Source: Candidatus Magasanikiibacteriota bacterium (GTDB lineage: Bacteria > Patescibacteriota > Patescibacteriia > Magasanikbacterales > UBA922). Taken from it: 64,000 nucleotides of DNA. Location of the stretch: positions 26,311-90,310 of the forward strand of contig JBAYJP010000004.1 in NCBI GenBank assembly GCA_041665025.1, given 5' to 3'. Below, piece after piece: positions 1 through 64,000 of the stretch; positions within the stretch are counted from its first letter, which is position 1, and each line of letters begins with the position of its first letter. Below the pieces are notes generated by a model. That model worked only from the letters and a program-made list of their open reading frames with translations. It made no database searches and was not told the origin of the DNA. A program made the position numbers and the translations under genes.

Positions 1-25
1 AGAATAATTTAGTCATACATTATAT

Positions 26-694
26 ATGAAACGTATTATTATACTCATGGGTGTCCCTGGCAGTGGAAAGGGAACTCAGGCGCGTAAATTAGCTACACGT
101 TATGGTTACGCACACATATCCACTGGCGATTTGTTGCGCGCACTAGACGCAGACCCTCATGGAGATTCAGAAGAAAAGGAATTGTTGGCTGGCATGAAAT
201 CAGGAAAACTTGTTTCAAATAATCTTATATTTAAACTTGCATTTCGTGAGATTGAAAAAAATCTGAAAGCCGGTAAAGGCGTTATATTAGATGGTGCTAT
301 TCGTAGTGTGGAGCAGGCGCAGGAATATGAGAATTTCTTTGTGAAAAATAATGTACGAGATGAAGTTCTTGTCGTTGAAATTAAATTATCCGATGAATCG
401 AGCTGGAACCGTTTAACTAAACGGAAAGTCTGTCCATCATGCGGATTTATACTTCCATATTCGCCGGAAAATGAATTAAAAAAGGAGTGTCCTGAGTGTG
501 GTGGAGAATTAATTGTGCGCAAGGATGATAATCCAGAAACCATTAAACAGCGCATTGCCGATCAGGGCAATAACGCCATTGGTCCGATTTTACATCATTA
601 CCGCACACAGGGTAGACTCATTACGCTTAATGGAGAAAAAAATATAGACGAAGTTGATCAAGACATGACGCAGATTTTGGAAGAAAAAAACTAA
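26..694 (+). CDS. adk: adenylate kinase (long form with Cys4 zinc LID)
   Basis: P-loop GVPGSGKGTQ, then motif ISTGDLLR, and a LID with CPSCG...CPECG. The 222-aa length fits. Confidence 0.93.
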   Translation: MKRIIILMGVPGSGKGTQARKLATRYGYAHISTGDLLRALDADPHGDSEEKELLAGMKSGKLVSNNLIFKLAFREIEKNLKAGKGVILDGAIRSVEQAQEYENFFVKNNVRDEVLVVEIKLSDESSWNRLTKRKVCPSCGFILPYSPENELKKECPECGGELIVRKDDNPETIKQRIADQGNNAIGPILHHYRTQGRLITLNGEKNIDEVDQDMTQILEEKN

Positions 695-732
695 CTGAGC
701 AAAAAATCTTTTTTTGTGATACACTATAGTGT

Positions 733-2019
733 ATGAAGCATGCACTGAAAAAATATTTTATTCCTCACGAAGGAAATAATTATCATCCTCATATTTTGCA
801 TACCAAACGCGCCTTTTTTTATGGTGGCGTCTTTTTAGTTATGAAGGTGGTAGTTATCGTGTTTACATTGTTCTTACCTTCGTATGTATTTGTCATGCCT
901 GATGTGTTGCAAGAGCAACAGGATAAAATTTTGGAACTGACAAATGGTATACGCGCGCGTGAAGGATTGCCTGCGCTAAAACCCCAGACAAAATTGACCG
1001 CGTCGTCTGAATTGAAAGCTGATGATATGGCACAAAAAAGTTATTTTGAACATGAATCTCCAGATGGAAGACGTCTTGCTGACTGGCTTGATGACGTGGG
1101 GTATATCTACAAAGTCGCAGGAGAAAATTTGGCCATGGGCTTTACTGATGCAGAGGATTTGGTAGATGCCTGGGTTGAAAGTCCTACTCATTATGCAAAC
1201 CTTATTGATAAAGAATATACTGAGTTTGGCATTGGGACTAAGGCAGGCGTTTTTGACAAAACTCCTACGGTGTATGTGGCGCAGCATTTTGGTTTGCCCA
1301 GAGAACCTGAAATTGGTCAGCAGGAAATTCCTGCTGTGCTTTCCTCTTCTATTTTTGGAGAAGATAATACCTCGAGTACTACTGCAGACGAGATTTTACA
1401 TACTATTGAAACGTCAAATTTTGCAGATATTATTTTATCAGCAACAGATACACTTTATACTGGTGCAGGATTTGAAACAACTCAAAAACAAGTATTGCCT
1501 CTCGCGGTATATCAAAAAGAAGCATCTCATGTAACATGGAAAGAATTGGAAGTGAACAAAATTCAACTTACCGTACGCGCATATATTGTGGGTGCTTTTG
1601 AGACCGCAGTTGTATATGTAAAAGGATACCCAATAGAATTATTTAGGAGTGAACAGCCATATATATATCAAGGACAAACAACAATTTTTGAAACCAAAGA
1701 CGAATTGTTCAAAGTAGCGCTCATGCCTACGATTTCTATCAAGACCCAGACAGGCGAAATTATTCAAGATACGATTGAGTGGAATTATGTGCCTGTTATA
1801 AGTGTGACGCCGCTTGAGAGATATACACATTCAAAATCTATGTTGTCTTCATTTATGAGTATTTTTGACGTCTCACGAAATATTTATCTTGGGTTTATTA
1901 TATTTTTTAGTATCGCTCTACTATTAAAGATTTTCATTCAAATAAGAAAACAGCATTATCATGTGATTGGACAGACATTACTCCTGATTGGAATGCTTGT
2001 TGTATTGTTTAAGGTATAG
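733..2019 (+). CDS. membrane-anchored CAP/SCP (PR-1-like, YkwD-type) domain protein
   Basis: An N-terminal TM helix, then a CAP-like core (GIRAREGLPAL...HESPDG...VGENLA...WVESPTHYANL), then a C-terminal hydrophobic tail. Confidence 0.6.
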   Translation: MKHALKKYFIPHEGNNYHPHILHTKRAFFYGGVFLVMKVVVIVFTLFLPSYVFVMPDVLQEQQDKILELTNGIRAREGLPALKPQTKLTASSELKADDMAQKSYFEHESPDGRRLADWLDDVGYIYKVAGENLAMGFTDAEDLVDAWVESPTHYANLIDKEYTEFGIGTKAGVFDKTPTVYVAQHFGLPREPEIGQQEIPAVLSSSIFGEDNTSSTTADEILHTIETSNFADIILSATDTLYTGAGFETTQKQVLPLAVYQKEASHVTWKELEVNKIQLTVRAYIVGAFETAVVYVKGYPIELFRSEQPYIYQGQTTIFETKDELFKVALMPTISIKTQTGEIIQDTIEWNYVPVISVTPLERYTHSKSMLSSFMSIFDVSRNIYLGFIIFFSIALLLKIFIQIRKQHYHVIGQTLLLIGMLVVLFKV

Positions 2020-2020
2020 T

Positions 2021-2593
2021 ATGCCGTTTCGCTATGAAAATTTAGATAATGGTTTATTTCATGTATACAATCGTGGTAACCAAAAAGATATTATATTCCA
2101 TAGTCCGCAAGATTATGGATTTTTTATTCGTCAGATGAACATATATCACATTAAATACAATATTACTATTTATTATTATTGCCTCATGCCAAATCATTTC
2201 CACATAGGGTTATCCATTCTTAGTGGACATGACCTTATTCATTTTATGAAACAAGTACAAATGACATATGCATTATATTTACAACGTTCATATAAATGGG
2301 TGGGGCATGTGTTTCAAGGACGCTACAAGACCCGTCGAGTGAAAGATGTACATCAATTTATATATTTATCTTCGTACATTCATCTTAATCCATTTATGGC
2401 AGATATTGTTCATGGATTTGTTGATTGGAGATGGTCGAGTTATCTTGATTATATTGGGTTGAGAAATGGGACATTGGTGCAAAAAGATATGCTTATGCAA
2501 AATTTTATTTCTCCGAGGCACTACCGTGAATGGGTAGAAACTGTAGGAAAAGAGAAGATGACGGATAAACTGTGCGGGTTGATGATTGAATGA
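2021..2593 (+). CDS. IS200/IS605-family Y1 (HUH) transposase, RAYT-like
   Basis: Motifs HVYNRGN...CLMPNHFHIGL (HUH)...FQGRYKTRRV...YIHLNPFMADIV with the typical ~190-aa length. The ATG at 2021 is in frame with the track ORF at 1988. Confidence 0.7.
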   Translation: MPFRYENLDNGLFHVYNRGNQKDIIFHSPQDYGFFIRQMNIYHIKYNITIYYYCLMPNHFHIGLSILSGHDLIHFMKQVQMTYALYLQRSYKWVGHVFQGRYKTRRVKDVHQFIYLSSYIHLNPFMADIVHGFVDWRWSSYLDYIGLRNGTLVQKDMLMQNFISPRHYREWVETVGKEKMTDKLCGLMIE

Positions 2594-2639
2594 TTTTAGA
2601 TCTGACTCGACTTCCGGTGGTGCGCGAATTTGACTTCGC

Positions 2640-2752
2640 GATGTCGTTTTGTGGCTTCGGGAATCTTTAAACAACAATCAGACATTTTAAAAAGAACAGA
2701 CGATTTTTAGTATTAATAAATTCTAAAAAATTCCCGAAACCACAAACGTCTT
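2640..2752. repeat. imperfect inverted repeat (REP-like long hairpin) just downstream of the Y1 transposase
   Basis: cgttttgtggcttcgggaatc at 2643-2663 matches the reverse complement of aattcccgaaaccacaaacg at 2731-2750, with a ~65-nt AT-rich spacer. Confidence 0.5.
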
Positions 2753-3070
2753 AAAATCGCCAGAAATAAAAAATCCAGCCTCTCGCTGGTTTTTAGTTTG
2801 TTTTTACCATGAACCATTCGGTACACGGTTTTTACACCAAATCCCAATCCGCCGTAGCAGATTTTGAGCTCACATACTGCACAGCAGATTGGGTCTGGTA
2901 ACCCCATCATAGGGGACCTTATAAAAAGAACAAAACCACTCTATAGAGCAGGAGATACCACGTACCCAGCGCGGCGTCTCCTTTTGGGTGAGACAACAGT
3001 ATAACACTATATTTTTATTTTGTTTAGCCAAAAATGTTGATAAGTCTACCATTCTTGTCATTCTTGCTTT

Positions 3071-3919
3071 TTGGTGTTAGAATTTAACCATATGGCGTAT
3101 ATAAAAACACAAGAAGAGATCAACCTTATTATTGAGGGCGGGCATATTTTGGGGGAAATACTTGAAAAACTGGGCGCCATGGTGCGTCCGGGTATTTCTG
3201 CGTTTGAAATAGACGGACAGGCAGAAAAGATGATTCGGGAAGCAGGTGGACGCCCGGCGTTCAAAGGCTATCAGGGACGAAAAAGTGACACACCATTTCC
3301 GAGCACTATTTGTGCATGCGTAAATGAAGAATTGGTACATGGTATTGCAACAAGAGACAAAATTTTGAAAGATGGGGATATTTTTAGTATCGATATTGGC
3401 ATGGAATACCCAACAGGAAATTCAAAATTCAAAATTCAAAATTCAAAATTAAAGAGAGGTTATTTTACTGATACGGCTTTGACTGTTGTAGTGGGTAAGG
3501 TCCCAGAGAAGACCAAGCAGCTTTTGAATGTTACAAAAAAATCTTTAGAAATTGGCATCAAGCAATGCGTCGTGGGGAACACTGTTGCAGACATTGGCCG
3601 TGCCATACAAGATTATGTTGAACCCCAAGGATATGGCATTGTGCGCGATCTTGTTGGACATGGAGTGGGGCACGCAGTACATGAAGAACCGCGTGTGCCA
3701 AATTACTATGATCCAAAACTTGAACAATGGGAATTGCGTGCTGGTGTGGTCATAGCTATTGAACCTATGGTGACGATGGGACATTATGGCGTAGAAACAG
3801 CAGACGATGGGTGGAGCATTGTCACCGCAGACAAGAAATTATGTGCGCATTTTGAACATACTGTTATTATTACTGAAGGTGGCCCTGTCGTAGTCACACG
3901 TAGGCCGAACGAACGTTAG
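3071..3919 (+). CDS. map: methionine aminopeptidase type I
   Basis: ICACVNEELVHG, the metal ligands D..D, HGVGHAVHEEP and HFEHTV motifs. An insert at 3418-3450 carries a 7-nt tandem repeat. Confidence 0.9.
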   Translation: MVLEFNHMAYIKTQEEINLIIEGGHILGEILEKLGAMVRPGISAFEIDGQAEKMIREAGGRPAFKGYQGRKSDTPFPSTICACVNEELVHGIATRDKILKDGDIFSIDIGMEYPTGNSKFKIQNSKLKRGYFTDTALTVVVGKVPEKTKQLLNVTKKSLEIGIKQCVVGNTVADIGRAIQDYVEPQGYGIVRDLVGHGVGHAVHEEPRVPNYYDPKLEQWELRAGVVIAIEPMVTMGHYGVETADDGWSIVTADKKLCAHFEHTVIITEGGPVVVTRRPNER

Positions 3920-4004
3920 GTAAACTATTTGAAATTGGGTATTGGGTTAAGAAACCAGAAAAATTTTCTGGTATCCTAACCTATCGCCTTAATTCATTTA
4001 CATT

Positions 4005-4385
4005 ATGAATATACTATCCATTGACTACGGCACAAAAAACATCGGCCTGGCCTGGTGCGATTCAGCTCTTGGTGTTGTTTTGCCGTATGGTAATGTAGAT
4101 GCAAAAAAATGGAAAATTGAAATAGTGAAATTGATTGAAACTGAAAAAATACACAAGGCTGTTGTTGGTTTGCCTGTTGGGCTTGATGGAAAAGAAAATG
4201 AAAATACAAAACGAGTTAGAAATTTTGCTGATGAATTAAGAAAGCTCGCAGATATTCCTATAGAATTTATCGATGAACGATTTAGTTCACATGCGGCAGA
4301 TAGGATGGGTGAGGGTGGGGCCAGTAGAGATGAAAGGGCGGCGATGATAATATTGCAAACGTATTTAGACAAATTAAAGAAGTGA
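4005..4385 (+). CDS. ruvX: YqgF/RuvX-like putative Holliday junction resolvase / pre-16S rRNA nuclease
   Basis: ILSIDYGTKNIGLA start, 126 aa, RNase H-like fold pattern. Confidence 0.8.
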   Translation: MNILSIDYGTKNIGLAWCDSALGVVLPYGNVDAKKWKIEIVKLIETEKIHKAVVGLPVGLDGKENENTKRVRNFADELRKLADIPIEFIDERFSSHAADRMGEGGASRDERAAMIILQTYLDKLKK

Positions 4386-4458
4386 TTTTATCTCAATGTA
4401 TCTAAACCTATCTCAATATATATAGAGATACATGGAGATAAGTTGAGATAGTAACTGT

Positions 4459-5073
4459 ATGTTATCCATTGTATTAGCCCGCCGTGATTTCCGCGAATAC
4501 GATCAGATCATCTCAGTGTATACGCGTCAAGAAGGTAAACACGAATTACTTGCGCGGGGAGTAAAAAAAATTACATCAAAAAATTCGGCTCACTTAGAGC
4601 CGTTTTCTATCGTAGATATAGAAATTGCACACGGCAAGGAAATTGATCATGTTACCAAAGTCCAGCCAGTTGAATATTTTGCGAATATCAGAAATAATCT
4701 TGAAAAAAGTTTGATGGCGGGGTATGTTGTCTCATTGCTGAACACATTGTTGCGTGAAAAAGAAAAAGATGAACATTTGTTTGATATGACTTTCTCGTTG
4801 TTTGAGTTTATTAATTTTCAATTTTCAATTTTCAATTTTCAAGTCTTACTTGATAGTTTTGTAGTTAAATTTTTGAAATGTTTAGGATTTTCTATGTTTG
4901 AGAGTTCTGGTATTGAAAAGTGGAAAGATATATTACAGATCATGGAAAATGGAGATTTGGAAGAAGTAAACAAACTAGAATACGATGAACATTTGCATAG
5001 AAAAATATATGAGTTTCTAGTATATCAAACAGAGCGGAAAGTGCCAGATTGGGCTAAAACTTGCATATTTTAG
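4459..5073 (+). CDS. recO: DNA repair protein RecO (short form)
   Basis: N-terminal OB-fold pattern ARRDFREYDQIISVYT...GVKK. Contains a 7-nt x4 tandem repeat at 4816-4843. Confidence 0.65.
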   Translation: MLSIVLARRDFREYDQIISVYTRQEGKHELLARGVKKITSKNSAHLEPFSIVDIEIAHGKEIDHVTKVQPVEYFANIRNNLEKSLMAGYVVSLLNTLLREKEKDEHLFDMTFSLFEFINFQFSIFNFQVLLDSFVVKFLKCLGFSMFESSGIEKWKDILQIMENGDLEEVNKLEYDEHLHRKIYEFLVYQTERKVPDWAKTCIF

Positions 5074-5177
5074 AGAAAAACGATAAGATAAAGCACGTAT
5101 CACATAACACATATCACATATCACATATCAAAATTGTTAAGTGTTACGTGATAAGTGTTATGTGATAATAAAATTTT

Positions 5178-6473
5178 ATGCAACAAACATTAATTAAGGA
5201 TTTACATAACCACGTCGGTGAATCCGTCACGCTCAAGGGGTGGCTCTATAACAAACGATCTTCTGGTAAAATCGCATTTTTGGAAGTACGCGACGGAACA
5301 GGGTTTATCCAGGCCGTAGCAGTCAAAGATACGTTGAGTGAACAAATCTGGGCAGATGTTGAAAAAACAACGCAAGAATCTTCCATTATTGTTACTGGTA
5401 GTGTTACTAAGCACCCAAAGAAAGAAGGGGTTTACGAATTACAAATTACGAATTACCAATTAGTCCAACAAGCAGAAGATTATCCTATTGCGCTCAAAGA
5501 TCATGGGCCAGAATTTTTATTGGATAACCGCCACTTGTGGCTACGTAGTAAAAGGCAGTGGGCGATTCAGCGGGTTCGTGACACCGTGATTCAAGCAATT
5601 TATGATTTTTATCATGAGAATGGGTTTATAAAAATTGACACGCCGATAATTACACCCAATGCATGTGAAGGTGCGACTACCTTATTTGGTATAGAATATT
5701 TTGATGAGGGAGAGGTATTTTTGTCTCAGTCCGGACAGTTGTATTTGGAAGCGGCGATTATGTCTGTGGGGCGCGGATTTGATTTTGGTCCGACATTTCG
5801 TGCGGAAAAAAGCAAAACAAAACGGCACCTTACTGAATTTTGGATGATGGATGCCGAAGCAGCGTTTGTGGAGCATGAAGAAAGTATGAACATACAAGAA
5901 CAAATGATTTGTTATATCGTAAGACGTTGTTTGGAAACATGCCAGCAAGAATTTGAAATTCTTGAGCGCAACCTTGAGCCATTGAAAAAAATACGATCTC
6001 CATTTACGCGTCTAACCTACACTGAAGCGATTGAGAAGTTGCATGAACTTGGTTCAGATATTAAATTTGGCGAAGATTTGGGAAATGATGATGAAGGATT
6101 ATTGACAAAAGATTCAGACGTGCCGGTCTTTATCCACAAATGGCCAAAAACAATAAAGCCATTTTATATGAAAGTAGATCCAGAAAATTCCGAATTGGTT
6201 TTGAACGATGATTTGATAGGTATAGAAGGCTCAGGAGAACTGATTGGCGGTTCACAGCGCGAAGATGATTATGAAAAATTGAAGTCTGCGATAGAGCATG
6301 AAGGCTTGCAAGGTCCGGAATATCAGTGGTATTTGGATTTGCGTAAATACGGTTCAGTACCACACTCTGGATTTGGTCTAGGTCTTGAACGCACCGTCGG
6401 GTGGGTATGCGGAGTTGAGCATATTCGTGAAACAATTCCATTTCCCCGGATGATAAACAGGGTGAGACCATAA
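5178..6473 (+). CDS. asnS: asparaginyl-tRNA synthetase (class IIb aaRS)
   Basis: An N-terminal OB anticodon-binding domain, then class II motifs [21 protein letters not shown] and [12 protein letters not shown], then a [10 protein letters not shown] tail. The EFWM and GGSQRE motifs favour Asn over Asp specificity. Confidence 0.75.
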
Positions 6474-6554
6474 TAATATGTACGAAATACGAAAATACGA
6501 AAGTAAATATGTAATTTTTGTAATTTTGTAATTTTCGTATTTCGTACATAAATT

Positions 6555-7643
6555 ATGCCAAAAAAGAAAAATAAAAAATCACAATCTCACGGTTTACCAG
6601 AAGTATTTCTTGAAAGACTAACCCGTATTGTTGGTCTTTCTTATTTTGAACAGATTAAAAGAACCTTTGTTGAGCGTCCGACTACATTTCGCGTGAATAC
6701 GATAAAAGCAAACCGACAAGAAATCTTGGAAATTCTACAACAGCAGGGGTTTAAAGTACGGCAAGTTCAGTGGTATAAGGACGCTTTTATTTTACTCAAT
6801 AAGACGAAACGCGAATTGACGGATTTGGATATGTATGACGAGGGGAAGATATATATTCAAAGTTTGGCAAGCATGATCCCACCATTAGTCTTGGATCCAC
6901 AACCAGGGGATAGGGTGTTAGATTTGACAGCCGCGCCAGGGAGCAAGACTTCACAGATAGCAGCAATGATGCGTAAACAAGGCGAGCTTGTGGCAAATGA
7001 TAAAAATAAAATACGCTTTTTTAAGTTGAAGCATAATGTTGAAGCGCTGGGTGTGGCGGAATTGGCTCTCCCCCTACAAGGGGGAGCAAGAGGGGGTCTG
7101 GATTACAAAAAAACGTCTAGTGATATTATAGACCCCTCCCAACCTCTCCTTGTAGGGGAGGAGTCATGGAAGTTCAATCTTCGCATGGAAGACGGTTATC
7201 ATCTGTGCAAAGAGTACCCCGAATATTTTGATAAAATAATCCTTGATGCACCATGCAGTGCCGAGACGCGTTTTGTCGAGACAAATATAAAGACATATGG
7301 ATATTGGAAAGAGAATAAAATAAAGGAAATGGTCTTTGCCCAACGCGGTTTGTTATTTGCCGCATGGAGTGCGCTCAAGCCTGGGGGGACGCTTGTGTAT
7401 TCTACGTGCACCTTTGCTCCAGAAGAAAACGAATTACAGATAACTAGATTTTTGGAGAAAATTACTAATGTTGAAATATGTAATATCGATGTCATAGATA
7501 TTAAAAAATTATTTATCGTTAAAGAATGGAAAGGGAGGGACATCGATAAAAACGTACAAAAAAAAGCGCTTCGTATTATGCCATCGAACGAGATTGAAGG
7601 GTTTTTTGTGGTTAAATTAAAGAAACTCGTAATTCATAATTAG
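6555..7643 (+). CDS. NOL1/NOP2/Sun-family rRNA m5C methyltransferase (RsmB/RsmF-like)
   Basis: SAM motif DLTAAPGSKTSQ and the catalytic motifs DAPCSAE and STCT. Carries an in-frame GC-rich palindromic insert at 7066-7163. Confidence 0.8.
   Translation: MPKKKNKKSQSHGLPEVFLERLTRIVGLSYFEQIKRTFVERPTTFRVNTIKANRQEILEILQQQGFKVRQVQWYKDAFILLNKTKRELTDLDMYDEGKIYIQSLASMIPPLVLDPQPGDRVLDLTAAPGSKTSQIAAMMRKQGELVANDKNKIRFFKLKHNVEALGVAELALPLQGGARGGLDYKKTSSDIIDPSQPLLVGEESWKFNLRMEDGYHLCKEYPEYFDKIILDAPCSAETRFVETNIKTYGYWKENKIKEMVFAQRGLLFAAWSALKPGGTLVYSTCTFAPEENELQITRFLEKITNVEICNIDVIDIKKLFIVKEWKGRDIDKNVQKKALRIMPSNEIEGFFVVKLKKLVIHN
7066..7163. repeat. GC-rich palindromic element in frame inside the rsmB-like CDS
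   Basis: ctccccctacaagggggag and ccttgtaggggagg inverted pairs plus a gggggtct...agacccc hairpin. Local GC is far above the surrounding CDS. Confidence 0.5.
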
Positions 7644-7716
7644 TAATTAGCAATCTTTTAGCACCTACCTGGTGGCAGGCAGATTATAATCTTTAATCTT
7701 TATTTTTCAATTTTAA

Positions 7717-7750
7717 ATACCACCTTATTTTGGGTGGTATTTTGTTTTTG
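7717..7750 (+). terminator. rho-independent terminator after rsmB-like gene
   Basis: ataccacc/ggtggtat stem followed by tttgtttttg. Confidence 0.6.
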
Positions 7751-7811
7751 TAAATGCGGGGTGCCAGCATATTTGAATAACCAACAAAAAGTGGATAACA
7801 TCATAGTTTGT

Positions 7812-7855
7812 TAAGCGAAAATATGGTATACTTAGACCATCATTTATGGTATACT
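7812..7855 (+). promoter_or_regulatory. putative promoter with duplicated extended -10 (TGGTATACT) upstream of the T4SS-like operon
   Basis: atggtatact occurs twice, at 7815 and 7842. The same TGGTATACT is seen at 61904 upstream of nrdR. Confidence 0.35.
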
Positions 7856-7877
7856 AAGGTACGAATAAAAAAATACC

Positions 7878-10800
7878 ATGCGACCATATTTTTTGAAGAG
7901 CGTTGCTCAGATAAAGGCGCGCTTATCTTCAATACTTCGGGTACAAAGAAACCGCTATTTTGCCGGTATATTTTTTGTATTTTGTATTACCATCGGATTA
8001 TTGTTTGTATCTCCTTCAAAAGCAGTTGAAGGCGTGAGTTGGCTTGTCGAGGGAGCTTCGTGGATGATACTTGGTATTGCACAAATTTGTATTGCATTGA
8101 CCGTATTTTTCTTGCGGTTTTTTATCACGCTTGCCAGTTACAACAATTATATTGACACCGCTGTAGTACAGCTTGGCTGGACTATGGTGCGCGATGTTGC
8201 CAACATGTTTTTCGTAGTGGCGCTTCTTGTTATCGCTTTTGCTACCATTTTGGGACTCGAACAATATGAATGGAAAAAAGGCTTAGCAAAGCTCATCATG
8301 ATGGCGCTTTTTATTAATTTTAGCAATCTTATTGCGCAGCTCATTATTGATGTCGCGCATGTATTTACCATTACCTTTCTCAATGCAGTATCAGCTACAG
8401 CCGGCGGGAACCTGATAAACATGTTTCAATTGCAGAATATTACGAGCATGGTGTTAAGTTCTGATACATCCCAACTACAGTTTGGCACAACCCCCGAAGG
8501 AGCAAGTACTGCAGTATTTATTGGGGTTGTGGTTGCTGCGTTATTTGCGATCATGGCTGCAGTTGCTATGGGTTCGTATGTGGTCGTCATGGCTATACGC
8601 GTGGTCGTATTGTGGGCTTTGATTATTTTGTCTCCTTTGGCGTATTTGCTTGCTGCCATGCCAAAAGGAGAAAAATATGCACAGCAATGGTGGAGCGAAT
8701 TTAGCAAACATGTTCTTGTGGCTCCGGTTATGGTATTTTTTCTGTGGCTTGCATTTGCGACCCTTGGTTCAGGGCAGATTTTACAAGAAATTCAAAATAA
8801 TGATCCAGCAGTGGTGCGCTTGCAGCAGACAAATGAAGCTGCCTCTATCTCAATTACCAAAGTATCGACGTGGGAGAACATGGCAAATTATTTGATTGCC
8901 TTTTTCTTTCTTATGATGGGTATCAAGATGACACAAGAGACAGGGGCCCAAGGAGCTGGGCTTGTGGGCGGAGCAGCAAACTTTGGAAAGAAAGTTGCAA
9001 CTATTGCGACGGGGTATGCGGCGGGTAGGTGGTTGGCCGGGAAGGCTGGGAAAGGTGCCGTGGCAGGGCTTAAAGGTGCCGCATATTATATGCCGGGTGT
9101 TGGTGGAAGGAGAATTGAGACTGCGCTAAAAACAGCTAAAGCAAATATTAAAGCAGGGTGGTATCGTAAAGGTGCAGGTATAACCGGAAAGGGTGTGATG
9201 GCACAGTCAGCACAAGCTAAGAAGGCACAGGAACTTGAAGAAATTGAGACAAAATTAAAAGATGAGAGTCTTGATAAGGGTGAGCGAGCTAAACTTGAGG
9301 AACGTAAAACTCAATTAACCGAAGGACATGCGCTTAGTGATAAAGAGCGACAAGAAGCTGCAAATGAGGCAGAAAAAAAAGGCATAAAACAAGGTAAATC
9401 TGAAAAAGAAATAGCGAGTATGAAACGCGATGCTGTCATGGAAGCAGAATTGGACGCTATGGGTACCAAAGGACTTCACGAAGTGGTTGGACAAGAATCA
9501 AGCGGTAAGAAGCATGGGGTTATCGGGTGGCTCGCACGCCGTGATGTTTCTCGTATGAAACATCTGAAAAAATCAGAAGGCCAGGCAGAAACTTTGGAAA
9601 AGCTTGCGTTCAAACATATGGGTTCAGAAGCCGGGGGTCTCATATTCAACAAAAAAAGCGCACAAATAAATGCACAAGATCGTTGGGAGCGTGGTTTGCT
9701 TAAGGCTGAAGAACGCAGAAGCAAAGCAAAAGACACAGAATTCGAAACAAAAGGAGAAGAAGCAGGTCTACATGAATCAAGGATAAAGTTTATGCCATCA
9801 GGCAGTACAGACTGGAAAAATCAGGAGAAGATGACTATGGCAGACCAGATAGCGTCCCATGATAGGGGTGCAGGAGCAGCGCAAAAACGCATTGAATCAG
9901 TGCTCAAAACTGCTGATATAAAAATAGATGTGAGTGCGAGTATTGCTGCGAAAGGGTTGGATGTGGAACAAAAGGGCGTGAATGGACTGCTATTATCAGA
10001 TGAACAGGTAGCAATGGAGGAAAAAAAAGCAAAGGCTGAAGAGGATGAGAGGATAATTGTAAAAGAAGTAAACGATAAATACGAACCACAAAGAGACGGC
10101 CTGAAGAAAGAAATGAGAGACGCGGTAGATACTGACCCAGCAGTTGAAGCTGCACAAAAGGCGTTAGATGCATATAGAGAGGAGGGAGGAAAAAGAGACA
10201 AATACCTTGAAACTGAGGAGGGAAAGGCAGAACAAAAAGAACGTGAAGATTCGATTGACGCAAAACTAAAAGCAAATAAAGAATTAGCAGAAGCTATTCG
10301 TAAAGATCCTAATACAAATTTTTCTGATCCAGCTCTTGAGGCTTTGGGGCAAAAATTGAAAAATGCACAAGAGGCACGGAAAACAGCTTTGGTAGATGGA
10401 AATACAAAAGAGGCGACAAAACAAACTGATAACATAAATAAAATAGAAGAAGATATAAAAAAAGCAAAAGAAGATCGTGCAACATTTGAAAAAGAAGAAC
10501 AGAAAGAGCAGGACAGATTATCTTCTCGAAGAGCCATGAAAACAGACGAAGAAGAGCAGTTGGTAAAAGATGTCTCTACAAAGAGAAAAGCTGTTATGGA
10601 AGATGAACAAGGGAAATATAAACTCGCAAAAGCTGAACATGATAAGCTCGGAAAAAGCATGGAGGCAGAGATTGACGATAAAGCCAGAGCACCTCGCGAG
10701 GTGATACGTACGGAAAGACAAAAGTTGAGTGACTATTTGAATGGTAGAGACAAGGATAAAGAAAACCCGGACGGAAAGAAGAAAAAATGGGAAGAATCTC

Positions 10801-12914
10801 CTGAATATGTAGCAAGAAGGAAAGAATGGGCAAGAAAAACTGCAGATATTGAAGCGAAAGCCCGTTCGACAAAAGGTCTCGGAGGTACTATTGCGCAGTA
10901 TCAGCTCGATACGGTAACCGCGCGTAAAAAAGCTACACAAGCTCAGCTCCAACAGCATGCGCTCGGTCTGAATAGCGTGAGCGAATTGTTTGAGAGAATG
11001 GAAATAGAAGAGCAATTCGCGGCCGCAGCTGAAAAAATAAAAGAAGGAATAAAAAACAGTCATTTGACTGAAATATTTAAAAAGGGGACTAAAGAATTAG
11101 AAAAAGCTGCTGAAGCAATAGCAAAAGGCGCTGCGTCAGTGAAAGATGCGTACAAAAATATTGGCGCGGGGGCGCAAGCTATAAAAGCAGAAGTCGAATC
11201 AGAGTATCTTACAAGTCTGAGCCAGACACAGCGTCAGCGCACAAAAGATGAAGCAGACGACCAGTATTCTTTGCAAAGATTTGGGTTTGGTACACCGTCG
11301 ACCGCGTTTAAAAATCTTATTAAAAAAAGAATGGATGAGACGTTTACTGGCGTAGAGCGTGAACAGGCGGTTGTTATGGCAATGGGCTCTCTCTCGCATC
11401 TGATGTTGGCACAGGAAGGTGGCGAAGAATTAGACTTGGATCATCAGGCGCAGATGATGGCAAATGTCCAATATTTGGTCAAACAAGCATGGTCAGATGA
11501 TCTATTGGCTCATATTGTCAATAAGGTTAACGACAAGGATAAATTTACTGGAAAAGAAAAGCAAGAAGCCGAAATGTTAGGTAGAGTATTCGTAGATAAA
11601 TTACACTGGGGAACACGGACAGGTGAAGGCGAGAATCAAAAAGTAGTTATAGACAAAAATATTTCTGACAATCGGCGTACCAATGATTTGCACCGTTTGA
11701 CCGCTTATGCTGGAGATACAGATTTATTGCAGTCAGAAAATGCCGTTTTGCATCATAAAAAACAGATGGAAGCAGAGCGAGGTGATAAGGTCGGCTATAT
11801 GGAAGCTGTCAAGGATCTAGCTGAAAAGATTACGGAAGCTCGAAACATTGCTGGGGGTGCAGACGTTGACGTGGAGAAGTTGGGTGAGAGTTTAGGTTTG
11901 AAAGGAATAGCAACTGGCGGAGAAGAACTAAAAGCATTTATGAAGCGATTTGCGAGTGAAGCCAGAGGTGCTGCTGATGCGGTAAGTGAATTTGAAAAGG
12001 ACATTCGTAGTCATTCCGAAGCAAATGAGCTCATGGCTGATTACAAAAATTTGGCACTGCAAGTTGGCCACTTGGATGATGGTGGCCACACGTATTATGA
12101 TATGGGTGACAAGATAGCACGCGGTCATTTGGCTGACGATGCCATGGAGTTCGTTTTGTCTGATTGGCGTAAATTGAACAGTAGAGAGAGAGCACGTCGT
12201 CTCAAATCGCATTCAATTGGTCAAATGGATGAGGATTCAGGGACAATATACAAGGATGAACGCAACATAAAGGCAATACAGGAGACAATGCAAGGTTTAA
12301 CGCGACTTGTATTTTCAGATATTGATGGACGAACTAAAGATCACACGGCCGGAGGAGAAGCGGGAGAAACTTTTGAAACAAATGATGCAACAGGAGCTGC
12401 TATGATCGGAGCACAAAGCGGTACTATGTTTCAAAAAACATTCAAAGACGCGGAAAAAGCCAGAGCAAAACTCAAGATTTTTTTTGAATCACTGACAGAT
12501 GATGCAGAAAAGCTGCTTTTATCTAATTTTGGAATGACCTCAGCACAAATGAAAGCAAAAGCTGAAACAGATGAAATATTTGCTCGTCGTCTCGCGACAT
12601 TGACTCAAGTTGCTGATAATTATGCAGTAGATGCGATCGGCAGTTCTGATTTTTTGGCTGCTAGTATTGGAAGCAAGTCGGGTGTTGAATATGATCTAGC
12701 CGTCCAAGGTAAATTTAATGTTGATCTAGGAGATCAAGATTTGAGAGTTGAAGTAAAAAATGAAGATAAGTTGCTTGATTGGATATCCATGTTGAGAACA
12801 AACAGAACAACAGTTGATTTTGAAAGACAAAGAAAAGCGATTGAGAACAAATTTAAATTAAACAAGAGACCAAAACCAGATTCAAAAAAGGAAGATGACA
12901 ATGAACCACGATAA
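7878..12914 (+). CDS. VirB6/TrbL-like polytopic membrane protein with ~1300-aa charged coiled-coil extension
   Basis: The first ~330 aa have 6 or more hydrophobic helices in a TrbL/VirB6-like arrangement. The remainder is a K/E/A-rich low-complexity coiled coil. The gene heads a cluster with PrgI-like and VirB4 genes. Confidence 0.5.
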   Translation: MRPYFLKSVAQIKARLSSILRVQRNRYFAGIFFVFCITIGLLFVSPSKAVEGVSWLVEGASWMILGIAQICIALTVFFLRFFITLASYNNYIDTAVVQLGWTMVRDVANMFFVVALLVIAFATILGLEQYEWKKGLAKLIMMALFINFSNLIAQLIIDVAHVFTITFLNAVSATAGGNLINMFQLQNITSMVLSSDTSQLQFGTTPEGASTAVFIGVVVAALFAIMAAVAMGSYVVVMAIRVVVLWALIILSPLAYLLAAMPKGEKYAQQWWSEFSKHVLVAPVMVFFLWLAFATLGSGQILQEIQNNDPAVVRLQQTNEAASISITKVSTWENMANYLIAFFFLMMGIKMTQETGAQGAGLVGGAANFGKKVATIATGYAAGRWLAGKAGKGAVAGLKGAAYYMPGVGGRRIETALKTAKANIKAGWYRKGAGITGKGVMAQSAQAKKAQELEEIETKLKDESLDKGERAKLEERKTQLTEGHALSDKERQEAANEAEKKGIKQGKSEKEIASMKRDAVMEAELDAMGTKGLHEVVGQESSGKKHGVIGWLARRDVSRMKHLKKSEGQAETLEKLAFKHMGSEAGGLIFNKKSAQINAQDRWERGLLKAEERRSKAKDTEFETKGEEAGLHESRIKFMPSGSTDWKNQEKMTMADQIASHDRGAGAAQKRIESVLKTADIKIDVSASIAAKGLDVEQKGVNGLLLSDEQVAMEEKKAKAEEDERIIVKEVNDKYEPQRDGLKKEMRDAVDTDPAVEAAQKALDAYREEGGKRDKYLETEEGKAEQKEREDSIDAKLKANKELAEAIRKDPNTNFSDPALEALGQKLKNAQEARKTALVDGNTKEATKQTDNINKIEEDIKKAKEDRATFEKEEQKEQDRLSSRRAMKTDEEEQLVKDVSTKRKAVMEDEQGKYKLAKAEHDKLGKSMEAEIDDKARAPREVIRTERQKLSDYLNGRDKDKENPDGKKKKWEESPEYVARRKEWARKTADIEAKARSTKGLGGTIAQYQLDTVTARKKATQAQLQQHALGLNSVSELFERMEIEEQFAAAAEKIKEGIKNSHLTEIFKKGTKELEKAAEAIAKGAASVKDAYKNIGAGAQAIKAEVESEYLTSLSQTQRQRTKDEADDQYSLQRFGFGTPSTAFKNLIKKRMDETFTGVEREQAVVMAMGSLSHLMLAQEGGEELDLDHQAQMMANVQYLVKQAWSDDLLAHIVNKVNDKDKFTGKEKQEAEMLGRVFVDKLHWGTRTGEGENQKVVIDKNISDNRRTNDLHRLTAYAGDTDLLQSENAVLHHKKQMEAERGDKVGYMEAVKDLAEKITEARNIAGGADVDVEKLGESLGLKGIATGGEELKAFMKRFASEARGAADAVSEFEKDIRSHSEANELMADYKNLALQVGHLDDGGHTYYDMGDKIARGHLADDAMEFVLSDWRKLNSRERARRLKSHSIGQMDEDSGTIYKDERNIKAIQETMQGLTRLVFSDIDGRTKDHTAGGEAGETFETNDATGAAMIGAQSGTMFQKTFKDAEKARAKLKIFFESLTDDAEKLLLSNFGMTSAQMKAKAETDEIFARRLATLTQVADNYAVDAIGSSDFLAASIGSKSGVEYDLAVQGKFNVDLGDQDLRVEVKNEDKLLDWISMLRTNRTTVDFERQRKAIENKFKLNKRPKPDSKKEDDNEPR

Positions 12915-12937
12915 AGTAGTTTCTCTAAATTTTTAGT

Positions 12938-14467
12938 ATGTTTAACCAATATATACAACCCCATTCACCTGATAACAGGAAGAAGATAGAGAAATTGCTT
13001 TCCCAATTATTTGGTTTGGTATCGTCGTGGTCAGACAAACCCTTGTCTGAAAATACTTTATGGGGCGGATTTAATATGTTGAGTGAAAATTTTGCTTCAG
13101 AAGAATTGATGCAAATAGAAGATGAAAAAGATGCTTGTTTTGCCAATAGTCTGTGTGGGTGTATAGATATAGTTGCGTTGGAATCGTTTGTAAAAGAATT
13201 GGAGAATATTGAACATGAAATAACACGCGGTTCTGTCCAAAATGAACATACGCAGATATCTGTCGCCCCGCTTTCACCTGAACTTGCGTCATGTATATCA
13301 GATGTCTCCATGGGTGATTCGTATGTAGCCAAGTTGAGAAATTACTTTTTCTCACTCATGCCATCGCAACAAAAACCATTTGTAGATCGTATAAATCATG
13401 CTCACATGATGTATACAGATGTGAAATTGTGGCTTATTCCCATAGCATCAGCCCTGTTAGCGCTCAATCCGCAAAAGAGGATTTTAAATTATAGTGAATT
13501 TGAAACAGCATTGAGCAATCTCGTACAGCATCCAACCGGAGAACGTGATGATTCGCTTATTGCATTATTTAGATATCTTGGTCAGTCTTTTTATGGCAGA
13601 GACGCGGAAGTCATGGAATGGGCCAGTGATTTTATGATGAATTTTGTTGTTGACGAAGAGGTATATGCGAGGCCGATTGATTATCTTTTGTTTGTAATAA
13701 GCACACATCTTGCATTTTTCAATTTTGCTGATGATCTCCAAGATGTCCAAGATATTTTGGTGCAGAAGAATTTTTTGAGTGCTTTGACTGTTGGCGTGCC
13801 TATAGAGAACATGATAAAAAAAGGCTTGGCCCAAGAATCTTTGTTACCGTATTATTTGACTCGCACATCGGGTCTTGCACAAGCTCTCGCACAGAATACC
13901 CAGACAGTTTTTTTGGATGCCACTCATAATACATTATCTATACAAGTTTTTCTCAGCGAGTATTCTGCTTTTGGCAAAGACAATTATTTGGATGGTTATA
14001 CACAGATGCAGTATGTTACTAATACGCTCAAACAATATGGTATTCCAGAAGCTATGAGGACATATCTTCATACCATATTGAGCATGTATATACATCTCAA
14101 TGAAGGAGATATTGTTGATTACAAAGGATTTTTGAGTGACGAAGGACTGGTAGAACAATATAATTGGAAGTCTGTGCTCGATCATGATATGACAGACGAA
14201 GAAATCAAAAAAGCAAAAGAATACTTAGCTATGGTACAGCGTCCGACTCGTGAAAAAATATATGCAGCAGTAGCGATACAGTCAGTCAATTGGAAAGAAG
14301 AGCCTTATCTTCATCGTGCATTACAAATCAATTCACTTTTTGAAGAAGCAAATGATATACACTGGTCTCCGCTTATATACTTTGATGAAAGAGAAAACGA
14401 TTGGAAATTAGACAAGGAATTGCCCGATATGTGGGGTGGCGGAGAAGATAATTCGAAGAAGGAGTAA
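12938..14467 (+). CDS. hypothetical protein (T4SS-cluster associated, no TM)
   Basis: A long ORF that is co-directional with and tightly spaced to neighbours. No recognisable motif. Confidence 0.5.
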   Translation: MFNQYIQPHSPDNRKKIEKLLSQLFGLVSSWSDKPLSENTLWGGFNMLSENFASEELMQIEDEKDACFANSLCGCIDIVALESFVKELENIEHEITRGSVQNEHTQISVAPLSPELASCISDVSMGDSYVAKLRNYFFSLMPSQQKPFVDRINHAHMMYTDVKLWLIPIASALLALNPQKRILNYSEFETALSNLVQHPTGERDDSLIALFRYLGQSFYGRDAEVMEWASDFMMNFVVDEEVYARPIDYLLFVISTHLAFFNFADDLQDVQDILVQKNFLSALTVGVPIENMIKKGLAQESLLPYYLTRTSGLAQALAQNTQTVFLDATHNTLSIQVFLSEYSAFGKDNYLDGYTQMQYVTNTLKQYGIPEAMRTYLHTILSMYIHLNEGDIVDYKGFLSDEGLVEQYNWKSVLDHDMTDEEIKKAKEYLAMVQRPTREKIYAAVAIQSVNWKEEPYLHRALQINSLFEEANDIHWSPLIYFDERENDWKLDKELPDMWGGGEDNSKKE

Positions 14468-14480
14468 TTTTTGTTTGGTT

Positions 14481-15707
14481 ATGTCAGTGCCAACATTCAT
14501 GGTAAAAAAACAAGATGGCACCCAAGTCAAAATGACATTGGACGAGTTTAAGGTATACCAACAGACACTAAAGCACTTGAGCACTAAAGCACTTGAGCAC
14601 AACGACCAACCTCTCAATCAGCCAGCTAAAGAAGTTGCAAAGAGTGATGACGTGCCAAAAGGAAAAATGGCTATAGTTGAAAAAAAGGAAATAAAACAAA
14701 AAAAAGAAGAATTGCCCATGGTATTGGGGACAGAAGCAGTGACAACGGTGAGTCCGGTGAAAGATGTATTTGTTGACGAAGCTAAATATGTACGAAATTC
14801 GAAAACTGCGAAAAATACGAAAGTAAACGAGAAAAATATTGTTGAAAAAGAGGTTAAAAAGCCTATTTCATTAGCTAAAGATGATTTTGTATCGTTATTA
14901 GAAGAAGATGAGGAAGATGTGCCTAAACCGCAAGGACAAGCAGTAACGATGAGTTCGTATGATGATGTGGTGAAAAAAATTATCACTGAAAGCGGAGTGC
15001 GTGTGCCCGCAGATCTGAAAGAGAGGCTTTCGTCGCTTATTTTGTCCTATATCAAACAAGTTCGTGATGAATACCAATTTATTGACTATGCAGATCGACC
15101 GGCACAAAGGGGAGGTGTGGGTTTGTCAAAAGATGATGCTTCAAAATTATTATCAATGATTAAAAAAACCAATACTCAGCCTGCTAAGCGTAGTTTAGAG
15201 ATTGTTACGGATTCTATTGTTACTAAACCCGCACAGAAAAGTTTGAATGTTATTACGGATTCCACCTCGGTTAGATCTATTGAACGAAGTCAAAAGATTA
15301 TTACGGATTCCGCTATTGATAAACCAATTGATATAGTACAGCCACGCAACGTGGTTCATGATATTGTCTCCATACCGCCTGAACAAAAAACAGTGGGACC
15401 AGAAGGAGAAATGAGTACGTTTGGATTATCAGATTTTCGTAGATTGGCCCGTGATCCTGCAAAAGCCCGCGACATGCTTTTTTCAAAGATTCAGGGGTGG
15501 AAAGCCGAGTCTTTTTTACTCTATATGAAAGCAGCACAGGCCTGGCACAAGAGTCCTCTCTATAGAGAATATCTTGACTTGACGGAGAATTCACTTAAAG
15601 AAAATACGCAAATTTCACAATTGTTGATCGAGCAAACAAAGGCTGGGGGGATGACATTTGGAGAATATAAAGAAATTGTTGAGTTGAATAGACAACTTAG
15701 TAACTAA
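14481..15707 (+). CDS. hypothetical protein with internal ~50-60-bp tandem repeats
   Basis: The ATG at 14481 follows the upstream stop. Three imperfect repeats (..ITDS..) span 15190-15330. Confidence 0.5.
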   Translation: MSVPTFMVKKQDGTQVKMTLDEFKVYQQTLKHLSTKALEHNDQPLNQPAKEVAKSDDVPKGKMAIVEKKEIKQKKEELPMVLGTEAVTTVSPVKDVFVDEAKYVRNSKTAKNTKVNEKNIVEKEVKKPISLAKDDFVSLLEEDEEDVPKPQGQAVTMSSYDDVVKKIITESGVRVPADLKERLSSLILSYIKQVRDEYQFIDYADRPAQRGGVGLSKDDASKLLSMIKKTNTQPAKRSLEIVTDSIVTKPAQKSLNVITDSTSVRSIERSQKIITDSAIDKPIDIVQPRNVVHDIVSIPPEQKTVGPEGEMSTFGLSDFRRLARDPAKARDMLFSKIQGWKAESFLLYMKAAQAWHKSPLYREYLDLTENSLKENTQISQLLIEQTKAGGMTFGEYKEIVELNRQLSN

Positions 15708-15720
15708 AAAATATTAAAAA

Positions 15721-15796
15721 TGTACGAAATTCGGAAACTACGAAATATTCGAAATACATTTTTTTCGTACCTTTCGCAGCTTTCGTATTTCGTACA
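15721..15796. repeat. TACGAAA-heptamer palindromic element (copy A)
   Basis: tgtacgaaat(t/a)cg(g)aaactacgaaatattcgaaatacatttttttcgtacctttcgcagctttcgtatttcgtaca. Near-identical to the copies at 16235 and 17488. Confidence 0.8.
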
Positions 15797-15799
15797 TGA

Positions 15800-16231
15800 A
15801 TGTATATGCAACAGTTCGTCATTCCACAATTTATCGATGTCGAAGACAAGATTTTTGGGCCAATCACCACACGTCAGTTTTTGATTTTGCTTGTGGCCGG
15901 CATTTGTATATTTTTATCCTACCGTTTTGCTGATCTTGCGTTGTTTATTGTCGTACTTGCCGTCATGGGGGGCTTGGCATTAGTGTTCGCATTTGTTAAA
16001 ATTAACGGACAGACGTTTCATTATTTTTTGTTAAATATTATTCAGACCTTGCGCAAGCCATCTTTGAGGATTTGGAGAAAATTTTATCATAAAAAAGAAT
16101 TAGAATTTTTGAGAAAACAAGTAACTGAAGAAAAAATTATTGAAGAAAAGGCAAAGCCCGTGCACAGAGAGAGAATTAGAGATTTGGCTCTGCTTGTTAA
16201 TACTGGTGGTTTTTATAAGCCAGAAGAATAA
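15800..16231 (+). CDS. PrgI-family (VirB3-like) conjugal-transfer membrane protein
   Basis: N-terminus VIPQFIDVEDKIFGPITTRQFLILL followed by two TM helices, typical of PrgI/VirB3-like proteins that sit upstream of VirB4. Confidence 0.55.
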   Translation: MYMQQFVIPQFIDVEDKIFGPITTRQFLILLVAGICIFLSYRFADLALFIVVLAVMGGLALVFAFVKINGQTFHYFLLNIIQTLRKPSLRIWRKFYHKKELEFLRKQVTEEKIIEEKAKPVHRERIRDLALLVNTGGFYKPEE

Positions 16232-16234
16232 TTA

Positions 16235-16310
16235 TGTACGAAATACGAAAACTACGAAATATTCGAAATACATTTTTTTCGTACCTTTCGCAGCTTTCGT
16301 ATTTCGTACA
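16235..16310. repeat. TACGAAA-heptamer palindromic element (copy B)
   Basis: More than 90% identical to copy A. Confidence 0.8.
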
Positions 16311-16322
16311 TAATATTATGTT

Positions 16323-16739
16323 ATGGACCAAGGAGGTAAACAATATACGCTAAGAAGAAATGATTTGATATATCCAGAATTGAGTTTTAAGATTAGTGGT
16401 GTTCTATTTAATGTGTTTAAACAGTTGGGCGGAGGTCATGAAGAAAAATACTACGAGAAAGCAGTGTCTATCGGTTTTACTAAAGGACAGATAAAGTTTA
16501 ACCGCCAATATTATGTTCCTCTAACGTATGAGGGTGAACATATTGGTAAATATTACTTAGATTTTTTAGTAGAGGGTAAGATAATATTGGAATTAAAAAG
16601 AGGAAAATATTTAAATGCACGTCTTATAGATCAGGTAACTAAATATTTGGAAACTTTAAAGTTACAATTGGCAATTATTGCATGTTTTACGAGCAATGGT
16701 GTAATAATAAAACGTATTATAAATCATAACATGCTGTAA
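16323..16739 (+). CDS. GxxExxY-family protein (PD-(D/E)xK-like)
   Basis: GGGHEEKYYEKAV matches the G-x-x-E-x-x-Y signature, and the length is ~140 aa. Flanked on both sides by TACGAAA elements. Confidence 0.6.
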   Translation: MDQGGKQYTLRRNDLIYPELSFKISGVLFNVFKQLGGGHEEKYYEKAVSIGFTKGQIKFNRQYYVPLTYEGEHIGKYYLDFLVEGKIILELKRGKYLNARLIDQVTKYLETLKLQLAIIACFTSNGVIIKRIINHNML

Positions 16740-16744
16740 TACAC

Positions 16745-16777
16745 TTTCGAAATTTCGTAGCTTTCGAATTTCGTACA
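16745..16777. repeat. TACGAAA-family half element (right arm only)
   Basis: tttcgaaatttcgtagctttcgaatttcgtaca. Confidence 0.5.
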
Positions 16778-16782
16778 TATAT

Positions 16783-17469
16783 ATGGATGATAAAGTCAAA
16801 CAAAAAAAGAGTAATTCCAAGCCGAGCACACAGGCCCATCTTCCTATTGCAGAAATACGGGAAGGTGTGGTGGTCTTGAAAGATGGAACATTGCGCGCGG
16901 TTCTCATGACCTCGAGTATTAATTTTGCGTTGAAATCAGAAGATGAACAGAATGCTCTTATTTCTTCGTATGTAGGATTTCTCAATTCTCTCGATTTTCC
17001 TGTGCAAATTGTCATCCAGTCGCGCCGATTGCAGATTAAGCCATATTTGGAGAAGCTTTCCACGCTCGAACGAGAGCAGAAAAACGAATTACTGCGTGTG
17101 CAAATTGCCGATTATCGTGCATTTATTGAGGAGTTGGTAGACATTGGAAAAATTATGACAAAAAAATATCTCGTAGTAGTCCCATATGATCCTATTTCAA
17201 ATAGCAAAAAGAGTTTTTGGTCTCGATTTAAAGAGGTAATAAAACCGGCTATTTCGTTGAGGCTTAAAAATGATCGTTTTCAAAAACGAAGGCAAGATTT
17301 GGATATGAGAGTCCGGCAAGTCGAAGGCGGCCTTTCATCTATGGGACTCCAAGTGGTCCAACTTGATACACAAGCGCTCATTGAATTGTATTACAGCACC
17401 TACAATCCCGATATTTCTTTTGCAGAGACCCTAGGAGATATTGATAAACAACAAGTAGAAACCATTTAA
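16783..17469 (+). CDS. VirB4/TraC-family N-terminal segment (first part of a split VirB4)
   Basis: LPIAEIREGVVVLKDGTLRAVL...FPVQIVIQSRR resembles the start of VirB4-type proteins. It is in the same frame (mod 3) as the next ORF, and the two are separated by a 102-bp element. Confidence 0.5.
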   Translation: MDDKVKQKKSNSKPSTQAHLPIAEIREGVVVLKDGTLRAVLMTSSINFALKSEDEQNALISSYVGFLNSLDFPVQIVIQSRRLQIKPYLEKLSTLEREQKNELLRVQIADYRAFIEELVDIGKIMTKKYLVVVPYDPISNSKKSFWSRFKEVIKPAISLRLKNDRFQKRRQDLDMRVRQVEGGLSSMGLQVVQLDTQALIELYYSTYNPDISFAETLGDIDKQQVETI

Positions 17470-17470
17470 T

Positions 17471-17565
17471 TATGTACGAATTAATTATGTACGAAATACG
17501 AAAACTACGAAATATCCGAAATACATTTTTTTCGTACCTTTCGCAGCTTTCGTATTTCGAACATA
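17471..17565. repeat. TACGAAA-heptamer palindromic element (copy C) separating the two VirB4 ORFs
   Basis: Near-identical to copies A and B, with a short 5' partial duplication atgtacgaattaatt. Confidence 0.8.
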
Positions 17566-17571
17566 TCTATT

Positions 17572-19452
17572 ATGCCGTTCAAACCCGTTAGTTTTGGAAA
17601 AAATCCAAAGTTCGCTCCCATATCTGCTCCAGAAGATGAACAAAAGAAAAAAGTTCAGCAGGAAATGGTGTCGTTGAAAGAAGAGCGTTTGTACCGCGAG
17701 GGCACTGTTGCCATTCGCGATCTTATTGCACCTTCTGCGTTTAGAGTTGAGTCAAGCTTTCTTCAGTTGGGTACGACTATGCTTCGGACTATTTTTATCG
17801 TGAGTTACCCTCGCTATATTTCTGTCGGATGGAGTGCGCCTATACTCAATTTGAATTTGACCATGGATATTAGTATGTTCTTTTATCCGATTAATTCTGC
17901 GATTATTTTGAAACAGCTCAAGAAAAAAGTAGGTGCATTGCAAGCGCAATTATCCGCGGATGCAGAAAAAGGAGCGCCCCGTGATCCAGTACGCGAAACG
18001 GCGTTGCAAGATATTGAACAATTGCGCGATGATTTGACTCAAGGCACTGAACATTTTTTTCAATTTGCGTTTTATATCACATTATATTCCACGAATCTTG
18101 AAGAATTGGAACGTATTACCGATGATATCCATAATATTTTTGGTTCAAAATTGATTCACAGCAAACATGTGTTGTATCAGGCAGAACAGGGATTTAATTC
18201 GACGGTACCGATGAGCGTCGATGAGCTTGTTATTGCGTTTAATATGAATTCATCTCCTATTGCAGCGTCATTTCCTTTTATATCTTCTGAGCTGACTTCC
18301 GACGATGGTATCTTGTATGGTGTGAATCGCCACAATAACAGTCTTATTTTGTTTGACCGTTTTTCTTTGCAAAATGCAAATATGGTCGTATTTGCAACCT
18401 CTGGTGCAGGAAAATCATATGCGGTTAAGTTGGAAATTTTGCGCAGTCTCATGATGGGAGTGGATATCATTGTCATCGACCCTGAAATGGAGTACGTGCA
18501 TCTTTGCGAGGCAGTAGGGGGTACGTATATCAGTATTTCTCTTGCTTCGGAAAGTAAAGTCAATCCGTTTGATTTGCCTCGACCTGTTGGGCAACAAGTT
18601 TCAACTGAAGATATTATCCGGAGTGCAGTTATTACACTCAAAGGGTTGTTGCGTATTATGTTTGGCACTATTACTGCCCAAGAGGATTCTATTTTGGATA
18701 GAGCATTGCTTGAAACATATGCCAAAAAAGATATTACTGCCCAAAGCGATTTGTCTACGGTTGAGCCGCCAATTATGCAAGATTTGCTTGATGTACTTGA
18801 AGGTATGGAAGGCGCAGAAACACTTGTGTTAAAGTTGAAAAAATATACGGAAGGAACATTTGCAGGACTTTTCAATTCACCGACCAATGTAAACATGAGC
18901 AATCAGCTTGTCATATTTAGTGTGCGTGATTTGGAAGATGAATTGCGTCCCATGGCTATTTATACATTGGTCAATTATATTTGGAATATTGTACGTTCGG
19001 AGCGCAAAAAGCGTTTGCTCATGATTGATGAGGCGTGGTGGCTCATGATGCATGAAGATAGCGCAAAATTTATGTACGCGCTTGTGAAACGGTGTCGCAA
19101 ATATTATTTGGGTGTTACGACGATTACCCAAGATGTGAATGATTTCTTGCGTTCTCAATATGGGCAAGCGATTGTAAACAACTCTGCGTTGCAAATGCTC
19201 TTGCGCCAGTCGCCGTCTGCGGTGGACGTGATCCAAAAAACATTCATGCTGACTGAAGGAGAGAAATATTTGCTTTTGGAAAGTCCGGTAGGGCAGGGTA
19301 TATTTTTTGCAGGCAACAAACATGCGGCCATTCAGATTGTTGCTTCATATACCGAAGACCAATTGGTTACATCAAATCCCCAGCAATTGCTTGAAATCGA
19401 GCGTGCTAAAAAAGAATTTGAACAGCAGATGACGGGACGAGACCAAAGTTGA
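17572..19452 (+). CDS. VirB4/TrbE/CagE-family T4SS ATPase (C-terminal major part)
   Basis: CagE_TrbE_VirB-type region (FIVSYPRYISVGW), Walker A FATSGAGKSY, Walker B LLMIDEAWWLM. Confidence 0.85.
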   Translation: MPFKPVSFGKNPKFAPISAPEDEQKKKVQQEMVSLKEERLYREGTVAIRDLIAPSAFRVESSFLQLGTTMLRTIFIVSYPRYISVGWSAPILNLNLTMDISMFFYPINSAIILKQLKKKVGALQAQLSADAEKGAPRDPVRETALQDIEQLRDDLTQGTEHFFQFAFYITLYSTNLEELERITDDIHNIFGSKLIHSKHVLYQAEQGFNSTVPMSVDELVIAFNMNSSPIAASFPFISSELTSDDGILYGVNRHNNSLILFDRFSLQNANMVVFATSGAGKSYAVKLEILRSLMMGVDIIVIDPEMEYVHLCEAVGGTYISISLASESKVNPFDLPRPVGQQVSTEDIIRSAVITLKGLLRIMFGTITAQEDSILDRALLETYAKKDITAQSDLSTVEPPIMQDLLDVLEGMEGAETLVLKLKKYTEGTFAGLFNSPTNVNMSNQLVIFSVRDLEDELRPMAIYTLVNYIWNIVRSERKKRLLMIDEAWWLMMHEDSAKFMYALVKRCRKYYLGVTTITQDVNDFLRSQYGQAIVNNSALQMLLRQSPSAVDVIQKTFMLTEGEKYLLLESPVGQGIFFAGNKHAAIQIVASYTEDQLVTSNPQQLLEIERAKKEFEQQMTGRDQS

Positions 19453-19491
19453 ATAAGTAGCTAAGTTGGCTAAGTTACCTAAGTTGCGGAT
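19453..19491. repeat. left inverted repeat flanking four-helix-bundle gene (ctaagtt x3)
   Basis: taagtagctaagttggctaagttacctaagttg. Its partner lies at 19846-19895. Confidence 0.6.
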
Positions 19492-19845
19492 ATGGGGACG
19501 TATAAAGATTTGGATGTATATAATAGATCATTTAAATGTTCTATTGCGATTTATAAATTAAGTTTAGAATTGCCAAAATATTTGCAGTATGATATTGCAG
19601 ATGATATACGAAGGGCAGCGCGGTCAATTCCATCCAATATTGCTGAAGGATATGGTAGAGATAAATCTAGTGCTGACAAAATAAATTTTCTTAGAACCTC
19701 GCTTGGTTCTAATGATGAGGTATTATTTAATCTTGAGTTTATATTTCAACTAGGTTTAATCAAAAGAGAAAGATATGAAAAAGCAGTCGAGCAGTATACC
19801 ATTATAGGGGCAGAGCTTTTTAAACTCATTCAGACATTAAAATAA
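19492..19845 (+). CDS. four-helix-bundle protein (23S rRNA intervening-sequence protein family)
   Basis: The 117-aa protein has SIPSNIAEGYGR at its core, which is the family hallmark. Confidence 0.8.
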   Translation: MGTYKDLDVYNRSFKCSIAIYKLSLELPKYLQYDIADDIRRAARSIPSNIAEGYGRDKSSADKINFLRTSLGSNDEVLFNLEFIFQLGLIKRERYEKAVEQYTIIGAELFKLIQTLK

Positions 19846-19895
19846 TTTTCAACTTAGATAACTCAGGTACTTAGTTAACTTAGCTACTTACGTAT
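19846..19895. repeat. right inverted repeat flanking four-helix-bundle gene
   Basis: caacttagataactcaggtacttagttaacttagctactta is the reverse complement of the left repeat. Confidence 0.6.
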
Positions 19896-20486
19896 ATGTT
19901 AACCCTTCGTCAACGAATTTTCATTATCTCAGGAATAATCATCGGGGTGATACTCGCGGTTGTTTTATTTATTTTATATGCGCGCGCTCCTAAAGCTCCC
20001 GATGCCGATGTCATAGAGGAACAGGCTGACCAAAATCAAGCGAATGTAAATACACAGCAAACGCAAATACCGCGCGTTATTGTACCTGCTCCAACTTCTA
20101 CAGTTCCACAAACCCCAGAAGAAGTATATATGAAGCAACTTGCCAAAATGTTTGTTGAGCGGTTTTTGAGTTATTCAAATCAATCAGGAGATCAACATCT
20201 CGAAGACGTATTGACATTTGTTACGCCAAAGATGAAAGCATGGGTTCTCAATCAGGCTGTGGAACAAAAACAGGTGTATGAAGGAATGACAACTTCTGTA
20301 TTAAGTACACACGTTTTGGAAAAGACAGGAGACAAGGCAAAAATTGAAATCGGTGCACAACAAATCGTAACCAGAGAAAAAGAAAATGGCGGGATAGAGA
20401 CGCTCACCGAACAAAAAACAGGCAGTGTTGATTTGGTAAAAGTTGGGGGTGAATGGAAAGTGGATGGGGTGTGGTGGGACGAATAA
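19896..20486 (+). CDS. membrane-anchored hypothetical protein (possible VirB8-like NTF2-fold periplasmic protein)
   Basis: A single N-terminal TM helix followed by a ~150-aa soluble domain. Position is right after VirB4. The fold assignment is speculative. Confidence 0.4.
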   Translation: MLTLRQRIFIISGIIIGVILAVVLFILYARAPKAPDADVIEEQADQNQANVNTQQTQIPRVIVPAPTSTVPQTPEEVYMKQLAKMFVERFLSYSNQSGDQHLEDVLTFVTPKMKAWVLNQAVEQKQVYEGMTTSVLSTHVLEKTGDKAKIEIGAQQIVTREKENGGIETLTEQKTGSVDLVKVGGEWKVDGVWWDE

Positions 20487-20559
20487 CGTAGTTATAAAGT
20501 TGAAAGTTATAAAGTTTGTAAAGTTCAAATCAATTTTTCATAATTCATCATTAATCTTA

Positions 20560-21810
20560 ATGTCTATGGAACAAGCCATGACGGCCACTAAGACAGTGAC
20601 CAATACCAAGCTGCTTGTAGCAACAGCCGTAATGCTCGTGGCAGGAGGATTGGCATTTGCCGTGGCGCCATTTAGTTATTCTCGAGAAGGTGCAAATTGT
20701 ATAGACTCAGTCACACTCGAGAAACAGTGTGGCAAAACGGGCTATAACTCCGCGTCGTTCACCTGTAGTGATGGTACTAAAATCGTTCAGTCAGAGAAAA
20801 AATGTCTAACTGCGAAGCAATGGGATTCCTACAGTGCACAATTATGCAAATCGCATTGTAAGGCAACAGGAGTAACTAAAAAAAATCTTGACCCAAGCTC
20901 AGGCCAAGTGAGAGAACTTTGCAGCGACAACCAAGATAATGATGGCGACCAATTGGTTGATTGTGCTGATAATGAATGTAATAGCGATACAAATTGTGCT
21001 GCCGTAAGCAGGACTGGGACGGGAGAGATACCCTCAACTGCAGTTATCTTTGCAGATATTAATTTAGAAAATGCTGTTCGGGAAACAATTAATAAGCCCA
21101 ATGGGTATGTCCTTAAGTCAGACGTCAATTCTATAGCAGAATTACGACTGAATGGGAAAGGGATTTTGAACCTTCAAGGTTTAGAAGAATTTAGGTCCTT
21201 GGTACTCTTAGATTTAAGAGACAACCAGATTAGTGATATTGCTCCGATAACTAGTCTGACAGGATTAATGAATCTTAATATAGATAATAATCGGATCACC
21301 AGTCTAGGTCAGTTTCGTCATCTTATAGCTTTGCAAGAATTATCTTTAAGGCAAAACCAGATAACGAGTATGGATATCCAGGGATCAATTTCTGGATTAA
21401 AAAGATTATATCTTAGCAACAATCAGATAAATGACATGAGTGGACTTATCACTCCACTATCATTATTTGCGTTTCCTATGTTGGAAGAGATCTATTTGGA
21501 TAATAATCAGATAAGTTCTCTGAGTGCTTTTAGCGGGGTGCAGACTATCAAAAAATTGAATCTAGCAAATAATCCAATTAGTGATATTTCTCCTTTGGAT
21601 TCTTCCTTACAGATAACATTTATTGATTTAACTAACAATCCCATACATAGTCTTGAAAGGATGAGATATTGGAATAGCTTACAAAGAGTTTTGGTGGGAG
21701 GAACTGCTTTAGATGGTCCTGAAGATTGCACGATGATTGGTAATCTCAGGGCGAGAGGGGTTACGGTAATAGTAGACAGTAGGATAAGTAATACCCTGTG
21801 TGAAATTTAA
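20560..21810 (+). CDS. surface protein: N-terminal signal-anchor, 6-Cys module, leucine-rich repeats
   Basis: Hydrophobic KLLVATAVMLVAGGLAFAV, then a 6-Cys region, then LRRs (LxxLxLxxNxIsdi, about 10 repeats). Confidence 0.6.
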   Translation: MSMEQAMTATKTVTNTKLLVATAVMLVAGGLAFAVAPFSYSREGANCIDSVTLEKQCGKTGYNSASFTCSDGTKIVQSEKKCLTAKQWDSYSAQLCKSHCKATGVTKKNLDPSSGQVRELCSDNQDNDGDQLVDCADNECNSDTNCAAVSRTGTGEIPSTAVIFADINLENAVRETINKPNGYVLKSDVNSIAELRLNGKGILNLQGLEEFRSLVLLDLRDNQISDIAPITSLTGLMNLNIDNNRITSLGQFRHLIALQELSLRQNQITSMDIQGSISGLKRLYLSNNQINDMSGLITPLSLFAFPMLEEIYLDNNQISSLSAFSGVQTIKKLNLANNPISDISPLDSSLQITFIDLTNNPIHSLERMRYWNSLQRVLVGGTALDGPEDCTMIGNLRARGVTVIVDSRISNTLCEI

Positions 21811-21843
21811 GACTTTAAAAAGCAATTTATTAATTCAATATAT

Positions 21844-23190
21844 ATGGAACAAACTATGACTGTCACTAAGAGTATAACCAATACCAAGCTGCTCGTGGCA
21901 ACAGGCGTAATGCTCGCAGCAGGAGGACTCGCATTTGCGACAGTGCCATTATCATATCAAAATGCACAGGGACAAAAATGCGGGGTAAATAGTTATAGTG
22001 TATCTCAAAATTGTGGGGGTTCTTCGTACAGACAAGCTAAAATCACATGTCACGATGGAAGTTCATATAATTTAGGAGGTCCTACATCATGTAAACCAGC
22101 AAAGACATGGGAGACGTATGCACAAAAACAATGCTATAATAGATGTGCAGTGCCTGTTTCAGCTCCACAGCTCACCATGGCAAGAGCTAGTGACTATGTT
22201 TCTGGAGACATGATTTTGGATAACAGATTTTTAATGGATCGTTTTATTTTGTCGGCTTCGAATCAAGAAGATATCCAGCTCAACCGAATGACATTTGCTA
22301 TCCTAAGAGCAGGAAGTGGTACTTTTTCTGGTAGAAATTGGAAACTTTCTTTTAATGATGGGGCTCAAGAATTTCAAAGCGAAGCTACGTATTCGTCGTC
22401 TCTTTCTGGCAGTGTTACATTTGATACCAATGTTATCATTCCAAAGGGGACGAATGTAAGGGCGACGCTTTATACAGATACGACCGAATCCCAAGGCGAT
22501 GTCTTTGTTTATACTGCACTTCGTGATCCTGGTGTAGTAGCTCGAGGTGTATCGAGTGCACAAAATGCTCAAATTATGGGGTTGCCTATTGTATGTCCAA
22601 CACGTTATGGGGAGTTTCCAACTATGACAACGTCAACAGCTTTCCCGGTAGTAGCGTTGCGTCCGTTAGACAGCACTCGTCTTATGAATGGCACAGGAGA
22701 TTTATTTAAGTTTACTATAACTGCCGCATCAGACGATATTTCTCTTTATGGCGTAACTTTCGATATCCAATCTTACAATGTATCAGTAGATAATTTATAT
22801 CTGTATGACGTGACAAACAGTAGTTTTGAGATACAGTTAAACAGTACAACAGGTACTGCTGGTTTATGGCAAACAGTGGGCAGTGACTGGGCAACAAATT
22901 ATCCAAATAAAGAAATAGCCATATCAGGTGGCACTTCACGTACGTTTGTAGTAAGAGGTAATATAAGAGGAGCTACTATAGGTTCTGCAGTCATGGTGAG
23001 ATTGGCCGGTGATGCCAATTCTATACCTGCAGGTAGCGCTGCACAGATTGACGCGAGTGCTGACGGCGATTTTATCTGGTCTGATAGGAGTAATGCAAGC
23101 CATGGTATAACAACAGATGATTGGTTTAATGGTTATGGTGTTTCAGGGCTTCCTGCAACATTCACTAATTATCAGACGTTAGCCTACTAA
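21844..23190 (+). CDS. paralogous surface protein: same N-terminal anchor and 6-Cys module, divergent beta-rich C-terminus
   Basis: MEQTMTVTKSITNTKLLVATGVML... and the same 6-Cys spacing as the upstream gene. The C-terminal part is unrelated. Confidence 0.55.
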   Translation: MEQTMTVTKSITNTKLLVATGVMLAAGGLAFATVPLSYQNAQGQKCGVNSYSVSQNCGGSSYRQAKITCHDGSSYNLGGPTSCKPAKTWETYAQKQCYNRCAVPVSAPQLTMARASDYVSGDMILDNRFLMDRFILSASNQEDIQLNRMTFAILRAGSGTFSGRNWKLSFNDGAQEFQSEATYSSSLSGSVTFDTNVIIPKGTNVRATLYTDTTESQGDVFVYTALRDPGVVARGVSSAQNAQIMGLPIVCPTRYGEFPTMTTSTAFPVVALRPLDSTRLMNGTGDLFKFTITAASDDISLYGVTFDIQSYNVSVDNLYLYDVTNSSFEIQLNSTTGTAGLWQTVGSDWATNYPNKEIAISGGTSRTFVVRGNIRGATIGSAVMVRLAGDANSIPAGSAAQIDASADGDFIWSDRSNASHGITTDDWFNGYGVSGLPATFTNYQTLAY

Positions 23191-23265
23191 CTAAATTTGA
23201 GTAGTCATCAAAAAAGCTCGCTATATTGGCGGGCTTTTTATATTGCCATGTCTAGTATGTTTTAT

Positions 23266-23982
23266 TTATCCTCGCGCAATGGTAAATCCGATTGTTTGTG
23301 TCGCGTTATTTTCTTTTAGTACCTTGGCACATTCTTGCATCGTACTTCCAGTAGTAAATACGTCATCAACAATGATTATCGTCTTATTTTTTATCATATC
23401 TTTTTGCGTCTCTTCGATTTCAAATGCATTTGCGAGATTTGTCAGTCGACCTCCACGATTTAATTTGGCCTGCTGTTTGGTATGCCGTGATCGTTTTAGT
23501 GGTTTCAATAATGGAATATGCATTATATTAGAAATAATTTGTGCGAGGAGTTCAGCTTGGTTAAATCCGCGTTCAGCGTATCGTCGTTTGTGAAGGGGGA
23601 TGGGTATCAAAAAGTCTGCTTCGAGTTTATAGCGCGAAAGAAAATGTAAAAATATTTTTTCACATGTTCCCAAAATATCTTGCGCATATGAATACTTGAG
23701 CGTATGTATGATGTTGCCCTTGAGGGAATGTTCTTGATACGGTGTTATTGCAATATGAAGGTCCAAAGATGATTGAGGTCTGCATGCCTCACAGCATACC
23801 CCATCTGGTTGTTTTGCATGGCATACAGGACAACAAAAAACACCCGACAAGTCGAGCGTTTTAAAACATTGTTCGCATACAAATGATCCCTCGACATTGC
23901 AACCAAGACAGTACATGGGAAACACGATATCTTTGACTGTCGTTAGATATTTTTGAATCAGTTTGTTTCCCTCCCTAAACAT
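23266..23982 (-). CDS. comF: ComF-family protein (phosphoribosyltransferase-like, Cys4 N-terminus)
   Basis: CLGC..CEQC..CPVCH zinc finger and a PRTase motif IIVDDVFTTGST. Confidence 0.8.
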   Translation of the reverse strand: MFREGNKLIQKYLTTVKDIVFPMYCLGCNVEGSFVCEQCFKTLDLSGVFCCPVCHAKQPDGVCCEACRPQSSLDLHIAITPYQEHSLKGNIIHTLKYSYAQDILGTCEKIFLHFLSRYKLEADFLIPIPLHKRRYAERGFNQAELLAQIISNIMHIPLLKPLKRSRHTKQQAKLNRGGRLTNLANAFEIEETQKDMIKNKTIIIVDDVFTTGSTMQECAKVLKENNATQTIGFTIARG

Positions 23983-24097
23983 ACTTTGTATATCGAAAAA
24001 TATTAAGATATTACGATATTGAAATTGTTACATTACGTTTTCACGTATCACGTAACACATAGCCCAACATGTAAAGTCTGTGTGTTTCATGAGGTGT

Positions 24098-25216
24098 TTA
24101 TGTGGTACTATGACCGCGCGTCCAATCGAGTATCACTTTTTTGACATCATCTGAATCAACAGTGATGACCCCTTTTTTCTGCAATTCATTTTCAAGAGCT
24201 TCTCTTTTTTTGAGAAGTTGTTTTTTTTTGCTCTCTGGTGTCTTTTGTAGGCCAGTATCTATGGCTTGAATTTCTTTCCAAATTTGTGCAACTTCCGGAT
24301 GTGCTTCCACTGCCGCCTGGTAAAGGATAGGGACTATAGATTCATGTACATGAGATACTTTTATCATTGCTGCGGCTTCATCTATCGCGTCTATCGCCTT
24401 GTCGGGCAATGTGCGTGTCTTTATGAGCTTATGTGATAATTCAGCAGCTACAATGAGAGCTGTATCAGTAAATTCAACTTTATGATACGTCCTATATTTA
24501 TCTTTGATGCCTTGTAGTATCTTTAACGTTTCTTTTACATCAGGTTCTTGTATTTCTACTGGTTGGAATCTGCGTTCAAGGCTTGGGTTGGTCAAAATAT
24601 ATTTTGCATACTCGTCTGTCGTCGTGGCGCCGATCATTTGTAATTCTCCTCGAGCCAAAGCAGGCTTGAGGATATCGGCAAAATTGACAGATCCTTCCGT
24701 ACCATGCGACTGTACGATAGAATGAATTTCGTCGATAAACAAGATAATAGAACGGTTTGCCTTTTCTATTTCTTCAAGAATTTTACGAATTCTTTTTTCA
24801 AATTCTCCGCGGTATTTGGTATCAGAGAGAAGCTTGGAAACTTCGAGAGAAATAACACGTTTATTTTTGAGTATGTCTGGGACGTTATTTTCAGCAACTT
24901 GTACTGCAAAACCTTCTACAATTGCAGTTTTTCCTACGCCTGGAGATCCCACAAGAATGGCATTATTTTTATTTCGGCGAATGAGGACTTGGGTTAGCTT
25001 GCGTATCTCATCGTCACGTCCGATTACCGGATCTATTTTTTTTATTCGGGCGAGTGCAGTGAAATCAATAGAAAAAGAATTAAGCATGGGAGTGGAAGAT
25101 GGGGCATACGTTTTTGCCCCCGCGTTATTTTTATTTTTATGTATTGCCAAAAAAAGTACAGTAATGATAATAAGAAGACCGAGTAGAGGAACATTATTCC
25201 AAAAAAGTGATGACAT
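24098..25216 (-). CDS. membrane-anchored Clp/Hsp100-type AAA+ ATPase, D1 domain only (truncated relative to ClpB/ClpC)
   Basis: N-terminal TM, then RDDEIRKLTQVL, Walker A GSPGVGKTAIVEG, Walker B ILFIDEIH, then a GAR-rich region. The protein ends at the motif that normally precedes D2 (VILDWTRG). Confidence 0.65.
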   Translation of the reverse strand: MSSLFWNNVPLLGLLIIITVLFLAIHKNKNNAGAKTYAPSSTPMLNSFSIDFTALARIKKIDPVIGRDDEIRKLTQVLIRRNKNNAILVGSPGVGKTAIVEGFAVQVAENNVPDILKNKRVISLEVSKLLSDTKYRGEFEKRIRKILEEIEKANRSIILFIDEIHSIVQSHGTEGSVNFADILKPALARGELQMIGATTTDEYAKYILTNPSLERRFQPVEIQEPDVKETLKILQGIKDKYRTYHKVEFTDTALIVAAELSHKLIKTRTLPDKAIDAIDEAAAMIKVSHVHESIVPILYQAAVEAHPEVAQIWKEIQAIDTGLQKTPESKKKQLLKKREALENELQKKGVITVDSDDVKKVILDWTRGHSTT

Positions 25217-25287
25217 AGTAAATATTAGTTAATAATTGCATCCAGTATACCACTAAAATAACAAAAAATCACCTGCAGGGTGATTCT

Positions 25288-25375
25288 TGGCGGAGAGGGA
25301 GGGATTCGAACCCTCGAGACCTTGCGGTCTGCAGCTTTAGCAAAGCTGGACGATCGACCACTCTGACACCTCTCC
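25288..25375 (-). tRNA. tRNA-Ser (anticodon GCU), CCA encoded
   Basis: Manual fold gives acceptor GGAGAGG/CCUCUCC, anticodon loop UUGCUAA, a long variable arm, and T-loop UUCGAAU. Confidence 0.8.
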
Positions 25376-25391
25376 CAAATTGTTTTTTAAA

Positions 25392-25481
25392 TGGCGGAGA
25401 GATAGGGATTCGAACCCTAGGTCCACTTTCGCGGACTGCAGTTTAGTAAACTGCTGCTATCGACCACTCAGCCATCTCTCC
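25392..25481 (-). tRNA. tRNA-Ser-like, class II, anticodon loop reads UUACUAA (anticodon ACU, atypical A34)
   Basis: Perfect 7-bp acceptor GGAGAGA/UCUCUCC, T-arm UAGGG-UUCGAAU-CCCUA, long variable arm, CCA encoded. Confidence 0.6.
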
Positions 25482-25555
25482 TCGCAGTTATAAAGTTGAA
25501 AGTTTATAAAGTTATAACGTAACAATATTGGACATTATAACTTTTAACTTCGGCG

Positions 25556-25642
25556 CGGAGAGATAGGGATTCGAACCCTAGGTGGACTTTCATCCACAAC
25601 GGTTTTCAAGACCGCCGCCTTAAACCGCTCAGCCATCTCTCC
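25556..25642 (-). tRNA. tRNA-Ser (anticodon UGA), CCA not encoded
   Basis: Same acceptor and T-arm as the previous gene. Anticodon loop CUUGAAA, long variable arm. Confidence 0.8.
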
Positions 25643-25750
25643 GTATTCTCGTATATAAGTAGCCCTCAGTATACCTCAAAATAGGCTGTTCGTCAACAGT
25701 ACATGGGCATCTCTTTAACTTTTATGCAAATTTGCTATACTTGTTCTCAT

Positions 25751-26209
25751 ATGGAAGATAATACACCTAATGGGTTTGCCATGATTTTGGACAACACAGT
25801 TTCAGAAGATGAAACTGAGGTTGATGCTCACCCGGTCTTTGGAACCGAAGGCGAAATGTGGGAACTTACCAAAGACGAGGGAAAATTGGCAGTTGACGTG
25901 GCGTATAATGATACGTGTGTTTTTGTGACGACTACCATGGCAGGCGCGGTCGCCGACCGGATAGAAGTATTTGTTCACGACGATTTGTTGACGATACGCG
26001 GTATGCGTCGTGACCCGCTTGAAGATGAGAAAGATATCATGCACGTGCACAACGAATGTTTTTGGGGGGTGTTTTCTCGTACCATTGTATTACCCACAGA
26101 AGTAAAAGGAGATTTGTCACAAGCGACATACAAAAGTGGTATTTTATTTATAAAAATTCCAAAACGAAAGGCTGATGCAAAAATACCTATTCGTATTGTG
26201 GAAGAATAA
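25751..26209 (+). CDS. Hsp20/alpha-crystallin family small heat-shock protein
   Basis: Alpha-crystallin domain pattern ...LTIRGMRR...FSRTIVLP...ATYKSGILFIKIPK. Confidence 0.8.
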   Translation: MEDNTPNGFAMILDNTVSEDETEVDAHPVFGTEGEMWELTKDEGKLAVDVAYNDTCVFVTTTMAGAVADRIEVFVHDDLLTIRGMRRDPLEDEKDIMHVHNECFWGVFSRTIVLPTEVKGDLSQATYKSGILFIKIPKRKADAKIPIRIVEE

Positions 26210-26213
26210 CTAT

Positions 26214-26339
26214 GTGCGAACTACGAAATTATACGAAAGTACGAACTACGGAAATTTCGTAATTCGTACTTTCGTAAACTTTTCGCGAAAAGCGACGTGG
26301 TCGCCTCGCGACTTTACGTCGTAATTTCGTATATCACAT
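26214..26339. repeat. TACGAAA-family palindromic element (long variant)
   Basis: tatgtgcgaactacgaaattatacgaaagtacgaactacgg...tttcgtaattcgtactttcgtaa plus a GC palindrome gcgacgtggtcgcctcgc. Confidence 0.6.
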
Positions 26340-28376
26340 ATGGACCTTAAAGGTTTTTTTTCTAATCACATAAAACCAATACTTTTTTCTTGGCGTCGTG
26401 TTGGTGTTTCTGTTCTTGTCGTTGCTGGGCTTGTGGGTATTTTTTTATTGGCGGGTTTTGGGTATGTGAAAGCATATGAAGGAAAAGTGCTACCCGGGAT
26501 TTTTATTGGGGATATATCAATCGGGGGAATGGACAAAGAGGAGCTGGGTAATTTTATCCGCCAGATGAATACTAAACTTTTGGATGAAGGTATTTTTGTT
26601 TCATTCCAGTCTGATGGTCAGAAAAAAGAATTCACTATCAACCCAGTCACCGTGGGGGATCAGACTGCCGAAGAATTGATTACATTAGACGTAGATAAAG
26701 AAATATCATACCTTTTGCAGTATGGACGCGGAGGTGGTTGGTTTGACACAGTCGTAAATACAGTCTTGACGCGCGTGCGTCAACCTCATCTCACATTACA
26801 AACAGTACAAATACAGAAAAATTATATTCTAGATCAGATTCGTGGATCTCTTGAGGGGTACATTGTTGAGCCTGTTGATTCAAATATACGTATAAAGACG
26901 CTCGCACCTCTTACGTATGAAGTGACATCGTCTACTCCGGGAAATACGTTTGATTATGAACAGGTATTAAGTACGGTGAAACGCTCATGGTCAGAATTAA
27001 CTTCTCCACAAGTAGCTATTACTTCATACACAAAAAATCCAACCATTGTTGAATCTGATGTGCAAGGAATGAGTAACCGATTACAAGCGGTTTTTACACC
27101 GGGCCGGCTTGATATACTTTTTACTGATCCATACACTACACGTGAATATACGTGGTTTGTTTCTCCAGAAGAAATGGCTTCGTGGATTGAAGTTGAGCGC
27201 GTATCTGATGGTTCACTCGTGTTTGGCCTCAACTATGAGCGTACCGTAGCTTTTTTGAAAAAAGATATTAGTGACGTCGTGAATGTGGAAGCTGAAGATG
27301 CAAAATTTAACGTGGCTTCAAATGGTAAGGTGGTAGAATTCCAAGGTTCGCGTCCTGGGGTTACGGTTGACCTTGAAAAAACATATGCAGATATCAATCA
27401 AGCATTTATTGGGCGTACATTGCATGACGAAGGGGTAGTGAAGGCAATCACGCTCACTACCATGCAGGTCGAACCAAATATAAAGACAGGCGAGGTGAAT
27501 GACTTGGGAATTTCTGAAGTTCTTGGTTTTGGCCATTCCAAATTTCGTGGCAGTCCAGGGAATCGTATAAAAAATATTCGTCATGCGGCATTTGATAAAT
27601 TGAATGGACTTTTGATCAAACCTGGTCAAGAATTTTCTTTGATACAAGCTTTGCAACCTTTTACGGTAGAAGATGGATATTTGCCTGAGCTGGTCATAAA
27701 AGGGGATAGGATAGTGCCAGAATTGGGTGGGGGTTTGTGCCAAGTGGGTACGACCATGTTTCGTGCTGCTATGAACTCCGGCCTTGTTATCACTGAACGT
27801 AGAAATCATTCGTTGGTTGTCCCTTATTACAATGATTTATCCAATGGAAATCCGGGGACAGATGCGACGATTTACGAACCTCATCCGGACTTTCGATTTT
27901 TAAATGACACAGGTAAACACATCCTCATAACTTCAGAATTCAATACACAAACATCTGACTTGTATTTTTATTTTTGGGGTACAAACGATGGCAGGAAAGG
28001 ATATTATTCTGCTCCGCAAGTTTCAAGGTGGATTCCCGCTGGTGAACCTCGTATGATAGAGACTACAGAACTTCCTGTAGGGAAAAAAGAGTGTCAGGAA
28101 GTACATATGGGGGCAGAGGCTAGTTTTACCTACACACGTGAACTTGCGTCTGGAGAAAAAATACAAAAAGTCTTTGAAAGCTATTATCGTCCGCTTCCTC
28201 AAATTTGTTTGGTAGGCGTAGAAAAAGTGGCTGAGACTACATGTCCAGAAGGACAAGAATGTCCAACAACTGAAATCCCTTCAGACACACCAATTGGCGA
28301 ACAGGGTTTTGATCCAAATGTTGACTTGTGGGGGAGTAATCCTCCAGCTGAAGCTGGTACGAGTACGGTTAATTAG
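26340..28376 (+). CDS. VanW-family protein with N-terminal TM anchor
   Basis: VanW core GGGLCQVGTTMFRAAMNSGL and preceding G5-like beta region. Length 678 aa. Confidence 0.75.
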   Translation: MDLKGFFSNHIKPILFSWRRVGVSVLVVAGLVGIFLLAGFGYVKAYEGKVLPGIFIGDISIGGMDKEELGNFIRQMNTKLLDEGIFVSFQSDGQKKEFTINPVTVGDQTAEELITLDVDKEISYLLQYGRGGGWFDTVVNTVLTRVRQPHLTLQTVQIQKNYILDQIRGSLEGYIVEPVDSNIRIKTLAPLTYEVTSSTPGNTFDYEQVLSTVKRSWSELTSPQVAITSYTKNPTIVESDVQGMSNRLQAVFTPGRLDILFTDPYTTREYTWFVSPEEMASWIEVERVSDGSLVFGLNYERTVAFLKKDISDVVNVEAEDAKFNVASNGKVVEFQGSRPGVTVDLEKTYADINQAFIGRTLHDEGVVKAITLTTMQVEPNIKTGEVNDLGISEVLGFGHSKFRGSPGNRIKNIRHAAFDKLNGLLIKPGQEFSLIQALQPFTVEDGYLPELVIKGDRIVPELGGGLCQVGTTMFRAAMNSGLVITERRNHSLVVPYYNDLSNGNPGTDATIYEPHPDFRFLNDTGKHILITSEFNTQTSDLYFYFWGTNDGRKGYYSAPQVSRWIPAGEPRMIETTELPVGKKECQEVHMGAEASFTYTRELASGEKIQKVFESYYRPLPQICLVGVEKVAETTCPEGQECPTTEIPSDTPIGEQGFDPNVDLWGSNPPAEAGTSTVN

Positions 28377-28430
28377 TTTGTATTTTTTAAGTTGTTTTTT
28401 GTAAGATTTAATCCGTATAGATTATTTTTT

Positions 28431-28521
28431 TCTTCGGCAGCGCAACTCACCCCGTCCCGAATACTCGGGACACCCCTCTCTTACTAAGAGAGGGGTCGGG
28501 GGTGAGTTGTGTGGAAGAAAA
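28431..28521. repeat. GC-rich nested-hairpin element (family with 60175-60290)
   Basis: Outer stem gcaactcacccc/ggggtgagttg encloses hairpins gtcccgaatactcgggac and cccctctcttactaagagagggg. Confidence 0.7.
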
Positions 28522-28902
28522 AATAGACTTGTATTTTTATCGAACAGGAAAATTTCGTAATTGGGACTATTGAACTTGTCGATTATATATTAAAATTGGC
28601 TAATTTAAGCCAATTTTTTGTTTTTCCCACAGGTGGTGTCTTGACAATAATGCTTGGGTATGTTATTATATGCTGTTATTTAACAGTAGACGAAAGTAAA
28701 AGTGATATAGAGGAATATGTGTTTTGTTGTCCTGTACAACGTAAACACATACTCTCCTGTATCGGTTTGTTAGTTTGTTGAATGTGGTTGTACAGTAATA
28801 GTAAAGAACACAATTCAATATACATCTCCCCAAAGAGACGAGGATTCAGAATCGTACATATTTAGAAGAAGTTTTGTGAAATAAATATGTATAATCCTGT
28901 AT

Positions 28903-29040
28903 CCACGACAAGCATGGGGGTGTGTTGTAGGGTAGCACAGGCTACGGCTCGTCTTTTCCTCTAACACACCTTCTTGGGTACGGGTAAGGTTCATCCTTAC
29001 ATGCAAATAGCCCTCCGGATAATCTCCGGAGGGTTTTGTT
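28903..29040 (+). ncRNA. candidate small RNA (extended -10 promoter to intrinsic terminator)
   Basis: TGtATAAT at 28888-28895. The ~135-nt interval has nested helices (ggtgtgtt...aacacacc, gtaagg..ccttac) and ends at the terminator at 29011-29040. No plausible ORF. Confidence 0.3.
29011..29040 (+). terminator. rho-independent terminator
   Basis: ccctccgga-taatc-tccggaggg followed by ttttgtt. Confidence 0.65.
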
Positions 29041-29295
29041 ATTGACAAAATAAGATATATGTGATATAGTGATCCGTTTATTATACACGCAATAGCAACA
29101 TTGTTGTGGTTCGTGTTGTAAACAACGTCCATTACAATTCACCACACTTTTTGTGAATAGAGTATTTGGGATTATTGAAAAATATTTTCAAATACTCTAT
29201 TCACGTGTCGCCCGAAGTTATCGGGTGAGTGATACTCGAGAAGACAGGAGAGTTCCAATACCGAGCAGAAGGGAACGACGAGCAAGCGTCTCGCC

Positions 29296-29664
29296 GTGGT
29301 TGTGCTGATCGGAGTGAACTTATGGCTCGCGGTCGCGTTGTATACGCCGTCGGCCATGGAGTCGATCCAGATCGAGCAGTGCGACATCACGGCAGGGTTC
29401 CTGCCGGGGAAGGAGGTGTACAGCTGCGATCTGTTCGACTACGATGCGAATTTCCTCGAGGCGATTGTGATCGAGGAAGATGAACGTTTCCAATGGCACT
29501 GCACCCTAGGCGTCGAGTATATCAGATGTATCGACGCGACGGGCCATGCGGTCTGGCCCGAGAAGAGCACGGCCATGTGCCCGTTCACGGGCAGCATGCC
29601 GAGCTGTCCCGAGGCCCTCGGGGGTGCTGCCGAGCCGATGGTGGTCGTGCTGCCGAGCCAGTGA
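29296..29664 (+). CDS. small secreted Cys-rich protein encoded in a high-GC island (likely horizontally acquired)
   Basis: Strong G/C third-position bias in this frame only. GTG start, hydrophobic N-terminus VVLIGVNLWLAVALY, 8 Cys, and a hairpin terminator ggtgacg..cgtcacc right after the stop. The overlapping ORFs in other frames are GC-induced artefacts. Confidence 0.5.
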   Translation: MVVLIGVNLWLAVALYTPSAMESIQIEQCDITAGFLPGKEVYSCDLFDYDANFLEAIVIEEDERFQWHCTLGVEYIRCIDATGHAVWPEKSTAMCPFTGSMPSCPEALGGAAEPMVVVLPSQ

Positions 29665-29896
29665 CGAGGAGGGGTGTGGTGATTCGGACCCGACCAAGTC
29701 GGGGCCGTGGACGCCATCGGTGACGCCGTCGTGAGACGATCGTCACCGGCCCTTCTTTTGTGTATCAATGTTGATATATAGAAGAAGAGAAAATATTTTT
29801 ATAAAAAAGACTGGCGTTAGACGTCAGTCTTTTGTTTCTATAAACATGTGGTAGGAAAGATTCCTCCCCGCCTTGGGCGGATCGGAATGAACTTAT

Positions 29897-30505
29897 TTAC
29901 TCAATCATTTTATCCACTATACCATATTCAACCGATTCTTTTGCAGTCAAGAAATAATCTCGATCAGTATCTTTTTCAACTTTTGCTATTTCTTGTCCTG
30001 TATGTTTTGACAGGATATGGTTTAATTGGTCTTTGGTTTTCAAGATGCGTTCTGCATGAATTTTTATATCACTTGCTTGGCCTTGCATGCCACCCATGAC
30101 TTGGTGGATCATGACTTCACTGTTGGGAAGACAAAATCGTTTCCCTTTTTTGCCCGCTGCCAATAGCACTGACGCCATACTGGCTGCAAGCCCGATACAC
30201 ACTGTCGAAACATCGGATTTGATGTATTGCATGGTATCGTACACCGCAAGCCCAGCAGTGACTGAACCACCAGGAGAATTGATGTACAATTTGATATCCT
30301 TATCCGGGTCTTGGTTATCCAAAAAGAGTAATTGCGCAATGACAATATTTGCCACATGATCATCTATTTCTGTACCAAGGAAAATAATACGGTCCTTGAG
30401 CAGGCGTGAATAAATGTCATAGGCTCGTTCGCCGTACGATGTCTTTTCAATAACTGTTGGAACGAGGATTTGGTTATGGAGTGGGGATAATGTGTCGATA
30501 GACAT
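29897..30505 (-). CDS. clpP: ATP-dependent Clp protease proteolytic subunit
   Basis: Catalytic Ser in GLAASMAS, plus His (MIHQ) and Asp. Length 202 aa. Confidence 0.92.
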
Positions 30506-30514
30506 ATTTTATTG

Positions 30515-30548
30515 TTAATAGTAAGATCAGAAGATCGAAAGATCATTT
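30515..30548. repeat. inverted repeat flanking four-helix-bundle gene (aagatc x3)
   Basis: taagatcagaagatcgaaagatcat. Its partner lies at 30899-30942 (atgatcttttgatcttacgatctta). Confidence 0.6.
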
Positions 30549-30899
30549 TTTGAGTGAATTAATATACAAATTAAGATCTTTTGTAAGTTGTTTATACAGA
30601 TTATTTATATGAATAAATTCTTCTTTTGTTAAATAATTTTTGCCGAATGCTACAGACAAGTGACTTCTTGCTTCGGCTATTTCACCGCGTGATATATACA
30701 GAATTCTTTTTTTGTCTGCATAATAAAATCTTCCATGAGATTCAGCTATATTCGCAATGATACTATTTGCAGATCGTACTGTCTGTGACACGAGAGCATA
30801 TTTTTCCCATTCAGGATATTTTTCCGTAATGGTATATACATACATAAGAGCATTATAGCCATTTTTCCATATACCAAGCTCATAAAACTCTTTGTACAT
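30543..30899 (-). CDS. four-helix-bundle protein (23S rRNA intervening-sequence protein family), second copy
   Basis: 118 aa with ANIAESHGRFYYADK... pattern, homologous to the protein at 19492-19845. Confidence 0.8.
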   Translation of the reverse strand: MYKEFYELGIWKNGYNALMYVYTITEKYPEWEKYALVSQTVRSANSIIANIAESHGRFYYADKKRILYISRGEIAEARSHLSVAFGKNYLTKEEFIHINNLYKQLTKDLNLYINSLKK

Positions 30900-30942
30900 A
30901 TATGATCTTTTGATCTTACGATCTTATAATCATATAGTACTT
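30899..30942. repeat. inverted repeat partner (aagatc-type)
   Basis: Reverse complement of 30515-30548 with 2-3 mismatches. Confidence 0.6.
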
Positions 30943-30945
30943 TAT

Positions 30946-31920
30946 TTATGCCATTTTTTCAATTGTAGATAAGACTTCCCGCAAAGCACTATCCATTGTC
31001 CCCGACACACTAAATCCCGCCGCCTTCTTGTGTCCACCGCCACCAAACGCATGTGCAATATGTGAAACATCAATATCATCGCGCGTAGTACGCATGCTTA
31101 TTTTAATAGTATTGTCATTTCTTTCTCTAAATACAAGCGTGGCTCTCCCTTCTGACAAATTATTCATAAGATTGGCAATGCCCTCGAGTTCTGGTTCGGT
31201 AATATGATATATATTCATGTCTTCTTGCGTTACATAGGTATACACCATATCTGTCTTTTCATCATGCATAAGCCGGTTTAATATAATGCCCCAGATCTTG
31301 AGCGTTTCAAATCTTTTATCATGTAGTAAATTTTTTCTGATAAGCGAGATATGAGCTCCTTTTTTTACGAGGCTGCTTGCAATAGACAGTGCTTTGCGCG
31401 AAGTCCCTGAATTGGAAAAGTTTGTCGTATCAGTAAATAATCCGGTGAGAAGCGCAGTTGCTATGTCAGGAGTAATTCTAATTCCATTTTGCACCATGTA
31501 ATAGTATATGACTTCTGTGGTTGAGGAAGCTTGTTCAATAATAAGCTTGTAATCCCCATAACCAGCATTGGTGCGATGATGATCTATGTTTATAAGAGGA
31601 TATATTTTTTCTTTTGGCAGGAATGGCTCGATTCCTGCGTACTTCAGATCTCCCGAATCACATACAATTATCGCACCCCAGTTTTGTTTGAATAATTCTG
31701 TGTCTTGCGATGTTTCTAAAATATAGGGTATATAGTGGAATTGTGCAGGAATAGGGGAGACGCAAAATAATTGGAATTTTTTACCGAGTGATTGGAGCAT
31801 GCCAGCCATGGCAGAAAGAGAACCAACCGCGTCACCGTCTGGATTTTGATGTGCCACAACCAAAAAGTTGTCATGTTCAGTGATGATATTGTGAATGAGT
31901 TTTGTTGTTCTTTCCAACAT
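30946..31920 (-). CDS. nrnA: DHH/DHHA1 phosphoesterase (NrnA-like oligoribonuclease/pAp phosphatase)
   Basis: Motifs HQNPDGDAVGS, DHH and GGGGH..AAG. Confidence 0.75.
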   Translation of the reverse strand: MLERTTKLIHNIITEHDNFLVVAHQNPDGDAVGSLSAMAGMLQSLGKKFQLFCVSPIPAQFHYIPYILETSQDTELFKQNWGAIIVCDSGDLKYAGIEPFLPKEKIYPLINIDHHRTNAGYGDYKLIIEQASSTTEVIYYYMVQNGIRITPDIATALLTGLFTDTTNFSNSGTSRKALSIASSLVKKGAHISLIRKNLLHDKRFETLKIWGIILNRLMHDEKTDMVYTYVTQEDMNIYHITEPELEGIANLMNNLSEGRATLVFRERNDNTIKISMRTTRDDIDVSHIAHAFGGGGHKKAAGFSVSGTMDSALREVLSTIEKMA

Positions 31921-32174
31921 ATGCGGTAAACAACTTGTATTAGTCCAGGTAGAACACAGATTTAACAGATGAAACAGATTTTAACAGATCCGTTTGTATC
32001 AGTTTGATCCGTTAAATCCGTGTTCTATTAAGTAGTCTTAGTAAGACCCATATCTCTTACGAGAGCTAGACAGTATATAAGAGTTTTATATTGTTGTCAA
32101 GCTCTCATAGAGGGTGTATACTATCTCTGTTTTTATTTGAATTTTGACATTTGAGTTTTGAGTTTGTCATAAAT

Positions 32175-35100
32175 ATGTACGTTAAACGTATAGAAATAAA
32201 TGGCTTCAAATCGTTTGCATCACATGCAGTGCTTGAGTTTGTTGCACCCCATATTGGCAGGCATAGTATTACGGCAATTGTAGGTCCAAATGGGGCCGGA
32301 AAGAGCAATATTGTGGATGCGATTCGCTGGGTATTGGGCGAACAAAGTATGAAAAATCTTCGCGGTAAAAAAAGCGAAGATATTATTTTTGCTGGTTCTG
32401 TGGGCAAAGGCAGAATGAGTTTGGCAAGCGTTACCATGGTCCTCGATAATGTGGATCACCGCGCGCCTATTGAATACGAAGAATTGATAATTTCTCGCCG
32501 GTTCTATCGCACGGGTGAGAGTGAATATATACTCAATGAAAATCCTGTTCGCTTATTGGATTTGCAAATTTTATTAGCCCAAGCCCAATTTGGGCAAGGA
32601 TCGTATTCACTCATTGGACAAGGAACGATTGACCGACTGTTACTTCAAACTCCTGCAGAACGAAAAGGATTTTTTGACGAAGCGGTAGGTATAAAAGAAT
32701 TTCAAATCAAACGGCATCATGCCATGCTCAAACTAACGCATACCAAAGAAAATGTTACTAAAGCACAAGCTCTATTACAAGAAATTGAACCGCGCCTCAA
32801 ATCGCTTAAGCGCCAAGTGAACAAACTTGAAAAAAGACAAGAAGTAGAAATTTCTCTGCGCGATTGGCAGGAACAATATTATTATACGCAACATAAGAAA
32901 CTGGCTTCGACAATCGCAGATATTCAATCGCAGTACGACGAATTGAATAGCGTATACACCGAATTATCAAAACAATTGTCATCTATCCAGCATGAACTTG
33001 CACGTTTGGCACAAGAAAAATCCCGCGGAGAAATGTTTGTGGAGTTACAGCGTGAGTATCAAGAACTTGTGCAAAAGAAAAATGATTTTGAGCGTGAATA
33101 TGCACAGCTTTCGGGAAAACTCCAAACTGAATATACAAAAGCGGGACAGCAAAATATTAGTTGGCTTGAACAAAAAGTTGATGAATTAAGCATACAAGAA
33201 AAAGATTTAAAACAAGAACTTCAGCGCATGCGCAACGAGCGCGCTGGATTTCAAAGCAACATCCTCACTATTCAGCAGACACTCGATGAAATTCAGCAAA
33301 AACGCGTGTTACTCCATAATGAACGGCTGCGTTTGGAACAGCAAGCTCGCGATATTGAACAAGGCAAGGATTTGTCGCAAATAGAAGGTCTGCGCGCAGT
33401 GAGCGCTATACTTCGCGAGCGAGATATTGTAGCGCAGGGTGCTATTCATGGCATGGTGGCGGAACTTGCAACAGTCGATGATACATATCGTTTGGCTCTA
33501 GAAGTCGCGGCACAAAGTCATCTTACCTCGATTGTCGTAGAAAATGATCGCGTGGCTCAAACATGTATTGAATATTTGAAGAAAAAAGAATTGGGCGTGG
33601 GAACCTTTTTACCACTCAATACGATCAAAGGACGTCTTATTCCCAATGATGTCAGAGACCTGGAGCATCACGACGGCGTGTGTGGACTTGCGACTAATTT
33701 GGTAAATTATAATGCAAAATTTGAAAATATTTTTTCATACGTGTTTGGTTCCACACTTGTCATTGATTCGATTGAGACTGCGCGTATGATTGGTATTGGG
33801 CGTGTGCGTATGGTAACGCTCGAAGGTGATGTGTTTGAAGTCAGCGGTTCTATGAAAGGCGGGTATCGTCGCAAAATGCGTGGTGCAGTATCATTTGGAC
33901 ATGGTGGACGCGATGCCCAACATAATTCTCTTGAGCATATACGTGAACGCGTGCAAAAAATAGAACAAGAAATGATGCAGTTTGAACGGGATTATGAGAA
34001 CAAACGCGAACAGCTGATACAAGCCAAGACATCGGATAGTATTGCGGAAGAAAAATTATCACTTCTCGAGACACGCATGCGCGAGATAACGCAAGAATTG
34101 TCTGGTTTGCAGCAAGAGCTTTCCTTGTTTACCTTGAATCCAGAAGAATACAAAACTCTGAAACATTCATTATCAACAGATCGTGATACCATTCGTGTGA
34201 ATATTGACGAACTTGAAAAAAAGATTACTGGTATTAATCAAAAGATGAATCGTCTGAATGCCGAGGAAGACGAAAAAAGAGCACGCATCTTTTCTTTGCA
34301 AGATGAAATGCAACACAAACAGCAAGAAGTAAATACGCATGGAGACAGGCGCCATTCATTGCAATTGGAAATTGCTAAATTGCAAACACATCAGGAAGAT
34401 TTGGAACAAGAAATATTCAATGAACTAAAAATGGGCGTTGTTGCTTTGTATGACAAAAAAGTTAAGATACTAGACGAACAAGAAACAGAACGCGCAAAAG
34501 TGGAAATTGAAAAATTAAAATATACCTTGAGTCTTATTGGAGGCATTGACGTGGAAGTCGTGGGTGAATTTGAAGAAACCAAACAGCGCTATGAAACATT
34601 ATCAAGTGAACTTGAAGATTTAAGTAAAGCATCAGAAGATTTGGAAGAAATGATCGTTGAACTTGATGAACTGATGAAAAAGAAACATGCCCAGGCTTTT
34701 AAGAAAATTAAAAAAGAATTTTCACGCTATTTTTCATTATTATTTGAAGGCGGTGAAGCAGAACTTGCGGAACTCTATGGCGAAGAAAAGAAAGAAGACG
34801 ATGAAACCGCACTTACGGCAGATTCACAGCCTGTGCTTGGTAGTGAAGAAGCAGGGGAGACTGAAACTTTGCACGTAGGTAAAAAGAAGCAGCAAATATT
34901 GCAGGGCGTTGAAGTGTTTGCATGTCCTCCAGGAAAGAAGATCAAAAATATTGCTGCACTTTCTGGTGGTGAACGCACACTCACATCGATCGCCCTACTT
35001 TGTGCCATTCTCAAAACCAATCCATCACCATTTGTCATTTTGGATGAGGTCGAAGCTGCACTCGATGAAGCAAACACTCTGCGCTTTACCAAAATTCTTC

Positions 35101-35249
35101 ACGAACTTGCAGAACAGTCACAGTTTATTGTCATCACGCATAACCGCGTTACTATGCACGCGGCAGACACACTCTATGGCGTGACCATGGGGAACGATGG
35201 GATGAGTAAGTTGGTGAGTGTGAAGCTTGATACGGTGAATGCAAAATGA
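32175..35249 (+). CDS. smc: chromosome segregation protein SMC
   Basis: N-terminal Walker A GPNGAGKSN, long coiled coils, a hinge, C-terminal signature LSGGER and Walker B ILDEVEAALD. The ATG at 32175 is preferred over the TTG at 32151. Confidence 0.9.
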   Translation: MYVKRIEINGFKSFASHAVLEFVAPHIGRHSITAIVGPNGAGKSNIVDAIRWVLGEQSMKNLRGKKSEDIIFAGSVGKGRMSLASVTMVLDNVDHRAPIEYEELIISRRFYRTGESEYILNENPVRLLDLQILLAQAQFGQGSYSLIGQGTIDRLLLQTPAERKGFFDEAVGIKEFQIKRHHAMLKLTHTKENVTKAQALLQEIEPRLKSLKRQVNKLEKRQEVEISLRDWQEQYYYTQHKKLASTIADIQSQYDELNSVYTELSKQLSSIQHELARLAQEKSRGEMFVELQREYQELVQKKNDFEREYAQLSGKLQTEYTKAGQQNISWLEQKVDELSIQEKDLKQELQRMRNERAGFQSNILTIQQTLDEIQQKRVLLHNERLRLEQQARDIEQGKDLSQIEGLRAVSAILRERDIVAQGAIHGMVAELATVDDTYRLALEVAAQSHLTSIVVENDRVAQTCIEYLKKKELGVGTFLPLNTIKGRLIPNDVRDLEHHDGVCGLATNLVNYNAKFENIFSYVFGSTLVIDSIETARMIGIGRVRMVTLEGDVFEVSGSMKGGYRRKMRGAVSFGHGGRDAQHNSLEHIRERVQKIEQEMMQFERDYENKREQLIQAKTSDSIAEEKLSLLETRMREITQELSGLQQELSLFTLNPEEYKTLKHSLSTDRDTIRVNIDELEKKITGINQKMNRLNAEEDEKRARIFSLQDEMQHKQQEVNTHGDRRHSLQLEIAKLQTHQEDLEQEIFNELKMGVVALYDKKVKILDEQETERAKVEIEKLKYTLSLIGGIDVEVVGEFEETKQRYETLSSELEDLSKASEDLEEMIVELDELMKKKHAQAFKKIKKEFSRYFSLLFEGGEAELAELYGEEKKEDDETALTADSQPVLGSEEAGETETLHVGKKKQQILQGVEVFACPPGKKIKNIAALSGGERTLTSIALLCAILKTNPSPFVILDEVEAALDEANTLRFTKILHELAEQSQFIVITHNRVTMHAADTLYGVTMGNDGMSKLVSVKLDTVNAK

Positions 35250-35383
35250 TGAATTGTGAGACCAAATAAAAAAACCACTAGTGAGAATTGGTGGTTTTTA
35301 AGTTAATGAGATTGCGAGTCATTGTTATCGGATGAAGTAGTAATAAATCGGTCTCTCATCAATTCTATAAATTTTGTAAATTA

Positions 35384-35683
35384 TTATTTAAGTTTTTTTA
35401 ATCCTCTTGTTAATAAATCGACAGGTAATTCAGTATTTGGTGCTGATCTGTAGGATACTGGTTTGTGAGATTCTCTAGGTAGAATGGGTTTTTTTTCACC
35501 TATCTCTTCTCTTAGGGCATCAAGCGTAACCCCGACAAATATACATATTTCCTCTCGTGTTTTAATGTCTTTAATTCCTCGTTCATTCAATAAATGAAAG
35601 ACACGTGAGCGATCACCATGAGGACCAATAGCGTTAGCGATTTCTTTAGAGATATCTCTAATATTAATTTTTTCTTTTGACAT
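35384..35683 (-). CDS. hypothetical small protein
   Basis: A 99-aa ORF on the opposite strand between smc and rpsP with no recognisable motif. Confidence 0.3.
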   Translation of the reverse strand: MSKEKINIRDISKEIANAIGPHGDRSRVFHLLNERGIKDIKTREEICIFVGVTLDALREEIGEKKPILPRESHKPVSYRSAPNTELPVDLLTRGLKKLK

Positions 35684-35973
35684 ATAATAATTGAATTAAA
35701 TAAGAGACCTTAGACTAATACACAATGATTATTATACCTTTGGTTTATACACCCTAATTTTATTATATCAAATATGCATTTTTTGCCAACTGTTTAGTAT
35801 TATTAATAGTTTTTGGTATTTAGTATCTTTTTTTCTCTCGTTCAAGCCAAGAACTTGACATGATTAGGGTCCTGTGGTATCCTTTGGAGCGTATAAACCG
35901 TCGCCCGTCCTTCTTAAAAAGCGGGCAAACATCGCTCTCACGATATCGGTTTTAATAAATAATAAGAATAATT

Positions 35974-36309
35974 ATGTTAATGATTCGATTACAGCGGGTA
36001 GGCAAGAAGAAACAACCAAGCTATCGTTTTATTGTTTCTGACAAATTGCACGATACCCAATCAAAGAACGTAGAAGTCTTGGGGATTTACAATCCAATGG
36101 TCAAACCAAAGGTTATTGAACTCAAGAAAGAACGAGTTGAATATTGGCTCAAGGTTGGTGCACAAATGTCGAGCACGGTTAATAATTTGTTTATTACGCA
36201 AGGCATTATCAAAGACGGAAAAAAGAAAAAATCAGTTTTTTTGAGCACACGTAGAAAAGTAAAAATTGCGGCAAAGAAGGAAAAACCAGCTGAAGCGCCA
36301 GCGGCTTAA
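35974..36309 (+). CDS. rpsP: 30S ribosomal protein S16
   Basis: IRLQRVGKKKQPSYRFIV... fits the bS16 N-terminus. Lys-rich C-terminal tail. Confidence 0.9.
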   Translation: MLMIRLQRVGKKKQPSYRFIVSDKLHDTQSKNVEVLGIYNPMVKPKVIELKKERVEYWLKVGAQMSSTVNNLFITQGIIKDGKKKKSVFLSTRRKVKIAAKKEKPAEAPAA

Positions 36310-36362
36310 ATTTAGATACGAACTACGAAAGCATACGAAATTACGAACTACGGATAGAATAG
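36310..36362. repeat. TACGAAA-family element (divergent, partial)
   Basis: atacgaactacgaaagcatacgaaattacgaactacgg. Confidence 0.5.
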
Positions 36363-36506
36363 GACGACCTTTACAAATAGTTTGATAGAGAGAAAAGAAA
36401 TGCTTGACGCAGTAACAAGATTTTGATACTATAATTTCATTGGATTGGTACTGTAGTCGAACATACCATTCAAGATATTTATTCAACTGTAACTTTAAGA
36501 AACGAT

Positions 36507-36839
36507 ATGGCATCATATCAAGATCAAGAATTCCTTGAAGTAATTATCAAGGCAATCGTGAATAACCCAGACAAGGTAAAGAGCACTCGCACCGTTGATG
36601 AACGTGGCGTACTTATCACCTTGGATGTAGAGCCAACAGACATTGGATATGTTATCGGCCGCCGTGGCAACACTGTCCGCGCTATCCGAACCTTACTCAA
36701 GGTTGTCGGCGCAAAGAACAATGCACTCGTAAATTTGAAAATCAATGAACCAGAAGGTGGACGTCGCAGTACTCGTCCAATGGGTACTATGGGCAATGAC
36801 GAAGTCGACACAAGCGCAATTGATAATCTTAGCATCTAA
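36507..36839 (+). CDS. khpA: KH-domain RNA-binding protein (KhpA/YlqC-like, UPF0109)
   Basis: GYVIGRRGNTVRAIRTLL has the KH GxxG loop. Conserved position after rpsP. Confidence 0.8.
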   Translation: MASYQDQEFLEVIIKAIVNNPDKVKSTRTVDERGVLITLDVEPTDIGYVIGRRGNTVRAIRTLLKVVGAKNNALVNLKINEPEGGRRSTRPMGTMGNDEVDTSAIDNLSI

Positions 36840-36856
36840 GATACATCATATTCAAA

Positions 36857-36890
36857 ACCTCCCGTGGAAACATGGGAGGTTTTATTTTTT
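36857..36890 (+). terminator. rho-independent terminator
   Basis: cctcccgtg-gaaa-catgggagg followed by ttttattttttt. Confidence 0.7.
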
Positions 36891-36943
36891 TAGCATTGAT
36901 GACACTTAAATAAAAAACCTCTATATGGAAATAGAAGTTTTTG

Positions 36944-37017
36944 TGGGCGTGCCTGGAATCGAACCGGGGACCTCGTCATTATCAGTGACGCGCTCTAACC
37001 AACTGAGCTACACGCCC
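36944..37017 (-). tRNA. tRNA-Ile (anticodon GAU)
   Basis: Acceptor GGGCGUG/CACGCCC, anticodon loop CUGAUAA, T-loop UUCGAUU with one C.A mismatch in the T stem. CCA not encoded. Confidence 0.8.
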
Positions 37018-37068
37018 TTTTTATGGGCTTTATAATACTAAATATATATAAAAAGATCAAGTTCTCGT

Positions 37069-37141
37069 GGACCCAAGTGGAGTTGAACCACTGACCTTCG
37101 CAATGTCAATGCGACGCTCTAACCAACTGAGCTATGAGTCC
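37069..37141 (-). tRNA. tRNA-Val (anticodon GAC)
   Basis: Acceptor GGACUCA/UGGGUCC, anticodon loop UUGACAU, T-arm AGUGG-UUCAACU-CCACU. Confidence 0.8.
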
Positions 37142-37266
37142 TTCTGGTGTGTGTGAAAGACTAGCATATTATACTTAAAAAAAAATAAAAGTCAACAGTA
37201 TTGATTTTATTCAAAAAGTAAGATATACTGCCTATATTCTCATGATTATATTTATGATCATTTTTT

Positions 37267-37911
37267 ATGGTAAAACAAGACTCTTCAGAGATCGAAAAAA
37301 TTCAAAATGAAGAAGGGGTAGAGCAAATCAATAACCTTGATGAAATTCATGAAAAAGGCTTTCTCAATAAGGCCGGTTTGTTTTTTTTGGAAGTAATCAA
37401 AATTGTCGTACTCGCAGGCATTACTATTGGCTTAGTCAGGTATTTTCTCTTTAAGCCTTTTTATGTAAAAGGCCAGTCCATGGAGCCGACATTTTATGAA
37501 CGAGATTATCTTATTATCGATGAAATTACCTATAGATTTCGTTTGCCAGAACGGGGTGAAGTAGTTGTTCTAGATTCACCAGTCAATAGTGACCATTATT
37601 TAAAAAGAATTGTCGGAGTTCCTGGTGATCGTGTAAAAGTAGAGGAAGGAAAAGTTATTATATATAATGACACATACCCTCGCGGTTGGGTACTTGAGGA
37701 AGAATATGTGACAGAAAATACTCCGGGGTCTTTGAGTATCACGCTTGGAGATAATCAATATTTTGTTTTGGGGGATAATCGTGATGCAAGTTATGATTCC
37801 CGTCGTTTTGGTGCTATCAACCGTAGTGAGATTATCGGACGCGTATGGCTACGCGGATGGCCATTTAGCCGTGTGTCTACGTTTACCGTGCCAGAATATA
37901 CACAGAGTTAA
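37267..37911 (+). CDS. lepB: signal peptidase I
   Basis: Catalytic Ser box GQSMEPTF, RIVGVPGD, and VLGDNRDASYDSR (Lys box region). Confidence 0.85.
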   Translation: MVKQDSSEIEKIQNEEGVEQINNLDEIHEKGFLNKAGLFFLEVIKIVVLAGITIGLVRYFLFKPFYVKGQSMEPTFYERDYLIIDEITYRFRLPERGEVVVLDSPVNSDHYLKRIVGVPGDRVKVEEGKVIIYNDTYPRGWVLEEEYVTENTPGSLSITLGDNQYFVLGDNRDASYDSRRFGAINRSEIIGRVWLRGWPFSRVSTFTVPEYTQS

Positions 37912-37997
37912 AAGTTGTAAAGTTTTGTATATAACTTACAACATTATAACTTTATAACTTGGAACATTATAACTTTACGACTTTAATTATTTTTAGT

Positions 37998-39437
37998 ATG
38001 CCAAAGAAAATTGCAAAAAAAAATAGTGTCCGTCCAGTGAAGTCTGCTATGAAGCGAGAACATACCAAGAAAAAAGACCATGAACAATCACCAAAGGCTG
38101 ATAAGCAGAAAAAAGAAGAGCACGTACACAAAGGTGAAAGGGGATATGCGCCTTTGCGTGGTATGAAAGATATCCTGCCAAAAGATGGAAATGATTGGCT
38201 TGACATATGTCACGTGTCAGAAAAAGTAGCCTCTGCGTATGGTTTTTCGTATATGGAAACGCCTATTGTGGAACAGGCTTCTTTGTTTATACGTTCTATT
38301 GGAAAGGGAACAGATGTGGTGGATAAGGAAATGTATATATTTGATGATAAAGACGGAGGGAAAATTTGTTTGCGTCCCGAGATGACCGCGTCTATTGTTC
38401 GCGCGTATATTAATCACGGCATGCAAACATTTCCTCAACCAGTAAAAGTTTGGTACATGGGCCCTATGTTTCGGCATGATCGTCCACAAGCAGGGAGATA
38501 TCGTGAATTTCACCAGTTTGGTTGTGAAACTATTGGAGAGCACAGTCCGGTTGTAGATGCCGAACTTATTTCTGTTGCATACAATACGTTACGTGATTTG
38601 GGTTTGGAAACTTCTGTGCATATAAATAGCATTGGAACGCTCGAAGATCGATCCCGCTATATTGTTGAGTTGGTAGGGTATTTGAGAACCAAGCGAAGTT
38701 ATTTGAGCGAAGATTCAAAATATAGATTAACAAAAAATCCTTTGCGTATTTTAGATTCAAAAGACGAGCATGACCGCGCAGTATTGGAAGAGGCTCCTCA
38801 AATTATTGATTGGCTCTCTGATGATTCAAAAAAGTTTTTTACGAGTGTGCTTGAGTATCTTGATGAAGCAGAAATTCCGTATGTCTTGACCCCGACATTA
38901 GTACGAGGACTTGATTATTACACCGATACGGTGTTTGAATTTTATACCGAGGGGACTGAAGATGGGTCTCAAAGTGCACTGGGTGGTGGAGGAAGATACA
39001 ATGGACTTTCTGAACTGCTGGGTGGGCAGGCAACTCCGGGTTCAGGATTCTCTTTGGGTATGGAACGTATTGCTCATGCGGTGCGCGCTATGAGAAATGG
39101 AAATAACACAATACCAGACGGAGAAGCACCTATTGAACAAAAAAAGAAAAGCGGGATTTTCTTTGCCCATTTAGGGGAGCAAGCCCGAAAACGCACATTA
39201 TACCTCATTGAAGAATTGCGTCGTAATAACTTGACCGTACATCATAATCTGGCAAAGACTTCGCTCAAGACTCAGTTGGAATTGGCCAATAAATTTGGGG
39301 TGGAACATACGCTTATCTTGGGACAGAAAGAAGTACAAGATGGCACGGTGCTTATGCGCAATATGGATTCAGGCATCCAAGAAATTATTGACCAGAAGAA
39401 AATTGCCCAACATGTGCGAAAAATGCTTGGTTTATAA
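37998..39437 (+). CDS. hisS: histidyl-tRNA synthetase with ~50-aa Lys-rich N-terminal extension
   Basis: RGMKDILP, motif 2 region FRHDRPQAGRYREFHQ, GGGGRYNGL, and a C-terminal anticodon-binding domain. The ATG at 37998 follows a stop. Confidence 0.85.
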   Translation: MPKKIAKKNSVRPVKSAMKREHTKKKDHEQSPKADKQKKEEHVHKGERGYAPLRGMKDILPKDGNDWLDICHVSEKVASAYGFSYMETPIVEQASLFIRSIGKGTDVVDKEMYIFDDKDGGKICLRPEMTASIVRAYINHGMQTFPQPVKVWYMGPMFRHDRPQAGRYREFHQFGCETIGEHSPVVDAELISVAYNTLRDLGLETSVHINSIGTLEDRSRYIVELVGYLRTKRSYLSEDSKYRLTKNPLRILDSKDEHDRAVLEEAPQIIDWLSDDSKKFFTSVLEYLDEAEIPYVLTPTLVRGLDYYTDTVFEFYTEGTEDGSQSALGGGGRYNGLSELLGGQATPGSGFSLGMERIAHAVRAMRNGNNTIPDGEAPIEQKKKSGIFFAHLGEQARKRTLYLIEELRRNNLTVHHNLAKTSLKTQLELANKFGVEHTLILGQKEVQDGTVLMRNMDSGIQEIIDQKKIAQHVRKMLGL

Positions 39438-39585
39438 TTTGACTTTTTAGTTTTTTTGTTATATCATTATAACACTTATTTACCACGTAAATAAAGGCAC
39501 TACGTAGAATTTTTAAATAGGTTGTGCCCTCTAAAAAAAGTAGGCAGAGGCACCCGTTCTACGTGGTTAATTAACACCTGAGGAG

Positions 39586-39831
39586 GTGAAACGTATTGTG
39601 TCGTCAGAAATAAAACGCAAAAAGAATGAATCATTCGAGGCGTTTATGCGTCGTGTAAAGCAACAGTGGCAGAGATCTGGCACCGTGTTGCAGGCACGCA
39701 AGGTTCAGTATTTCGAACCTCATAAAAGTAAGAATGTAAAACGAAAACAAACTGTAACGCGCGTCAGGCTCACGAGTAAGATGAATTATCTGCGCAAAAT
39801 TGGCAAGCTGCCAAGCGAGGATAAAAAATAA
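39586..39831 (+). CDS. rpsU: 30S ribosomal protein S21
   Basis: ESFEAFMRRVKQQWQRSGTVLQARKVQYFEPHKSK resembles the bS21 consensus. GTG start with a GAGGAGGTG RBS. Confidence 0.7.
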   Translation: MKRIVSSEIKRKKNESFEAFMRRVKQQWQRSGTVLQARKVQYFEPHKSKNVKRKQTVTRVRLTSKMNYLRKIGKLPSEDKK

Positions 39832-39843
39832 TTTTTTCAAGGT

Positions 39844-40287
39844 ATGTCATTATATGACACGCTGTTACAATCTCAGCAAGAGGCACGAAAAAATCATGAG
39901 CAAGAGCGGCTTTCAATATTGCAAGTCGCTCTTGCTGCAATTAAAAATGAAAAGATAAACAAACAAAAAGATTTATCCGATGCAGATGTTGTGTCTGTTA
40001 TTGGTAAACAGATAAAACAACTCCGTGATGCGCTTGTCGATTTTGAAAAAGCGCAACGCAGTGATCTCGTCGACAAAACAAAAAAGGAAATCGAATTATT
40101 GTCAGTGTACGTTCCGCGTCAATTGTCCGAAGATGAGATACGCCCTATTGCCAAAGAAGTTATTTCTGCATTGCCACCCGGAAGCACTCCTAATTTTGGT
40201 AGTGTGATGGGTATGGTGATGCAAAAAGTTAAGGGTCAGGCAGACGGCGCGACCGTACAAAAAATTGTTAAAGAGTTACTCGTATAA
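39844..40287 (+). CDS. yqeY: GatB/YqeY-domain protein
   Basis: About 147 aa with LQVALAAIKN...MGMVMQKVKGQADG pattern. Usual neighbour of rpsU. Confidence 0.8.
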   Translation: MSLYDTLLQSQQEARKNHEQERLSILQVALAAIKNEKINKQKDLSDADVVSVIGKQIKQLRDALVDFEKAQRSDLVDKTKKEIELLSVYVPRQLSEDEIRPIAKEVISALPPGSTPNFGSVMGMVMQKVKGQADGATVQKIVKELLV

Positions 40288-40289
40288 TA

Positions 40290-40357
40290 TGTACGAAATT
40301 CGAAAGCTACGAAACATACGAAATTTCGGACCTTTCGCAACTTTCGAATTTCGTACA
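40290..40357. repeat. TACGAAA-family palindromic element (divergent copy)
   Basis: tgtacgaaattcgaaagctacgaaacatacgaaatttcggacctttcgcaactttcgaatttcgtaca. Confidence 0.7.
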
Positions 40358-40387
40358 TAATTTAATTCAGAGTCTAAGGTTTTTCCC

Positions 40388-42622
40388 ATGCTCCCTTGGA
40401 TTCGTTCATCTATACATATATATAAGAAGGCTGTCTTGTCAGTCTGTTTTTTCGTACTAATTTTTGTTGGAATTGGTTTTAATTTCACATCTCATGTTGC
40501 GTATGCACAAGAAGATACGCTTGGTATTGATGTAGTAGAAGACCAAGATCAGGGTAATATTGCGTTGGGGAATGCCGATATTAGAATAGTTGTGGTAAAG
40601 ATTATTCGCGTAGCTTTGGGGTTGCTTGGTATTGTGACCGTGGGTCTTATTGTGTATGCCGGATTTGTTATCATGCTGTCTGGGGGCAATGAAGAGCGCA
40701 TCGCCTATGGTAAAAAGATAATGATCAATGCAGTTATTGGGTTGGTTATTATTTTTTCAGCATTTGCGATTGTTCAGTTTGTTCTCAATGCATTGGGGGG
40801 GCGTACTCAGCAAGGTCCGCCCGGAGGCAGGCGTCCGCCAGGATTGCAGACGTTTTCAGGGAGTGGGGCACTGGGCAGGGTGGTGAAAGATCATTATCCA
40901 TTTCGCGATCAAAATGGGGTTGCGCGCAATACAAGTATTGTTGTTACCTTTGCATTGCCGGTAGATACATCTTCTTTTATTGAAAACAGCAATAACACCT
41001 GTTGGAGCGGGATCAATACCTCGGTGCCATGTGATGCCACTAATAATAGGCCTTATTTTGGAGATTGTTTTGACGCAAATAATGATGGAATGACAAGCTG
41101 GCAGACAGAGTGCGACCGTTTGAACACGTCGACAATTAAAATAGACACTCATGACAAAGTCGACGAGCGTACAGATAGACAATCAGATAGCGCGGGCATT
41201 GGAGCTGCCGCCCTTGCCTCGTATGATGTGGAGGGGAATGCCTATACCTTTGTATTTAAGCCATATGAATATTTGGGAAGTGCTGAGAGAGAAGTTGCAT
41301 ACACAGTTGATTTGGGCGAAGAAATAAAAAAGCAAGGCAAAGACGAGAGCATATTTTCGAGTTTATTTAATAAATTTTATACATGGGATTTTTCAACTGA
41401 CACACGCATAGACCTCGATCCTCCTCATGTAATAGATGTGTACCCCGCGTCTGGGACGACAGAGAAAAAAAATAATATTATACAAATTACCTTTGACGAA
41501 GCAATAGATCCTACGACCGTCCAAGGATATTATACGCCAAATCCAGCTAATGGCTTTGATAATATTTTGGTAAATACTGAAATTGGCGGAGCAGTGGCTA
41601 GTGTAACTGGCACATGGAGCATAACAAATGGCTATCGTACCATTGAATTTATAACAGACAATCCATGCGGGCAAAATAGTTGTGGAGATATGATGTACTG
41701 CCTTGAAGTTGACTGTACCGGACTGGCAGAAAATTGTACAAAACCATATCAGGCGCTTATTCGTACTGCGCAATCAACTCAAAATGCTGATGCGCCATTT
41801 GAGGCAATACCTTTTTCCGGTGTATATGATCTTGCGTTCAATGGTTTGGATAATATAACAAACGAACACATAGCTCCTGATGATCCGCAAAGACTTAATA
41901 AACAGCCAAAAGTTGTTACTCCCTCAAAAAAGGTTGTATATGATTCAGAAAAAAGAGTAGATAACTATTGGTGGGGTTTTAATATTATTAATGAAATTGA
42001 CCGGTCTGCTCCTTATGTTGAAGAGGTTGTCCCTGGAGTTGACGGTCAAGATGTTGCAGAGCGCGATCCGCTCTATATATCATTTTCAAAGCGCATGAAA
42101 TTGTCGACAATGGATAATGTAGAACTTAGAGAACACCCTGAGCGTGTGTGCTTTGACGCCGCATTTGATACATCGACACCAAAAGTCTGTCTTCAGGATG
42201 AACGTATGGACGACATTTGGTTTAAGGTCTTTTCAAATATCATAAATGACAAAACAAAGTCCGAAGTTCGACACCGAGATTTTGGGCCAAACAGCTTGGA
42301 TCTGTATTATTTTCCATCAGTACCAAGTTCAGTAAAGAGCGTAACTCAAAATTGTATTTACCCGGGTTATGGTCCATGGCAACAAAACAGATTGCCAAAT
42401 GGTACGACGCCATCGCCATGCTTAGTTAGCTATGATTCAAATGGAAATGTGACGAGTGCTTCTGGGTGTGTAAATGTATCTGCATCAGTAAGCACCACAG
42501 ATACCGGCTGTGCATATACGTATTTAGACATGACAAGTTCAAGTGATTTACGGCTTTTGAAGCCAGATGTTGCACAATGTCTTGGATATTTAACAACTCA
42601 GAGTGAGAGCCAATATCAATAG
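40388..42622 (+). CDS. VirB2/TrbC-like T4SS-pilin N-terminal module fused to ~600-aa extracellular Ig-like/beta-rich region
   Basis: Signal-like N-terminus, then the pilin-like core VALGLLGIVTVGLIVYAGFVIMLSGGNEERIAYGKKIMINAVIGLVIIFSAFAIVQFVLNALGG, which is paralogous to the N-terminus of the next gene. Confidence 0.6.
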   Translation: MLPWIRSSIHIYKKAVLSVCFFVLIFVGIGFNFTSHVAYAQEDTLGIDVVEDQDQGNIALGNADIRIVVVKIIRVALGLLGIVTVGLIVYAGFVIMLSGGNEERIAYGKKIMINAVIGLVIIFSAFAIVQFVLNALGGRTQQGPPGGRRPPGLQTFSGSGALGRVVKDHYPFRDQNGVARNTSIVVTFALPVDTSSFIENSNNTCWSGINTSVPCDATNNRPYFGDCFDANNDGMTSWQTECDRLNTSTIKIDTHDKVDERTDRQSDSAGIGAAALASYDVEGNAYTFVFKPYEYLGSAEREVAYTVDLGEEIKKQGKDESIFSSLFNKFYTWDFSTDTRIDLDPPHVIDVYPASGTTEKKNNIIQITFDEAIDPTTVQGYYTPNPANGFDNILVNTEIGGAVASVTGTWSITNGYRTIEFITDNPCGQNSCGDMMYCLEVDCTGLAENCTKPYQALIRTAQSTQNADAPFEAIPFSGVYDLAFNGLDNITNEHIAPDDPQRLNKQPKVVTPSKKVVYDSEKRVDNYWWGFNIINEIDRSAPYVEEVVPGVDGQDVAERDPLYISFSKRMKLSTMDNVELREHPERVCFDAAFDTSTPKVCLQDERMDDIWFKVFSNIINDKTKSEVRHRDFGPNSLDLYYFPSVPSSVKSVTQNCIYPGYGPWQQNRLPNGTTPSPCLVSYDSNGNVTSASGCVNVSASVSTTDTGCAYTYLDMTSSSDLRLLKPDVAQCLGYLTTQSESQYQ

Positions 42623-42628
42623 TAGCCT

Positions 42629-45600
42629 ATGAAACAACGCGCACGAACATGGTTTTTTGCTGGGTTATTGACCGCAGTATTTGTTGTTGGTTTTTTCGTG
42701 TTTTTTAATCCCGTGTTTGGCCAGGATACGCTTGGGTTGGATGTTGTGGAAAATGAAGGAGATATCGCGCTTGGTTCAGGAGATTTGCGAGTTACCATAG
42801 TTAGAATCATAAATATTGCGTTGGGTTTACTAGGTATTGTAGCGCTTGGCATTGTCCTGTATGGAGGATTTGTTTGGATGACTGCGGGAGGCAATGAAGA
42901 AAAGGTTGCGACTGCGCGTAAAATTTTAGTAAATGGCACCATTGGGCTTGTCATTATTTTATCTGCATGGACTATTACGTGGTTTGTGTTGAGTAAATTA
43001 ATTGAAGCCACTGGTGGCGGGGGAGGCACAACAGGAGGAGATCGTTGTACGTGTGCAGAACCTCCTGAGAGTGAATGTAGGAAAACAATTGAATGTCGAA
43101 ATTTTTGTACCAGATTTCCTTCGCAGTGCTGTAGCACAGATCATTTTATTGTAAAGAGCATCACACCAAGTACTCCGCAAACAGATCAAGAAATATTCAT
43201 GAATAATCCGGTCATTCGCGTGGTATTTAGTAGAGAAGTGGCAGGCAGTCCAAGCGATGCATTTAAAATTTACAAAAAAGAGGATGGTGGTGTAAACAGA
43301 GATGTCACACAAGATTTTAGTTTTAATTTTGATGGGAATGACACAATTGCTGAAGCCGAGTATGTACAAGGAACAGTGTGTGGCCAACACCAGGGGCATG
43401 ATGTCCATTGTTTGCTCGCAGGCGAATACGAAGTAAAAGTAGGTGATGTGCGTGACAAAGATGGCAACAAGCTTGAAGTCGATACTACATGTGGCAATTT
43501 TCCCAAAGATGCATTATTTAGGACAGGAGATGAAGCAGAACTTGCTATTGATACTCAAGCGCCAAATTTGTCTCAAGTTACCATAGATGGCGGAATTATA
43601 CCAAACGTGCGTTTGGTACAGGGCAGGACATATCCGATAGCGACCACTCTTTCAGATAATCGCGGAAATGCTTATGTACATTTGAATATATATAAAGAAG
43701 GAGACTCTGGAAATAAAATAAGGCAACATATCAATGGTCCTGCAGTATCTATTGGTTCTAGTCCCGCGTTTCCGTTCTTGTATGGTTTCAAAGTTCCTTA
43801 TACTTTAGAGGTTGGACAAACATATGTGGCTGAAGCAGTTGGTAATGACATAGACAATAACACGGTAACGAGCCAGCTCACCTTTAGAGTCATTCCTGTG
43901 AGCTGTGATAATGGCGAACTCGATCCTGGTGAAACGAGTCCTGATGTAGGCGGACCATGCGGAGGGGGAGATGGCGATGCGTGCCGTGTAGACACGGATT
44001 GTTCAAGTTGGCTTAAATGCTTAAATCCGAGTAATCAATTTTGTAGTGCTACAGATACAACATGCGTTTGCAGACCATGGCCATATATTACTGACGTAGA
44101 GTACATGAATGGAGCACAGGGTAATTGGATTACCATATTTGGGCGTAATTTTGGTTATGATCCAGGATTAGTAACATTTGACTATCCTGGTGGACAAAGA
44201 CAAACTGCACCGTTGGCGGAATGTCGGGCGAATGATGTGTGGGAAGACTCGTGGATTATTGCAGAAGTTCCAGAACAGATAACGCCTCAAGCGGCAAAAG
44301 ATCCAGCCCTTGAACTCAATGGAACGGACGCTTACGTGAGCGCACCTTTCAATATTTTTGATTGGGGATTTGAAGACGGTTATTTTTCCCTTGAGTTTTG
44401 GGTCAAACCACCCGCAAATGGAATAATACCTCATACATTACTCGCAGGTACGCAAGAGGGGGGTCAATTTGGAATATTTACTTCTTCAGATGATCTAGGA
44501 AGCGTAGAGGCATGGGTTAGAGATGCTGGGGGTGAATATAATATTGTAGTGGGAGATCCGGGACAACTACTGGGTAATGAGTGGAATCACGTCGTAATGA
44601 CTACTCAAGGTGTTGAAGGCGGAAGTGAAGTAAGATTATATATTAATCATAATTCTTTGGATAAAGAACCATTTACAAGCCAAGGTGCTGGTTTTGAATA
44701 TGTGGAAGCTGAGGAGTTTATTATTGGTTTTTTGGGAGATGATGACTATATGCGGGGCGCTATTGATGAAGTTGCCGTATATGCGGGCGTTTTGACCGAG
44801 GCACAAATAGTAGAACATTATAATGCAAAAAATATAGGAACCATTGAGTCTTATCGAACATTAGTAAACGCTATAGCTCCGCGCGCGTATTGGACATTTT
44901 CTAATTTCCAATCCGGGGATACACAGGTAACTGATATTTCTGGAAATGGATTTCATGGGACATATCATGGGGGTATAGAGGCAGTAAGCGGACCTTTTAT
45001 TTCCAATACGGCAACCGTTGACAAGCCTAGTATTTCTGTGACTACGGCTGGAACAGGATTTACGGATAACACGGACGATGATTTTGGTACTAGACTACCT
45101 TTATTTGAATATAATAGTATTCAGCGTCCGGGGTTATGTAGTGTCACGGTTCCGCGCGATATTGTTCATACATTAGCAGACGGCACTACAGTCACGACTA
45201 CTGCAGGATCGACCAAAGCTCCTCCTGATACGCCCATAGAAGCTGTGGGTAAAGGTTTTGGAAACGCGCGAGGATCTCTTAGTTTTGAAAGTACCAATGC
45301 CGCAGTTGATAGTTGGAGTGAAAATTTAATTTTGTCAGCTGTCCCTATCATGCAAGAGCAGAGGAAGGCAGTTGTGAGAGTTACTGCACCGTCTGGTCAA
45401 GTAAGTAATGGCATTCCTTTTTGGGTAAGTTCTCTTGCAGACATGTATCCTCCTATTATTGAAAGTATTAGCCCATCTTCAACTACAAAAGGAAGCTATA
45501 TTACTATAAAAGGTAAAAATTTTGGAAATAGCGGAATTGTTTATTTTAATACGGACGAAGATATTGGCTGTCCAGGCCAAGGTTGTTTTGCGAGTGCATC

Positions 45601-48600
45601 GTTGCCCGATTATTGCGAAGACACATGGAATGATAATCAAATAATTGCGAAAGTCCCGACAGATGGTTCGTTTATTTTCGGTAACTATCATGTTGTCGTA
45701 GTAAGAGATGACAACCTAAAAGGGGTAAGTAAAGTTGTCGAGAAAGTAACAGATGGAGATCCGCGGCCGAGTATCTGTTACCTTCAGCCGAGTTCTGGGC
45801 CAGCTCCATTGCCAGTGGGACAGTACTTGACCATAAAAGGAGAAAATTTAGATAAAAATGCTAGTGGCAGTGAAATATATTTTTGGAGTCCTCTCTCTAT
45901 TGCAGGAGACATAGCTACCTGGCTGCATACTACCACAAATGATCCAGGATCTTCACGAGTTGTCGAAGGAAAAGAGATCAGGGCATTTATACCTGTTGAT
46001 ACTACTGCGGGATTTACTATGATAACAGGTCCTATTGTGGTCAAGCCTATTGCAAGTAATGTTGTGAGTAATGAGATGATATACAATGTACGGGATTGCC
46101 GCGAATTTGGCACCGGGTCTCTGGTAGGATTTCAGTGTTGTCAGGAAGGTCGTGAAGCGGGCCGATGGAAAAGCAATGCGTTTGTGTGCGAGGGAGGCAG
46201 GCGTGAAGCTGGTTATGCGTGGAGATTTACATCTGGCAAAATTCCTGACAGATTTTTTGTACTGGAACAATGTCAGGACGGCACCATAGTTCCTTCACCC
46301 AGCCCTTGGGCAAACCGACCACAGGGGAATTCGGCATGTTTGAATGCTGAAATTGACTTGGTATTTAGTTTGCCTGTAAAAAAGAGTTCTATAGGAACGG
46401 GCACAGATTTTGAAGAAGGGCTCGACGGAAGCAATATAAAAGTTGAAACATGCGGAAGCGGACAACAAATAGATTGCAGCGCTTCTGCTGATGTTACCTC
46501 AGAATTCAGGCCTGCTTTTACAGAAACATCTGTTGCGATAGCGAGATATCGTGATCAAGATGGAGGTAATATTGATACGCTTACCCCCAATACCTGGCAC
46601 CGTGTTTCTTTGAAAGAAACGGTGACATCGGCCCATTCTGAAAATATACTTGGCGTCCAAGAAGAAAGAAATGAAAATTTGGTTGCGACCCGTCCGTGCG
46701 AAAGTAATGATGGTTCTTCCTTCGCCTTTTGTTTTGAGTTCAAGACTGGTGCTCCGGGTACTATATGTACATTGAAAGATGCTTTGATTGACCCGCCACG
46801 GAAGACGACCAATCTCTTGGGTGTCGTCCAAGATGATGCTTTTCCCCGTATGTATGATATTACACGGATATTTAACCCGGGAACTCCTGGATTGAATCCC
46901 TTGTATTATATGGTGAGAGGAGTAGCCAATCAGGAATGTACGACAATAAATGTAGATAGCAAGCCTTGGATCTGGGGCCCAACTGATCCTCCGGTAACAG
47001 GCTCTGTTCCTGCGACAAGTGAAAAGAGAGCCCGAGGAAGATATGTAAATAGCCGTGGTATTGCAAAAGCATGGGAAGACTGGCCGCAAGGGTATAATAT
47101 ATTTGCGACTACTCCTGAAAATGTGAGCAGTACCATTGTCGTGAGTAGGGAGAGCGACACTATTGAGAGGCTTACCAAGCTTCCTGATCCTACTATAATA
47201 CCCGCTGGTTTTGGACGTTCAGTTGAATTTTCTCCAGATGGCAATTATCTCGCCGTAGGTCATGATGTGGCACCTTTCATTTCTATGTACAGACGAAACG
47301 GTGACACATTTACCAAACTCGATATCCCATCAGGACCAACTCAGTGGATAGTAAGCATGGATTTTTCTTCGGATGGTGTGTATTTGGCAGTATTGCAGCA
47401 AATTCCCCCTTTTGTGACCATGTATAAACGAAATGGTGATACGTTTACCAAACTAGCCACTCCCAGCCCAAGTAATTGGTCTGGAAGTAGCAGAGGATGG
47501 ACTATTGATTTTTCTCCAGATACAAATTATTTAGCTATTGCTCAGGAAACCAGTCCATATATCACTATATATCATAGAAGCGGAGATACGTTTAGCCGAG
47601 CAAATGATCCAGACATTTTGCCCACAGGAAGTGGTAAGGGTGTGACTTTTTCTCCGGATGGAAATTATATGGCAACGTCTTTTGCCGTATCACCTTATTT
47701 AACTGTCTATAAGAGAAATGGTGATGCTTTTGTAAAGCTCGAAAATCCTTCACCTTTGCCGACAGATGGTGCTCGAGGTGGAATTGCATTTTCACCAGAT
47801 AGCAATTATCTAGTCTTGACAACCCACGGGTCGACAAACATTATGTTTTATAAGAGAAATGGTGACGCATTTACGAGGATAGCCGATAATGTGGATCAAC
47901 TTCCTCTCCTTGGCTTTCGCGTTGACTTTTCTCCGGATGGTTCATATGTGGTAGTTTCACATGGCTCTTTTTCTTCCACACCTTTTTTTAGCTTCTACAG
48001 GCGAGACAATGATGCCATTACCAAGATAAATACCTTTGTCCCATCAACACCGGTAAATGGCGCATCGGATGTGGCATTTTCTCCCAATTCACAATATGTA
48101 GCAGTGGCTCATACTATAACGCCGTTTTTAAGTATTTATAAAATAGCATATAGAATGGGTGCGTCAACGGTAGAAACTTTCGATACCACAGTGATTACCG
48201 CCACAAGTACGTTGCATATAGATCTTACCCATCCCCAAGTCGTAAGCAAATGGCCATCATGTATTGAGGCATGCGTAAATGCAGAAATAGGGGCTCAATT
48301 CAATCAGATAATGGATAAGACAACGTTTACTACTGATAATGTTCATCTATATAGGTGTAGTGATGAGACATGCACCGTCACGTCAACGGCGTCAATTAGC
48401 CCTGGCAGTCATGACGACAACATTCTTCGTTTTTATCCCCAAGGACTTCTCACATCAAGCACCTGGTATCTAGTTGAGCTAACTTCTGGAATCAAGGGTG
48501 TGAGCGGAGTAGATCCAAGCGGCAGGGCGTTACAAGATAATAGAGGAAAATCTATTGAAAGGACGACTTGGAAATTCCGTACCAAGCCATCATCTGAACC

Positions 48601-51600
48601 ATGTGTTGTTGACACTGTTGACGTGCGTCCTGATCCATTTACGGCAACATTTATTGGCCAGCGCCAGCGATATAGCGCGGTTCCGAAAGGTGCTCCAGAT
48701 AGCTGTAATCCACGGGGACAATTTTTAAATCCATGGGATTATGGATGGAATTGGTATGTGCGCGATTCAGCTGTAGCAAGTTCAAATTCAACTATTGCGA
48801 CCACAACTAATTTTGGATTTTCTGGAAATATAAACAGGGCGTGTGGCCTCAATTGTATTCCAACAGGAAGTGACGTTCCACAGGGGACATATACAGGCGT
48901 CTATCCTGTTTGTGGGAATGGTAGAGTAGAACTTGGAGAAGATTGCGATATAGCAAGCACAACGCCGAGTGGTGCAAATGAAAATCACGGCATTAGCTGC
49001 GCCTATAATTGTTTGAGGTTGGGAAACTCAAACAAAGGTAATGGGGCAAACCAGTGCGGAAACGGAGTTGTGGAAGAAATAAGAGGAGAAGAATGCGATC
49101 CCAATAATTTGGATTCAAATTTTGTTCCGTATAAACTATTTTGTACTGATACATGTGTATGGACGGGGTCTTCGGTAGAAGCTACGGGGAATCCCACAAC
49201 GCCTATATGTGGCAGTGGGAGTGTGACACCAGGCGAGGATTGTGATGGGACACTAGGTTGTTCTACACGCTGTCTCAATACAGGTACGCCACTTTCTCAA
49301 GCATGGTGCGATACTCATAAAAATGATAATGACAAAACATACGAACTATGTCCGTATGCGACAAGCGTCTGCGGAAATGATATTGTTGAAAATGGCGAAG
49401 AATGCGACCCTATAGGTAATCAGAGTGTTGCCTATTGTACAGATAGATGCCTGCTCGTCAATGTATGCAATGAGCCAACAAAAAAACAATGTGATCCTGA
49501 AGATGATGAAGGTTGTTCACCAGATTGTACGTGGGCAGGTTCATCTATTGAATATTCAACTCCATCGTTATGCGGCGATGGCCAAGTCGGTATTGGCGAG
49601 TATGCGGGTTGTGAAATAACTCCAGATGAAGCACGAAGCCAATTGGGAGGAAATCCAGTTCAGCTGGTAACAGCAATTGGTGAACCGCCTGCAGGTGCAT
49701 CCTCTGTTGTACCACTTGATTCTCTGGAAACATTTGTGTTTGCTGATCCTGAAAGAATTAGATTCTCTCCTGCATCCATTGGCAATGTGACAAGTACGAT
49801 AAGAGGACAGGGGGATTATGAATTACAATGTGGATACACGGAAAATATTTCCTCAGGCCAAGATATCGGGAGCACGACAGTAGTTTTTGAGGAATTTGCA
49901 TCAAACCATGACATGTTTGTATTGGATAAAGCAGACGACGGAATATATGTATTGGATGTACTTTTAAATGATTTTGGCCAGCAGCTAGACATTTTGAGCG
50001 TAGCAGCAAGTGACGAGCTCGTAAAAGTATCCGTTATCACCGAAGATGAGATCGAGAAGCTTCATGTTGAAGTTCCTGCAGAAATTACACAAGTAAACCT
50101 TGAATACGAAGTAAAAGATATTGCAACGGGGGAGCAGGAAAGCGCACAGGTTGCTTTACATATACATAATGATGTTGCTAATGTTTTTCGTTCCATTGTC
50201 TTTGATAATTTTGATTTGGATGATTTCAAAGAGGGTGATGTTGTTGCAATTCATGTTGATAAACTTGACACATTCCGTGTCCCTCCCGGAATTGACCCTT
50301 ACACAATCACAGAAGTCTCTGATGTTTCTTCAATTGTCGGTAGTCTATTACCCAATGTTCAACTTGATATAAGTCTGCTACCAGGACATGAAGTTTTTGA
50401 TATTACAGAAAGTTCAGGAACAGCGGGAATATTATCTTTTGATTTTAGTGCTAAACGGGGTGATGATACGTTTACGGGGAAAATTTTTATAAATATCAAA
50501 AGAAAACGTGTGGTTGCGTCAGAGACAATAGAACAAACGCAATCTGTATATAATGATTGTTCGCCTAACCCTGGAAATATATATGGCGTGGCAAAAAATT
50601 CATGCTGTGTGCTCCGCCCAGAGCGCGTAGACCAGTATCCGGCAGCAAACGCGGGCATAGATGGCAGTGAACCAGTATGCCGCAATACCTATTTAGAGGT
50701 ATCATTTGATAAATTCATGGACAGCACTTCTTTCGATAGAGGCAGTTACAAAGTAAATGATCTGGTGAGGTTTTTTGATAATGCGTATGTGGTCGAGGGA
50801 TATGAAGTCGCAGCATACCCGAATTTCAATTGTGAAAGCCAGGGTATGGTGGACGTGTCCGAGGACATGAGTCGTCTGACCGGTTCAATAGCGCCTACCG
50901 GGCATGTCAGTTTTTTGAAAAAGATATGGAATTCTATAAAATTATTTTTTGTCCGATTATTTACGGGCGATGTATTTGCGGTTGATGAAAACAACCAGCT
51001 TACGGGCAGGACCATTAGGTGGTGTTATAGCAACAATACATTGGATCCTCGTGTCAGGTATGAACTCAATGAAACGGGAGTGGTGAGCACAAGTACCGCG
51101 GCATTATATCTTGATAATGCACTGCCCCCCAATGTGTATGTGGCGGTTATGTTGCGCGGTGGACAAGATGGAGTGCGCGATATAAATGGGGTAGGTATCA
51201 AAAATCCGCACAGCACGAGTCGTACTGATTTTTGGATGTTCAAGACGGGCAGTGAGATTTGTAAAATTGATAGTGTGAGTGTCGATCCTGCAACGCAGAT
51301 GTATCAAGAACCTGGAGATGAACATACATTTCATGCTCAGGTACTAAGCAAACGAGCGCAACAAATAGTGTCCACGCCGGCTTATGTATGGGAGTATATC
51401 TGGCATCCACAAAATCCAGTGTTTGATATTCCAAAAGTGACCACCCCTCCCACTAGTCCAAATACTCCAGATATCACTATCCAAAATAAAGGTGTTGAAG
51501 GACTTATAAATGCCATAGCCGAAGTAAAAGTAACGTATGATGCAGATAGCGAAGACAATCACACAGGTAAAAAATTTAATGGGCTATTTGAATTAAACGC

Positions 51601-54600
51601 ATTTTTCTGTGCGAACCCGTGGCCTTCTACAGGTGAATATTTTCAGGATGATTATTATAATTTCCGTACCCGCTATTGTGCTGACGCAGAAAATCCTTTG
51701 TATGATTTTGATGACTTGCCTCTTCTCCAGACAGGCATTAATCCATCTGAGGCCATTACCGCGTCAGGTACGCTTGAAAAGGTGTTATTTTTCAATCCAA
51801 AAAATGATGATGTTATTGGCATACAAATATTTTTAAATCCACCCGATGAATTGACGGGTTTGCGCCGTACGCTGGGTGATTGGTATTCAGATAGATTTGA
51901 AGATCTGGGTAATATGAGGAGAGTGAGTGTAGACGGAAATGAAGCTTTGACAGATGGAAGAAATTATTATGTAAACGCATACAATGTCACGTCTACGGGG
52001 ATGTACAACAATGTCTATTTGTTTAGTATCAATGAGGGCGCACAGCCAGAAACGCAAAAAGTATTTGATCAAATTATTGCATCGCTCCAGTTCAATACAA
52101 ATTTACGCGATATTAACAAATGTCTTGATGCTGATGGCGACTTGAGAGGGAGTAGCAGTGAGAGGATTTCAATTGCAAACCCGGAAATTGATTGTACGAC
52201 AGACATTGATTGTATCAATGACAATGGACAAGCAAAATTGAATGTACATCCAAGTGGCATATGTGCCAATGAAAAGACCAAATTTTTTAGGGACATCAAA
52301 CGCCTTGAAGATTTGAAAATCACGCAGTCCAAGCTTGATGGATATTTTGCAGGCAATGTATTTGGCGCTGACTTCAAAGCAGATTTGCAAGGCGGATCAT
52401 ATATTCCTGGCTATACTAATTCACGGTGGCTCTCATGGGGTACGCTGGCAGGTTTGGTAAATGGACTGACTGTTGACCCTATCAATGATTGGCGCGGGTG
52501 TTCCCCCAATGATTCACTTACATGCTGGAACGCGGCAAGTTCGACATTCAGGTGTCCTCAGTTTGCGCAAGTGTATGAATATGCATTTGTAAGTACGACA
52601 TTAGGGTATAATATTTATGCTCCGTTTGAATACATGGACGCTAGTGATGACATTGTCGAACAATTTGTAGATACTTCCCGCATTAGACTGGGGCAAAGAT
52701 GGTGTACGCCAGCCACCGTATATACACCATTCCAAGGTACATGCGGAGATGGCATTCTCAACCCTTCAAGCGAGCAGTGCGAACCCCCAGGAAGAGAGAG
52801 AGTTACGTATCAAGTTGTTGATGGTGGCAGAACGAGTTCATGTCCAGCGGGTCAATTTGCGACCTCTACATGCAGTCAGACATGTCAGTGGACATACAGC
52901 GCTTGCCATGTTGCAGCTCAAAATTGTGGCGATGGAGAAATACAAGGTAGTGAGGCATGTGATGATGGAAATAAAAATGGGACATATGGGTATTGCAATA
53001 GTACGTGTTTGGATCTACATCCTGAGTATTGTGGAGATAATGTATATCAGAGCGGAAAAGAATTTTGTGAGAGAGTCGCAGAAGTTTCAGTTGCGTTTCC
53101 AATTGCTGGAAAGAAAGTGAGACTTAATTTGGGCGAGTCTATGGCGAATCTTGAATCCATGAATGCTACAGATTTTCTAAATACATACTGTAGTCATTAT
53201 GAGACGGATTTTGAAAGAGGTATTTGTAATGTTCTTTTTGTACTAGTTTATACGTATGTGGATCGTTTTGTAAATGATATAGACAATTTTAATTATCGTT
53301 GCAGCGGTGATTCTACACTTATCTGTAATCCGGATGAAGGTTTGGGTCCGAGCAATCCAAATGCAGGATGTCGTGCTCCTAGTGCGACTGCCATGGCTTA
53401 TCTGGATAATTTAGACATAAATGATGTAGTAACAAACGTGGCAACCACAACATTAAATGATTATGGATATTGTAGAGAATATGCGCTTGGCAATTTTGGT
53501 ACTCCTTATAATCACGAAAGGGATTTGACGTGTTCGTGGAACTGCCAGTCATATGGCGCGTACTGTGGTGATGGCGTCAGACAGCCACAATATGAACAGT
53601 GTGATGATGGTAATACCAATGATCGCGATGCGTGTACCAACGATTGCATGGTCCATGTCAATCCAGACTTATGCGGGAATGGAAGTGTTGACGTGGGAGA
53701 ACAATGTGATGATGGAAATACAATAAATAGTGACAGTTGTTTAAATTCGTGCGTAATAAGAACGGATGAACCTCGTTGCGGAGATGGTGAACGTCAGCCG
53801 GAAATAGGTGAGGAGTGTGATTTGGCAAATCAAAATGGAGTTGCCTGCAGTGCAAATGGCTATAATGAAAAATGCGTGTATTGTTCGCTTGATTGCAAGA
53901 GTATTACTGTTGAGTCTGCAAAAAAATGCGGAAATGGAAGAATTGATTATGACGCACAAAATAGACCTTACGAAAAGTGTGATTTTGTTCAGTCTGGTGG
54001 CCGACAAACAAGGATATTTACCACATCAACTCCTCCTAACAGCCGTGAAACTACATGTGTTGACCAGTTGGGCCCTGTCGAATATCCGGATTTCAATGAA
54101 GTACGCGGTTCTTTGAAATGCAGTCCAGATTGCCTGACACTTGATACTTCTGATTGTGTTGAATGTGGAGTGAGAAAATTTGTAAATGGAGCACAGACAC
54201 CTTACATTTCAGTCATCAACGTGCTGACGGGTAAGGATACGCGTAATGGGGTATGGGGTAGCGAAACGCATTTAGGCTTATACTCCAACCGGACGAGTGG
54301 AAGACAATATGTTGCCTCTCGAAATTTAGGTGCTACTCCGTACAATCCACAGCGTATCGCTTATGGGAATGGTCTTTCGGATATGAGTGATGATGAAGAT
54401 GATCCTGTAGCTGGGATCGATACAAACGTCAAATGTAATAAGTATACAGACGTACAATCAAACACTTTTGAACATTATTACCAGTTATATTTTAATAGTG
54501 GCCGTACAGGAACAGATCGAGTACGTGGCGGAACTTACTTTGATTATATAGTTAATAATGAGACAACAAATATAGAACGTGAATTGTTTGTTTCTCCTGC

Positions 54601-55234
54601 CCTGCCGACATCTATGTTGAGGATTGCTGTGCGTGCTTCAAGAGAGAATCAACCATCTGATGCTCGATTTGTGGGTGGTTTTTATGCTGATGGAATAGGG
54701 CAGGTTTTATATCCCGTGGGCAGTGCCGGCGTTGGAGTACGATGTAGAATGATAGAACAGGGTGCACAAGAATATTGGCTTCCATCTGCTGGTTGCAATA
54801 CTGTTTTAAATAACATTTGGATTCACGACCTCGTTAACACTGACTCAAATAGGGTTCAATCATTTACTTTTTCGGACGGTATTTTCGAACTGCTACAACC
54901 AGACAAACCAGTAGCATTTTATGTCCAAGCTCTGGAAGGTCCTATTTATCAATTTAAGAACTATGATGTGTGGGTTGAAATATATGAATATCATGAAGGA
55001 CAAAATCCCGCGTATTCTATATATGCACCGACTCGTACATTTTATCTCAACCGAACTGGATCGAGCAGTACCAATCAATCGGCGCGATATTGGCATGTAT
55101 TCACTTTAAGAAAACAAGGCACGCAGTATGTTGTCGAAACTCCAGGTGGAGAAAATGGTTCTATAGAGACCGACATGTGCCGCATCAGGGCCAATATGCC
55201 AAATACTACCCAATGTACAACAGGAAGGACTTAA
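42629..55234 (+). CDS. giant (4201 aa) surface protein: VirB2-like pilin module + Cys-rich linker + IPT-like + LamG + 8-blade beta-propeller + Myxococcus-type Cys-rich repeats
   Basis: The ORF is uninterrupted for 12.6 kb. The N-terminal ~130 aa are paralogous to the upstream gene. The LamG-like block is EFWVKPP...YINHNSL...DEVAVYAGVLT. There are eight FSPDGNYLA...Y(K/R)RNGD.FTKL repeats and more than 12 CG(D/N)G....C(D/E) repeats. Confidence 0.65.
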   Translation: MKQRARTWFFAGLLTAVFVVGFFVFFNPVFGQDTLGLDVVENEGDIALGSGDLRVTIVRIINIALGLLGIVALGIVLYGGFVWMTAGGNEEKVATARKILVNGTIGLVIILSAWTITWFVLSKLIEATGGGGGTTGGDRCTCAEPPESECRKTIECRNFCTRFPSQCCSTDHFIVKSITPSTPQTDQEIFMNNPVIRVVFSREVAGSPSDAFKIYKKEDGGVNRDVTQDFSFNFDGNDTIAEAEYVQGTVCGQHQGHDVHCLLAGEYEVKVGDVRDKDGNKLEVDTTCGNFPKDALFRTGDEAELAIDTQAPNLSQVTIDGGIIPNVRLVQGRTYPIATTLSDNRGNAYVHLNIYKEGDSGNKIRQHINGPAVSIGSSPAFPFLYGFKVPYTLEVGQTYVAEAVGNDIDNNTVTSQLTFRVIPVSCDNGELDPGETSPDVGGPCGGGDGDACRVDTDCSSWLKCLNPSNQFCSATDTTCVCRPWPYITDVEYMNGAQGNWITIFGRNFGYDPGLVTFDYPGGQRQTAPLAECRANDVWEDSWIIAEVPEQITPQAAKDPALELNGTDAYVSAPFNIFDWGFEDGYFSLEFWVKPPANGIIPHTLLAGTQEGGQFGIFTSSDDLGSVEAWVRDAGGEYNIVVGDPGQLLGNEWNHVVMTTQGVEGGSEVRLYINHNSLDKEPFTSQGAGFEYVEAEEFIIGFLGDDDYMRGAIDEVAVYAGVLTEAQIVEHYNAKNIGTIESYRTLVNAIAPRAYWTFSNFQSGDTQVTDISGNGFHGTYHGGIEAVSGPFISNTATVDKPSISVTTAGTGFTDNTDDDFGTRLPLFEYNSIQRPGLCSVTVPRDIVHTLADGTTVTTTAGSTKAPPDTPIEAVGKGFGNARGSLSFESTNAAVDSWSENLILSAVPIMQEQRKAVVRVTAPSGQVSNGIPFWVSSLADMYPPIIESISPSSTTKGSYITIKGKNFGNSGIVYFNTDEDIGCPGQGCFASASLPDYCEDTWNDNQIIAKVPTDGSFIFGNYHVVVVRDDNLKGVSKVVEKVTDGDPRPSICYLQPSSGPAPLPVGQYLTIKGENLDKNASGSEIYFWSPLSIAGDIATWLHTTTNDPGSSRVVEGKEIRAFIPVDTTAGFTMITGPIVVKPIASNVVSNEMIYNVRDCREFGTGSLVGFQCCQEGREAGRWKSNAFVCEGGRREAGYAWRFTSGKIPDRFFVLEQCQDGTIVPSPSPWANRPQGNSACLNAEIDLVFSLPVKKSSIGTGTDFEEGLDGSNIKVETCGSGQQIDCSASADVTSEFRPAFTETSVAIARYRDQDGGNIDTLTPNTWHRVSLKETVTSAHSENILGVQEERNENLVATRPCESNDGSSFAFCFEFKTGAPGTICTLKDALIDPPRKTTNLLGVVQDDAFPRMYDITRIFNPGTPGLNPLYYMVRGVANQECTTINVDSKPWIWGPTDPPVTGSVPATSEKRARGRYVNSRGIAKAWEDWPQGYNIFATTPENVSSTIVVSRESDTIERLTKLPDPTIIPAGFGRSVEFSPDGNYLAVGHDVAPFISMYRRNGDTFTKLDIPSGPTQWIVSMDFSSDGVYLAVLQQIPPFVTMYKRNGDTFTKLATPSPSNWSGSSRGWTIDFSPDTNYLAIAQETSPYITIYHRSGDTFSRANDPDILPTGSGKGVTFSPDGNYMATSFAVSPYLTVYKRNGDAFVKLENPSPLPTDGARGGIAFSPDSNYLVLTTHGSTNIMFYKRNGDAFTRIADNVDQLPLLGFRVDFSPDGSYVVVSHGSFSSTPFFSFYRRDNDAITKINTFVPSTPVNGASDVAFSPNSQYVAVAHTITPFLSIYKIAYRMGASTVETFDTTVITATSTLHIDLTHPQVVSKWPSCIEACVNAEIGAQFNQIMDKTTFTTDNVHLYRCSDETCTVTSTASISPGSHDDNILRFYPQGLLTSSTWYLVELTSGIKGVSGVDPSGRALQDNRGKSIERTTWKFRTKPSSEPCVVDTVDVRPDPFTATFIGQRQRYSAVPKGAPDSCNPRGQFLNPWDYGWNWYVRDSAVASSNSTIATTTNFGFSGNINRACGLNCIPTGSDVPQGTYTGVYPVCGNGRVELGEDCDIASTTPSGANENHGISCAYNCLRLGNSNKGNGANQCGNGVVEEIRGEECDPNNLDSNFVPYKLFCTDTCVWTGSSVEATGNPTTPICGSGSVTPGEDCDGTLGCSTRCLNTGTPLSQAWCDTHKNDNDKTYELCPYATSVCGNDIVENGEECDPIGNQSVAYCTDRCLLVNVCNEPTKKQCDPEDDEGCSPDCTWAGSSIEYSTPSLCGDGQVGIGEYAGCEITPDEARSQLGGNPVQLVTAIGEPPAGASSVVPLDSLETFVFADPERIRFSPASIGNVTSTIRGQGDYELQCGYTENISSGQDIGSTTVVFEEFASNHDMFVLDKADDGIYVLDVLLNDFGQQLDILSVAASDELVKVSVITEDEIEKLHVEVPAEITQVNLEYEVKDIATGEQESAQVALHIHNDVANVFRSIVFDNFDLDDFKEGDVVAIHVDKLDTFRVPPGIDPYTITEVSDVSSIVGSLLPNVQLDISLLPGHEVFDITESSGTAGILSFDFSAKRGDDTFTGKIFINIKRKRVVASETIEQTQSVYNDCSPNPGNIYGVAKNSCCVLRPERVDQYPAANAGIDGSEPVCRNTYLEVSFDKFMDSTSFDRGSYKVNDLVRFFDNAYVVEGYEVAAYPNFNCESQGMVDVSEDMSRLTGSIAPTGHVSFLKKIWNSIKLFFVRLFTGDVFAVDENNQLTGRTIRWCYSNNTLDPRVRYELNETGVVSTSTAALYLDNALPPNVYVAVMLRGGQDGVRDINGVGIKNPHSTSRTDFWMFKTGSEICKIDSVSVDPATQMYQEPGDEHTFHAQVLSKRAQQIVSTPAYVWEYIWHPQNPVFDIPKVTTPPTSPNTPDITIQNKGVEGLINAIAEVKVTYDADSEDNHTGKKFNGLFELNAFFCANPWPSTGEYFQDDYYNFRTRYCADAENPLYDFDDLPLLQTGINPSEAITASGTLEKVLFFNPKNDDVIGIQIFLNPPDELTGLRRTLGDWYSDRFEDLGNMRRVSVDGNEALTDGRNYYVNAYNVTSTGMYNNVYLFSINEGAQPETQKVFDQIIASLQFNTNLRDINKCLDADGDLRGSSSERISIANPEIDCTTDIDCINDNGQAKLNVHPSGICANEKTKFFRDIKRLEDLKITQSKLDGYFAGNVFGADFKADLQGGSYIPGYTNSRWLSWGTLAGLVNGLTVDPINDWRGCSPNDSLTCWNAASSTFRCPQFAQVYEYAFVSTTLGYNIYAPFEYMDASDDIVEQFVDTSRIRLGQRWCTPATVYTPFQGTCGDGILNPSSEQCEPPGRERVTYQVVDGGRTSSCPAGQFATSTCSQTCQWTYSACHVAAQNCGDGEIQGSEACDDGNKNGTYGYCNSTCLDLHPEYCGDNVYQSGKEFCERVAEVSVAFPIAGKKVRLNLGESMANLESMNATDFLNTYCSHYETDFERGICNVLFVLVYTYVDRFVNDIDNFNYRCSGDSTLICNPDEGLGPSNPNAGCRAPSATAMAYLDNLDINDVVTNVATTTLNDYGYCREYALGNFGTPYNHERDLTCSWNCQSYGAYCGDGVRQPQYEQCDDGNTNDRDACTNDCMVHVNPDLCGNGSVDVGEQCDDGNTINSDSCLNSCVIRTDEPRCGDGERQPEIGEECDLANQNGVACSANGYNEKCVYCSLDCKSITVESAKKCGNGRIDYDAQNRPYEKCDFVQSGGRQTRIFTTSTPPNSRETTCVDQLGPVEYPDFNEVRGSLKCSPDCLTLDTSDCVECGVRKFVNGAQTPYISVINVLTGKDTRNGVWGSETHLGLYSNRTSGRQYVASRNLGATPYNPQRIAYGNGLSDMSDDEDDPVAGIDTNVKCNKYTDVQSNTFEHYYQLYFNSGRTGTDRVRGGTYFDYIVNNETTNIERELFVSPALPTSMLRIAVRASRENQPSDARFVGGFYADGIGQVLYPVGSAGVGVRCRMIEQGAQEYWLPSAGCNTVLNNIWIHDLVNTDSNRVQSFTFSDGIFELLQPDKPVAFYVQALEGPIYQFKNYDVWVEIYEYHEGQNPAYSIYAPTRTFYLNRTGSSSTNQSARYWHVFTLRKQGTQYVVETPGGENGSIETDMCRIRANMPNTTQCTTGRT

Positions 55235-55243
55235 AATTATTCT

Positions 55244-55657
55244 ATGAATTTAAAAAAAACTGTTATACTATTTAGTGTGGGTGTTCTCCTTGTGCTGTTG
55301 GGGACAGGTCTATGGTTTTTTGTATCTCGTGGAAAGAAAATTGTTACTGATAAACAAGATAAGGACGGAACAGCTTCGTCCACATCGCAAGGAACTATTA
55401 CAACTACAGACATACCTGAATGGTATGCAACTGACAAAGACGCGGATGGTATAGAAGATACAAAAGAAGATGAATTGGGATTAGATAAATGGGCAGCTGA
55501 TACTGATGGAGATGGGATTTCTGACTTTGTAGAAATCAATGAATTCAAGACAGACCCAAGAAATCCTGATACGGACGGTGATGGTTTTTGGGATGGAGTT
55601 GAACTTGAAAGTGGATATAATCCACTAGGAGAAGGGAAACTTATAACTTCAAGTTGA
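55244..55657 (+). CDS. TM-anchored protein with thrombospondin-type-3-like DxDxDG calcium-binding repeats
   Basis: N-terminal TM, then DKDADGIEDTKEDE, DTDGDGISD and DTDGDGFWDGVE repeats. C-terminal GYNPLGEGKL. Confidence 0.6.
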   Translation: MNLKKTVILFSVGVLLVLLGTGLWFFVSRGKKIVTDKQDKDGTASSTSQGTITTTDIPEWYATDKDADGIEDTKEDELGLDKWAADTDGDGISDFVEINEFKTDPRNPDTDGDGFWDGVELESGYNPLGEGKLITSS

Positions 55658-55758
55658 AGTTATAAAGTTCCAAGTTATAAAGTTGTAAAGTTCATAAAAT
55701 ATTTGTTACTTTCAACTTTATAACTTTATAACTTTATAACTCTATAACTCTATAACAT

Positions 55759-56661
55759 ATGTTCGACGACGTTCAACCAAAAAAATCAGGACAAGTTCCA
55801 GGGAATTTACCCATTACAGAACCAGAAGATATTTTTTCTGGAGCAGACGTGCAGCTTGATGATATATCAGCACCTCAACCTGCTGCCCCTACGTCTGCAC
55901 TGGATGCAGGAGTCCTCAAACCGCGTCAACCAATTTCAAATATGTCAGAAATGGCGCCAGTGGCTATGCCTCCTGTTGCACCGCCACGCGTAAATACATT
56001 TCAAGAACAAATTCCGCCAGTTGGGCCTGCGCCTGAGGTACAAAATTCTCCATATCAACCGCCTGTGAATAATGACCCACGTTTTGTCGTACCTCCTCAA
56101 CAAATGGGTGGGGATCCTTCAGCCTACACGGTAAAAGAGCCTCTGGGAAGTAAAAAAGCAATTTTATGGATTATTATCGGAGTTATCGTGATTGTGCTTG
56201 GAGCTGGCAGTGCGTGGATGTACTTTACATTTATCCAAAATGGTGGAAATACAGATTTAGATAATGGAGATATAACAAATGAAAATATTACTCCTGATGA
56301 AAATACAAATGTTGTTCCCATAAACACGACACAACCAGATAATGCAGATCAAGGAGATACCGCGAACACACAGGTAGATATTGACCAAAGTATTTTGTTT
56401 GGCCAGCCAATTGATACTGATGGCGATGGTCTTGATGATGTACGTGAAGCAGATTTGAACACCGACCCCTTGAATTGGGATAGTGATGGCGATGAGTTGT
56501 CTGATGGGGACGAAGTGACGATATGGAAAACAGATCCGCTTGATAGTGATAGTGATAACGACGGATATGGAGATGGTGCTGAAATAAAGAATGGGTATAG
56601 TCCGACTGGCTCGGGCAAATTATTTGAAGTGCCAACAACCACAGAATCGGCTGTGCAATAA
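55759..56661 (+). CDS. paralogous TM protein with Pro-rich region and DxDxDG repeats
   Basis: Central TM, then DTDGDGLDDV, DSDGDELSDGDE and DSDSDNDGYGDG repeats. C-terminal GYSPTGSGKL is parallel to the upstream gene. Confidence 0.6.
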   Translation: MFDDVQPKKSGQVPGNLPITEPEDIFSGADVQLDDISAPQPAAPTSALDAGVLKPRQPISNMSEMAPVAMPPVAPPRVNTFQEQIPPVGPAPEVQNSPYQPPVNNDPRFVVPPQQMGGDPSAYTVKEPLGSKKAILWIIIGVIVIVLGAGSAWMYFTFIQNGGNTDLDNGDITNENITPDENTNVVPINTTQPDNADQGDTANTQVDIDQSILFGQPIDTDGDGLDDVREADLNTDPLNWDSDGDELSDGDEVTIWKTDPLDSDSDNDGYGDGAEIKNGYSPTGSGKLFEVPTTTESAVQ

Positions 56662-56665
56662 AATT

Positions 56666-56715
56666 ATGTACGAAATACGAAAACTGCGAAAGGTACGAAA
56701 AAATATATTTCGTGT
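56666..56715. repeat. TACGAAA-family element (partial)
   Basis: tgtacgaaatacgaaaactgcgaaaggtacgaaaaaatatatttcgtg. Confidence 0.5.
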
Positions 56716-56728
56716 ATATAATTAATGT

Positions 56729-57910
56729 ATGTTTTTCAAAAAAAAGACGCCAAAAAATCTATTACCCAAACCAGAACCAGACGTTCATGTCATTAGTATT
56801 CCTGATGTTTTTTATGGTGGAAAAGATCCTGAGATATATCATGCGCCATCGGGTGATGTGGGTTCTAAAAAAGATGCCAAGCAGATGCAAACAAGAAATT
56901 TTCAAAGTGGTGCCGGACAAAAAAGTTTTCTATCCAAAAAGAGTACGTGGATAATTGGGGGCACAGTGTTTGTCGTCGTCATTTCCGGAATTTCTTGGTA
57001 TTATGTGCGCGGTTATATGAATGCTCGTCTAGTTACCAATACCGAAGAAAACACACAAACAAATGGGGCACCTCCTACGAGTATTCCCTCTATAGTTGTA
57101 CCCACATCCACTGCTGAAATAGTAGAAAACCAGACGCCCACAAGTACACAGCCAGTTGAGATACCTACGACCACTCTCGATGCGGCTAATATACAATTTC
57201 CTGTAGTAACACTTATTGATAGTGCTGATGTTGACTCAGATGAACTAACCGACGCAGAAGAAGAATTTTTTGGTACTGATAGCGGCACGTGGGACACTGA
57301 CAAGGATAGTTTCTATGATGGTCAGGAGGTCTTCAATTTATATAATCCCAGAGGTTTTGCACCAATAAAAATCATTGACTCAGGTGTAATTCAGGAGTAT
57401 GCGAATCCTTTTGTAGGTTACCGTGTGTACTATCCAAAAGGTTGGCAAAAGGGTGCCGTAGACGTGAAAGAATCCCAGGTATTATTTAGCGCTTTGCTGG
57501 GTGATTATATTGAAATTAGGGTGTTTGAAAAAGATCCGGTCATTGATTTTACCACATGGTTTGGGAGAAATGCGGAAGGTCAACAATTCACTGATCTTGT
57601 GAAAATAACAAATCGTTTTAAGGAGGAGGGATGGAAAAGAAAGGATAATTTGGTCGCATATTTTATTTCTCCTACGCGCGTGTATGTGTTTGTATACCAT
57701 TCGTCGGAACGAGGACCTATCGAGTATCGCCATATTATACAGATGATGTATCAGAGTTTTCGTATGCAAAAGTCTGACATCGATATTCCAGACCAAATAT
57801 TGCCTCCGGGTATGACAACAAGTACAACTACATCCACAGTCAACACAGATATCCTGGTTACTTCAACACCAAATAATACCGTGACGAGTTCCACGTCAGT
57901 TAATTTGTAG
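56729..57910 (+). CDS. third paralogous TM protein with acidic DxD repeats and C-terminal beta domain
   Basis: TM at about aa 70, then DSADVDSDELTDAEEEFFGTDSGTWDTDKDSFYDGQE, then an unrelated C-terminus. Confidence 0.5.
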   Translation: MFFKKKTPKNLLPKPEPDVHVISIPDVFYGGKDPEIYHAPSGDVGSKKDAKQMQTRNFQSGAGQKSFLSKKSTWIIGGTVFVVVISGISWYYVRGYMNARLVTNTEENTQTNGAPPTSIPSIVVPTSTAEIVENQTPTSTQPVEIPTTTLDAANIQFPVVTLIDSADVDSDELTDAEEEFFGTDSGTWDTDKDSFYDGQEVFNLYNPRGFAPIKIIDSGVIQEYANPFVGYRVYYPKGWQKGAVDVKESQVLFSALLGDYIEIRVFEKDPVIDFTTWFGRNAEGQQFTDLVKITNRFKEEGWKRKDNLVAYFISPTRVYVFVYHSSERGPIEYRHIIQMMYQSFRMQKSDIDIPDQILPPGMTTSTTTSTVNTDILVTSTPNNTVTSSTSVNL

Positions 57911-57913
57911 CAT

Positions 57914-58351
57914 ATGGCGTGTACGGTATATACAAAGGTCCACACGTCGCCTGTTTCAGAAGTTGTCATTAAGAAAAGTGTTGACTGTATCCTTGACAAA
58001 GAAAAACATTCTGACTGTAGTGTTAACATTCATATTGTGGGGGATGCCATGATGAAACATATTAATGGCACATATAGAAATATTCACAGGACGACCGATG
58101 TTCTCTCATTTGCCATACATGATGGCGCCAGCTTCCCCGGCATAGCTCATGCAGATGAACTTGGTGATATTTTTATAAGTGCGCGGCAAATTAAGCGTCA
58201 GGCATTGGCTCACCATGTTTCTGCTAAGGAAGAATTTATGCGGATGCTGGTACATGGTGTTTTACATCTCCTTGGGTATGATCATACAGAGGAACGGGTT
58301 GCCACGCGTATGTTTGCGCGTCAGGAGAAATTAGTTAAATTATTATTATGA
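57914..58351 (+). CDS. ybeY: rRNA maturation RNase YbeY
   Basis: HGVLHLLGYDH zinc motif. Length 145 aa. Confidence 0.85.
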   Translation: MACTVYTKVHTSPVSEVVIKKSVDCILDKEKHSDCSVNIHIVGDAMMKHINGTYRNIHRTTDVLSFAIHDGASFPGIAHADELGDIFISARQIKRQALAHHVSAKEEFMRMLVHGVLHLLGYDHTEERVATRMFARQEKLVKLLL

Positions 58352-58713
58352 AGTTACAGCGCCTAGCGCAGAGTTTCAAAGATGCATGGAAAGGAGTTTC
58401 GTATACATATCAATACGAACAGAATTTTCGAATACAAGTATTTGTTTCAATTATTGTTCTTCTTGCTGCTGAATTGTTTAATCTTGCGGTTTCTGAAAAA
58501 ATAGTTGTGCTCATGCTTGTGCTTTTGGTAATCATTCTTGAACTCATTAATACCGCAGTTGAAAAATTTTTAGATTTAATTAAGCCACGTTTTGATATGC
58601 AAGTTGAAGTAGTGAAAAATATTATGGCGGCCGCAGTTTTTGTAGCGTCTTTTGTTGCAGTAGTTGTGGGTCTCGTTGTTTTTACTCCCCATATTGTTGA
58701 GTTGGTTGTATAA
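58348..58713 (+). CDS. dgkA: diacylglycerol kinase family membrane protein
   Basis: Three TM helices, the ELINTAVE motif, 121 aa. Conserved ybeY-dgkA adjacency. Confidence 0.75.
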   Translation: MKLQRLAQSFKDAWKGVSYTYQYEQNFRIQVFVSIIVLLAAELFNLAVSEKIVVLMLVLLVIILELINTAVEKFLDLIKPRFDMQVEVVKNIMAAAVFVASFVAVVVGLVVFTPHIVELVV

Positions 58714-58864
58714 AAATGTTATACTAAGCTAACGGTGAAAATATTTTATTTACGACGCAGGTGAGAGAAAAGTAAATTCGCATTTACTTTTCCGAGCCGA
58801 GGAGTAACTACAGGATAATATACCTCGCGAGCTTGATCCGAGGATCCTTTATTAATGTGCGTGT

Positions 58865-60124
58865 ATGGTCCGAAATAGAGTACACACAGAACTCATTGCA
58901 GGGCTTGATATTGGTTCAAGCGTTGTTCGGCTTGCAGTCGGACAACTTTCTTCTTCCAAAGACAGCACACCTCGCTTACAGATTATTGGTGCGGTAGAAG
59001 TTGCTTCTGAGGGTATACAGAAGGGGCAGATTATAAGTATTGAGGATACGGTATCTGCAGTCTCGCATGCTCTTGAACAAACAGAAAAGCTTGTTGGCGT
59101 CCCCATCTCAGATGTATGGGTTGGGGTTTCAGGTACGCAAATTATTTCTCAAGAGAGCAAAGGTGTTGTAGCTGTTTCACGTACAGATGGCGAAATAGCA
59201 GATGAGGATATTGAGCGAGCAGTGGAAGCTGCCAAAGCTGTCGCCGCGCCATTGAATTATGAGATATTGCATGTGTTGCCGCGTACGTTTGCTGTAGACG
59301 GTCAAACCGGTATAAAGGATCCTGTTGGCATGACAGGCATTCGGCTTGAAGTTGATACAAAGATTATCCATTGTGTTAGTTCTCATATAAAAAATTTGAG
59401 TAAAGTAGTGTACCGAGCAGGTGTTGATATTGATGATTGTGTACTTCTTATTTTGGCTGCGGGAGAAGTTGTCGCAGGTAGCAGACAGAGGGAGTTAGGG
59501 TGCGTAGTTATCAATATAGGGGGTCCCACTACGAGTATGGTGGTATATGAAGATGGAGATGTCTTACATACCGCAGTTATTCCTATTGGATCTTCTCATA
59601 TTACCAATGACTTAGCATTAGGGCTTCGAACATCAATTGATATAGCAGAGCGAGTAAAAGTTGAACATGGTGAATGCGTAAGCAAAGGCATCTCAAAAAA
59701 AGATGTCATAGATTTACAGGATTTTGGTGCAGACAAATCAGAGATTGTTTCACGTTATTATATCGCCCAAATTATTGAAGCGCGTGTCAGTGAAATACTT
59801 GAAAAAGTTGATCTTGAGTTATCGCGTATTGACCGTAGTGGTATGCTTCCTGCCGGCGCTATTTGCATTGGCGGGGGATCAAAAATACGAGGAATGGTGG
59901 ATTGCACCAAAGAGGTTTTGTCTCTGCCTGCGCAATTGGGCTATTCAATGGGTATGGATAGTATTTCAGATAAAATTAATGATATTGCATTTTCTCCAGC
60001 TATTGGTTTGGTGAAATGGGGGAGCACACTTTCGCACGTTGGGAAAAGGAAATTTGTAAGAAGCAATGTAGTTGGAAAAGTTGCTGAAAAAGTTAAAGGA
60101 ATTTTTAAGAGTTTGATTCCGTAG
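58865..60124 (+). CDS. ftsA: cell division protein FtsA
   Basis: Actin-like ATPase pattern IAGLDIGSS...GGGT..IGS, 419 aa, directly upstream of ftsZ. Confidence 0.9.
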   Translation: MVRNRVHTELIAGLDIGSSVVRLAVGQLSSSKDSTPRLQIIGAVEVASEGIQKGQIISIEDTVSAVSHALEQTEKLVGVPISDVWVGVSGTQIISQESKGVVAVSRTDGEIADEDIERAVEAAKAVAAPLNYEILHVLPRTFAVDGQTGIKDPVGMTGIRLEVDTKIIHCVSSHIKNLSKVVYRAGVDIDDCVLLILAAGEVVAGSRQRELGCVVINIGGPTTSMVVYEDGDVLHTAVIPIGSSHITNDLALGLRTSIDIAERVKVEHGECVSKGISKKDVIDLQDFGADKSEIVSRYYIAQIIEARVSEILEKVDLELSRIDRSGMLPAGAICIGGGSKIRGMVDCTKEVLSLPAQLGYSMGMDSISDKINDIAFSPAIGLVKWGSTLSHVGKRKFVRSNVVGKVAEKVKGIFKSLIP

Positions 60125-60174
60125 TAAAAATTGAAAGTTGAGACATCATCCGAGAGGGTGGTGTTTTTTATTTT

Positions 60175-60290
60175 CCTTCGGCGATGCAACTCATCCCCTT
60201 ACCCCTTCTCTTAAAAAGAGAAGGGAATATATTTTCGTCGCCCCTCTCTTCGTAAGAGAGGGGGGGTGAGTTGCGTGGCCGAAAGGAGGG
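60175..60290. repeat. GC-rich nested-hairpin element (family with 28431-28521)
   Basis: Outer ttcggc/gccgaa and gcaactcatcccc/gggggtgagttgc stems enclose cttctcttaaaaagagaag and cccctctcttcgtaagagagggg hairpins. Confidence 0.7.
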
Positions 60291-60509
60291 AGTTAGAGGG
60301 TGGTTTGCGTTGCAGAGTAAAAGAAAAAGAACTTCATAGTATACAAATTGTATTCAATTCCTTGACACATGTTTTTATAATCGTTACACTAATACCATCA
60401 AAAAGTTTTTGAATAGTTTATTTGTATAATGAACAAAAATAGTGTTCAAATAAATTTTTTTCTCTAAACTTTATAACATTATAACTTTAAAATTTTTAAC
60501 TATCACTTT

Positions 60510-61799
60510 ATGCCTCAAGTAAAACCTGAAGTCGAAACATTTGCTAAAATAAAAGTCGTAGGAGTTGGAGGGTCCGGAGGGGCGGCTATCAACCGAATGG
60601 TTGAGAGTAAAATTCGTGGCGTAGAATTTATTGTACTTAATACTGATGTACAGGCTTTGCATCATAATAATGCACCAAAAAAATTACACATTGGTAAAAC
60701 CATTACACGCGGTCTTGGTGCAGGAATGGATCCTGAAAGAGGCAAAAAAAGTGCTGAAGAATCACAAAATGAAATTCGTGAAATTTTGAAAGACACGGAC
60801 ATGATTTTTATCACGTGCGGTTTGGGCGGCGGTACAGGGTCAGGAGCAGCTCCAATCGTCGCACAAATAGCCAAAGACATGGGAGTTCTAACCGTGGGCG
60901 TTGTTACTAAACCTTTTACTTTCGAAGGACCTCAGCGTAAGCTTATTGCTGACAGAGCACACGAAGAACTCGCGCGTCACGTGGATACGATTATTACCAT
61001 ACCAAATGATCGCATTTTGCAGATTATCGATAAAAAGACTTCTCTACTTGAAGCATTCAAAATCGTTGATGATGTATTACGCCAGGGGGTCCAAGGTATT
61101 TCTGAACTTATCACGGTTCCAGGTCTTATCAATGTCGATTTTGCCGATGTCCGAACTATTATGAGCGATACGGGTTCTGCCCTTATGGGCATTGGTGTGG
61201 GTAAAGGAGATAATCGTGCGATAGACGCAGCAAAGGCTGCGATATCTAGTCCGTTGCTTGATTTATCTATTGATGGGGCGCGTGGAATTTTGTTTACGAT
61301 TACTGGTGGAAACAATTTGGGAATGCAAGAGGTTGCCGAAGCTGCCAAAGTTATTACCAGTTCGGCTGATGATAATGTGAAAGTTATTTTTGGTACGGTT
61401 ATCGACGAACAAATGGGTGATGATGTTAGAGTTACTGTTGTGGCGACAGGGTTTGAAGAACGTGACCATATGCCGAAATTATCAAATGATTCTCAAAATC
61501 CTGGATTGGATGCATTTACGATTAGACGGCCATTATTTTCATCTTCCCAATTATTTACCAAGCGTTCGGATAATGACGCAAAAGAAAAAGAACGTACAGA
61601 GCCAAATGATGACAATGACATGGAAGATATCCCGATAATTCCTCGAACTCCATTTGTGAAAAAAACAGTGGAGAGTATGTTGAATCCATCATCAAACCTT
61701 GCTTCTCAATCGAGCAAATCGGCCTCTGATGCCAGTAAAGACGGCGATAGTGAAGATCTTGAAATTCCTGCATTCATACGAAAGAAAATGGGGATGTAG
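60510..61799 (+). CDS. ftsZ: cell division protein FtsZ
   Basis: GVGGSGGAAINRM, the tubulin signature GLGGGTGSGAAPI, and the T7 loop region. Confidence 0.95.
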   Translation: MPQVKPEVETFAKIKVVGVGGSGGAAINRMVESKIRGVEFIVLNTDVQALHHNNAPKKLHIGKTITRGLGAGMDPERGKKSAEESQNEIREILKDTDMIFITCGLGGGTGSGAAPIVAQIAKDMGVLTVGVVTKPFTFEGPQRKLIADRAHEELARHVDTIITIPNDRILQIIDKKTSLLEAFKIVDDVLRQGVQGISELITVPGLINVDFADVRTIMSDTGSALMGIGVGKGDNRAIDAAKAAISSPLLDLSIDGARGILFTITGGNNLGMQEVAEAAKVITSSADDNVKVIFGTVIDEQMGDDVRVTVVATGFEERDHMPKLSNDSQNPGLDAFTIRRPLFSSSQLFTKRSDNDAKEKERTEPNDDNDMEDIPIIPRTPFVKKTVESMLNPSSNLASQSSKSASDASKDGDSEDLEIPAFIRKKMGM

Positions 61800-61840
61800 A
61801 CGAAGTTGAAAGTTGTAAAGTTAAAAGTTATAAAGTTGAC

Positions 61841-61868
61841 AAAAGCCATCATTCTGTATGGCTTTTGT
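61841..61868 (+). terminator. rho-independent terminator after ftsZ
   Basis: aaagccat-cattctgt-atggcttt followed by tgtgt. AT-rich stem, moderate strength. Confidence 0.5.
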
Positions 61869-61999
61869 GTATTTTACACATTTTGTGTTTAAGAAAGATA
61901 ATGTGGTATACTAACAAAGTTAAATGTCATAATGTTCCAAGTTATAACGTACGAATTGGTAACTTTATAACTTTTTACTTTCAACTTTATAACTTTCGT

Positions 62000-62464
62000 A
62001 TGCATTGTCCCGTCTGTAGTTCAAAAGAGACAAAAGTTGTTGATTCCCGTCTTACACATGGGGCATATGCCATCCGGCGTCGTCGTGAATGCGAAAAATG
62101 CGAGTATCGATTTTCCACAGTTGAAGAAATGGAGTTGCTTGATATTGTAGTGGTAAAAAATGATGGGCATCGTGAGTCCTATTCTCGGAAAAAATTAGAG
62201 ACCGGTATTTTGCATTCGCTCTCCAAGCGTCCGTATACACAAGATAATTTTGATCGCATGGTTCACGGTATTGAACGCGATATTCAGAAAAAACATAAAG
62301 AAGAAATAACAAGCAAAGAAGTTGGGGATTTGGTGATGAAACATCTTAAACGATTTGATAAAGTTGCCTATATACGTTTTGCATCGATTTATCGGGCTTT
62401 TGAAGACGTGAACAAATTTCAGTCAGAAGTCCGTTCATTGCAAAAAAAAGATAATAATAATTGA
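62000..62464 (+). CDS. nrdR: transcriptional repressor NrdR
   Basis: MHCPVCSS...CEKC zinc ribbon and an ATP-cone. The ATG at 62000 is chosen over the long upstream extension, which runs through repeat DNA. Confidence 0.9.
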   Translation: MHCPVCSSKETKVVDSRLTHGAYAIRRRRECEKCEYRFSTVEEMELLDIVVVKNDGHRESYSRKKLETGILHSLSKRPYTQDNFDRMVHGIERDIQKKHKEEITSKEVGDLVMKHLKRFDKVAYIRFASIYRAFEDVNKFQSEVRSLQKKDNNN

Positions 62465-62482
62465 ATTTAACCTTAGTACTCT

Positions 62483-62941
62483 ATGTCTCATAATATGTCT
62501 CACATTGGGAAAGAAGAAAAAGTCGAAGAACTCAAAAAGAAAGGTGTTGTGGAAGATGCAGACGAAGAAAAAGAAACGGTCGTGTTACATGAAAAAAAGC
62601 AAAACGTATCTCAAGAATCAACTGAAGGTTTGAAAGAACTGATAGAAAAGAATATTAAATGGTCTCAGGTTATATATAATCAAAACAAAAAAATAAAACA
62701 TCGGTTGACTCTTTTGGTGTTGGGAAATTATTTTAGGTTATTGCTCATTCTCGTTCCTTTAATTTTGGCTATTGTGTATTTGCCTCCGTATATTGAAGAT
62801 CTGTGGAAACAATACGAACCTTTGATCAATACATACATCAATTCTCAGGACACCATGTCTTCGTTACTAAATACGGTTAATAATTCAGGATTAGATAGAC
62901 AGCAGTTGCAAAATATATTAAACCAGATGGGACAACAATAG
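62483..62941 (+). CDS. hypothetical membrane protein
   Basis: Acidic N-terminus and a single TM helix (LTLLVLGNYFRLLLILVPLILAIVYL). Confidence 0.4.
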   Translation: MSHNMSHIGKEEKVEELKKKGVVEDADEEKETVVLHEKKQNVSQESTEGLKELIEKNIKWSQVIYNQNKKIKHRLTLLVLGNYFRLLLILVPLILAIVYLPPYIEDLWKQYEPLINTYINSQDTMSSLLNTVNNSGLDRQQLQNILNQMGQQ

Positions 62942-62946
62942 GATGT

Positions 62947-63261
62947 ATGTTGAAATTTAGCGATAGAGTTTATCGTATTATAAAGAGGGTTCCCAAAGGC
63001 AAAGTTACTACCTATATGGCTATTGCCCGATCCTTAGGTAATCCAAAGTCTTCGCGAGCAGTGGGCAATGCACTTCATACAAATCCGAATCTGGTGCATA
63101 TCCCGTGTCATCGAGTTGTACGTAGCAATGGGGAAATAGGAGGGTATGCGGGTGGACAAAAGAAGAAAATAGTTTTGCTTCGGAGAGAAGGAGTCGAAGT
63201 CAAAAATAATAAGGTTGATTTGCATAAATATTTTCTTGATTTGACTAGAAAAAAATGGTAG
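62947..63261 (+). CDS. methylated-DNA-[protein]-cysteine S-methyltransferase DNA-binding domain protein (Ogt/MGMT-like, short)
   Basis: Active site PCHRVV and a preceding helix-turn-helix. Only ~104 aa, with no N-terminal domain. Confidence 0.75.
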   Translation: MLKFSDRVYRIIKRVPKGKVTTYMAIARSLGNPKSSRAVGNALHTNPNLVHIPCHRVVRSNGEIGGYAGGQKKKIVLLRREGVEVKNNKVDLHKYFLDLTRKKW

Positions 63262-63340
63262 CGTACCTATGTCTTAGGTAAAAAGCATAGATCATACATC
63301 GGGCACGTATGATGTATGATTTTTAAATGTATATTTTAGT

Positions 63341-64000
63341 ATGGAACATACACATCAATACAAAACATTTTCATTGAAGGTTGTCCTTATCTCAGCCCTT
63401 GCTGGGTTATTTGGAGGCCTTATTTCTCCTTATTTCTATTCGTTTATTGAAAGTAAAATAATAAGGAATAATGGTGGCGAAGGAGGTAATGTCTTTTTGA
63501 CACAAAAAGTACTTAATGAAGAGCCCGTCGTCATAGACGTAGTGGAAAAGACAAACAAAGCCGTTGTGAGCATTGTAATCAAGAAAGATATTAGTCAACT
63601 CAATAACCAAAATATTTCTCCATTTTATGATTTTTTTGGTTTTGGTTTTCCATTTAGTGAGTTAGAGGGACCAAGACCTGAGCAGGAAGAAGACGAAATA
63701 CAAAATTCTCAATTGCAGCGTATAGGCGGGGGGAGCGGATTTATTGTTCAAGCAGATGGTTTGATTGTGACAAATAAACATGTGGTAGCCGATGAGGCGG
63801 CGGTATACACTGTCGTGTTATCTGATGGAGCTGAATATAATGCCGAAGTATTGGCACGCGATCCAGTGCTTGATGTCGCACTTATAAAGATTGATGCACA
63901 GAATTTGCCAACGCTTACGTTGGGCAACTCAGACAATTTAAAAATCGGGCAAAGTGTTGTTGCTATTGGCTATGCACTCGCTGAATATGGCAACACGGTC
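63341..64000 (+). CDS. HtrA/DegP-family trypsin-like serine protease (5' partial, runs off window)
   Basis: N-terminal TM, then GSGFIV...VTNKHVV (His box) and DVALIKI (Asp box). The ORF is open to the window end. Confidence 0.75.
   Translation, partial: MEHTHQYKTFSLKVVLISALAGLFGGLISPYFYSFIESKIIRNNGGEGGNVFLTQKVLNEEPVVIDVVEKTNKAVVSIVIKKDISQLNNQNISPFYDFFGFGFPFSELEGPRPEQEEDEIQNSQLQRIGGGSGFIVQADGLIVTNKHVVADEAAVYTVVLSDGAEYNAEVLARDPVLDVALIKIDAQNLPTLTLGNSDNLKIGQSVVAIGYALAEYGNTV

Follow-up and report, generated by a model that had tools for sequence, protein, structure and literature searches.

The window analysed here, a 64-kb stretch of a Candidatus Magasanikbacteria (Patescibacteria) genome, carries between positions 7878 and 20486 an intact, co-directional type IV secretion system (T4SS) core that encodes a VirB6/TrbL-like protein, two cytoplasmic proteins, PrgI/VirB3, a VirB4 made by two genes, and a predicted VirB8-like protein. 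The cluster is the chromosomal, relaxase-less T4SS that is carried by almost all ultra-small Patescibacteria (CPR bacteria), and it corresponds to the "Patescibacteria-clade T4SS" described by Wang et al. 2023 and by Quinonero-Coronel et al. 2025 (PMC10633639, PMC12102498). With a probability of roughly 0.7, the best explanation of the whole is a system of this clade that is vertically inherited, chromosomal, derived from the MPF-FATA (monoderm) type, pilin- or adhesin-presenting, and non-conjugative. The analysis covered the window and 10 kb on either side of it on the 321-kb source contig (84 kb in total). Relatives were confirmed in 575 cases in Patescibacteria MAGs, and loci were compared among the best 80, mostly Magasanikbacteria. 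All listed ORFs were present at their coordinates, with those of the cluster on one strand (Table 1). The terminator-like hairpin that follows rsmB likely bounds the T4SS transcription unit on its upstream side, judging from its sequence.

Table 1. Features of the T4SS cluster, its surroundings and the pilin-fusion genes (positions in the window)
Feature	Position	Strand	Remark
Terminator-like hairpin after rsmB	7715..7742	+	11-bp stem then T-run; consensus scan only
Extended VirB6/TrbL-like protein, 1678 aa	7878..12914	+	
Cytoplasmic protein, 509 aa	12938..14467	+	position conserved, fast-evolving family
Cytoplasmic protein, 402 aa as called in public data	14499..15707	+	ORF open from 14436
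Palindromic intergenic element, 79 nt	15720..15798	.	'tacgaaa'-periodic arms; hairpin dG -27.9
PrgI-family VirB3-like protein, 143 aa	15800..16231	+	Pfam PF12666; 2 TM helices
Palindromic element, second full copy	16234..16312	.	
PD-(D/E)XK small protein (PDDEXK_3, GxxExxY-type)	16323..16739	+	Pfam PF13366, 1.2e-24
TrsD-like protein, 228 aa	16783..17469	+	VirB4 N-terminal domain as its own gene
Palindromic element, third full copy	17487..17565	.	in 102-nt spacer between VirB4 genes
VirB4 ATPase, 626 aa	17572..19452	+	central and C-terminal domains
23S-rRNA-IVP / Avd-like four-helix-bundle protein	19492..19845	+	Pfam PF05635, 4e-27
Predicted VirB8-like bitopic protein, 196 aa	19896..20486	+	N-terminal TM helix, linker, NTF2-like domain
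Membrane-anchored LRR surface protein	20560..21810	+	Pfam LRR_4, 2.8e-25
Membrane-anchored surface protein, 448 aa	21844..23190	+	N-terminus paralogous to that of the LRR protein
ComF (ComFC-type)	23266..23982	-	NCBIfam TIGR00201, 2.4e-31
Palindromic element copy	40289..40359	.	29 nt upstream of first pilin-fusion gene
Candidate substrate, 744 aa	40388..42622	+	signal peptide, VirB2-like T4SS_pilin domain, Big_5 ectodomain
Candidate substrate, 4201 aa	42629..55234	+	signal peptide, VirB2-like T4SS_pilin domain, adhesin-like domains

The three parts recognised in a preliminary description of this DNA (VirB6-like, PrgI/VirB3-like and VirB4) are real and correctly placed, as judged by profile and structure matches, with PrgI and VirB4 scoring above cut-off in profile searches. 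The PrgI-family assignment holds, with PF12666 matched at E=1.1e-10 and 42 bits (cut-off 27), two hydrophobic helices at residues 22-40 and 48-66, and 41-74% identity in relatives. The VirB6-like protein alone falls below the Pfam and NCBIfam thresholds, and Foldseek gives it modest structural matches (E 0.02-0.1, TM 0.3-0.43). It consists of a polytopic N-terminal domain of ~360 aa, a charged, K/E-rich linker (~400-1000) and a more globular C-terminal region (~1000-1678). The 1300-aa tail is K/E-rich as described, but its description as a coiled coil found no support: residues 400-1000 are 37-51% charged, hydrophobic residues make up just 17-21%, and heptad periodicity is lacking. Among relatives, VirB6 varies in length from 830 to more than 2000 aa, and its C-terminal region, variable between lineages, changes together with the 509-aa protein encoded downstream, which is best conserved in the three loci (L023, L031 and L071) that also keep that region.

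The two proteins listed as unknown in the preliminary description indeed have no match in Pfam or the PDB, and they are also conserved members of the cluster. Of the 52 loci with an ORF in the slot of the 509-aa protein, which lacks TM segments, 50 have a member of its family there, as found by iterative HMM. The 402-aa protein precedes PrgI in 68-71 of the 80 loci (identity 23-41%) and is matched by 1,916 cluster representatives at E<=1e-3. At the other end of the cluster, the product first noted only as membrane-anchored does have a TM anchor and is predicted to be VirB8-like: its AF2 model (pLDDT 88) finds as best Foldseek matches in the PDB TcpC (3UB1, 1e-5), TrwG/VirB8, CagV and PrgL. The gene is directly 3' of VirB4 in 62-71 loci.

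In the case of VirB4, the region 16783-19452, initially read as one split ATPase, is in fact two genes, 16783-17469 and 17572-19452, whose products are complementary on the Mbov_0397 model (positions 94-282 and 288-889). The first matches the NCBIfam models TrsD (2.6e-8), VirB4_plasma (positions 94-282, 4.5e-10) and conju_CD1110 (positions 11-119), and its orthologue in L084 carries the Pfam TraC-like domain PF26593. The second matches Pfam P-loop_TraG (1.6e-29), NCBIfam conju_CD1110 (4e-103, 346 bits, cut-off 325) and the VirB4 C-domain of PDB 4AG5 (7e-47), and has the Walker A (FATSGAGKSY) and Walker B (IDEAWWLM) motifs as quoted earlier, which are kept in 73/79 and 75/79 relatives, respectively. 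Two in-frame stops in the 102-nt spacer break the reading frame. The break recurs in 77/77 loci, always at this residue, with the two genes in any of the three relative frames and 1-287 nt apart, and both parts are strongly conserved (52-90% identity in relatives). Such a pattern argues against a pseudogene and points to an ancient, conserved TrsD-like plus VirB4 arrangement rather than damage.

Gene order within the cluster is conserved across related loci, as is the neighbourhood across species, with rsmB upstream and hsp20-VanW-clpP-smc downstream; the same chromosomal neighbourhood is present in L084, whose gene calls are independent. VirB4 is 70-90% identical in relatives, with a median of 76% versus 57% for RsmB (rsmB being included in only 5 loci). 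Taken together with the two-gene VirB4, these comparisons mark the cluster as a core machine passed on by vertical inheritance, and neither as an integrated conjugative element nor as a pseudogene. GC content and skew run on unbroken from the flanks into the cluster. The recO and ruvX genes lie 3 kb upstream, and in 68/80 loci comF points the same way as the cluster and, where checked (L001, L084), immediately follows the VirB8-like gene; in the window, comF is inverted and displaced from the T4SS by two inserted genes.

Several genes in and beside the cluster are additions. A homologue of the PD-(D/E)XK protein occurs at the same position only in L014 among the first 40 loci inspected, and none of the IVP protein was found at its position in the same 40. 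Both genes are inserted, hairpin-bracketed cassettes unrelated to the T4SS. The left arm of the second palindromic copy also pairs with 16740-16782, thereby bracketing the PD-(D/E)XK gene in a duplex of dG -37.5 (-8.0 +/- 2.7 for shuffles), and the inverted periodic repeats at 19453-19491 and 19846-19895 bracket the IVP gene (dG -40.9 versus -12.5 +/- 3.2). The two downstream surface proteins are present as first described, but are lineage-specific rather than part of the conserved set, in which ComF is the conserved neighbour. They share an N-terminal anchor and Cys-rich module; no homologue of the LRR protein, which likely starts at M40/M42 of the listed ORF beginning at 20443, turned up among the first 40 loci inspected. 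An IS200-like transposase is encoded at 1988-2593.

The suggestion that the cluster assembles the pilin-fusion proteins encoded at 40-55 kb is plausible, in view of the T4SS_pilin domains of both proteins and a palindromic element shared with the cluster. The 744-aa and 4201-aa proteins match PF18895 at 1e-7 to 3e-8 and 9e-9 to 1.4e-10, respectively, the latter also matching Laminin_G_3, Big_5, TIG and beta-propeller models. Since the pilin domains sit behind signal peptides, the fused ectodomains are placed outside the cell. Against the link, the genes are 20 kb from the cluster, and a pilin-domain match within 10 kb was detectable in only 1/80 related loci (L075). Within the 84 kb the palindromic family is confined to the T4SS and pilin clusters; its presence in both could reflect the local spread of a repeat and no regulatory connection.

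Compared with the reference system of Southlakia epibionticum (SEML1_0006-0019; PMC10633639) and the phylum survey (PMC12102498), the cluster is likewise chromosomal, without relaxase and with an MPF-FATA-type VirB4 adjoined by a separate TrsD-like N-domain protein; PrgI/VirB3 and VirB6 are present, PF18895 VirB2-like pilins are in the genome, and comF is nearby, as reported for class ABY1. It differs in that VirB6 is extended to 1678 aa, in having two further conserved cytoplasmic families, and in that the pilin domains are N-terminal modules of large proteins rather than small, tandem, in-cluster pilins. VirB8 is rare in the phylum and found mostly in class ABY1, where comF is near virB4 (PMC12102498; review PMC12857230). 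The VirB8-like protein is clear here by predicted structure, whereas no structural VirB8 homologue is reported for S. epibionticum (PMC12102498, citing PMC10633639).

Gram-positive MPF-FATA systems (pGO1/pSK41 TrsC-TrsD-TrsE, pCF10 PrgH-PrgI-PrgJ-PrgL, and CD1110 of C. difficile CTn2, the best VirB4 model match, above its cut-off) share the core set of VirB6-like, VirB3-like, VirB4 and VirB8-like proteins and the lack of outer-membrane core components, and the TrsD plus VirB4 arrangement is that of the pGO1 subclass. In contrast to these systems, the cluster is not carried by a mobile element, neither a relaxase nor a VirD4/TcpA coupling protein, an oriT or an in-cluster VirB1-type hydrolase was seen, and VirB2-like pilin domains, absent from the Gram-positive systems (PMC12102498, PMC12857230), accompany it. 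In layout, with a polytopic core and a very large hydrophilic extension, the VirB6-like protein resembles the extended VirB6 proteins, which are large paralogues with hydrophilic extensions (PMC12857230), but differs in its 1300-aa, highly charged tail and variable C-terminal region.

The absence of VirD4 and relaxase from the 64 kb, as first reported, was upheld by Pfam scans of all sizeable ORFs, and the flanking 10 kb on each side likewise yielded neither these nor an integrase. A gene for a coupling protein could lie at some other place on the contig or in the genome; VirD4-like homologues far from virB4 are reported for many Patescibacteria (PMC12102498). The proposal that the system does not serve classical conjugation fits both the synteny conserved on the chromosome and the published view (PMC10633639, PMC12102498, PMC12857230). 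An integrated conjugative element, whole or as a remnant in decay, with the split VirB4 as pseudogenisation, might be read from the in-frame stops, the transposase, and the repeats and small inserted genes. This reading is effectively refuted by the break shared by 77/77 species-level relatives, the complementarity of the two genes to full-length VirB4 models, the position kept across species, a base composition equal to that of the flanks, and the lack of integrase, relaxase and coupling protein in 84 kb.

A DNA-import machine like Helicobacter ComB or archaeal Ced/Ted, likewise chromosomal T4SS derivatives without relaxase or T4CP, is unlikely. Environmental or host DNA would be taken up and single strands passed to ComF and recombination proteins, supplying an auxotrophic cell with nucleotides or genes. 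The linkage of the competence gene comF in relatives, the proximity of recO and ruvX, the reported comF, recG and radA near virB4 in class ABY1 (PMC12102498), and the lack of a relaxase and coupling protein, both needed for export, are all in keeping with import. However, the inverted and separated comF of the window implies that co-transcription with the T4SS is dispensable, and synteny in streamlined genomes can be historical. Similarity of VirB4 to CedB (5.8e-12) is weak, generic to P-loops and far below the model cut-off, and no ComB- or Ced-specific components were detected. Moreover, competence in S. epibionticum needs type IV pili and ComEC, and comEC deletion left viability unchanged, yet the T4SS is essential (PMC10633639; PMC12857230). 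Doubtful too, and a little more so, is a dedicated protein (effector) translocator, or a conduit for nutrients to or from the host cell, without a pilus, for which the pilin-domain proteins would be Sec-exported, membrane-anchored adhesins; their ordinary signal peptides and distance from the cluster fit this. Protein secretion that needs no coupling protein is known from some T4SSs, such as Bordetella Ptl and Brucella VirB (PMC12102498, PMC12857230), protein export is one option of Wang et al. (PMC10633639), and the huge cytoplasmic-looking VirB6 tail and the two cytoplasmic proteins could be a substrate receptor. Against it, neither a candidate effector nor a secretion signal was identified, VirB2-like pilins accompany the Patescibacteria T4SS phylum-wide, and S. 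epibionticum cannot do without its pilin array (PMC12102498, PMC10633639).

For the preferred reading, a non-conjugative, pilin- or adhesin-presenting T4SS, the genes encode a minimal monoderm translocon of an extended VirB6-like channel subunit, VirB3/PrgI, a VirB8-like protein and one ATPase, VirB4. VirB3 and TrsD would tether and complete the VirB4 hexamer at the membrane, given the known roles of VirB3-VirB4 and of the N-domain in other T4SSs, while VirB6 and VirB8 would form the membrane channel and stalk. ATP-driven extraction of VirB2-like pilin domains from the membrane would then lead to their assembly or presentation on the surface, the pilin domains in this genome being those fused to giant adhesin-like ectodomains. 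Extrapolating from Saccharibacteria and T4SS structural biology, we infer that the cluster displays a VirB2-like pilin or adhesin for host contact. To grow as an epibiont, a saccharibacterium requires both its T4SS and the pilin array, and neither a recognizable coupling protein nor a relaxase is reported for this T4SS (PMC10633639); the phylum-wide description likewise includes TrsD, PrgI, VirB6 and VirB2 pilins, with relaxase absent (PMC12102498; review PMC12857230). This kind of system is thus already known from papers of 2023-2025, and the Magasanikbacteria cluster adds another member, whose attachment or exchange organelle would serve an epibiotic lifestyle rather than conjugative DNA transfer.

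[quoted passage not shown] The published accounts (PMC10633639, PMC12102498, PMC12857230) describe chromosomal systems in which VirB4 falls within the monoderm MPF-FATA class and virB4 almost always has a TrsD homologue beside it. PrgI/VirB3, VirB6 and VirB2-like PF18895 pilins are present, relaxases are almost lacking, and VirB8 homologues are rare and mostly found in class ABY1, where comF, recG and radA lie nearby. Quinonero-Coronel et al. 2025 (PMC12102498) surveyed such systems, PMC12857230 reviews them, and Wang et al. 2023 (PMC10633639) report that the T4SS and its pilin array are essential for epibiotic growth of a saccharibacterium, comEC being dispensable. In the window, profile and structure-database matches identify an MPF-FATA-related VirB4, a TrsD-like gene adjoins virB4, and PrgI/VirB3 is encoded nearby. 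The cluster is chromosomal, with housekeeping genes on both sides and no relaxase in the 84 kb scanned (the window and 10 kb to each side), and VirB2-like pilins, sought as PF18895 or PF04956, are represented by PF18895, but on giant proteins. With regard to the ComB and Ced DNA-uptake systems, VirB4 matches CedB at 5.8e-12, but with 45 bits against a cut-off of 700, and CedA or ComB-specific components gave no match.

Coordinates of the features discussed, as positions in the window
Feature	Position	Strand	Evidence or remark
Terminator-like hairpin	7715-7742		3' of rsmB
Extended VirB6/TrbL-like protein	7878-12914	+	1678 aa
509-aa protein	12938-14467	+	
402-aa protein	14499-15707	+	
PrgI/VirB3	15800-16231	+	Pfam PrgI 1.1e-10, above cut-off; two hydrophobic helices
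PD-(D/E)XK (PDDEXK_3) protein	16323-16739		not part of the T4SS; bracketed by inverted repeats (16234-16782)
TrsD-like VirB4 N-domain	16783-17469	+	TrsD/TraD family (NCBIfam TrsD) 2.6e-8; N-terminal segments of three VirB4 models
VirB4 ATPase	17572-19452	+	P-loop_TraG 1.6e-29; NCBIfam conju_CD1110 4e-103; Mbov_0397 VirB4 5e-83
23S-rRNA-IVP/Avd-like protein	19492-19845		not part of the T4SS; bracketed by inverted repeats (19453-19895)
VirB8-like bitopic protein (predicted)	19896-20486	+	196 aa; N-terminal TM helix and extracytoplasmic NTF2-like domain
Two membrane-anchored surface proteins	20560-23190		between the VirB8-like gene and comF; one with LRRs, the other of 448 aa
ComF	23266-23982		inverted in the window
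Second bracketed IVP gene	30543-30899	-	inverted repeats (30500-30945)
Pilin-fusion genes	40388-42622, 42629-55234		744 aa and 4201 aa
Small TSP3-repeat proteins	55244-56661		after the pilin-fusion genes
Palindrome, full copies	15720-15798, 16234-16312, 17487-17565, 40289-40359		
Palindrome, partial copies	14788-14814, 16742-16780, 56666-56718		

The window is bacterial chromosome with a GC content of about 0.40, in which nearly all genes lie on the plus strand and housekeeping genes occur throughout (adk, map, ruvX, recO, a class II aaRS gene, rsmB, clpP, smc, lepB, hisS, ybeY, ftsA and ftsZ). A ribosomal protein operon and secY occupy the 10 kb before the window, and pyruvate kinase and PPDK genes the 10 kb after it. 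The ORF listing places the cluster genes at exactly the coordinates of the preliminary description, and they are co-directional, within a run that extends from rsmB (end at 7643) to about 23.2 kb, with no break from the flanks in GC content or skew. No promoter is claimed, because a consensus scan gave 51 sites against 49.6 in shuffles, and an Rfam scan returned tRNAs only. An IS200-like Y1 transposase gene (1988-2593) sits between the gene for a CAP-domain secreted protein and map, inside the otherwise conserved secY-adk-map region, and a stretch of ~1.5 kb (28376-29897) of slightly higher GC (0.44) holds only short overlapping ORFs, without Pfam or Rfam match. ARAGORN calls a tRNA-Ser with anticodon ACT at 25392-25481 (-), clustered with tRNA-Ser(GCT) and tRNA-Ser(TGA); it is unusual for a serine tRNA with A34 to accompany a GCT isoacceptor, and the call may reflect a variant or an error.

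A VirB4 scan of the genome collection gave 575 confirmed relatives in Patescibacteria metagenome-assembled genomes (MAGs), the best 80 of which share 70-90% identity and come nearly all from MAGs of Candidatus Magasanikbacteria or other Patescibacteria. The related loci keep the order rsmB, extended VirB6, a slot protein (the position of the 509-aa protein), the 402-aa family, PrgI, TrsD-like, VirB4, VirB8-like and ComF, and the same order is found in a relative with independent gene calls, where, just as in the window, hsp20, VanW, clpP, a gene for a DHH protein and smc come next. No VirD4/TcpA coupling protein, relaxase (MOB) family or integrase was found in any window ORF or in the 10-kb flanks, which bears out, and extends to 84 kb, the earlier observation that the window lacks a coupling protein and a relaxase; the only VirD4-type matches are sub-threshold P-loop similarities within VirB4 itself. 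The reading of the locus as an integrative conjugative element was rejected on the lack of these three components in 84 kb, and because dozens of species carry the cluster in this same chromosomal setting.

For the ATPase, the conju_CD1110 score of 346 bits exceeds the cut-off of 325, and the solved VirB4 C-domain 4AG5 in the PDB matches at 7e-47. The Walker A and B motifs, present as quoted in the preliminary description, are kept in 73/79 and 75/79 relatives, respectively. The two ORFs are complementary on full-length VirB4 models, for instance at positions 94-282 and 288-889 of Mbov_0397. The TrsD-like protein gave no match when its profile was run against the PDB. The split of VirB4 noted from the outset is thus real in that there are two genes, but it is not damage, since the TrsD-like gene is separate from and adjacent to virB4, with the break at the same residue, in 77/77 loci; a pseudogene was rejected on the same grounds. 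The break recurs with every one of the three relative frames, and the gap varies from 1 to 287 nt; the split is therefore judged ancient and selected, rather than a lesion. Read-through or an alternative genetic code was likewise dismissed: the in-frame stops are both TAA, every stop codon and every relative frame occurs among the relatives, and the standard code holds for long ORFs elsewhere. Median identity is 76% for VirB4 and 66% for the TrsD-like protein, against 57% for RsmB (from five loci only).

The three recognisable parts of the preliminary description, VirB6-like, PrgI and VirB4, were all recovered, PrgI (conserved in 74 loci) and VirB4 by matches above their cut-offs, and the VirB6-like protein by its orthologues and fold. 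The window VirB6-like protein has no match at E<=1 in Pfam and NCBIfam scans, a precomputed weak TrbL_3 match being on record, and sequence-profile searches of its N-domain against the PDB returned low-complexity or helical noise only, so that the assignment needed Pfam scans of orthologues and structure prediction. Twelve of 33 orthologues match TrbL (best 9e-6), several database homologues carry PF19590 or PF04610, and the prediction, based on database homologues, points to a polytopic protein (at least five TM helices) with a VirB6-like fold. Residues 400-1000 of the tail are 37-51% charged and K/E-rich, as had been stated, but the coiled coil proposed alongside is not demonstrated, because few residues are hydrophobic (17-21%) and there is no 3.5-residue periodicity in a heptad test. 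The more globular-looking residues 1000-1678 are kept in three relatives only, and these are also the relatives with the best-conserved 509-aa protein; the size of VirB6 across relatives ranges from 830 to more than 2000 aa. A basic juxtamembrane segment, the canonical VirB6 topology, and the fact that the 509-aa protein, which co-varies with the C-terminal region, has no signal peptide, hint at a cytoplasmic tail.

The product of 19896-20486, whose gene comes after VirB4 in the majority of related loci, had been noted as membrane-anchored, in agreement with the N-terminal TM helix of its AF2 model (pLDDT 88), and can now be called VirB8-like by predicted structure and context, not by sequence profile. 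The best PDB matches in a Foldseek search are TcpC, TrwG, CagV, PrgL, OrfG and Bartonella VirB8 (1e-5 to 3e-4); however, unrelated NTF2-fold proteins (the CaMKII hub and ARC6) score similarly, and genomic context therefore bears part of the assignment. VirB8 and PrgL sequence profiles do not match the window protein, Pfam VirB8 matching 1/37 orthologues (E=0.0019), and a PDB profile search found none. Two further families belong to the T4SS cluster, both lacking a Pfam, NCBIfam or PDB match even when orthologue sets and profiles were used. The fast-evolving 509-aa protein occupies the same slot in 50/52 loci having an ORF there, and the 402-aa family has 1,916 cluster representatives in an exhaustive search of a 1.84-billion-protein library, compared with only 2 relatives recovered by a word-indexed search.

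Not all genes in the range first assigned to the cluster are of the core. The T4SS core genes stand, but the PD-(D/E)XK and IVP genes, recognised by Pfam, are missing at their positions in the first 40 loci examined, except for a PD-(D/E)XK homologue in the related locus L014. These two genes, and a second IVP four-helix-bundle gene, are bracketed by long inverted repeats with periodic arms. The flank duplexes have dG values of -40.9 for the first IVP gene, -37.5 for the PD-(D/E)XK gene and -25.7 for the second IVP gene, compared with roughly -8 to -12 in shuffled sequence. The bracketed genes resemble rRNA intervening-sequence cassettes, yet sit inside mRNA operons. Downstream of the VirB8-like gene, the LRR and 448-aa surface proteins are N-terminal paralogues without counterpart in the first 40 loci inspected. 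In relatives, comF is the conserved downstream neighbour of the T4SS (co-directional in 68/80), but here comF, a ClpB-like AAA gene and three tRNA-Ser genes (23266-25642) are all on the opposite strand. The arrangement has the look of an insertion combined with an inversion, both local.

In the two pilin-fusion proteins PF18895 scores above cut-off, and forms the N-terminal domain of a giant protein rather than a small pilin: a signal peptide, the VirB2 two-helix hairpin and a Gly/Pro linker precede matches to Big_5, Laminin_G_3, TIG and beta-propeller domains. The T4SS and pilin-fusion clusters share an intergenic palindromic element of ~79 nt, with arms of ~8-nt 'tacgaaa' units (ATGTACGAAA...TTTCGTACAT) and hairpins of about -28 to -33 kcal/mol. 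Its seven sites in 84 kb, where none is expected by chance, all lie in one or the other cluster: five in the T4SS cluster, one ending 29 nt before the first pilin-fusion gene, and one that precedes 56729, where the pilin cluster ends. The half palindrome at 14788-14814 is in frame in the 402-aa coding sequence (KYVRNSKTAKN), in a variable low-complexity linker. Related loci in other Magasanikbacteria (L012, L029, L035, L042, L051, L056, L067 and L070) have species-specific palindromes of their own, likewise with periodic arms, in the corresponding spacers of the T4SS cluster (p423/prgI, prgI/TrsD, TrsD/VirB4 and VirB4/VirB8-like); the sequences are unrelated between species. Such recurrence at a conserved position suggests either a site at which insertion is preferred or a function, for example in the processing or stability of RNA. 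The element could serve in co-regulation or RNA processing, or be a tolerated repeat insertion, and the solo palindromes may be empty versions of the bracketed cassettes.

The gene set is that of a minimal monoderm translocon with a single ATPase whose catalytic motifs are intact. From T4SS biology, VirB3 and the TrsD-like N-domain would hold VirB4 at the membrane and complete its hexamer, VirB6 and VirB8 would form channel and stalk, and VirB4 would power the removal of VirB2-type pilins from the membrane. The favoured reading is that pilin-adhesins are assembled or presented at the surface to make contact with the host, because PF18895 domains with a VirB2 hairpin behind signal peptides would place the fused ectodomains outside the cell. 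DNA import with ComF is a live alternative, for which comF adjacency in 68/80 relatives is suggestive, and protein export independent of a pilus is also live. A bolder extension of surface presentation, which we consider distinctly unlikely, is that in Magasanikbacteria the 1300-aa charged VirB6 tail and the 509-aa and 402-aa families replace the missing coupling protein, that the machine polymerises or presents giant adhesins with VirB2 domains, making a pilus in which the subunits bear megadalton cargo, and that the T4SS and pilin operons are coordinated through the shared hairpin element by RNA-level processing; in a variant, the same machine would import host DNA for ComF.

No T4SS had been reported as essential to the bacterium carrying it before that of the Patescibacteria. 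The locus brings no new kind of system. The accessible portions of PMC10633639, PMC12102498 and PMC12857230 contain no mention of the size of the VirB6 extension, of a structure-level VirB8 assignment for the gene after VirB4, of the 509-aa and 402-aa cytoplasmic families, or of a pilin module fused to adhesin-like proteins of 744 and 4201 aa. Compared with the picture in the published survey, the T4SS core of Magasanikbacteria has more parts and is more sharply defined, with a VirB8-like protein after VirB4 in most related loci, two conserved cytoplasmic families and a greatly extended VirB6, and adhesins of several thousand residues can carry the VirB2-like pilin module as a fusion. These features provide handles for asking whether the system acts as an adhesive pilus, in protein secretion, or in DNA import.

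Follow-up and report, generated by a model that had tools for sequence, protein, structure and literature searches.

What are the near-identical palindromes, built of TACGAAA and TTTCGTA heptamers, that lie between the genes of a T4SS-like operon in a Candidatus Magasanikbacteria (CPR) genome, and how did they come to be there? In the 64,000 nucleotide stretch of this genome that was analysed, referred to here as the window, the sequence TACGAAATACGAAA occurs 20 times with 2 or fewer mismatches, against 0.86 expected, and none of 100 shuffles reached 20. The family has at least 10 copies or fragments in these 64 kb. All of those reported in the preliminary description, where they were seen as a MITE-like family, are indeed present. 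The hairpins and half hairpins are as follows.

6478 to 6549, forward strand: divergent gene-less copy between an AsnRS/AspRS-type synthetase gene and rsmB, 76-78% identical to copies A, B and C.
14785 to 14822, forward strand: half copy inside a coding sequence, in-frame in the 408 amino acid gene at 14481-15707, 92% identical to 40286-40323.
15720 to 15797, forward strand: copy A, a 78 bp gene-less hairpin between the 408 amino acid T4SS-operon gene and prgI, 97% identical to copy B.
16234 to 16311, forward strand: copy B, a full hairpin directly upstream of a cargo gene at 16323-16739.
17470 to 17564, forward strand: copy C, the hairpin at 17487-17564 with a preceding duplicate of its end, between a traC-like gene and virB4.
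26212 to 26341, forward strand: composite nested copy (TACGAAC sub-type), with two hairpins inside an outer stem.
36317 to 36354, forward strand: half copy, left arm only, 92% identical to 26217-26252.
40289 to 40358, forward strand: gene-less copy between yqeY and a T4SS-pilin/Big_5 gene, 79-81% identical to copies A, B and C.
56666 to 56720, reverse strand: inverted copy, internally deleted, which has lost most of one arm between repeated units.

Among copies A, B and C the identity is 95-97%, well within the 90% and over that had been claimed; with the copies at 40289-40358 and 6478-6549 it is 76-81%. At least seven copies other than these three are divergent or partial. The gene-less copies are 70-88 bp, with outer arms of 17-26 bp that are conserved across 42 arms and outer ends of the form ATGTAC...GTACAT. 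The T7 run that was described at the centre of every copy is found in A, B and C only. Of the copies that were described as near-perfect hairpins, 16745-16779 is a right arm only and 36317-36354 a left arm only. The left arm of the copy at 56666-56720 is the reverse complement of the copy B right arm with 1 mismatch. Within the composite copy, the outer stem encloses an inner hairpin of the same unit and a second, GC-rich hairpin. Immediately 5' of copy C is a 14 nt duplicate of its own end (TAATTATGTACGAA), and genome L112 has the same end duplication. The half copy at 14785-14822 is read as KYVRNSKTAKNTK within a variable linker of the 408 amino acid gene, a segment that is missing from the orthologue in relative L002; the window element has no stop codons in two frames. 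It is therefore not strictly true that all copies are intergenic. The true start of PrgI is at 15806, a longer ORF call having given no exact-protein match. The exact 29-mer of the A/B/C sub-type had 0 matches in a metagenome collection that apparently does not include the source contig.

The junctions that hold copies A, B and C were compared with those in relatives L002, L004 and L005. In L002, with a VirB4 that is 90% identical, the gap between the 408 amino acid gene and prgI is 3 nt, that between prgI and traC is 6 nt, and that between traC and virB4 is 287 nt and holds a different hairpin, of TCTAATT units. L004, an 86% relative, has other inserts, with no TACGAAA copy at any of the three junctions. 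In L005, an 82% relative, prgI overlaps traC, and only 1 nt separates traC from virB4. The cargo gene is missing from the prgI-traC junction in L002 and L005. Since the closest relatives have junctions of 1-6 nt or other inserts, the hairpins are insertions rather than ancestral structure, and the comparison shows that they have inserted into the few bases that separate one gene's stop codon from the following start codon in tightly packed operons. This agrees with the preliminary description in its view of a dispersed inverted-repeat family gained by insertion, as opposed to terminators that evolved independently. The same copies at orthologous sites, which would have pointed to ancient structural elements, were looked for and are not the case in L002, L004 or L005. 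At four-fold degenerate sites the window and its closest relative are identical at 114 of 256, which is near saturation; with an identity of 95-97%, A, B and C must therefore have been copied or homogenised recently. Recent mobility, as had been proposed from the high identity, thus stands as far as recent copying or homogenisation is concerned, with the alternative that near-identity within 2 kb could reflect local gene conversion rather than movement. With neutral sites already saturated in the nearest relative available, the comparison showed no gain or loss at strain level. No target-site duplication flanks the copies in the window or the gene-less copies in L012, L026, L039, L042 and L091.

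The element has a full-length partner, which was overlooked by the preliminary description. Between copy B and the supposed partial copy at 16745 there is a PDDEXK_3 gene.

16323 to 16739, forward strand: cargo gene for a 138 amino acid GxxExxY/PDDEXK_3 protein (Pfam PF13366, E 1.2e-24; TIGR04256, E 1.7e-25).
16745 to 16779, forward strand: right arm R', closing the cargo-bearing cassette; its reverse complement, ATGTACGAAATTCGAAAGCTACGAAATTTCGAAAG, fits the left-arm consensus.

The full cassette consists of two inverted arrays, about 26-40 bp, of T(A/G)CGAAA heptamers around a GxxExxY (PDDEXK_3) gene of ~135 amino acids, with an arm consensus of (ATT)ATGTACGAAATACGAAA-RCT-RCGAAA. In the window, as in L121, the layout is left arm, right arm, ORF, and second right arm (L-R-ORF-R'), and the left arm of copy B could alternatively pair with the right arm at 16745-16779. 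Cargo genes are co-oriented with their neighbours at 10 of 10 independent sites. The 138 amino acid protein has a minimal PD-(D/E)XK nuclease fold, the triad of which (D80, E90, K92) is invariant across 39 homologues. Its AF2 model (pLDDT 90.7) has Cas4 and lambda-exonuclease-type nucleases as best fold matches. These are generic PD-(D/E)XK nucleases only, at TM about 0.45-0.5, and therefore no specific activity can be inferred for the protein; a sequence search of the PDB gave no relative.

GxxExxY proteins, to which the product of this partner gene belongs, are not known to act as transposases or to be linked to DNA mobility, and there is no recognised transposase in the cassette. The RAYT-like gene at 2021-2593, named earlier as an example of a possible cognate transposase, matches Y1_Tnp (Pfam, E 1.8e-7) and the REP-associated tyrosine transposase family (NCBIfam, E 3.9e-12), but at 46 bits it falls below the NCBIfam cut-off of 80, no TACGAAA units were found on either side of it, and it was rejected as a partner. 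An integron cassette with attC (GTTRRRY core sites, intI and attI) was not recognised either, given the ATGTAC...GTACAT ends and no integrase among the scanned window proteins, which are part of the ORFs.

Besides the window, five or more other CPR genomes have a PDDEXK_3 gene bracketed by TACGAAA-type arms. A genome scan with the arm pattern gave 109 matches, 35 of them loci with true four-unit arms and the remainder chance 17-mer matches. Left arm, PDDEXK_3 ORF and right arm were found in L078, L068, L112 and L086, where the proteins match that of the window at E 1e-48 to 1e-58. An unbiased retrieval, starting from the protein, found TACGAAA arms in L117, TGCGAAA arms in L116, TTCGAAT arms in L118, and a TACAAAT arm in L119. 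Several of the matched genomes carry a 'Gammaproteobacteria' label, which was rejected as mislabelling, as these genomes share CPR synteny with the window, and their proteins are 44-76% identical to its own.

Genes with identical 26 nt arms encode proteins that are 56-70% identical, while those with unrelated arms are about 30% identical. The retrieved loci show arm sequence co-diverging with the protein lineage, through TACGAAA, TGCGAAA, TTCGAAT and TACAAAT. The gene-less hairpin in L116 (3953-4040) is of the TGCGAAA variant, as are the arms of its resident gene; gene-less hairpins are thus shown to carry the resident gene's own arm sequence. The host sites include prgI-traC in the window, lemA-M48 in L068, L078 and L112, a pilin cluster in L116, dhh-smc in L026, and hisS-rpsU in L063, from which the same arms and gene are shown to travel together to different places.

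The TACGAAA family is not alone in this design. Two further cassettes in the window have other arms and another type of gene.

19454 to 19890, forward strand: CTAAGTT arrays (19454-19486 and 19850-19890) around a 23S_rRNA_IVP gene at 19492-19845.
30520 to 30932, reverse strand: AAGATC arrays around a second 23S_rRNA_IVP gene, at 30543-30899, between clpP and a DHH gene.

The product of 19492-19845 is a four-helix bundle, with a homologue that is 81% identical in L121, at another host site, ybaB-recR, and also with CTAAGTT arms. At the clpP-DHH junction L002 has 35 nt with no insert, and L004 has a AAGTTATAA hairpin. At loci fetched with the AAGTTATAA arm, 9 of 11 IVP genes are within 160 nt of an arm, and 5 of the 6 IVP genes examined have arrays on both sides. 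At least seven arm types co-exist in the 64 kb window. On its sequence features the TACGAAA family is part of a wider class, in which inverted arrays of short units bracket small genes of rRNA intervening-sequence type. The same arm design thus serves cargo of two families with no relation to each other, one a nuclease and the other a four-helix bundle, which speaks against arms that are simply the recognition sites of one enzyme.

Taken together, the TACGAAA/TTTCGTA palindromes are best read, at a probability of roughly 0.6, as the cargo-less form of an inverted-repeat cassette that carries a GxxExxY nuclease gene. The cassette is apparently selfish and is widespread in Magasanikbacteria and other CPR bacteria, and A, B and C are seemingly young local copies beside a resident cargo gene. 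The cassette may spread by a cut-and-copy process, either homing or transposition without target duplication, for which its own PD-(D/E)XK nuclease reading the heptamer arrays would be the simplest driver. Recombination or slippage between the repeated arm units would remove the cargo and leave gene-less copies, and the L-R-ORF-R' layouts, seen twice, may be intermediates of this loss. The element would be co-transcribed with the operon and fold into a stem of 20-37 bp, which RNase III probably cuts, by analogy with the rRNA intervening sequences that have the same cargo families; such a cut, it is proposed, would mean that the cistrons on either side are hardly harmed by the insertion. Against this reading are the missing target-site duplication and transposase, the one arm design around two kinds of cargo, the possible gene conversion among A, B and C, mismatch patterns that show no selection on the sense-strand RNA, and the occurrence of differing arm types at the same junctions, which could mean in-place turnover of a pre-existing hairpin.

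A bolder extension, which must be regarded as doubtful, is that two very abundant families of small bacterial genes, GxxExxY and the four-helix bundle (23S_rRNA_IVP, Avd-like), serve as cargo or engine for an undescribed class of mobile cassette. Such cassettes would have lineage-specific, co-evolving arrays, would insert without target duplication into stop/start junctions and rRNA helices, would be cut out of transcripts as RNase III 'pseudo-introns', and would shed gene-less hairpins in large numbers. Nothing relevant to these families as mobile cassettes, or to CPR palindromic repeats, was found in the literature beyond the papers on rRNA intervening sequences.

It is also conceivable, if unlikely, that the hairpins came first and the genes later. 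In that case the palindromes would arise and turn over in place, through slippage and arm-to-arm correction, and small selfish genes (GxxExxY, four-helix bundle, GIY-YIG) would home into matching loops, with the gene-less copies being empty landing sites. The different arm types at the same junctions in different genomes fit this, as does the way in which the heptamers of both arms all change together between lineages, as array homogenisation predicts. Partly duplicated arms are frequent (L086, L112, L116 and window copy C), and L-R-ORF-R' resembles an ORF with one arm set beside a complete hairpin. Gene-less copies also far outnumber those with cargo, which is present in 4 of the 35 true-arm TACGAAA loci and 9 of 119 AAGTTATAA loci. 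However, near-identical hairpins of a single type at many unrelated junctions, which in relatives are 1-6 nt, are left unexplained. In addition, 26 nt arms stay identical across genomes in which the cargo proteins are only 56-70% identical, so constraint or transfer is indicated, not free drift.

A role for the host, with the hairpins kept as terminators, attenuators, or stabilising or processing hairpins for expression of the T4SS-like operon, is very unlikely. The copies do fold strongly as RNA, at -28 to -37 kcal/mol with z of -6 to -11 against shuffles (copy A, -28.3 kcal/mol, z -6.3; copy B, -36.7 kcal/mol, z -11; 40289-40358, -32.5 kcal/mol), and the stems of 20-37 contiguous pairs are in principle sufficient for RNase III. 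They are positioned exactly between cistrons, several in or near T4SS-like genes in both the window and L116, and the outer ends have an outward-facing promoter-like match, TTCGCA-16 nt-CATAAT. Yet promoter-like matches in the region number 26 against a shuffle expectation of 23.1, which is equal. An intrinsic (Rho-independent) terminator, suggested earlier, was rejected: the AT-rich stems are followed by ATAAT.. and a start codon rather than a T-run, the terminator scan calls none of the copies, and normal GC-rich T-run terminators are present elsewhere in the window. The antisense strand folds better than the sense strand in A, B, C and 40289, and G.U versus A.C mismatches give 35 sense-wobble and 35 antisense-wobble positions, with no bias towards selection on the sense-strand RNA. 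An Rfam search of the window gave only tRNAs at the gathering threshold and no rRNA. One copy is inverted and one is within a coding sequence, and the same operon in relatives has hairpin-free junctions of 1-6 nt.

Tandem 7-9 bp units, direct and then inverted, are the design of the omega heptad operators and of the TP228 parH centromere. This match raises the idea, scarcely a probable one, that the heptamer is the binding unit of a small DNA-binding protein (e.g. ribbon-helix-helix, of omega/ParG/MetJ type) and the hairpin incidental. The arm units are conserved while the linkers vary, the units all change in concert between lineages, and the TATCACA heptads arrayed at 5098-5167 fit the WATCACW heptad of omega. 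However, no such regulator was found adjoining the arrays, and a matching number of regulators would be required for the seven or more arm types within 64 kb of an about 1 Mb genome. The genes that the arrays bracket are of selfish type, the arrays do not sit at operon starts, and they are absent from the orthologous operons of relatives. Least credible is a reading as REP/REPIN-type elements that the window's RAYT-like Y1 (IS200-like) transposase would mobilise in trans. Two inverted ~35 nt arms in one hairpin do resemble a REPIN, and the missing target duplication suits HUH-type single-strand transposition, but the 64 kb have a single RAYT-like gene for seven or more arm types, the genes bracketed by the arms in six or more genomes are PDDEXK_3 genes, and there is no conserved GTAG-type 5' tetranucleotide.

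The cassette reading gives two large orphan families, GxxExxY/PDDEXK_3 and the four-helix-bundle '23S rRNA IVS protein', a concrete and testable genomic role. The rRNA intervening sequences, for long without an explanation, become connected through it to a wider group of cassettes, which colonise mRNA operons as well. It also bears on how selfish DNA can persist in the extremely compact genomes of CPR bacteria, where intergenic space and Shine-Dalgarno sites are nearly absent. For annotation, it matters that such hairpins break assemblies, shift start-codon calls, and mimic terminators or regulatory sites. If the parallel change in arm units reflects recognition by the protein, a natural series of matched protein/DNA recognition pairs would be available. 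If the doubtful reading of a new mobile-cassette class were true, it would involve a new mobility mechanism, either based on a PD-(D/E)XK nuclease or RNA-templated, and the rRNA intervening sequences would be one special case of it.

Several known systems share part of this design. The omega repressor operators of pSM19035 and the TP228 parH site resemble the arms in their runs of 7-8 bp units, direct then inverted, but no ribbon-helix-helix partner was found here, and the window arrays bracket genes and are dispersed repeats. The Rickettsia palindromic elements (RPE) are like the half copy at 14785-14822 in being palindromic repeats in-frame in a protein-coding gene, whereas most window copies are intergenic and RPEs have no associated cargo gene. 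REPINs, as inverted doublets of ~20-40 nt repeats that form one hairpin, have the same architecture as the TACGAAA copies: two inverted repeats of ~35 nt in one hairpin of ~80 nt without target duplication. The REPIN/RAYT system also has many gene-less copies and one or few protein-coding copies bracketed by the same repeats, but the bracketed gene in the cassette is PDDEXK_3 (four-helix bundle for other arms), not a Y1 transposase, and there is no GTAG head.

The MITEs, such as the Correia/NEMIS elements of Neisseria, are like the hairpins in being short and non-coding with terminal inverted repeats, and in being dispersed in multiple copies that vary in presence between relatives. They are also intergenic and hairpin-forming, have outward promoter-like ends, and are co-transcribed, as is predicted for the window copies. 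The hairpins differ in having no target-site duplication and terminal repeats that are internally repetitive, and their full-length partner encodes a predicted PD-(D/E)XK nuclease rather than a known transposase.

It is the rRNA intervening sequences that share the cargo. ORF-bearing 23S rRNA intervening sequences have a terminal stem, of 28 bp in Coxiella, and an S23p/IVP ORF, with RNase III cleavage within the stem (PMC4990558), and rRNA insertions in the CPR contain 23S_rRNA_IVP ORFs (PMC11270868). The window elements differ from these in being between protein-coding cistrons, and once inside one, rather than in rRNA helices 9, 25 or 45. Their arms are tandem arrays of one short unit, they have many dispersed gene-less copies per genome, and their processing by RNase III is predicted only, whereas the rRNA sequences are excised by this enzyme. 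Nevertheless, the intervening sequences of Leptospira and Coxiella, with S23p/23S_rRNA_IVP and GxxExxY ORFs, and the window cassettes both have a small ORF from the same two families within terminal inverted repeats, which pair into a stem longer than 20 bp. Both exist in ORF-less and ORF-bearing versions, both have the ORF co-oriented with the host transcript, and both have a sporadic distribution that suggests horizontal spread.

The palindromes belong to an element family built of inverted arrays, with gene-bearing and gene-less forms, whose members are acquired between one gene's stop codon and the next start codon. The window lies within a 321.6-kb contig from a Candidatus Magasanikbacteria (CPR/Patescibacteria) genome. 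Its flagged part, a T4SS-like operon, carries a TrbL-like giant gene, two unknown genes, prgI, a traC-like gene and virB4 and is broken by two small genes, one GxxExxY/PDDEXK_3 and one four-helix-bundle.

TACGAAA/TTTCGTA copies and small genes in the window
6478-6549 and 40289-40358: divergent copies
14785-14822: half copy, in-frame inside the 408-aa gene 14481-15707
15720-15797: copy A, 78-bp palindrome, central T7
16234-16311: copy B, 78-bp palindrome, central T7
16323-16739: GxxExxY/PDDEXK_3 gene, within the T4SS-like operon
16745-16779: right arm alone
17487-17564: copy C, 78-bp palindrome, central T7
19492-19845: four-helix-bundle '23S rRNA intervening-sequence protein' gene, within the T4SS-like operon
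26212-26341: nested composite copy
30543-30899, minus strand: second four-helix-bundle gene, between clpP and a DHH gene
36317-36354: left arm alone
56666-56720: inverted copy, one arm mostly lost

With two or fewer mismatches, TACGAAATACGAAA matches the window 20 times, against 0.86 expected by chance, and the elements exist much as the preliminary description of a MITE-like family had them. Copies A, B and C are 95-97% identical to one another and only 76-81% identical to the two divergent copies. As RNA, each palindrome has a folding energy of -28 to -37 kcal/mol, with z-scores between -6 and -11 relative to shuffled sequences. The listed partial copies are present, two of them as single arms, one inverted and partly deleted and one a nested composite; the central T7 ascribed to every copy is found in A, B and C but not in the others. 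All copies had been called intergenic, but the half copy, previously unlisted, lies within a reading frame, in a linker missing from the closest orthologue of that gene. In A, B, C and 40289-40358 the element begins with an ATG 2-19 nt past the host stop codon and has two frames without a stop codon.

Orthologous operons were compared at VirB4 identities of 90% (L002/L003), 86% (L004) and 82% (L005/L006). L002 has neither small gene, with only 3 nt between the 4xx-aa gene and prgI and 6 nt between prgI and traC; its traC-virB4 gap contains a hairpin of different units, TCTAATT. In L005 prgI and traC overlap, and 1 nt separates traC from virB4. L004 carries another PDDEXK_3 gene between prgI and traC; it is 26% identical to that of the window, and CTGATTA units form a perfect inverted repeat around it. 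The hairpins are insertions. These junctions are tight or filled by other inserts, so the pattern that would have spoken against recent mobility, the same copies at every orthologous site, does not occur. Four-fold degenerate sites are almost saturated between the window and L002, with 114 of 256 identical; A, B and C must therefore either be much younger than the species split or undergo homogenisation. The element copies show no target-site duplication. In at least two genomes a second copy of the element's terminal 11-14 nt adjoins it, as ATGTACGAATT|ATGTACGAAAT... (window 17470-17486, the right end of L112 and the left end of L063), which may be the footprint of a joining reaction.

Shine-Dalgarno motifs are nearly absent, with GGAG, GAGG or AGGA at -5 to -16 in about 4 of the 44 genes with start codons in the window; starts usually follow T/A-rich ..(G/C/T)AT or ..TAT. 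A hairpin inserted just upstream of a start codon may be tolerated for this reason.

When species-representative genomes were scanned for ATGTACGAAATWCGAAA, 109 stretches came back, where about 140 single chance matches are expected for this 17-mer; true four-unit arms occur at 35 loci from roughly ten CPR assemblies. The 'Gammaproteobacteria' labels on several assemblies are contradicted by CPR synteny and 44-76% protein identity to the window. Complete hairpins without a gene, 77-88 bp long, are present at eleven loci. Four loci (L078, L068, L112, L086) have a left arm, a PDDEXK_3 ORF and a right arm, their proteins matching that of the window at E 1e-48 to 1e-58; the window version runs from hairpin B through the ORF to the right arm. 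The arms are part of a cassette that carries a gene, and the family is common to CPR lineages at different host sites. In a second search by protein, independent of arm sequence, the flanks of four homologues were read. L117 has TACGAAA arms; L116 (64% identity) has ACATGCGAAATGCGAAAGATTGCGAAA..., all units TGCGAAA; L118 (57%), at the lemA|M48 host site shared with L068, L078 and L112, has TTCGAAT throughout, its arms identical at 35 of 37 positions; L119 (50%) has TACAAAT units. A gene-less hairpin one junction downstream in L116 has the TGCGAAA variant of the resident gene's arms. Proteins encoded between identical 26-nt arms are merely 56-70% identical, and those between unrelated arms about 30%. 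Arm sequence co-diverges with cargo lineage. Positions 18-26 (R-C-T-R-C-G-A-A-A), not imposed by the search pattern, are 74-95% conserved among 42 arms, with variable linkers and loops. PDDEXK_3 is catalogued as a family of unknown function; the catalytic triad D80/E90/K92 is invariant among homologues, and structure prediction gives a minimal nuclease fold that has no close relative among solved structures.

Genes enclosed by inverted arrays are a general design. Inverted arrays also occupy many of the window's intergenic regions, with units of TATCTC, TATCACA, CTAAGTT, AAGATC, AACAGAT or AAGTTATAA. Both four-helix-bundle genes are enclosed, by CTAAGTT (the first) and AAGATC (the second). A homologue 81% identical to the first occupies another host site, ybaB|recR in L121, and again has CTAAGTT units, in the order left arm, right arm, ORF, second right arm; further homologues have GAAGTT (75% identity) and CTGGTA units (64%). 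At each of 10 independent sites the cargo gene reads in the same direction as the genes beside it. The AAGTTATAA octamer forms a second abundant family (20487-20524; 25483-25550; 37912-37987; 55655-55754; 60456-60491; 61803-61842 with 61956-61995), for which no cargo gene is found within the window. On metagenome contigs these arrays enclose four-helix-bundle (23S_rRNA_IVP) genes: a scan for the arm pattern gave 119 loci, in which 9 of 11 such genes lie within 160 nt of an arm, and 5 of 6 examined have arrays on both sides.

One AAGTTATAA hairpin separates two of three adjacent tRNA-Ser genes, one of which is at 25392-25481, minus strand (anticodon ACT, ARAGORN). Single hairpins occur at 4390-4455 (TATCTC, period about 10) and 31950-32030 (AACAGAT, period 9-10), the latter in the divergent dhh|smc region; the hairpin that L026 has there is of the TACGAAA type. 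At 5098-5167, between recO and an AsnRS/AspRS-type gene, five TATCACA heptads precede inverted copies; the unit presumably corresponds to WATCACW, the heptad to which the omega repressor of pSM19035-type plasmids binds. GC-rich palindromes (CCCCTC.../...GAGGGG) at 7063-7166, 28429-28523 and 60170-60300 are a separate family, the first lying within the rsmB frame (residues ~170-204, 'LALPLQGG...') in a segment variable among relatives. Small GIY-YIG genes (~87-99 aa) occur in L116 (5399-6096), L121 (1650-2090) and L126 (3089-3352). The first two are set within extended GC-rich inverted repeats (..GTCATTGCGAG..), making this the third family of small genes arranged as a gene in a hairpin; no comparable repeat is evident around the L126 gene.

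Gene-less copies would derive from cassettes through loss of the ORF between repeated arm units. Layouts with a second right arm, read as intermediates of this loss, are seen in two cases, and arms are commonly duplicated or deleted in part. Spread would be a cut-and-copy process without target duplication, most simply dependent on the cassette's own PD-(D/E)XK nuclease. The main weakness of nuclease-driven spread is that an unrelated cargo family, the probably non-catalytic four-helix bundle, shares the arm design. The main rival is that the hairpins are the primary, self-renewing entities, into which genes home.

Mismatches show no sense-strand wobble bias (35 versus 35), and antisense RNA of A, B, C and 40289-40358 folds 4-12 kcal/mol better than sense, because inner-stem A.C mismatches of the coding strand become G.U pairs; the sequences thus offer no positive evidence for selection on an mRNA hairpin. 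The RAYT-like gene at 2021-2593, suggested as cognate transposase, scores below the family cut-off and is not flanked by elements. The 477-nt gene-free stretch after it (2594-3070) has a strong predicted structure of -128 kcal/mol and a 21-nt inverted repeat, and matches no Rfam family at the gathering threshold. A terminator role, also suggested, fails: a scan for terminators picks out no copy, and the stems are not followed by a T-run. GC-rich terminators of the usual kind are present elsewhere in the window.

Full-text searches on both families, their accession numbers and CPR palindromic repeats turned up no account of the arrangement. The elements are best seen as a variant of two known kinds, MITE/REPIN-like repeats and IVS-like cassettes, and there is a realistic chance that they represent a new mobility system. 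In 23S rRNA intervening sequences that bear an ORF, the same two cargo families sit inside a terminal stem of ~28 bp, which RNase III cuts (PMC4990558; PMC11270868). By analogy, the element would be co-transcribed and fold into a stem cut by RNase III, the likeness being GxxExxY and four-helix-bundle cargo inside a terminal stem.

Follow-up and report, generated by a model that had tools for sequence, protein, structure and literature searches.

The 23S rRNA intervening-sequence (IVS) protein family, made up of four-helix-bundle (4HB) proteins, is very large; to our knowledge it has no known function, and the origin of the rRNA IVS themselves has been open since about 1990. In Coxiella burnetii, the S23p ORF of the IVS is enclosed by terminal inverted repeats; these pair as a stem of 28 bp, within which RNase III cuts, and three to four tandem GACAGAT heptamers, variable in number among strains, sit just upstream of the ORF (PMC4990558). 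The same source describes S23p/Xcc0516 as a homopentamer and traces the discussion of a mobile-element origin of rRNA IVS back to 1990–93 (PMC4990558). Members of the family are occasionally encoded by rRNA insertions of CPR bacteria (PMC11270868); they have also been reported within cas loci as possible components, and an R-x3-S-x3-N-x2-E motif has been quoted for them (both PMC3936711). Tandem heptamers whose function is not known have been described from intergenic regions: STRR hairpins between co-transcribed genes in cyanobacteria (hupS-hupL; PMC2670836), convergent GGGAATC pairs in Xanthomonas (PMC4692102) and TAACTGA arrays in Beggiatoaceae (PMC4679880). None of these three papers mentions 4HB or S23p genes, and we found no published statement of a general association between 4HB genes and hairpin arms; literature beyond that searched could contain one.

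The window analysed here, the whole 64-kb stretch of DNA, comes from a metagenome-assembled genome of Candidatus Magasanikbacteria (Patescibacteria/CPR). Its sequence is that of contig k141_24438 in ENA ERZ27249449, whose source sample is SRR6484324, and is present too in an independent Logan assembly. Two genes encode proteins of the family: 4HB gene 1 (19492–19845, plus strand; 117 aa) and 4HB gene 2 (30543–30899, minus strand; 118 aa), the latter flanked by a DHH/NrnA-like gene (30946–31920) and clpP (29897–30505), likewise on the minus strand. Both match PF05635 (E = 4e-27 and 2e-26; 94.9 and 92.9 bits against a cut-off of 33.8) and TIGR02436 (E = 7e-28 and 2e-25; 97.1 and 89.2 bits against a cut-off of 24), and the two proteins share ~25% identity. 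The R-x3-S-x3-N-x2-E motif can be read in both, and its residues (R41, S45, N49 and E52) are invariant in an alignment of 36 4HB homologues. Neither gene lies in 23S rRNA. Both stand between protein-coding genes and on the strand of their neighbours, i.e. in sense orientation: gene 1 in the spacer between a gene identified by domain search as a VirB4/TraG-type P-loop ATPase and the next gene, and gene 2 between the NrnA-like gene and ClpP. A scan at the Rfam gathering threshold revealed no rRNA in the 64-kb window, returning only tRNAs or noise, as did an E-value-based Rfam scan of the cassette. A promoter scan found nothing at the arms, promoter-like sites occurring at background level.

Inverted repeats lie 0–5 nt from the start or stop of each 4HB ORF. 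In cassette 1, the left (5′) arm (19446–19486, plus strand) reads ataagta-g followed by three copies of ctaagtt with a period of 9; it begins 1 nt past the VirB4 stop region, and the ATG of the 4HB gene follows 5 nt beyond its end. The right (3′) arm (19850–19891, plus strand) holds ~5 copies of an aacttag-type unit, two of them perfect, with a period of 8–9, and stops 4 nt short of the ATG of the next gene (19896). In cassette 2, the 3′ arm relative to the gene (30518–30546) carries three copies of gatctt on the minus strand and contains the stop codon of gene 2, and the 5′ arm (30901–30936) carries three to four copies of aagatc on the minus strand, with the ATG ~4 nt further. The arms pair as a 22-nt inverted repeat of 91% complementarity in cassette 1 (19454–19475/19869–19890), extending to 31 nt at 81% (19446–19476/19851–19881), and as a 25-nt repeat of 88% complementarity in cassette 2 (30522–30546/30902–30926). 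TRF resolves the tandem structure as period 9 in cassette 1 (19460–19486, 3.0 copies; 19851–19883, 3.8 copies) and period 8 in cassette 2 (30523–30545, 2.9 copies; 30901–30935, 4.4 copies), the units being ctaagtt and aagatc, respectively, each followed by a 2-nt spacer. The bracketing of both 4HB genes by inverted repeats built of sub-repeats, first proposed in the earlier note, is thus confirmed, with arms of 22–31 nt and 25 nt. The note's figure of three sub-repeats per arm holds as to their tandem nature and needs correcting as to number: the arms contain three to five units of 8–9 nt including the spacer, some of them degenerate.

As the earlier note had described, the two cassettes follow one architecture with different units. 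Each unit is private to its own cassette within the window. CTAAGTTNNCTAAGTT, with up to two mismatches allowed, has four matches in the window, all within the two arms of cassette 1 (0.64 expected), a number reached in 0 of 100 shuffles; AAGATCNNAAGATCNNAAGATC has three, all in the arms of cassette 2 (0.06 expected). The further search that the note had recommended yielded, within the 64 kb, no 4HB genes beyond these two and no ctaagtt or aagatc arrays outside their arms. Fixed-lag tandem detection undercounts arrays with alternating 8/9-nt spacing, so bracketing complementarity served as the main statistic. By this measure, cassettes 1 and 2 score 20.5 and 16.5, at or above the 99th percentile (16.5) of a reference set of 974 ORFs drawn from the window and 80 related loci. 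The 4HB spacers differ from the gene-less hairpin spacers of the window in that each holds a single arm (self-complementarity scores of 7–13), whose partner lies across the gene. Whether the flanks form a stem, another point the note had raised, was addressed by RNA folding of the coding strand, in which a predicted terminal stem closes both cassettes in the MFE and centroid structures (z of −3.15 and −4.22).

Cassette 1 could be placed in its operon by comparison with 80 species-representative loci whose VirB4 orthologues are 70–90% identical. The gene order up408-PrgI-TraC-like-VirB4-dn196 is conserved in these loci, and in none of them is VirB4 followed by a 4HB gene. The VirB4|dn196 spacer has a median length of 17 nt (59 measurable loci) and lacks the cassette in the other 57 species measured; in the closest relative, L003 (VirB4 90% identical), it is 22 nt long and without a hairpin. 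Because orthologous loci join VirB4 directly to the next gene, sequence comparison identifies cassette 1 as an insertion relative to the orthologous site, in agreement with the earlier note, which had the first copy inserted directly after virB4; insertion status was assessed for the cassette 1 site only. When the filled site was aligned with its empty counterpart in L003 (90% protein identity), no clear target-site duplication and no direct repeat at the ends came to light, and the window contains no transposase. The same alignment gives a faint indication that the outermost unit, CTACTTA, is similar to CTACTAA of the ancestral spacer.

Elsewhere in the operon, spacers normally measure 6–22 nt, and sub-repeat hairpins occur in 33 of 272 orthologous spacers, sporadically and clustered by genome. 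Gene-less hairpins lie at VirB4|dn196 itself in L014, L026 and L072. 4HB or GxxExxY genes likewise appear sporadically in other spacers (L016, L025, L030 and L037), each with a different unit, the 4HB genes of L025, L030 and L037 occupying the up408|PrgI spacer. Seven of the eight 4HB/GxxExxY genes in the operon data set lie between inverted tandem-unit arms, and the units are element-specific (tacggat, taaacat, acagata and taaagtc); L077 has no bracket. A 445-nt insert after VirB4 in L067, considered as a third cassette type, proved instead to be an ORF-less 21-nt palindromic tandem array.

Homologues of the two genes indicate how the arms are inherited. For gene 1, a homologue of 81% identity at a YbaB|RecR site has ctaagtt/aacttag arms; one of 75% identity, also at YbaB|RecR, has cgaagtt/aacttcg, a concerted change that keeps the pairing; and one of 73% identity, downstream of a VirD4-like gene, retains a cttag-type unit. 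For gene 2, the unit is aagatt/aatctt in a homologue that is 69% identical and likewise sits at NrnA|ClpP, aagatta/aatcttc in one of 71% identity at another site and gagatt/aatctc in one of 62% identity at a third. A 6-mer of the repeated unit is shared in 5 of 15 within-clade pairs, compared with 22 of 1210 pairs of unrelated elements (Fisher P = 9e-6). Since homologues elsewhere keep the same unit or a concertedly changed one, the arms, as judged from these sequences, belong to the cassette and are co-inherited with the gene across different sites. The concerted change of both arms could also reflect homogenization at the DNA level rather than selection on an RNA stem. The earlier note's proposal that the gene travels as a small mobile or processed unit therefore stands as regards a unit of gene plus arms, given the insertion and the co-inherited arms, whereas its mobility and its processing are matters that we infer.

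The window also carries an unrelated gene on the same chassis. A GxxExxY/PDDEXK_3 ORF (TIGR04256; 16323–16739, plus strand), with a PD-(D/E)xK nuclease fold and no relationship to 4HB, lies in a cassette at 16233–16779 (plus strand) that consists of a tacgaaa hairpin (16233–16312; 16232–16322 in the window-wide scan), the ORF and a tttcgta arm (16744–16779). The insert is absent from the PrgI|TraC-like spacer of all relatives except L016, whose GxxExxY gene is only 30% identical, which indicates an independent arrival. GxxExxY homologues at other sites retain a (t/g)cgaa core in their arms, and a scan of viral contigs found no relatives of the gene there. Elements are arranged either as F-ORF-R or as [F-loop-R]-ORF-R, a hint that an arm may have been a site of recombination. 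Within the window, the tacgaaa family, including the GxxExxY cassette, has multiple copies that end in like termini, and ctaagtt and aagatc do not.

Tandem-unit hairpins that enclose no gene are common in the window. Arrays of at least four copies are found in 21 of its 39 spacers of at least 30 nt, compared with 2.6% of length-matched coding controls (Fisher P = 6e-15), and 13 of the 39 combine an array of at least three copies with an internal hairpin, none of which encloses a gene. In the window-wide scan, the hairpin arms comprise three to seven tandem units of 7–9 nt, and the gene-less hairpins have ~30-bp stems with z of −6.7 to −9.5. One multi-copy family is built on tacgaaa (15708–15799 on the plus strand, 6474–6554, 17470–17571, 26210–26339 and 40288–40387, plus single arms). 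A second, aagttata/aacttta, comprises a gene-less hairpin at 55656–55758 (plus strand), single arms at 20495–20526, 37904–37985, 60467–60503 and 61802–61846, a further member at 25486–25550 and arms on either side of ftsZ. Others are private (cacatat, 5094–5168; atctca, 4388–4451; aacagat, 31950–32027). In both the window (tacgaaa) and L037 (aaagtc), a resident cassette has the unit that is also found in neighbouring gene-less hairpins. Intrinsic terminators and REP elements were considered and set aside: a terminator scan found no intrinsic terminators at either cassette and no terminator-like sites at the gene-less hairpins, and the stems are A+T-rich and ~30 bp long, unlike the short, G+C-rich terminator stem with a T run behind it.

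Beyond this lineage, a metagenome scan with the 4HB family profile provided 80 loci (30–51% identity; contigs of 31–64% G+C). Bracketing complementarity of at least 14 was found for 36 of 64 scorable 4HB genes (56%) and for 4 of 268 other ORFs at the same loci (1.5%), a ~40-fold enrichment in unrelated taxa, with median scores of 14.5 and 7 (Mann–Whitney P = 1.6e-20; Fisher P = 3e-26); ~44% of the sampled 4HB genes have no strong bracket. The arms are mostly tandem 7- or 8-mers whose unit is specific to the element, e.g. actaggg/ccctaat, ggaatgt/acattcc and caggggt/ccctgat. Co-direction with both neighbours was seen for 26 of 39 4HB genes, against 44 of 129 other ORFs. Five surveyed 4HB genes (L094, L096, L097, L100 and L171) are located within bacterial 23S rRNA genes and read in the sense direction, and 4HB genes in real 23S rRNA genes likewise have arms of tandem units, which bears out the connection to rRNA IVS drawn in the earlier note.

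We read the two 4HB genes as the cargo of IVS-type hairpin elements lodged in sense orientation in protein-coding operon spacers, and give this reading a probability of about 0.65. The element would consist of a promoterless small ORF in the loop of a ~25–33-bp stem, its arms being inverted arrays of three to five units of 7–9 nt that are private to the element; it is best read as of the same kind as the ORF-bearing 23S rRNA IVS, here outside rRNA. The design is family-wide among 4HB genes and common to the unrelated GxxExxY family. We infer both excision by RNase III and the means of relocation. In a read-through transcript, the arms would pair into a long dsRNA that RNase III could cut; the cut would free the RNA of the ORF and part the messages on either side of it, as is the case for rRNA IVS. 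Tandem units may keep the stem available in several registers despite slippage, and this slippage would explain the variation in copy number. The cassette may spread when arrays with like units recombine, or with the help of some trans-acting factor, and the gene-less hairpins would be its relatives without an ORF, comparable to short rRNA IVS or to MITEs. Alongside such an RNA role, the arms could also act at the DNA level, as termini that offer a protein several binding sites.

The abundance of gene-less hairpins raises the alternative that hairpins are a generic feature of host spacers, concerned with mRNA processing, stability or punctuation, and that genes were inserted into pre-existing loops whose arms are no part of a cassette. 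The array-bearing majority of spacers and the 13 gene-less combinations of array and hairpin fit this account, as do the arms that can bracket ftsZ and T4SS core genes such as the PrgI-like gene, the gene-less hairpins that three relatives have at VirB4|dn196 itself, and the ORF-less heptamer hairpins known from operon spacers of cyanobacteria and Xanthomonas (PMC2670836, PMC4692102). However, the 4HB units are private in the window and recur with the homologous gene at different sites, the empty site of the closest relative is a short spacer without a hairpin, and bracketing is enriched around 4HB genes in unrelated taxa; the sharing of units within clades argues in particular against genes dropped into hairpins that the host already had. 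We regard the account as improbable, although part of the signal could stem from a feature of the host's spacers of which the genes only take advantage. Any notion that the architecture is exclusive to 4HB genes has to be given up in view of the gene-less hairpins, the ftsZ and PrgI-like brackets and the GxxExxY cassette. The earlier note had named generic intergenic palindromes at most sites as the finding that would count against its cassette idea; read literally, this is what the 21 of 39 spacers present, yet the idea survives, since each 4HB cassette has arms of its own that are inherited with the gene.

A stronger competitor, which we still consider unlikely, takes the arms as DNA-level terminal inverted repeats at which a protein binds several sites and drives transposition or homing, the RNA stem being incidental; the binder could be the pentameric 4HB protein, the GxxExxY nuclease or a host factor. 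Units are clade-specific in sequence and co-vary with the protein they accompany, an arm of three to five units would be well matched to a multimer such as the S23p/Xcc0516 homopentamer (PMC4990558), GxxExxY has a nuclease fold, insertion is polymorphic among species, and the [F-loop-R]-ORF-R arrangements suggest recombination at an arm. Against these points stand the identical architecture around two unrelated proteins, the many hairpins without an ORF, a target-site duplication looked for and not seen, and a strong preference for sense orientation in transcription units, rRNA included, which speaks for a role at the RNA level. It is very improbable that the genes encode Avd-type accessory proteins of DGRs and that the repeats are debris of template and variable repeats: gene 2 is weakly similar to bAvd (PF22296, E = 5e-4; NF033474, E = 4e-5), but the scores of 21 bits against a cut-off of 40 (PF22296) and 23.9 bits against 80 (NF033474) led us to reject DGR/Avd membership, both proteins pass the TIGR02436 cut-off and not Avd's, no reverse transcriptase is found among the neighbours, and the flanks are short inverted tandem units rather than a template/variable repeat pair. 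Chance complementarity or an assembly artefact, favoured by nothing except that the spacers are A+T-rich and of low complexity, is next to negligible in view of the shuffle and rank statistics, the identical sequence in two independent assemblies (L001 and L002) and the recurrence of the design in dozens of contigs that are unrelated to one another.

Together, these findings tie the 4HB family to the origin of rRNA IVS and to intergenic heptamer repeats. Across phyla, the same ORF-in-hairpin element with tandem 7–9-mer arms turns up both in rRNA and in operon spacers; its cargo is one or the other of two small genes that are unrelated, and it retains its arms on a change of site. What is new here is the occurrence of IVS-type elements outside rRNA on a chassis common with GxxExxY genes, with a possible link to intergenic heptamers. 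The vague idea of a selfish element thereby turns into testable predictions: RNase III cuts at operon stems, specificity of each protein for its units and a load of heptamer arrays that scales with the copy number of 4HB and GxxExxY genes. For annotation, a 4HB gene that lies within a cas or secretion operon is probably a passenger and no component of the system. More speculatively, and with odds that we put well below even, 4HB and GxxExxY genes would be the ORF-bearing members of one class of selfish hairpins, of which the STRR, GGGAATC and CPR hairpins would be ORF-less derivatives and rRNA IVS the subset that landed in rRNA, the proteins recognizing their own units and driving processing or spread.

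Among known systems, the cassettes are closest in layout to the ORF-bearing 23S rRNA IVS of Leptospira and of Coxiella burnetii (S23p), which also have a PF05635 ORF in a loop closed by terminal inverted repeats that pair as a stem. With the Coxiella IVS they further share tandem short repeats in the stem, varying in copy number and abutting the start codon, and a sense ORF in the host transcript. They differ in location, lying in spacers of protein-gene operons, whereas IVS occupy helix 9, 25 or 45 of 23S rRNA, and in their units, which are 8–9 nt with spacers instead of the Coxiella heptamers. Excision by RNase III is known for the Coxiella IVS; for the window cassettes, a stem of ~30 bp is predicted. 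The gene-less hairpins of the window resemble the STRR, GGGAATC and TAACTGA arrays, with 7-nt arrays in spacers, often as convergent pairs able to form hairpins. Those arrays are often sited between genes that are co-transcribed, or immediately before a start codon; they were described with a single unit or a few in each genome and with no ORF enclosed. The window, in contrast, has a large number of units, part of them private, and a gene is enclosed in some of its hairpins.

Like MITEs and REP/BIME, the window elements are short intergenic palindromic insertions that form multi-copy families (tacgaaa and aagttata) and vary by presence or absence at orthologous spacers, and, as in MITEs, ORF-bearing and ORF-less copies may be kin. 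Unlike them, they have arms of tandem units rather than unique TIRs, with no target-site duplication seen and no cognate transposase or RAYT identified for the cassettes. The 4HB proteins belong to a fold family related to DGR Avd, with weak HMM similarity below the Avd cut-offs, but their genes have neither a reverse transcriptase nor template/variable repeats nearby. Integron cassettes were rejected as a match, as no integrase or attI is present, the ORF has an arm on either side and the elements are scattered in operon spacers, not arrayed. The likeness to integron cassettes with their attC lies in a promoterless small ORF that is joined to a structured, imperfectly palindromic site and expressed by read-through.

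The T4SS-like operon of the window contains a second inserted small gene, of the GxxExxY / PDDEXK_3 family (16323-16739), which is unrelated to the four-helix-bundle (4HB; 23S rRNA IVS protein) gene and is carried on similar arms of tandem short units. The insert (16233-16779) is ordered as a tacgaaa hairpin, the ORF and a tttcgta arm, and is missing at the equivalent spacer in every related species examined except one. Hairpins built from the tacgaaa sub-repeat form a multi-copy family in the window, occupying spacers mostly among secretion/pilus-type genes (6474-6554, 15708-15799, 16232-16322, 17470-17571, 26210-26339 and 40288-40387), with stems of ~30 bp and z-scores of -8 to -9 in fold prediction; single arms are present in spacers at 36316-36354 and 56669-56701. 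One lone tacgaaa arm of four units (14787-14822) is not intergenic but falls within a predicted coding region (14481-15707).

The aagttata/aacttta units constitute a second sub-repeat family (20495-20526, 25486-25550, 37904-37985, 55656-55758, 60467-60503, 61802-61846 and 61960-61997). Since its arms flank ftsZ (60510-61799) on either side and are also found between tRNA-Ser genes, core genes too can be bracketed by arms. One member (25392-25481) of a three-gene tRNA-Ser cluster carries the unusual anticodon ACT, as assigned by ARAGORN. Perfect 7-nt arrays also occur inside called ORFs (aaattca ×5 at 3417-3453; attttca ×4 at 4814-4844); these two are mutually complementary at 26/29 and stand 1.4 kb apart. 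A G+C-rich nested palindromic element is present in two copies within A+T-rich spacers (28455-28560 and 60177-60285) and matched no Rfam family above threshold. The window additionally includes a single ORF of 4201 aa (42629-55234).

In hairpins that enclose no gene (5092-5170, 16228-16318, 17482-17568 and 31946-32030), stem mismatches coincide with the spacer positions between units, which explains their periodic recurrence along the stems. Across many window genes, the 3' arm of a hairpin usually stops 2-20 nt upstream of the ATG, and no obvious Shine-Dalgarno sequence precedes many start codons, including those at 15800, 16783, 17572, 19492 and 19896. If the stems were processed, cleavage within them would therefore give very short leaders at many of these genes.

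Among comparison loci from related genomes, hairpins of a single unit family fill consecutive spacers of the same operon in L037 (1915-3765), L014 (570-3412) and L072 (5125-7990), an arrangement that suggests local spread; in L037 the unit is also that of the resident 4HB cassette. The spacer between VirB4 and the next gene in L067 holds an ORF-less insert unlike the others (7869-8315), consisting of a 21-nt palindromic unit (gtcccgactaagtcgggataa) in four tandem copies. Small GIY-YIG ORFs likewise occupy spacers in relatives (L083, 3218-3517; L181, 5091-5381), representing a further class of small and possibly selfish gene in these genomes.

With respect to known systems, the Coxiella IVS carries a GACAGAT heptamer (PMC4990558), which is resembled by the units aacagat (31950-32027 of the window) and acagata (L030, 880-1430), a likeness that may be coincidental.

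Follow-up and report, generated by a model that had tools for sequence, protein, structure and literature searches.

Members of the CPR/Patescibacteria are thought to be attached to other cells, and few of the proteins that make this contact are known. The stretch of DNA analysed here (the window, 64,000 nucleotides from Candidatus Magasanikiibacteriota) includes two adjacent genes, A and B, located beside a cluster of T4SS genes. The original prediction described their products as paralogous surface proteins in which a common anchoring module is combined with different recognition domains. The question raised by this locus is what the common N-terminal part consists of, how widely it is used, and what the proteins that carry it might do.

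The common N-terminal part of proteins A and B

Both open reading frames were found where they had been predicted on the forward strand, gene A at 20560-21810 (416 aa) and gene B at 21844-23190 (448 aa). Protein B is identical to the NCBI entry 'hypothetical protein WCW16_04190' from a Candidatus Magasanikbacteria MAG, and gene A has a second ATG, at 20566, in the position that aligns with the start of gene B. Comparison of the two proteins by BLASTP gave 47/101 identities (47%, E 5e-26), limited to the first ~101 residues, with no likeness elsewhere along the two proteins. Six cysteines, at positions 47, 57, 69, 82, 96 and 100 of A and 46, 57, 69, 83, 97 and 101 of B, have a spacing that is equal to within one residue. 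The predicted common module with its conserved cysteine spacing was thus borne out, and the reservation that the likeness might be that of a generic signal peptide only was dispelled by the alignment, which extends through the six-cysteine domain. Protein A consists of a leader, the six-cysteine domain, a putative acidic double-disulfide repeat and an LRR solenoid whose C-terminal cap contains Cys, and protein B of a leader, the six-cysteine domain and two predicted beta-sandwich domains. A search for further genes with the module found many among database proteins and only these two copies in the window (tblastn and leader HMM). However, the description of anchor and six-cysteine module as one unit did not hold. 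Leader and domain each occur without the other, and the common part comprises two separable elements.

The leader spans aa 1-34 of A (20560-20661, forward strand; MSMEQAMTATKTVTNTKLLVATAVMLVAGGLAFA; leader HMM E 3e-13) and aa 1-32 of B (21844-21939, forward strand; MEQTMTVTKSITNTKLLVATGVMLAAGGLAFA; leader HMM E 1e-14), and follows a family-specific motif, TxTKTxS[VI]TNT[KQ]L...AGGLAFAAxP, matched by no NCBIfam or Pfam model. Among 54 leaders, Thr is found at -8, -6, -4, 0 and +2 and Lys at -5 and +3 (motif numbering), giving a Lys-containing n-region with alternating Thr, TxTKTxS[VI]TNT[KQ]. An h-region of ~11 residues precedes the GG at +15/+16, which is present in 35-40 of the 54. Ala occupies +18 in 49/54 leaders, Ala, Gly or Ser occupies +20 in 45/54, and Pro occupies +23 in 48/54; relative to the putative cleavage site, GG lies at -6/-5, the Ala at -3 and the small residue at -1. 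The leader thus shows what is expected of a Sec type I signal peptide, namely a positively charged n-region followed by a hydrophobic h-region, a helix breaker near -6/-4, and a cleavage site with small residues at -3 and -1 and without Pro at +1, and a signal peptidase I gene is located in the window at 37267-37911. As judged by these statistics, the leader, originally read as an anchor, is built like a cleavable Sec signal peptide and is probably not a membrane anchor.

Signal peptides with a conserved motif are known in Firmicutes, such as YSIRK-G/S and the KxYKxGKxW type of serine-rich adhesins that use accessory Sec export. The leader resembles these in having a conserved motif within a Sec-type signal peptide and in being confined to one surface-protein class, but its motif is unrelated to theirs and its candidate partner is an AAA+ ATPase; no accessory SecA2/Y2 genes were seen. 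A search of the PDB with a leader-containing profile returned only short transmembrane peptides and was dismissed as spurious. Literature searches on the leader, the six-cysteine domain or bacterial relatives of the copper-binding domain described below returned nothing relevant. Inspection of A and B revealed no sorting motif at the C-terminus and no LPXTG, GW, SLH or LysM module, leaving no evident means of retention if the leader is cleaved. Promoter and terminator scans gave nothing informative.

The leader-coding DNA of gene A lies in a 114-nt direct repeat (20559-20672, forward strand), the second copy of which is at 21837-21950 (81% identity). Codons at conserved residues agree in 77% of cases in the leader but in 42% in the Cys domain. 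Leaders are 65-76% identical within a genome versus 42-65% between orthologues, whereas for the Cys domains identity is 55-80% between orthologues versus 29-39% between paralogues. Within a genome, the leaders of tandem paralogues thus show concerted evolution, whereas the Cys domains follow orthology and, because the latter group in this way, the A/B duplication would be old. Gene conversion, co-adaptation to a genome-specific partner, or both, may keep the leaders alike.

The six-cysteine domain and the amyloid precursor copper-binding domain

The domain, ~60 residues in length, corresponds to aa 43-102 of A (A-type; 20686-20865, forward strand), as delimited by the domain HMM, and to aa 42-103 of B (B-type; 21967-22152, forward strand). 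That of A is 66-80% identical to A-type orthologues and 30-34% identical to B-type domains. AlphaFold2 models the domain of B as three strands and one helix, with pLDDT ~90. The domain is absent from Pfam and NCBIfam. The Pfam model APP_Cu_bd (PF12924), for the copper-binding domain (CuBD) from amyloid precursor protein (APP), gave no match to proteins A and B at E<=0.1, and collinear matches to isolated six-cysteine domains were below threshold (best E 0.013).

In an unpermuted profile search of the PDB, the six-cysteine domain matched CuBD in two swapped stretches. A permuted profile gave one collinear match, with E 4.1e-6 for 2M05 and 6.4e-4 for 2FJZ, and APP-family chains were the only ones at E<=1. 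When the cut point was scanned, the APP score had its only peak where the cut fell between Cys3 and Cys4, and 0 of 5000 shuffles (composition-preserving or Cys-position-preserving) reached the real permuted score. APP_Cu_bd, which has a gathering score of 26.4 bits, also matched natural tandem arrays of the domain, at 29.7 (P0019), 29.6 (P0029) and 27.7 bits (P0036); since these matches span the repeat junctions, they are in the permuted register. A likeness to Sushi/CCP (E 0.002, unpermuted) was rejected, as it vanished in the permuted search while the APP matches strengthened. The statistics support the conclusion that the six-cysteine domain would be a circularly permuted relative of CuBD.

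In the permuted alignment, Cys83, Cys97, Cys57 and Cys69 of B correspond to Cys144, Cys158, Cys174 and Cys186 of APP. In APP, a disulfide between Cys144 and Cys174 has been documented, and the copper ligands are His147, His151 and Tyr168 (PMC5281630). Neither the His147 nor the His151 column is conserved in the bacterial profile, and the Tyr168 column contains Tyr, Phe or Leu (Tyr51 in B). By homology, the disulfides of B would be Cys57-Cys83, Cys69-Cys97 and Cys46-Cys101. Like CuBD (PF12924; PDB 2FJZ/1OWT; C. elegans APL-1 2M05), the bacterial domain would be a ~60-residue extracellular unit that has six cysteines and, as predicted, folds into one helix and three strands, but the order of its elements is circularly permuted, its third disulfide must sit differently, and its hosts are CPR and at least one Deltaproteobacteria MAG instead of animals. 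Leaderless occurrences of the domain include lipoprotein-like proteins in which it is arrayed in tandem, and at least one of these does not come from CPR. Disulfide formation is assumed, and neither a Dsb nor a VKOR gene was found in the window.

Exchangeable cargo and genome neighbourhood

Downstream of its six-cysteine domain, protein A includes a single putative acidic double-disulfide repeat at aa 118-146 (20911-20997, forward strand; LCSDNQDNDGDQLVDCADNECNSDTNC), with a match to NF033662 (E 1.4e-7; 31 bits, below the cutoff of 41), a model that usually matches several copies. The LRR region follows at aa ~160-414 (21037-21801, forward strand). Pfam LRR_4 (E 2e-22, 79 bits) and LRR_8 (E 4e-17, 62 bits) both exceed their cutoffs of 27, and the cap includes Cys390 and Cys414. 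The predicted leucine-rich repeats are therefore present, although the estimate of about 10 was slightly high: seven canonical 22-residue repeats at aa 214-373 and one or two degenerate flanking repeats were recognised, or 7-9 by pattern. The NCBIfam internalin models NF033188 and NF033189 were also matched (best E 7e-23), at 81 and 76 bits, far below the respective cutoffs of 1050 and 1600. As in Listeria class 1 internalins (InlA, InlH), an N-terminal export signal precedes 22-residue LRRs. However, A lacks the Ig-like inter-repeat domain and the LPXTG or GW anchor, and adds the six-cysteine domain and the putative acidic disulfide repeat, and has only the LRR class in common with them.

The C-terminal region of B (22168-23178, forward strand), which belongs to no Pfam family, was predicted by AlphaFold2 to form two all-beta domains, at aa ~109-245 and ~268-445, with moderate confidence (mean pLDDT 66). 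The model agrees with the unrelated beta-rich domain described originally. The best Foldseek matches were tandem Ig-like domains of surface adhesins (E ~1e-4, TM ~0.15), headed by those of PrgB (E 9e-5). B thus resembles PrgB and antigen I/II-type adhesins in its predicted tandem Ig-like beta-sandwiches, at this low TM, but has no sequence likeness to them, no LPXTG and no polymer-adhesin domain. The B-type domain recurs in ~18 leader proteins among the 150 matches listed.

An exhaustive HMM search of 1.84 billion proteins with the N-module profile identified 246 cluster representatives at E<=1e-3, of which 40 also passed E<=1e-10. The leader is present in at least 58 cluster representatives, and cargo among 55 leader proteins includes CARDB (7), beta-helix/NosD (5), DUF1565 (3), LRR (1) and others. 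Stand-alone proteins of 105-140 aa, made up of leader and six-cysteine domain, also exist, the leader was found on proteins without the six-cysteine domain, and the domain HMM repeatedly recognised the domain alone in other proteins. Word-indexed searches, evidently swamped by low-complexity words, returned nothing for the N-module of B, only B itself for the full-length protein and four proteins for a 43-sequence profile; the exhaustive search was the one that worked. On genome contigs, a KCGV-based pattern had no match and the leader alignment gave at least one locus; on metagenome contigs, a degenerate DNA pattern found just two loci. Family genes occupy several conserved genome positions, at which the occupants differ between genomes. 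The idea of a constant module with variable recognition domains is thus upheld across the family but not for A as a hypervariable protein, as its orthologues in L009 and L006 are 63-70% identical. Variability would lie mainly in the second gene and the wider family, with A conserved.

The T4SS cluster core upstream of gene A (15800-19452, forward strand) consists of PrgI/VirB3-like (15800-16231), TrsD-like (16783-17469) and VirB4 (17572-19452) genes, all on the forward strand, with an inserted PD-(D/E)XK gene (16323-16739), and has orthologous clusters in L012, L015 and L017. It is followed by a gene for a 196-aa bitopic membrane protein (19896-20486, forward strand), found after virB4 in every orthologous cluster. 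This protein is 43% identical to its counterparts in L009 and L012, has the same position in L015 and L017, and matched no PDB sequence; to call it VirB8-like is a guess. Beyond gene B lie a comF-family gene (23266-23982, reverse strand; TIGR00201 E 2e-31), which shows conserved synteny, and a gene for a membrane-anchored, single-ring AAA+ ATPase (24098-25216, reverse strand), assigned as ClpB/ClpA D1-like by Pfam and NCBIfam, with pore loop KYRGEFE. A comF gene has been noted at T4SS loci of the ABY1 class (PMC12102498).

The same neighbourhood is found in L012, L015 and L017, and in part in L005 and L009. In relatives, the leader genes have the orientation of the AAA+ gene and converge on the T4SS-comF operon. 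The layout in the window results from a local inversion of the {comF, B, A} block, at whose breakpoints no inverted repeats were detected. Of the 16 distinct loci, 10 have the AAA+ gene, the most consistent neighbour of leader genes, within one gene of a leader gene; both gene orders occur, and the outer flanks differ. The AAA+ gene comes first, with 20-66 nt between it and the leader gene, in L001, L004, L005, L006, L009, L012, L015 and L017, and the leader gene comes first, with a gap of 1 nt, in L013/L014, a locus without T4SS. VirB4 is in view at four of the 16 loci, with comF/TM19x at the contig end in two more, and seven loci with several kb of flank have no T4SS gene. Other family members are located at PheST, Aldedh/HhH-GPD and thymidine-kinase loci. 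The examined loci came from the best-scoring relatives, and orthologues of this locus are over-represented among them. The position directly downstream of a T4SS-like cluster was therefore confirmed, but a functional link was not, given the convergent orientation in relatives and the loci with no T4SS; the link appears to be positional only. On gene order, A and B would occupy a conserved but content-variable slot between the T4SS-comF operon and the membrane AAA+ ATPase gene.

Proposed function and alternative explanations

The reading judged reasonably likely is that A and B are binding proteins exported by Sec, stabilised by disulfides and located outside the cell, in which a constant N-terminal cassette carries exchangeable C-terminal modules; ligands, anchoring and any role of a secretion system are inferred. 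The leader, with its Thr-rich n-region, short hydrophobic core, GG helix breaker and LAFA, would direct Sec export and would probably be removed by signal peptidase I after AFA in most members. The six-cysteine domain would then fold outside the cell into its modelled three strands and one helix, held by three disulfides, and may serve as a constant base or adaptor module. The distal module, in A the internalin-like LRR solenoid and in B the two Ig-like beta-sandwiches, would bind a ligand, to judge from domain type only. As the lifestyle of the group is epibiotic, this ligand would most plausibly be on the surface of a partner or host cell.

Retention of the leader as an N-in, C-out transmembrane anchor, with the n-region in the cytoplasm and the six-cysteine domain as a membrane-proximal stalk, is possible but somewhat unlikely. 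The hydrophobic stretch from +4 to +22 is 19 residues long, 9 of 54 leaders have Val, Ile, Met or Leu at -1, and the Pro at +23 is more conserved than the -1 residue. Being near-invariant and three residues past -1, this Pro would block alternative cleavage sites, so that some or all members could remain membrane-anchored. An anchor would also account for the strong conservation of the n-region, more easily explained if it is kept in the mature protein, and would supply the retention signal not otherwise visible. On the other hand, GG at -6/-5 with Ala at -3 and -1 is the classic signal peptidase I context and is found in ~83% of leaders, the h-region before GG has only ~11 residues, and AlphaFold2 gives no confident helix at the leader (pLDDT <50), although this last point is weak. 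The notion that leader and six-cysteine domain form a carrier polymerised or presented on a filament is highly improbable. Its constant carrier and variable effectors parallel the modular type IV pilins, such as PilB of Streptococcus sanguinis, in which diverse binding modules are grafted onto a constant N-terminal carrier (PMC8179133), and the stand-alone proteins would fit such a role. However, A and B have neither a class III signal peptide (no Gly at -1, no Glu at +5) nor a pilin fold, evidence of polymerisation is lacking, and they match no Pfam or NCBIfam pilin model, T4SS_pilin (PF18895) matching two other proteins of the window instead. Pilin and T4SS-effector readings of A and B were rejected on motif and domain grounds.

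Two further proposals give the neighbours a part. A pathway in which the n-region is a tag for the membrane ClpB-D1-like ATPase, which would hold precursors that bear the leader, or leaders already cleaved from them, or would deliver, extract or clear these, is rather doubtful. It would resemble accessory export systems for proteins with special signal peptides, and draws on the adjacency of the AAA+ gene described above and on conservation of the ATPase itself, as all eight orthologues keep the N-terminal hydrophobic segment, Walker A and the threading pore loop KYRG[ED]FE, with a strict Walker B in five. Homogenisation of leaders within genomes would fit co-adaptation to such a partner, but is explained by gene conversion alone. 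In addition, an AAA+ gene is missing from the surroundings of six of the 16 loci, all loci come from related genomes so that synteny may be inherited, and no biochemical precedent exists for signal peptides as the substrate of a ClpB-D1-only membrane ATPase. That A and B are the contact proteins of the Patescibacterial T4SS, as analogues of PrgB of pCF10, is less probable still. PrgB serves a T4SS of the MPF-FATA lineage, to which the Patescibacterial system also belongs, and a T4SS survey detected no PrgB-like adhesins in Patescibacteria, leaving that role unfilled (PMC12102498). A and B adjoin the T4SS genes in the window, as do their counterparts in related genomes, and PrgB is the top structural match of B. 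Yet that match, at TM ~0.15, is generic for tandem Ig folds, the genes in relatives lie outside the T4SS operon, members at the PheST, Aldedh/HhH-GPD, thymidine-kinase and some AAA+ loci have no T4SS beside them, and the syntenic loci are all close relatives (AAA+ 57-72% identical) in which synteny may reflect shared descent. Better candidates in the window are the two proteins at 40388-55234, in which an N-terminal T4SS_pilin domain is fused to large adhesin-like regions. The most far-reaching suggestion, quite improbable, joins these ideas: the leader would mark out an export or processing route of its own in ABY1-class CPR, its n-region recognised by the AAA+ ATPase, and the cargo carried on the permuted CuBD would be the missing T4SS cell-contact proteins.

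Under the preferred reading of A and B as exported binding proteins, the leader and six-cysteine front end appears to be previously undescribed and to mark a whole family of exported proteins. Modular surface proteins are a known theme in bacteria, and this variant of it is new. Side results are a class of signal peptides with concerted evolution inside genomes, and a conserved association of the leader genes with the gene for an unfoldase-like AAA+ ATPase of the membrane. The domain would bring into bacteria, in permuted form, relatives of a CuBD otherwise known from the animal APP family and, if true structurally, would call for a revised view of that domain's taxonomic range and history. 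For the CPR, the leader motif and six-cysteine domain provide a searchable signature that yields concrete candidates for host-contact proteins.

Modular architecture of proteins A and B

The tandem genes A (20560-21810, + strand) and B (21844-23190, + strand) are real ORFs encoding proteins of 416 and 448 aa, respectively, and an NCBI record 100% identical to B, from a Candidatus Magasanikbacteria MAG, is annotated as 'hypothetical protein'. The window is therefore part of a CPR/Patescibacteria chromosome. As proposed in the original prediction, the two are paralogues with a common N-terminus, the first ~101 residues being 47% identical (E 5e-26); past residue ~101 no similarity was detected. 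The six cysteines of this N-module (leader plus six-cysteine domain) align with spacing conserved within one residue, so that the similarity extends beyond a generic signal peptide. A search for further genes carrying the N-module found none in the 64-kb window besides A and B.

In A, the N-module is followed by one acidic double-disulfide-type repeat (NF033662, sub-threshold) and a leucine-rich repeat (LRR) region, for which the top matches are internalin models with scores far under their cutoffs. The LRRs predicted earlier are present, but seven canonical 22-residue repeats and one or two degenerate ones were counted rather than about 10. Protein B matches nothing in Pfam or NCBIfam. As anticipated, its C-terminal part is predicted to be beta-rich, forming two all-beta domains (AlphaFold2, 15 homologues, mean pLDDT 66). 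The Foldseek neighbours of the model are tandem Ig-like surface-protein domains (E ~1e-4, TM-scores only ~0.15), those named being PrgB, antigen I/II C-termini and transglutaminase barrels, which supports describing the predicted domains as 'Ig-like beta-sandwiches' and nothing beyond. Inspection of the A and B sequences revealed no C-terminal sorting signal.

An exhaustive search with an HMM of the A and B N-modules recovered 246 cluster representatives at E≤1e-3, and separate leader and Cys-domain HMMs were mapped on the 150 matches listed. Among these, the leader is present in at least 58, about 50 of which have one Cys domain directly behind it; several (e.g. P0132, P0139 and P0142) have the leader without a Cys domain, and at least 92 have a Cys domain without this leader. 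Stand-alone leader plus Cys-domain proteins of 105-140 aa also occur. The shared N-terminal part is a family signature of two separable elements. Among the leaderless members are lipoprotein-like proteins in which up to seven Cys domains stand in tandem; one is from Levybacteria and at least one from a Deltaproteobacteria MAG, which places the domain outside the CPR bacteria as well. In P0002, P0006, P0007 and P0043, which carry 3-7 tandem Cys domains, the protein starts with a lipoprotein-like signal (…IAGCP…, …VSGCL…) that leads into an acidic linker. Short (GY)n runs (e.g. YGYGYGY) were seen in P0009, P0014, P0070, P0041 and a protein encoded at 3197-3625 of a relative's locus, L003, either between leader and Cys domain or at the C-terminus.

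Pfam analysis of 55 leader proteins identified CARDB (7), Beta_helix/NosD (5), DUF1565 (3), LRR (1), TSP_3 and DUF1554 domains, and an iterative search found the B-type C-terminal region in ~18 of the matches listed, always behind leader and Cys domain. Hence, a 'constant front end, exchangeable binding-type back end' applies at the family level, bearing out the proposed combination of a shared module with variable recognition-type domains.

The leader as a probable signal peptide under concerted evolution

The consensus of 54 leaders is T-x-T-K-T-x-S-[VI]-T-N-T-[KQ]-L-A-[VI]-A-[TV]-x5-A-G-G-L-A-F-A-A-x-P, with Ser or Thr at alternate positions between -8 and +2 (motif numbering) and an invariant Thr at 0. 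No Pfam or NCBIfam model matches it. The leader has a Lys-containing n-region, an h-region of ~11 residues and Gly-Gly at -6/-5 of the predicted cleavage site, with Ala at -3 in 49 of 54 leaders and Ala, Gly or Ser at -1 in 45 (9 lack a small -1 residue). Pro is found at +3 from the predicted cleavage site in 48 of 54, and would block alternative cleavage sites nearby. Since such a pattern is classic for signal peptidase I sites, and the gene for this enzyme is present in the window (37267-37911), the earlier designation 'anchor' is probably wrong; judged by its anatomy, the leader is probably a special cleavable signal peptide.

Leaders and Cys domains were compared in three genomes with tandem pairs. 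Within a genome, the two paralogous leaders share 65-76% identity, as compared with only 42-65% with their own orthologues, and the relation is reversed for the Cys domains (orthologues 55-80%, paralogues 29-39%). In the window pair, the same codon is used at 77% of conserved leader residues versus 42% of those in the Cys domain (Fisher p = 0.03), and the leader-coding DNA is repeated over 114 nt at 81% identity. The duplication is therefore old. The leaders previously described as 'nearly identical' are kept alike by gene conversion, by selection for a shared partner specific to each genome, or by both.

Probable relationship of the six-cysteine domain to the APP copper-binding domain

The Cys domain was modelled (AlphaFold2, 43 family sequences, pLDDT ~90) as a beta-hairpin, a third strand and a helix. 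It belongs to no Pfam family at normal thresholds, and Foldseek found no solved relative of the model. The domain-only profile matched the copper-binding domain (CuBD) of human amyloid precursor protein (APP) and C. elegans APL-1 in two stretches in swapped order. When rebuilt in circularly permuted order, the profile aligned collinearly in one stretch (E 4.1e-6 to 2M05, 6.4e-4 to 2FJZ), and its matches at E≤1 were APP-family chains only. The cut point was picked after the swapped-order match, a bias partly offset by a scan of all positions and a natural-sequence test. In the scan, the single-stretch score rose from 11-20 bits to 31.7 (APL-1) and 23 (APP), solely for cuts between Cys3 and Cys4. 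None of 5000 shuffles, composition-preserving or with Cys positions fixed, reached the real score (maximum 17 bits). Most tellingly, Pfam APP_Cu_bd (PF12924) passes its gathering score of 26.4 bits across repeat junctions of natural tandem-Cys-domain proteins, namely P0019 (29.7), P0029 (29.6) and P0036 (27.7 bits).

The four aligned cysteines lead to predicted disulfides Cys57-Cys83 and Cys69-Cys97 in B, which correspond to APP 144-174, a documented disulfide (PMC5281630), and 158-186; a third, Cys46-Cys101, would staple the termini. The APP copper ligands include His147 and His151 (PMC5281630), and these are not conserved in the bacterial domain, which is probably a circularly permuted CuBD relative but not a copper site. 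The 142-aa leader protein at L003 3197-3625, which has a GYGYGYGY tail at its end, resembles a natural permutant: the elements of its Cys domain are reordered (a Cys3-type strand, Cys4-helix-Cys5, then a 'GVNTFSI...C' strand). Pfam APP_Cu_bd does not recognise this protein.

Genomic context and proposed roles

Sixteen distinct loci, denoted by L numbers, from related genomes reached via the best-scoring relatives were surveyed. One conserved neighbourhood has the order SMC, DHH, ClpP, VanW, HSP20, AAA+ and the leader gene(s), facing comF, a 19x-aa membrane protein gene, VirB4, TrsD, PrgI and further T4SS genes in the opposite orientation. This neighbourhood is complete in L012, L015 (Magasanikbacteria) and L017, and partial in L005, L006 and L009-L011. 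The slot holds the same pair type as the window in L009 and partly in L006, where an orthologue of A with LRRs (70% identical in L009, 63% in L006) precedes a second leader protein with a C-terminus unlike that of B. The slot is occupied by a single B-type protein in L005, L012, L015 and L017, a beta-helix protein in L001, and a leader protein without a Cys domain in L004.

The block of comF, B and A (window 20487-24097) is inverted relative to five related genomes (L009, L012, L015 and L017 among those compared), and a search of the breakpoints for inverted repeats found none. In relatives, the leader genes are convergent to the T4SS operon and co-oriented with the AAA+ gene; the inversion split them from the latter and removed comF from the operon. 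The placement directly downstream of the T4SS cluster noted originally therefore holds for the window, where inversion made A and B co-directional with the operon, but not for relatives.

Occupants also differ between genomes at other family loci: PheST (L007, L016), Aldedh/HhH-GPD (L002, L018), thymidine kinase (L003, a tandem pair, and L008), and an AAA+ locus without T4SS (L013/L014), where the leader gene stops 1 nt short of the AAA+ gene. In 10 of the 16 loci the AAA+ gene adjoins genes bearing the leader, with either of the two coming first, and it is thus their most consistent neighbour, rather than the T4SS. Located at 24098-25216 (- strand) in the window, it has counterparts at L001 1478-2617, L004 1034-2302, L005 287-1429, L006 140-1243, L009 7473-8627, L012 190-1341, L013 1135-2253, L015 8783-9937 and L017 8783-9934. 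The 370-385-aa protein consists solely of an N-terminal hydrophobic segment, a ClpB/ClpA D1-type AAA+ module and a lid. All eight orthologues compared retain the hydrophobic segment, Walker A and the pore loop KYRG[ED]FE, and identity among the related genomes compared is 57-72%. A Clp-D1 ATPase with one ring and a membrane anchor is in itself unusual.

Upstream of A and B lie genes for PrgI/VirB3-like (15800-16231) and TrsD-like (16783-17469) proteins, VirB4 (17572-19452) and a conserved 196-aa bitopic membrane protein (19896-20486). The cluster matches the MPF-FATA-like T4SS of Patescibacteria. The study describing that system gives TrsD, VirB4 and PrgI as typical components and comF as a frequent neighbour in the ABY1 class, and it detected no PrgB-like adhesins (PMC12102498). 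It is interrupted by two small genes, PD-(D/E)XK_3 (16323-16739, between PrgI and TrsD) and a four-helix-bundle 23S-rRNA-IVP (19492-19845, between VirB4 and the 196-aa gene), which are absent from the orthologous clusters of L012, L015 and L017. A second IVP gene (30543-30899) lies outside the T4SS gene row, and another is found in L016. The cluster is headed by a 1678-aa ORF (7878-12914, + strand), the N-terminal ~330 residues of which are 54% identical to the first gene (~1000 aa) of the L012 cluster, itself a weak TrbL_3/VirB6-like match. The skews of its middle 2 kb (10001-12000; AT skew 0.34, extreme; GC skew 0.28) suggest an insert that is strongly biased and may be repetitive. Near the window start, a gene for a CAP-domain protein (cysteine-rich secretory protein family; 733-2019) is followed by an IS200-like Y1 transposase gene (1988-2593).

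Two adjoining genes (40388-42622 and 42629-55234, + strand) encode 744- and 4201-aa fusions of an N-terminal T4SS_pilin domain (PF18895, VirB2-like) to Big_5, Laminin_G_3, TIG, beta-propeller and DUF4215 regions. Both resemble 'modular T4SS pilins', giving the window another case of a constant N-terminal carrier with a large variable part, and are stronger candidates than A and B for a T4SS-presented adhesin. Two small TSP3_bac-repeat proteins encoded directly after the 4201-aa fusion (55244-55657 and 55759-56661) may belong to the same surface apparatus.

A and B would be exported via Sec and cleaved by signal peptidase, with disulfides of the Cys domain forming extracellularly. The Cys domain may then serve as an adaptor, and the LRR and beta-sandwich modules would bind ligands on partner cells. 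The original observation is confirmed and its interpretation partly supported. A and B are modular bacterial surface proteins whose leader class and Cys domain, the latter probably permuted CuBD-like, were both previously undescribed.
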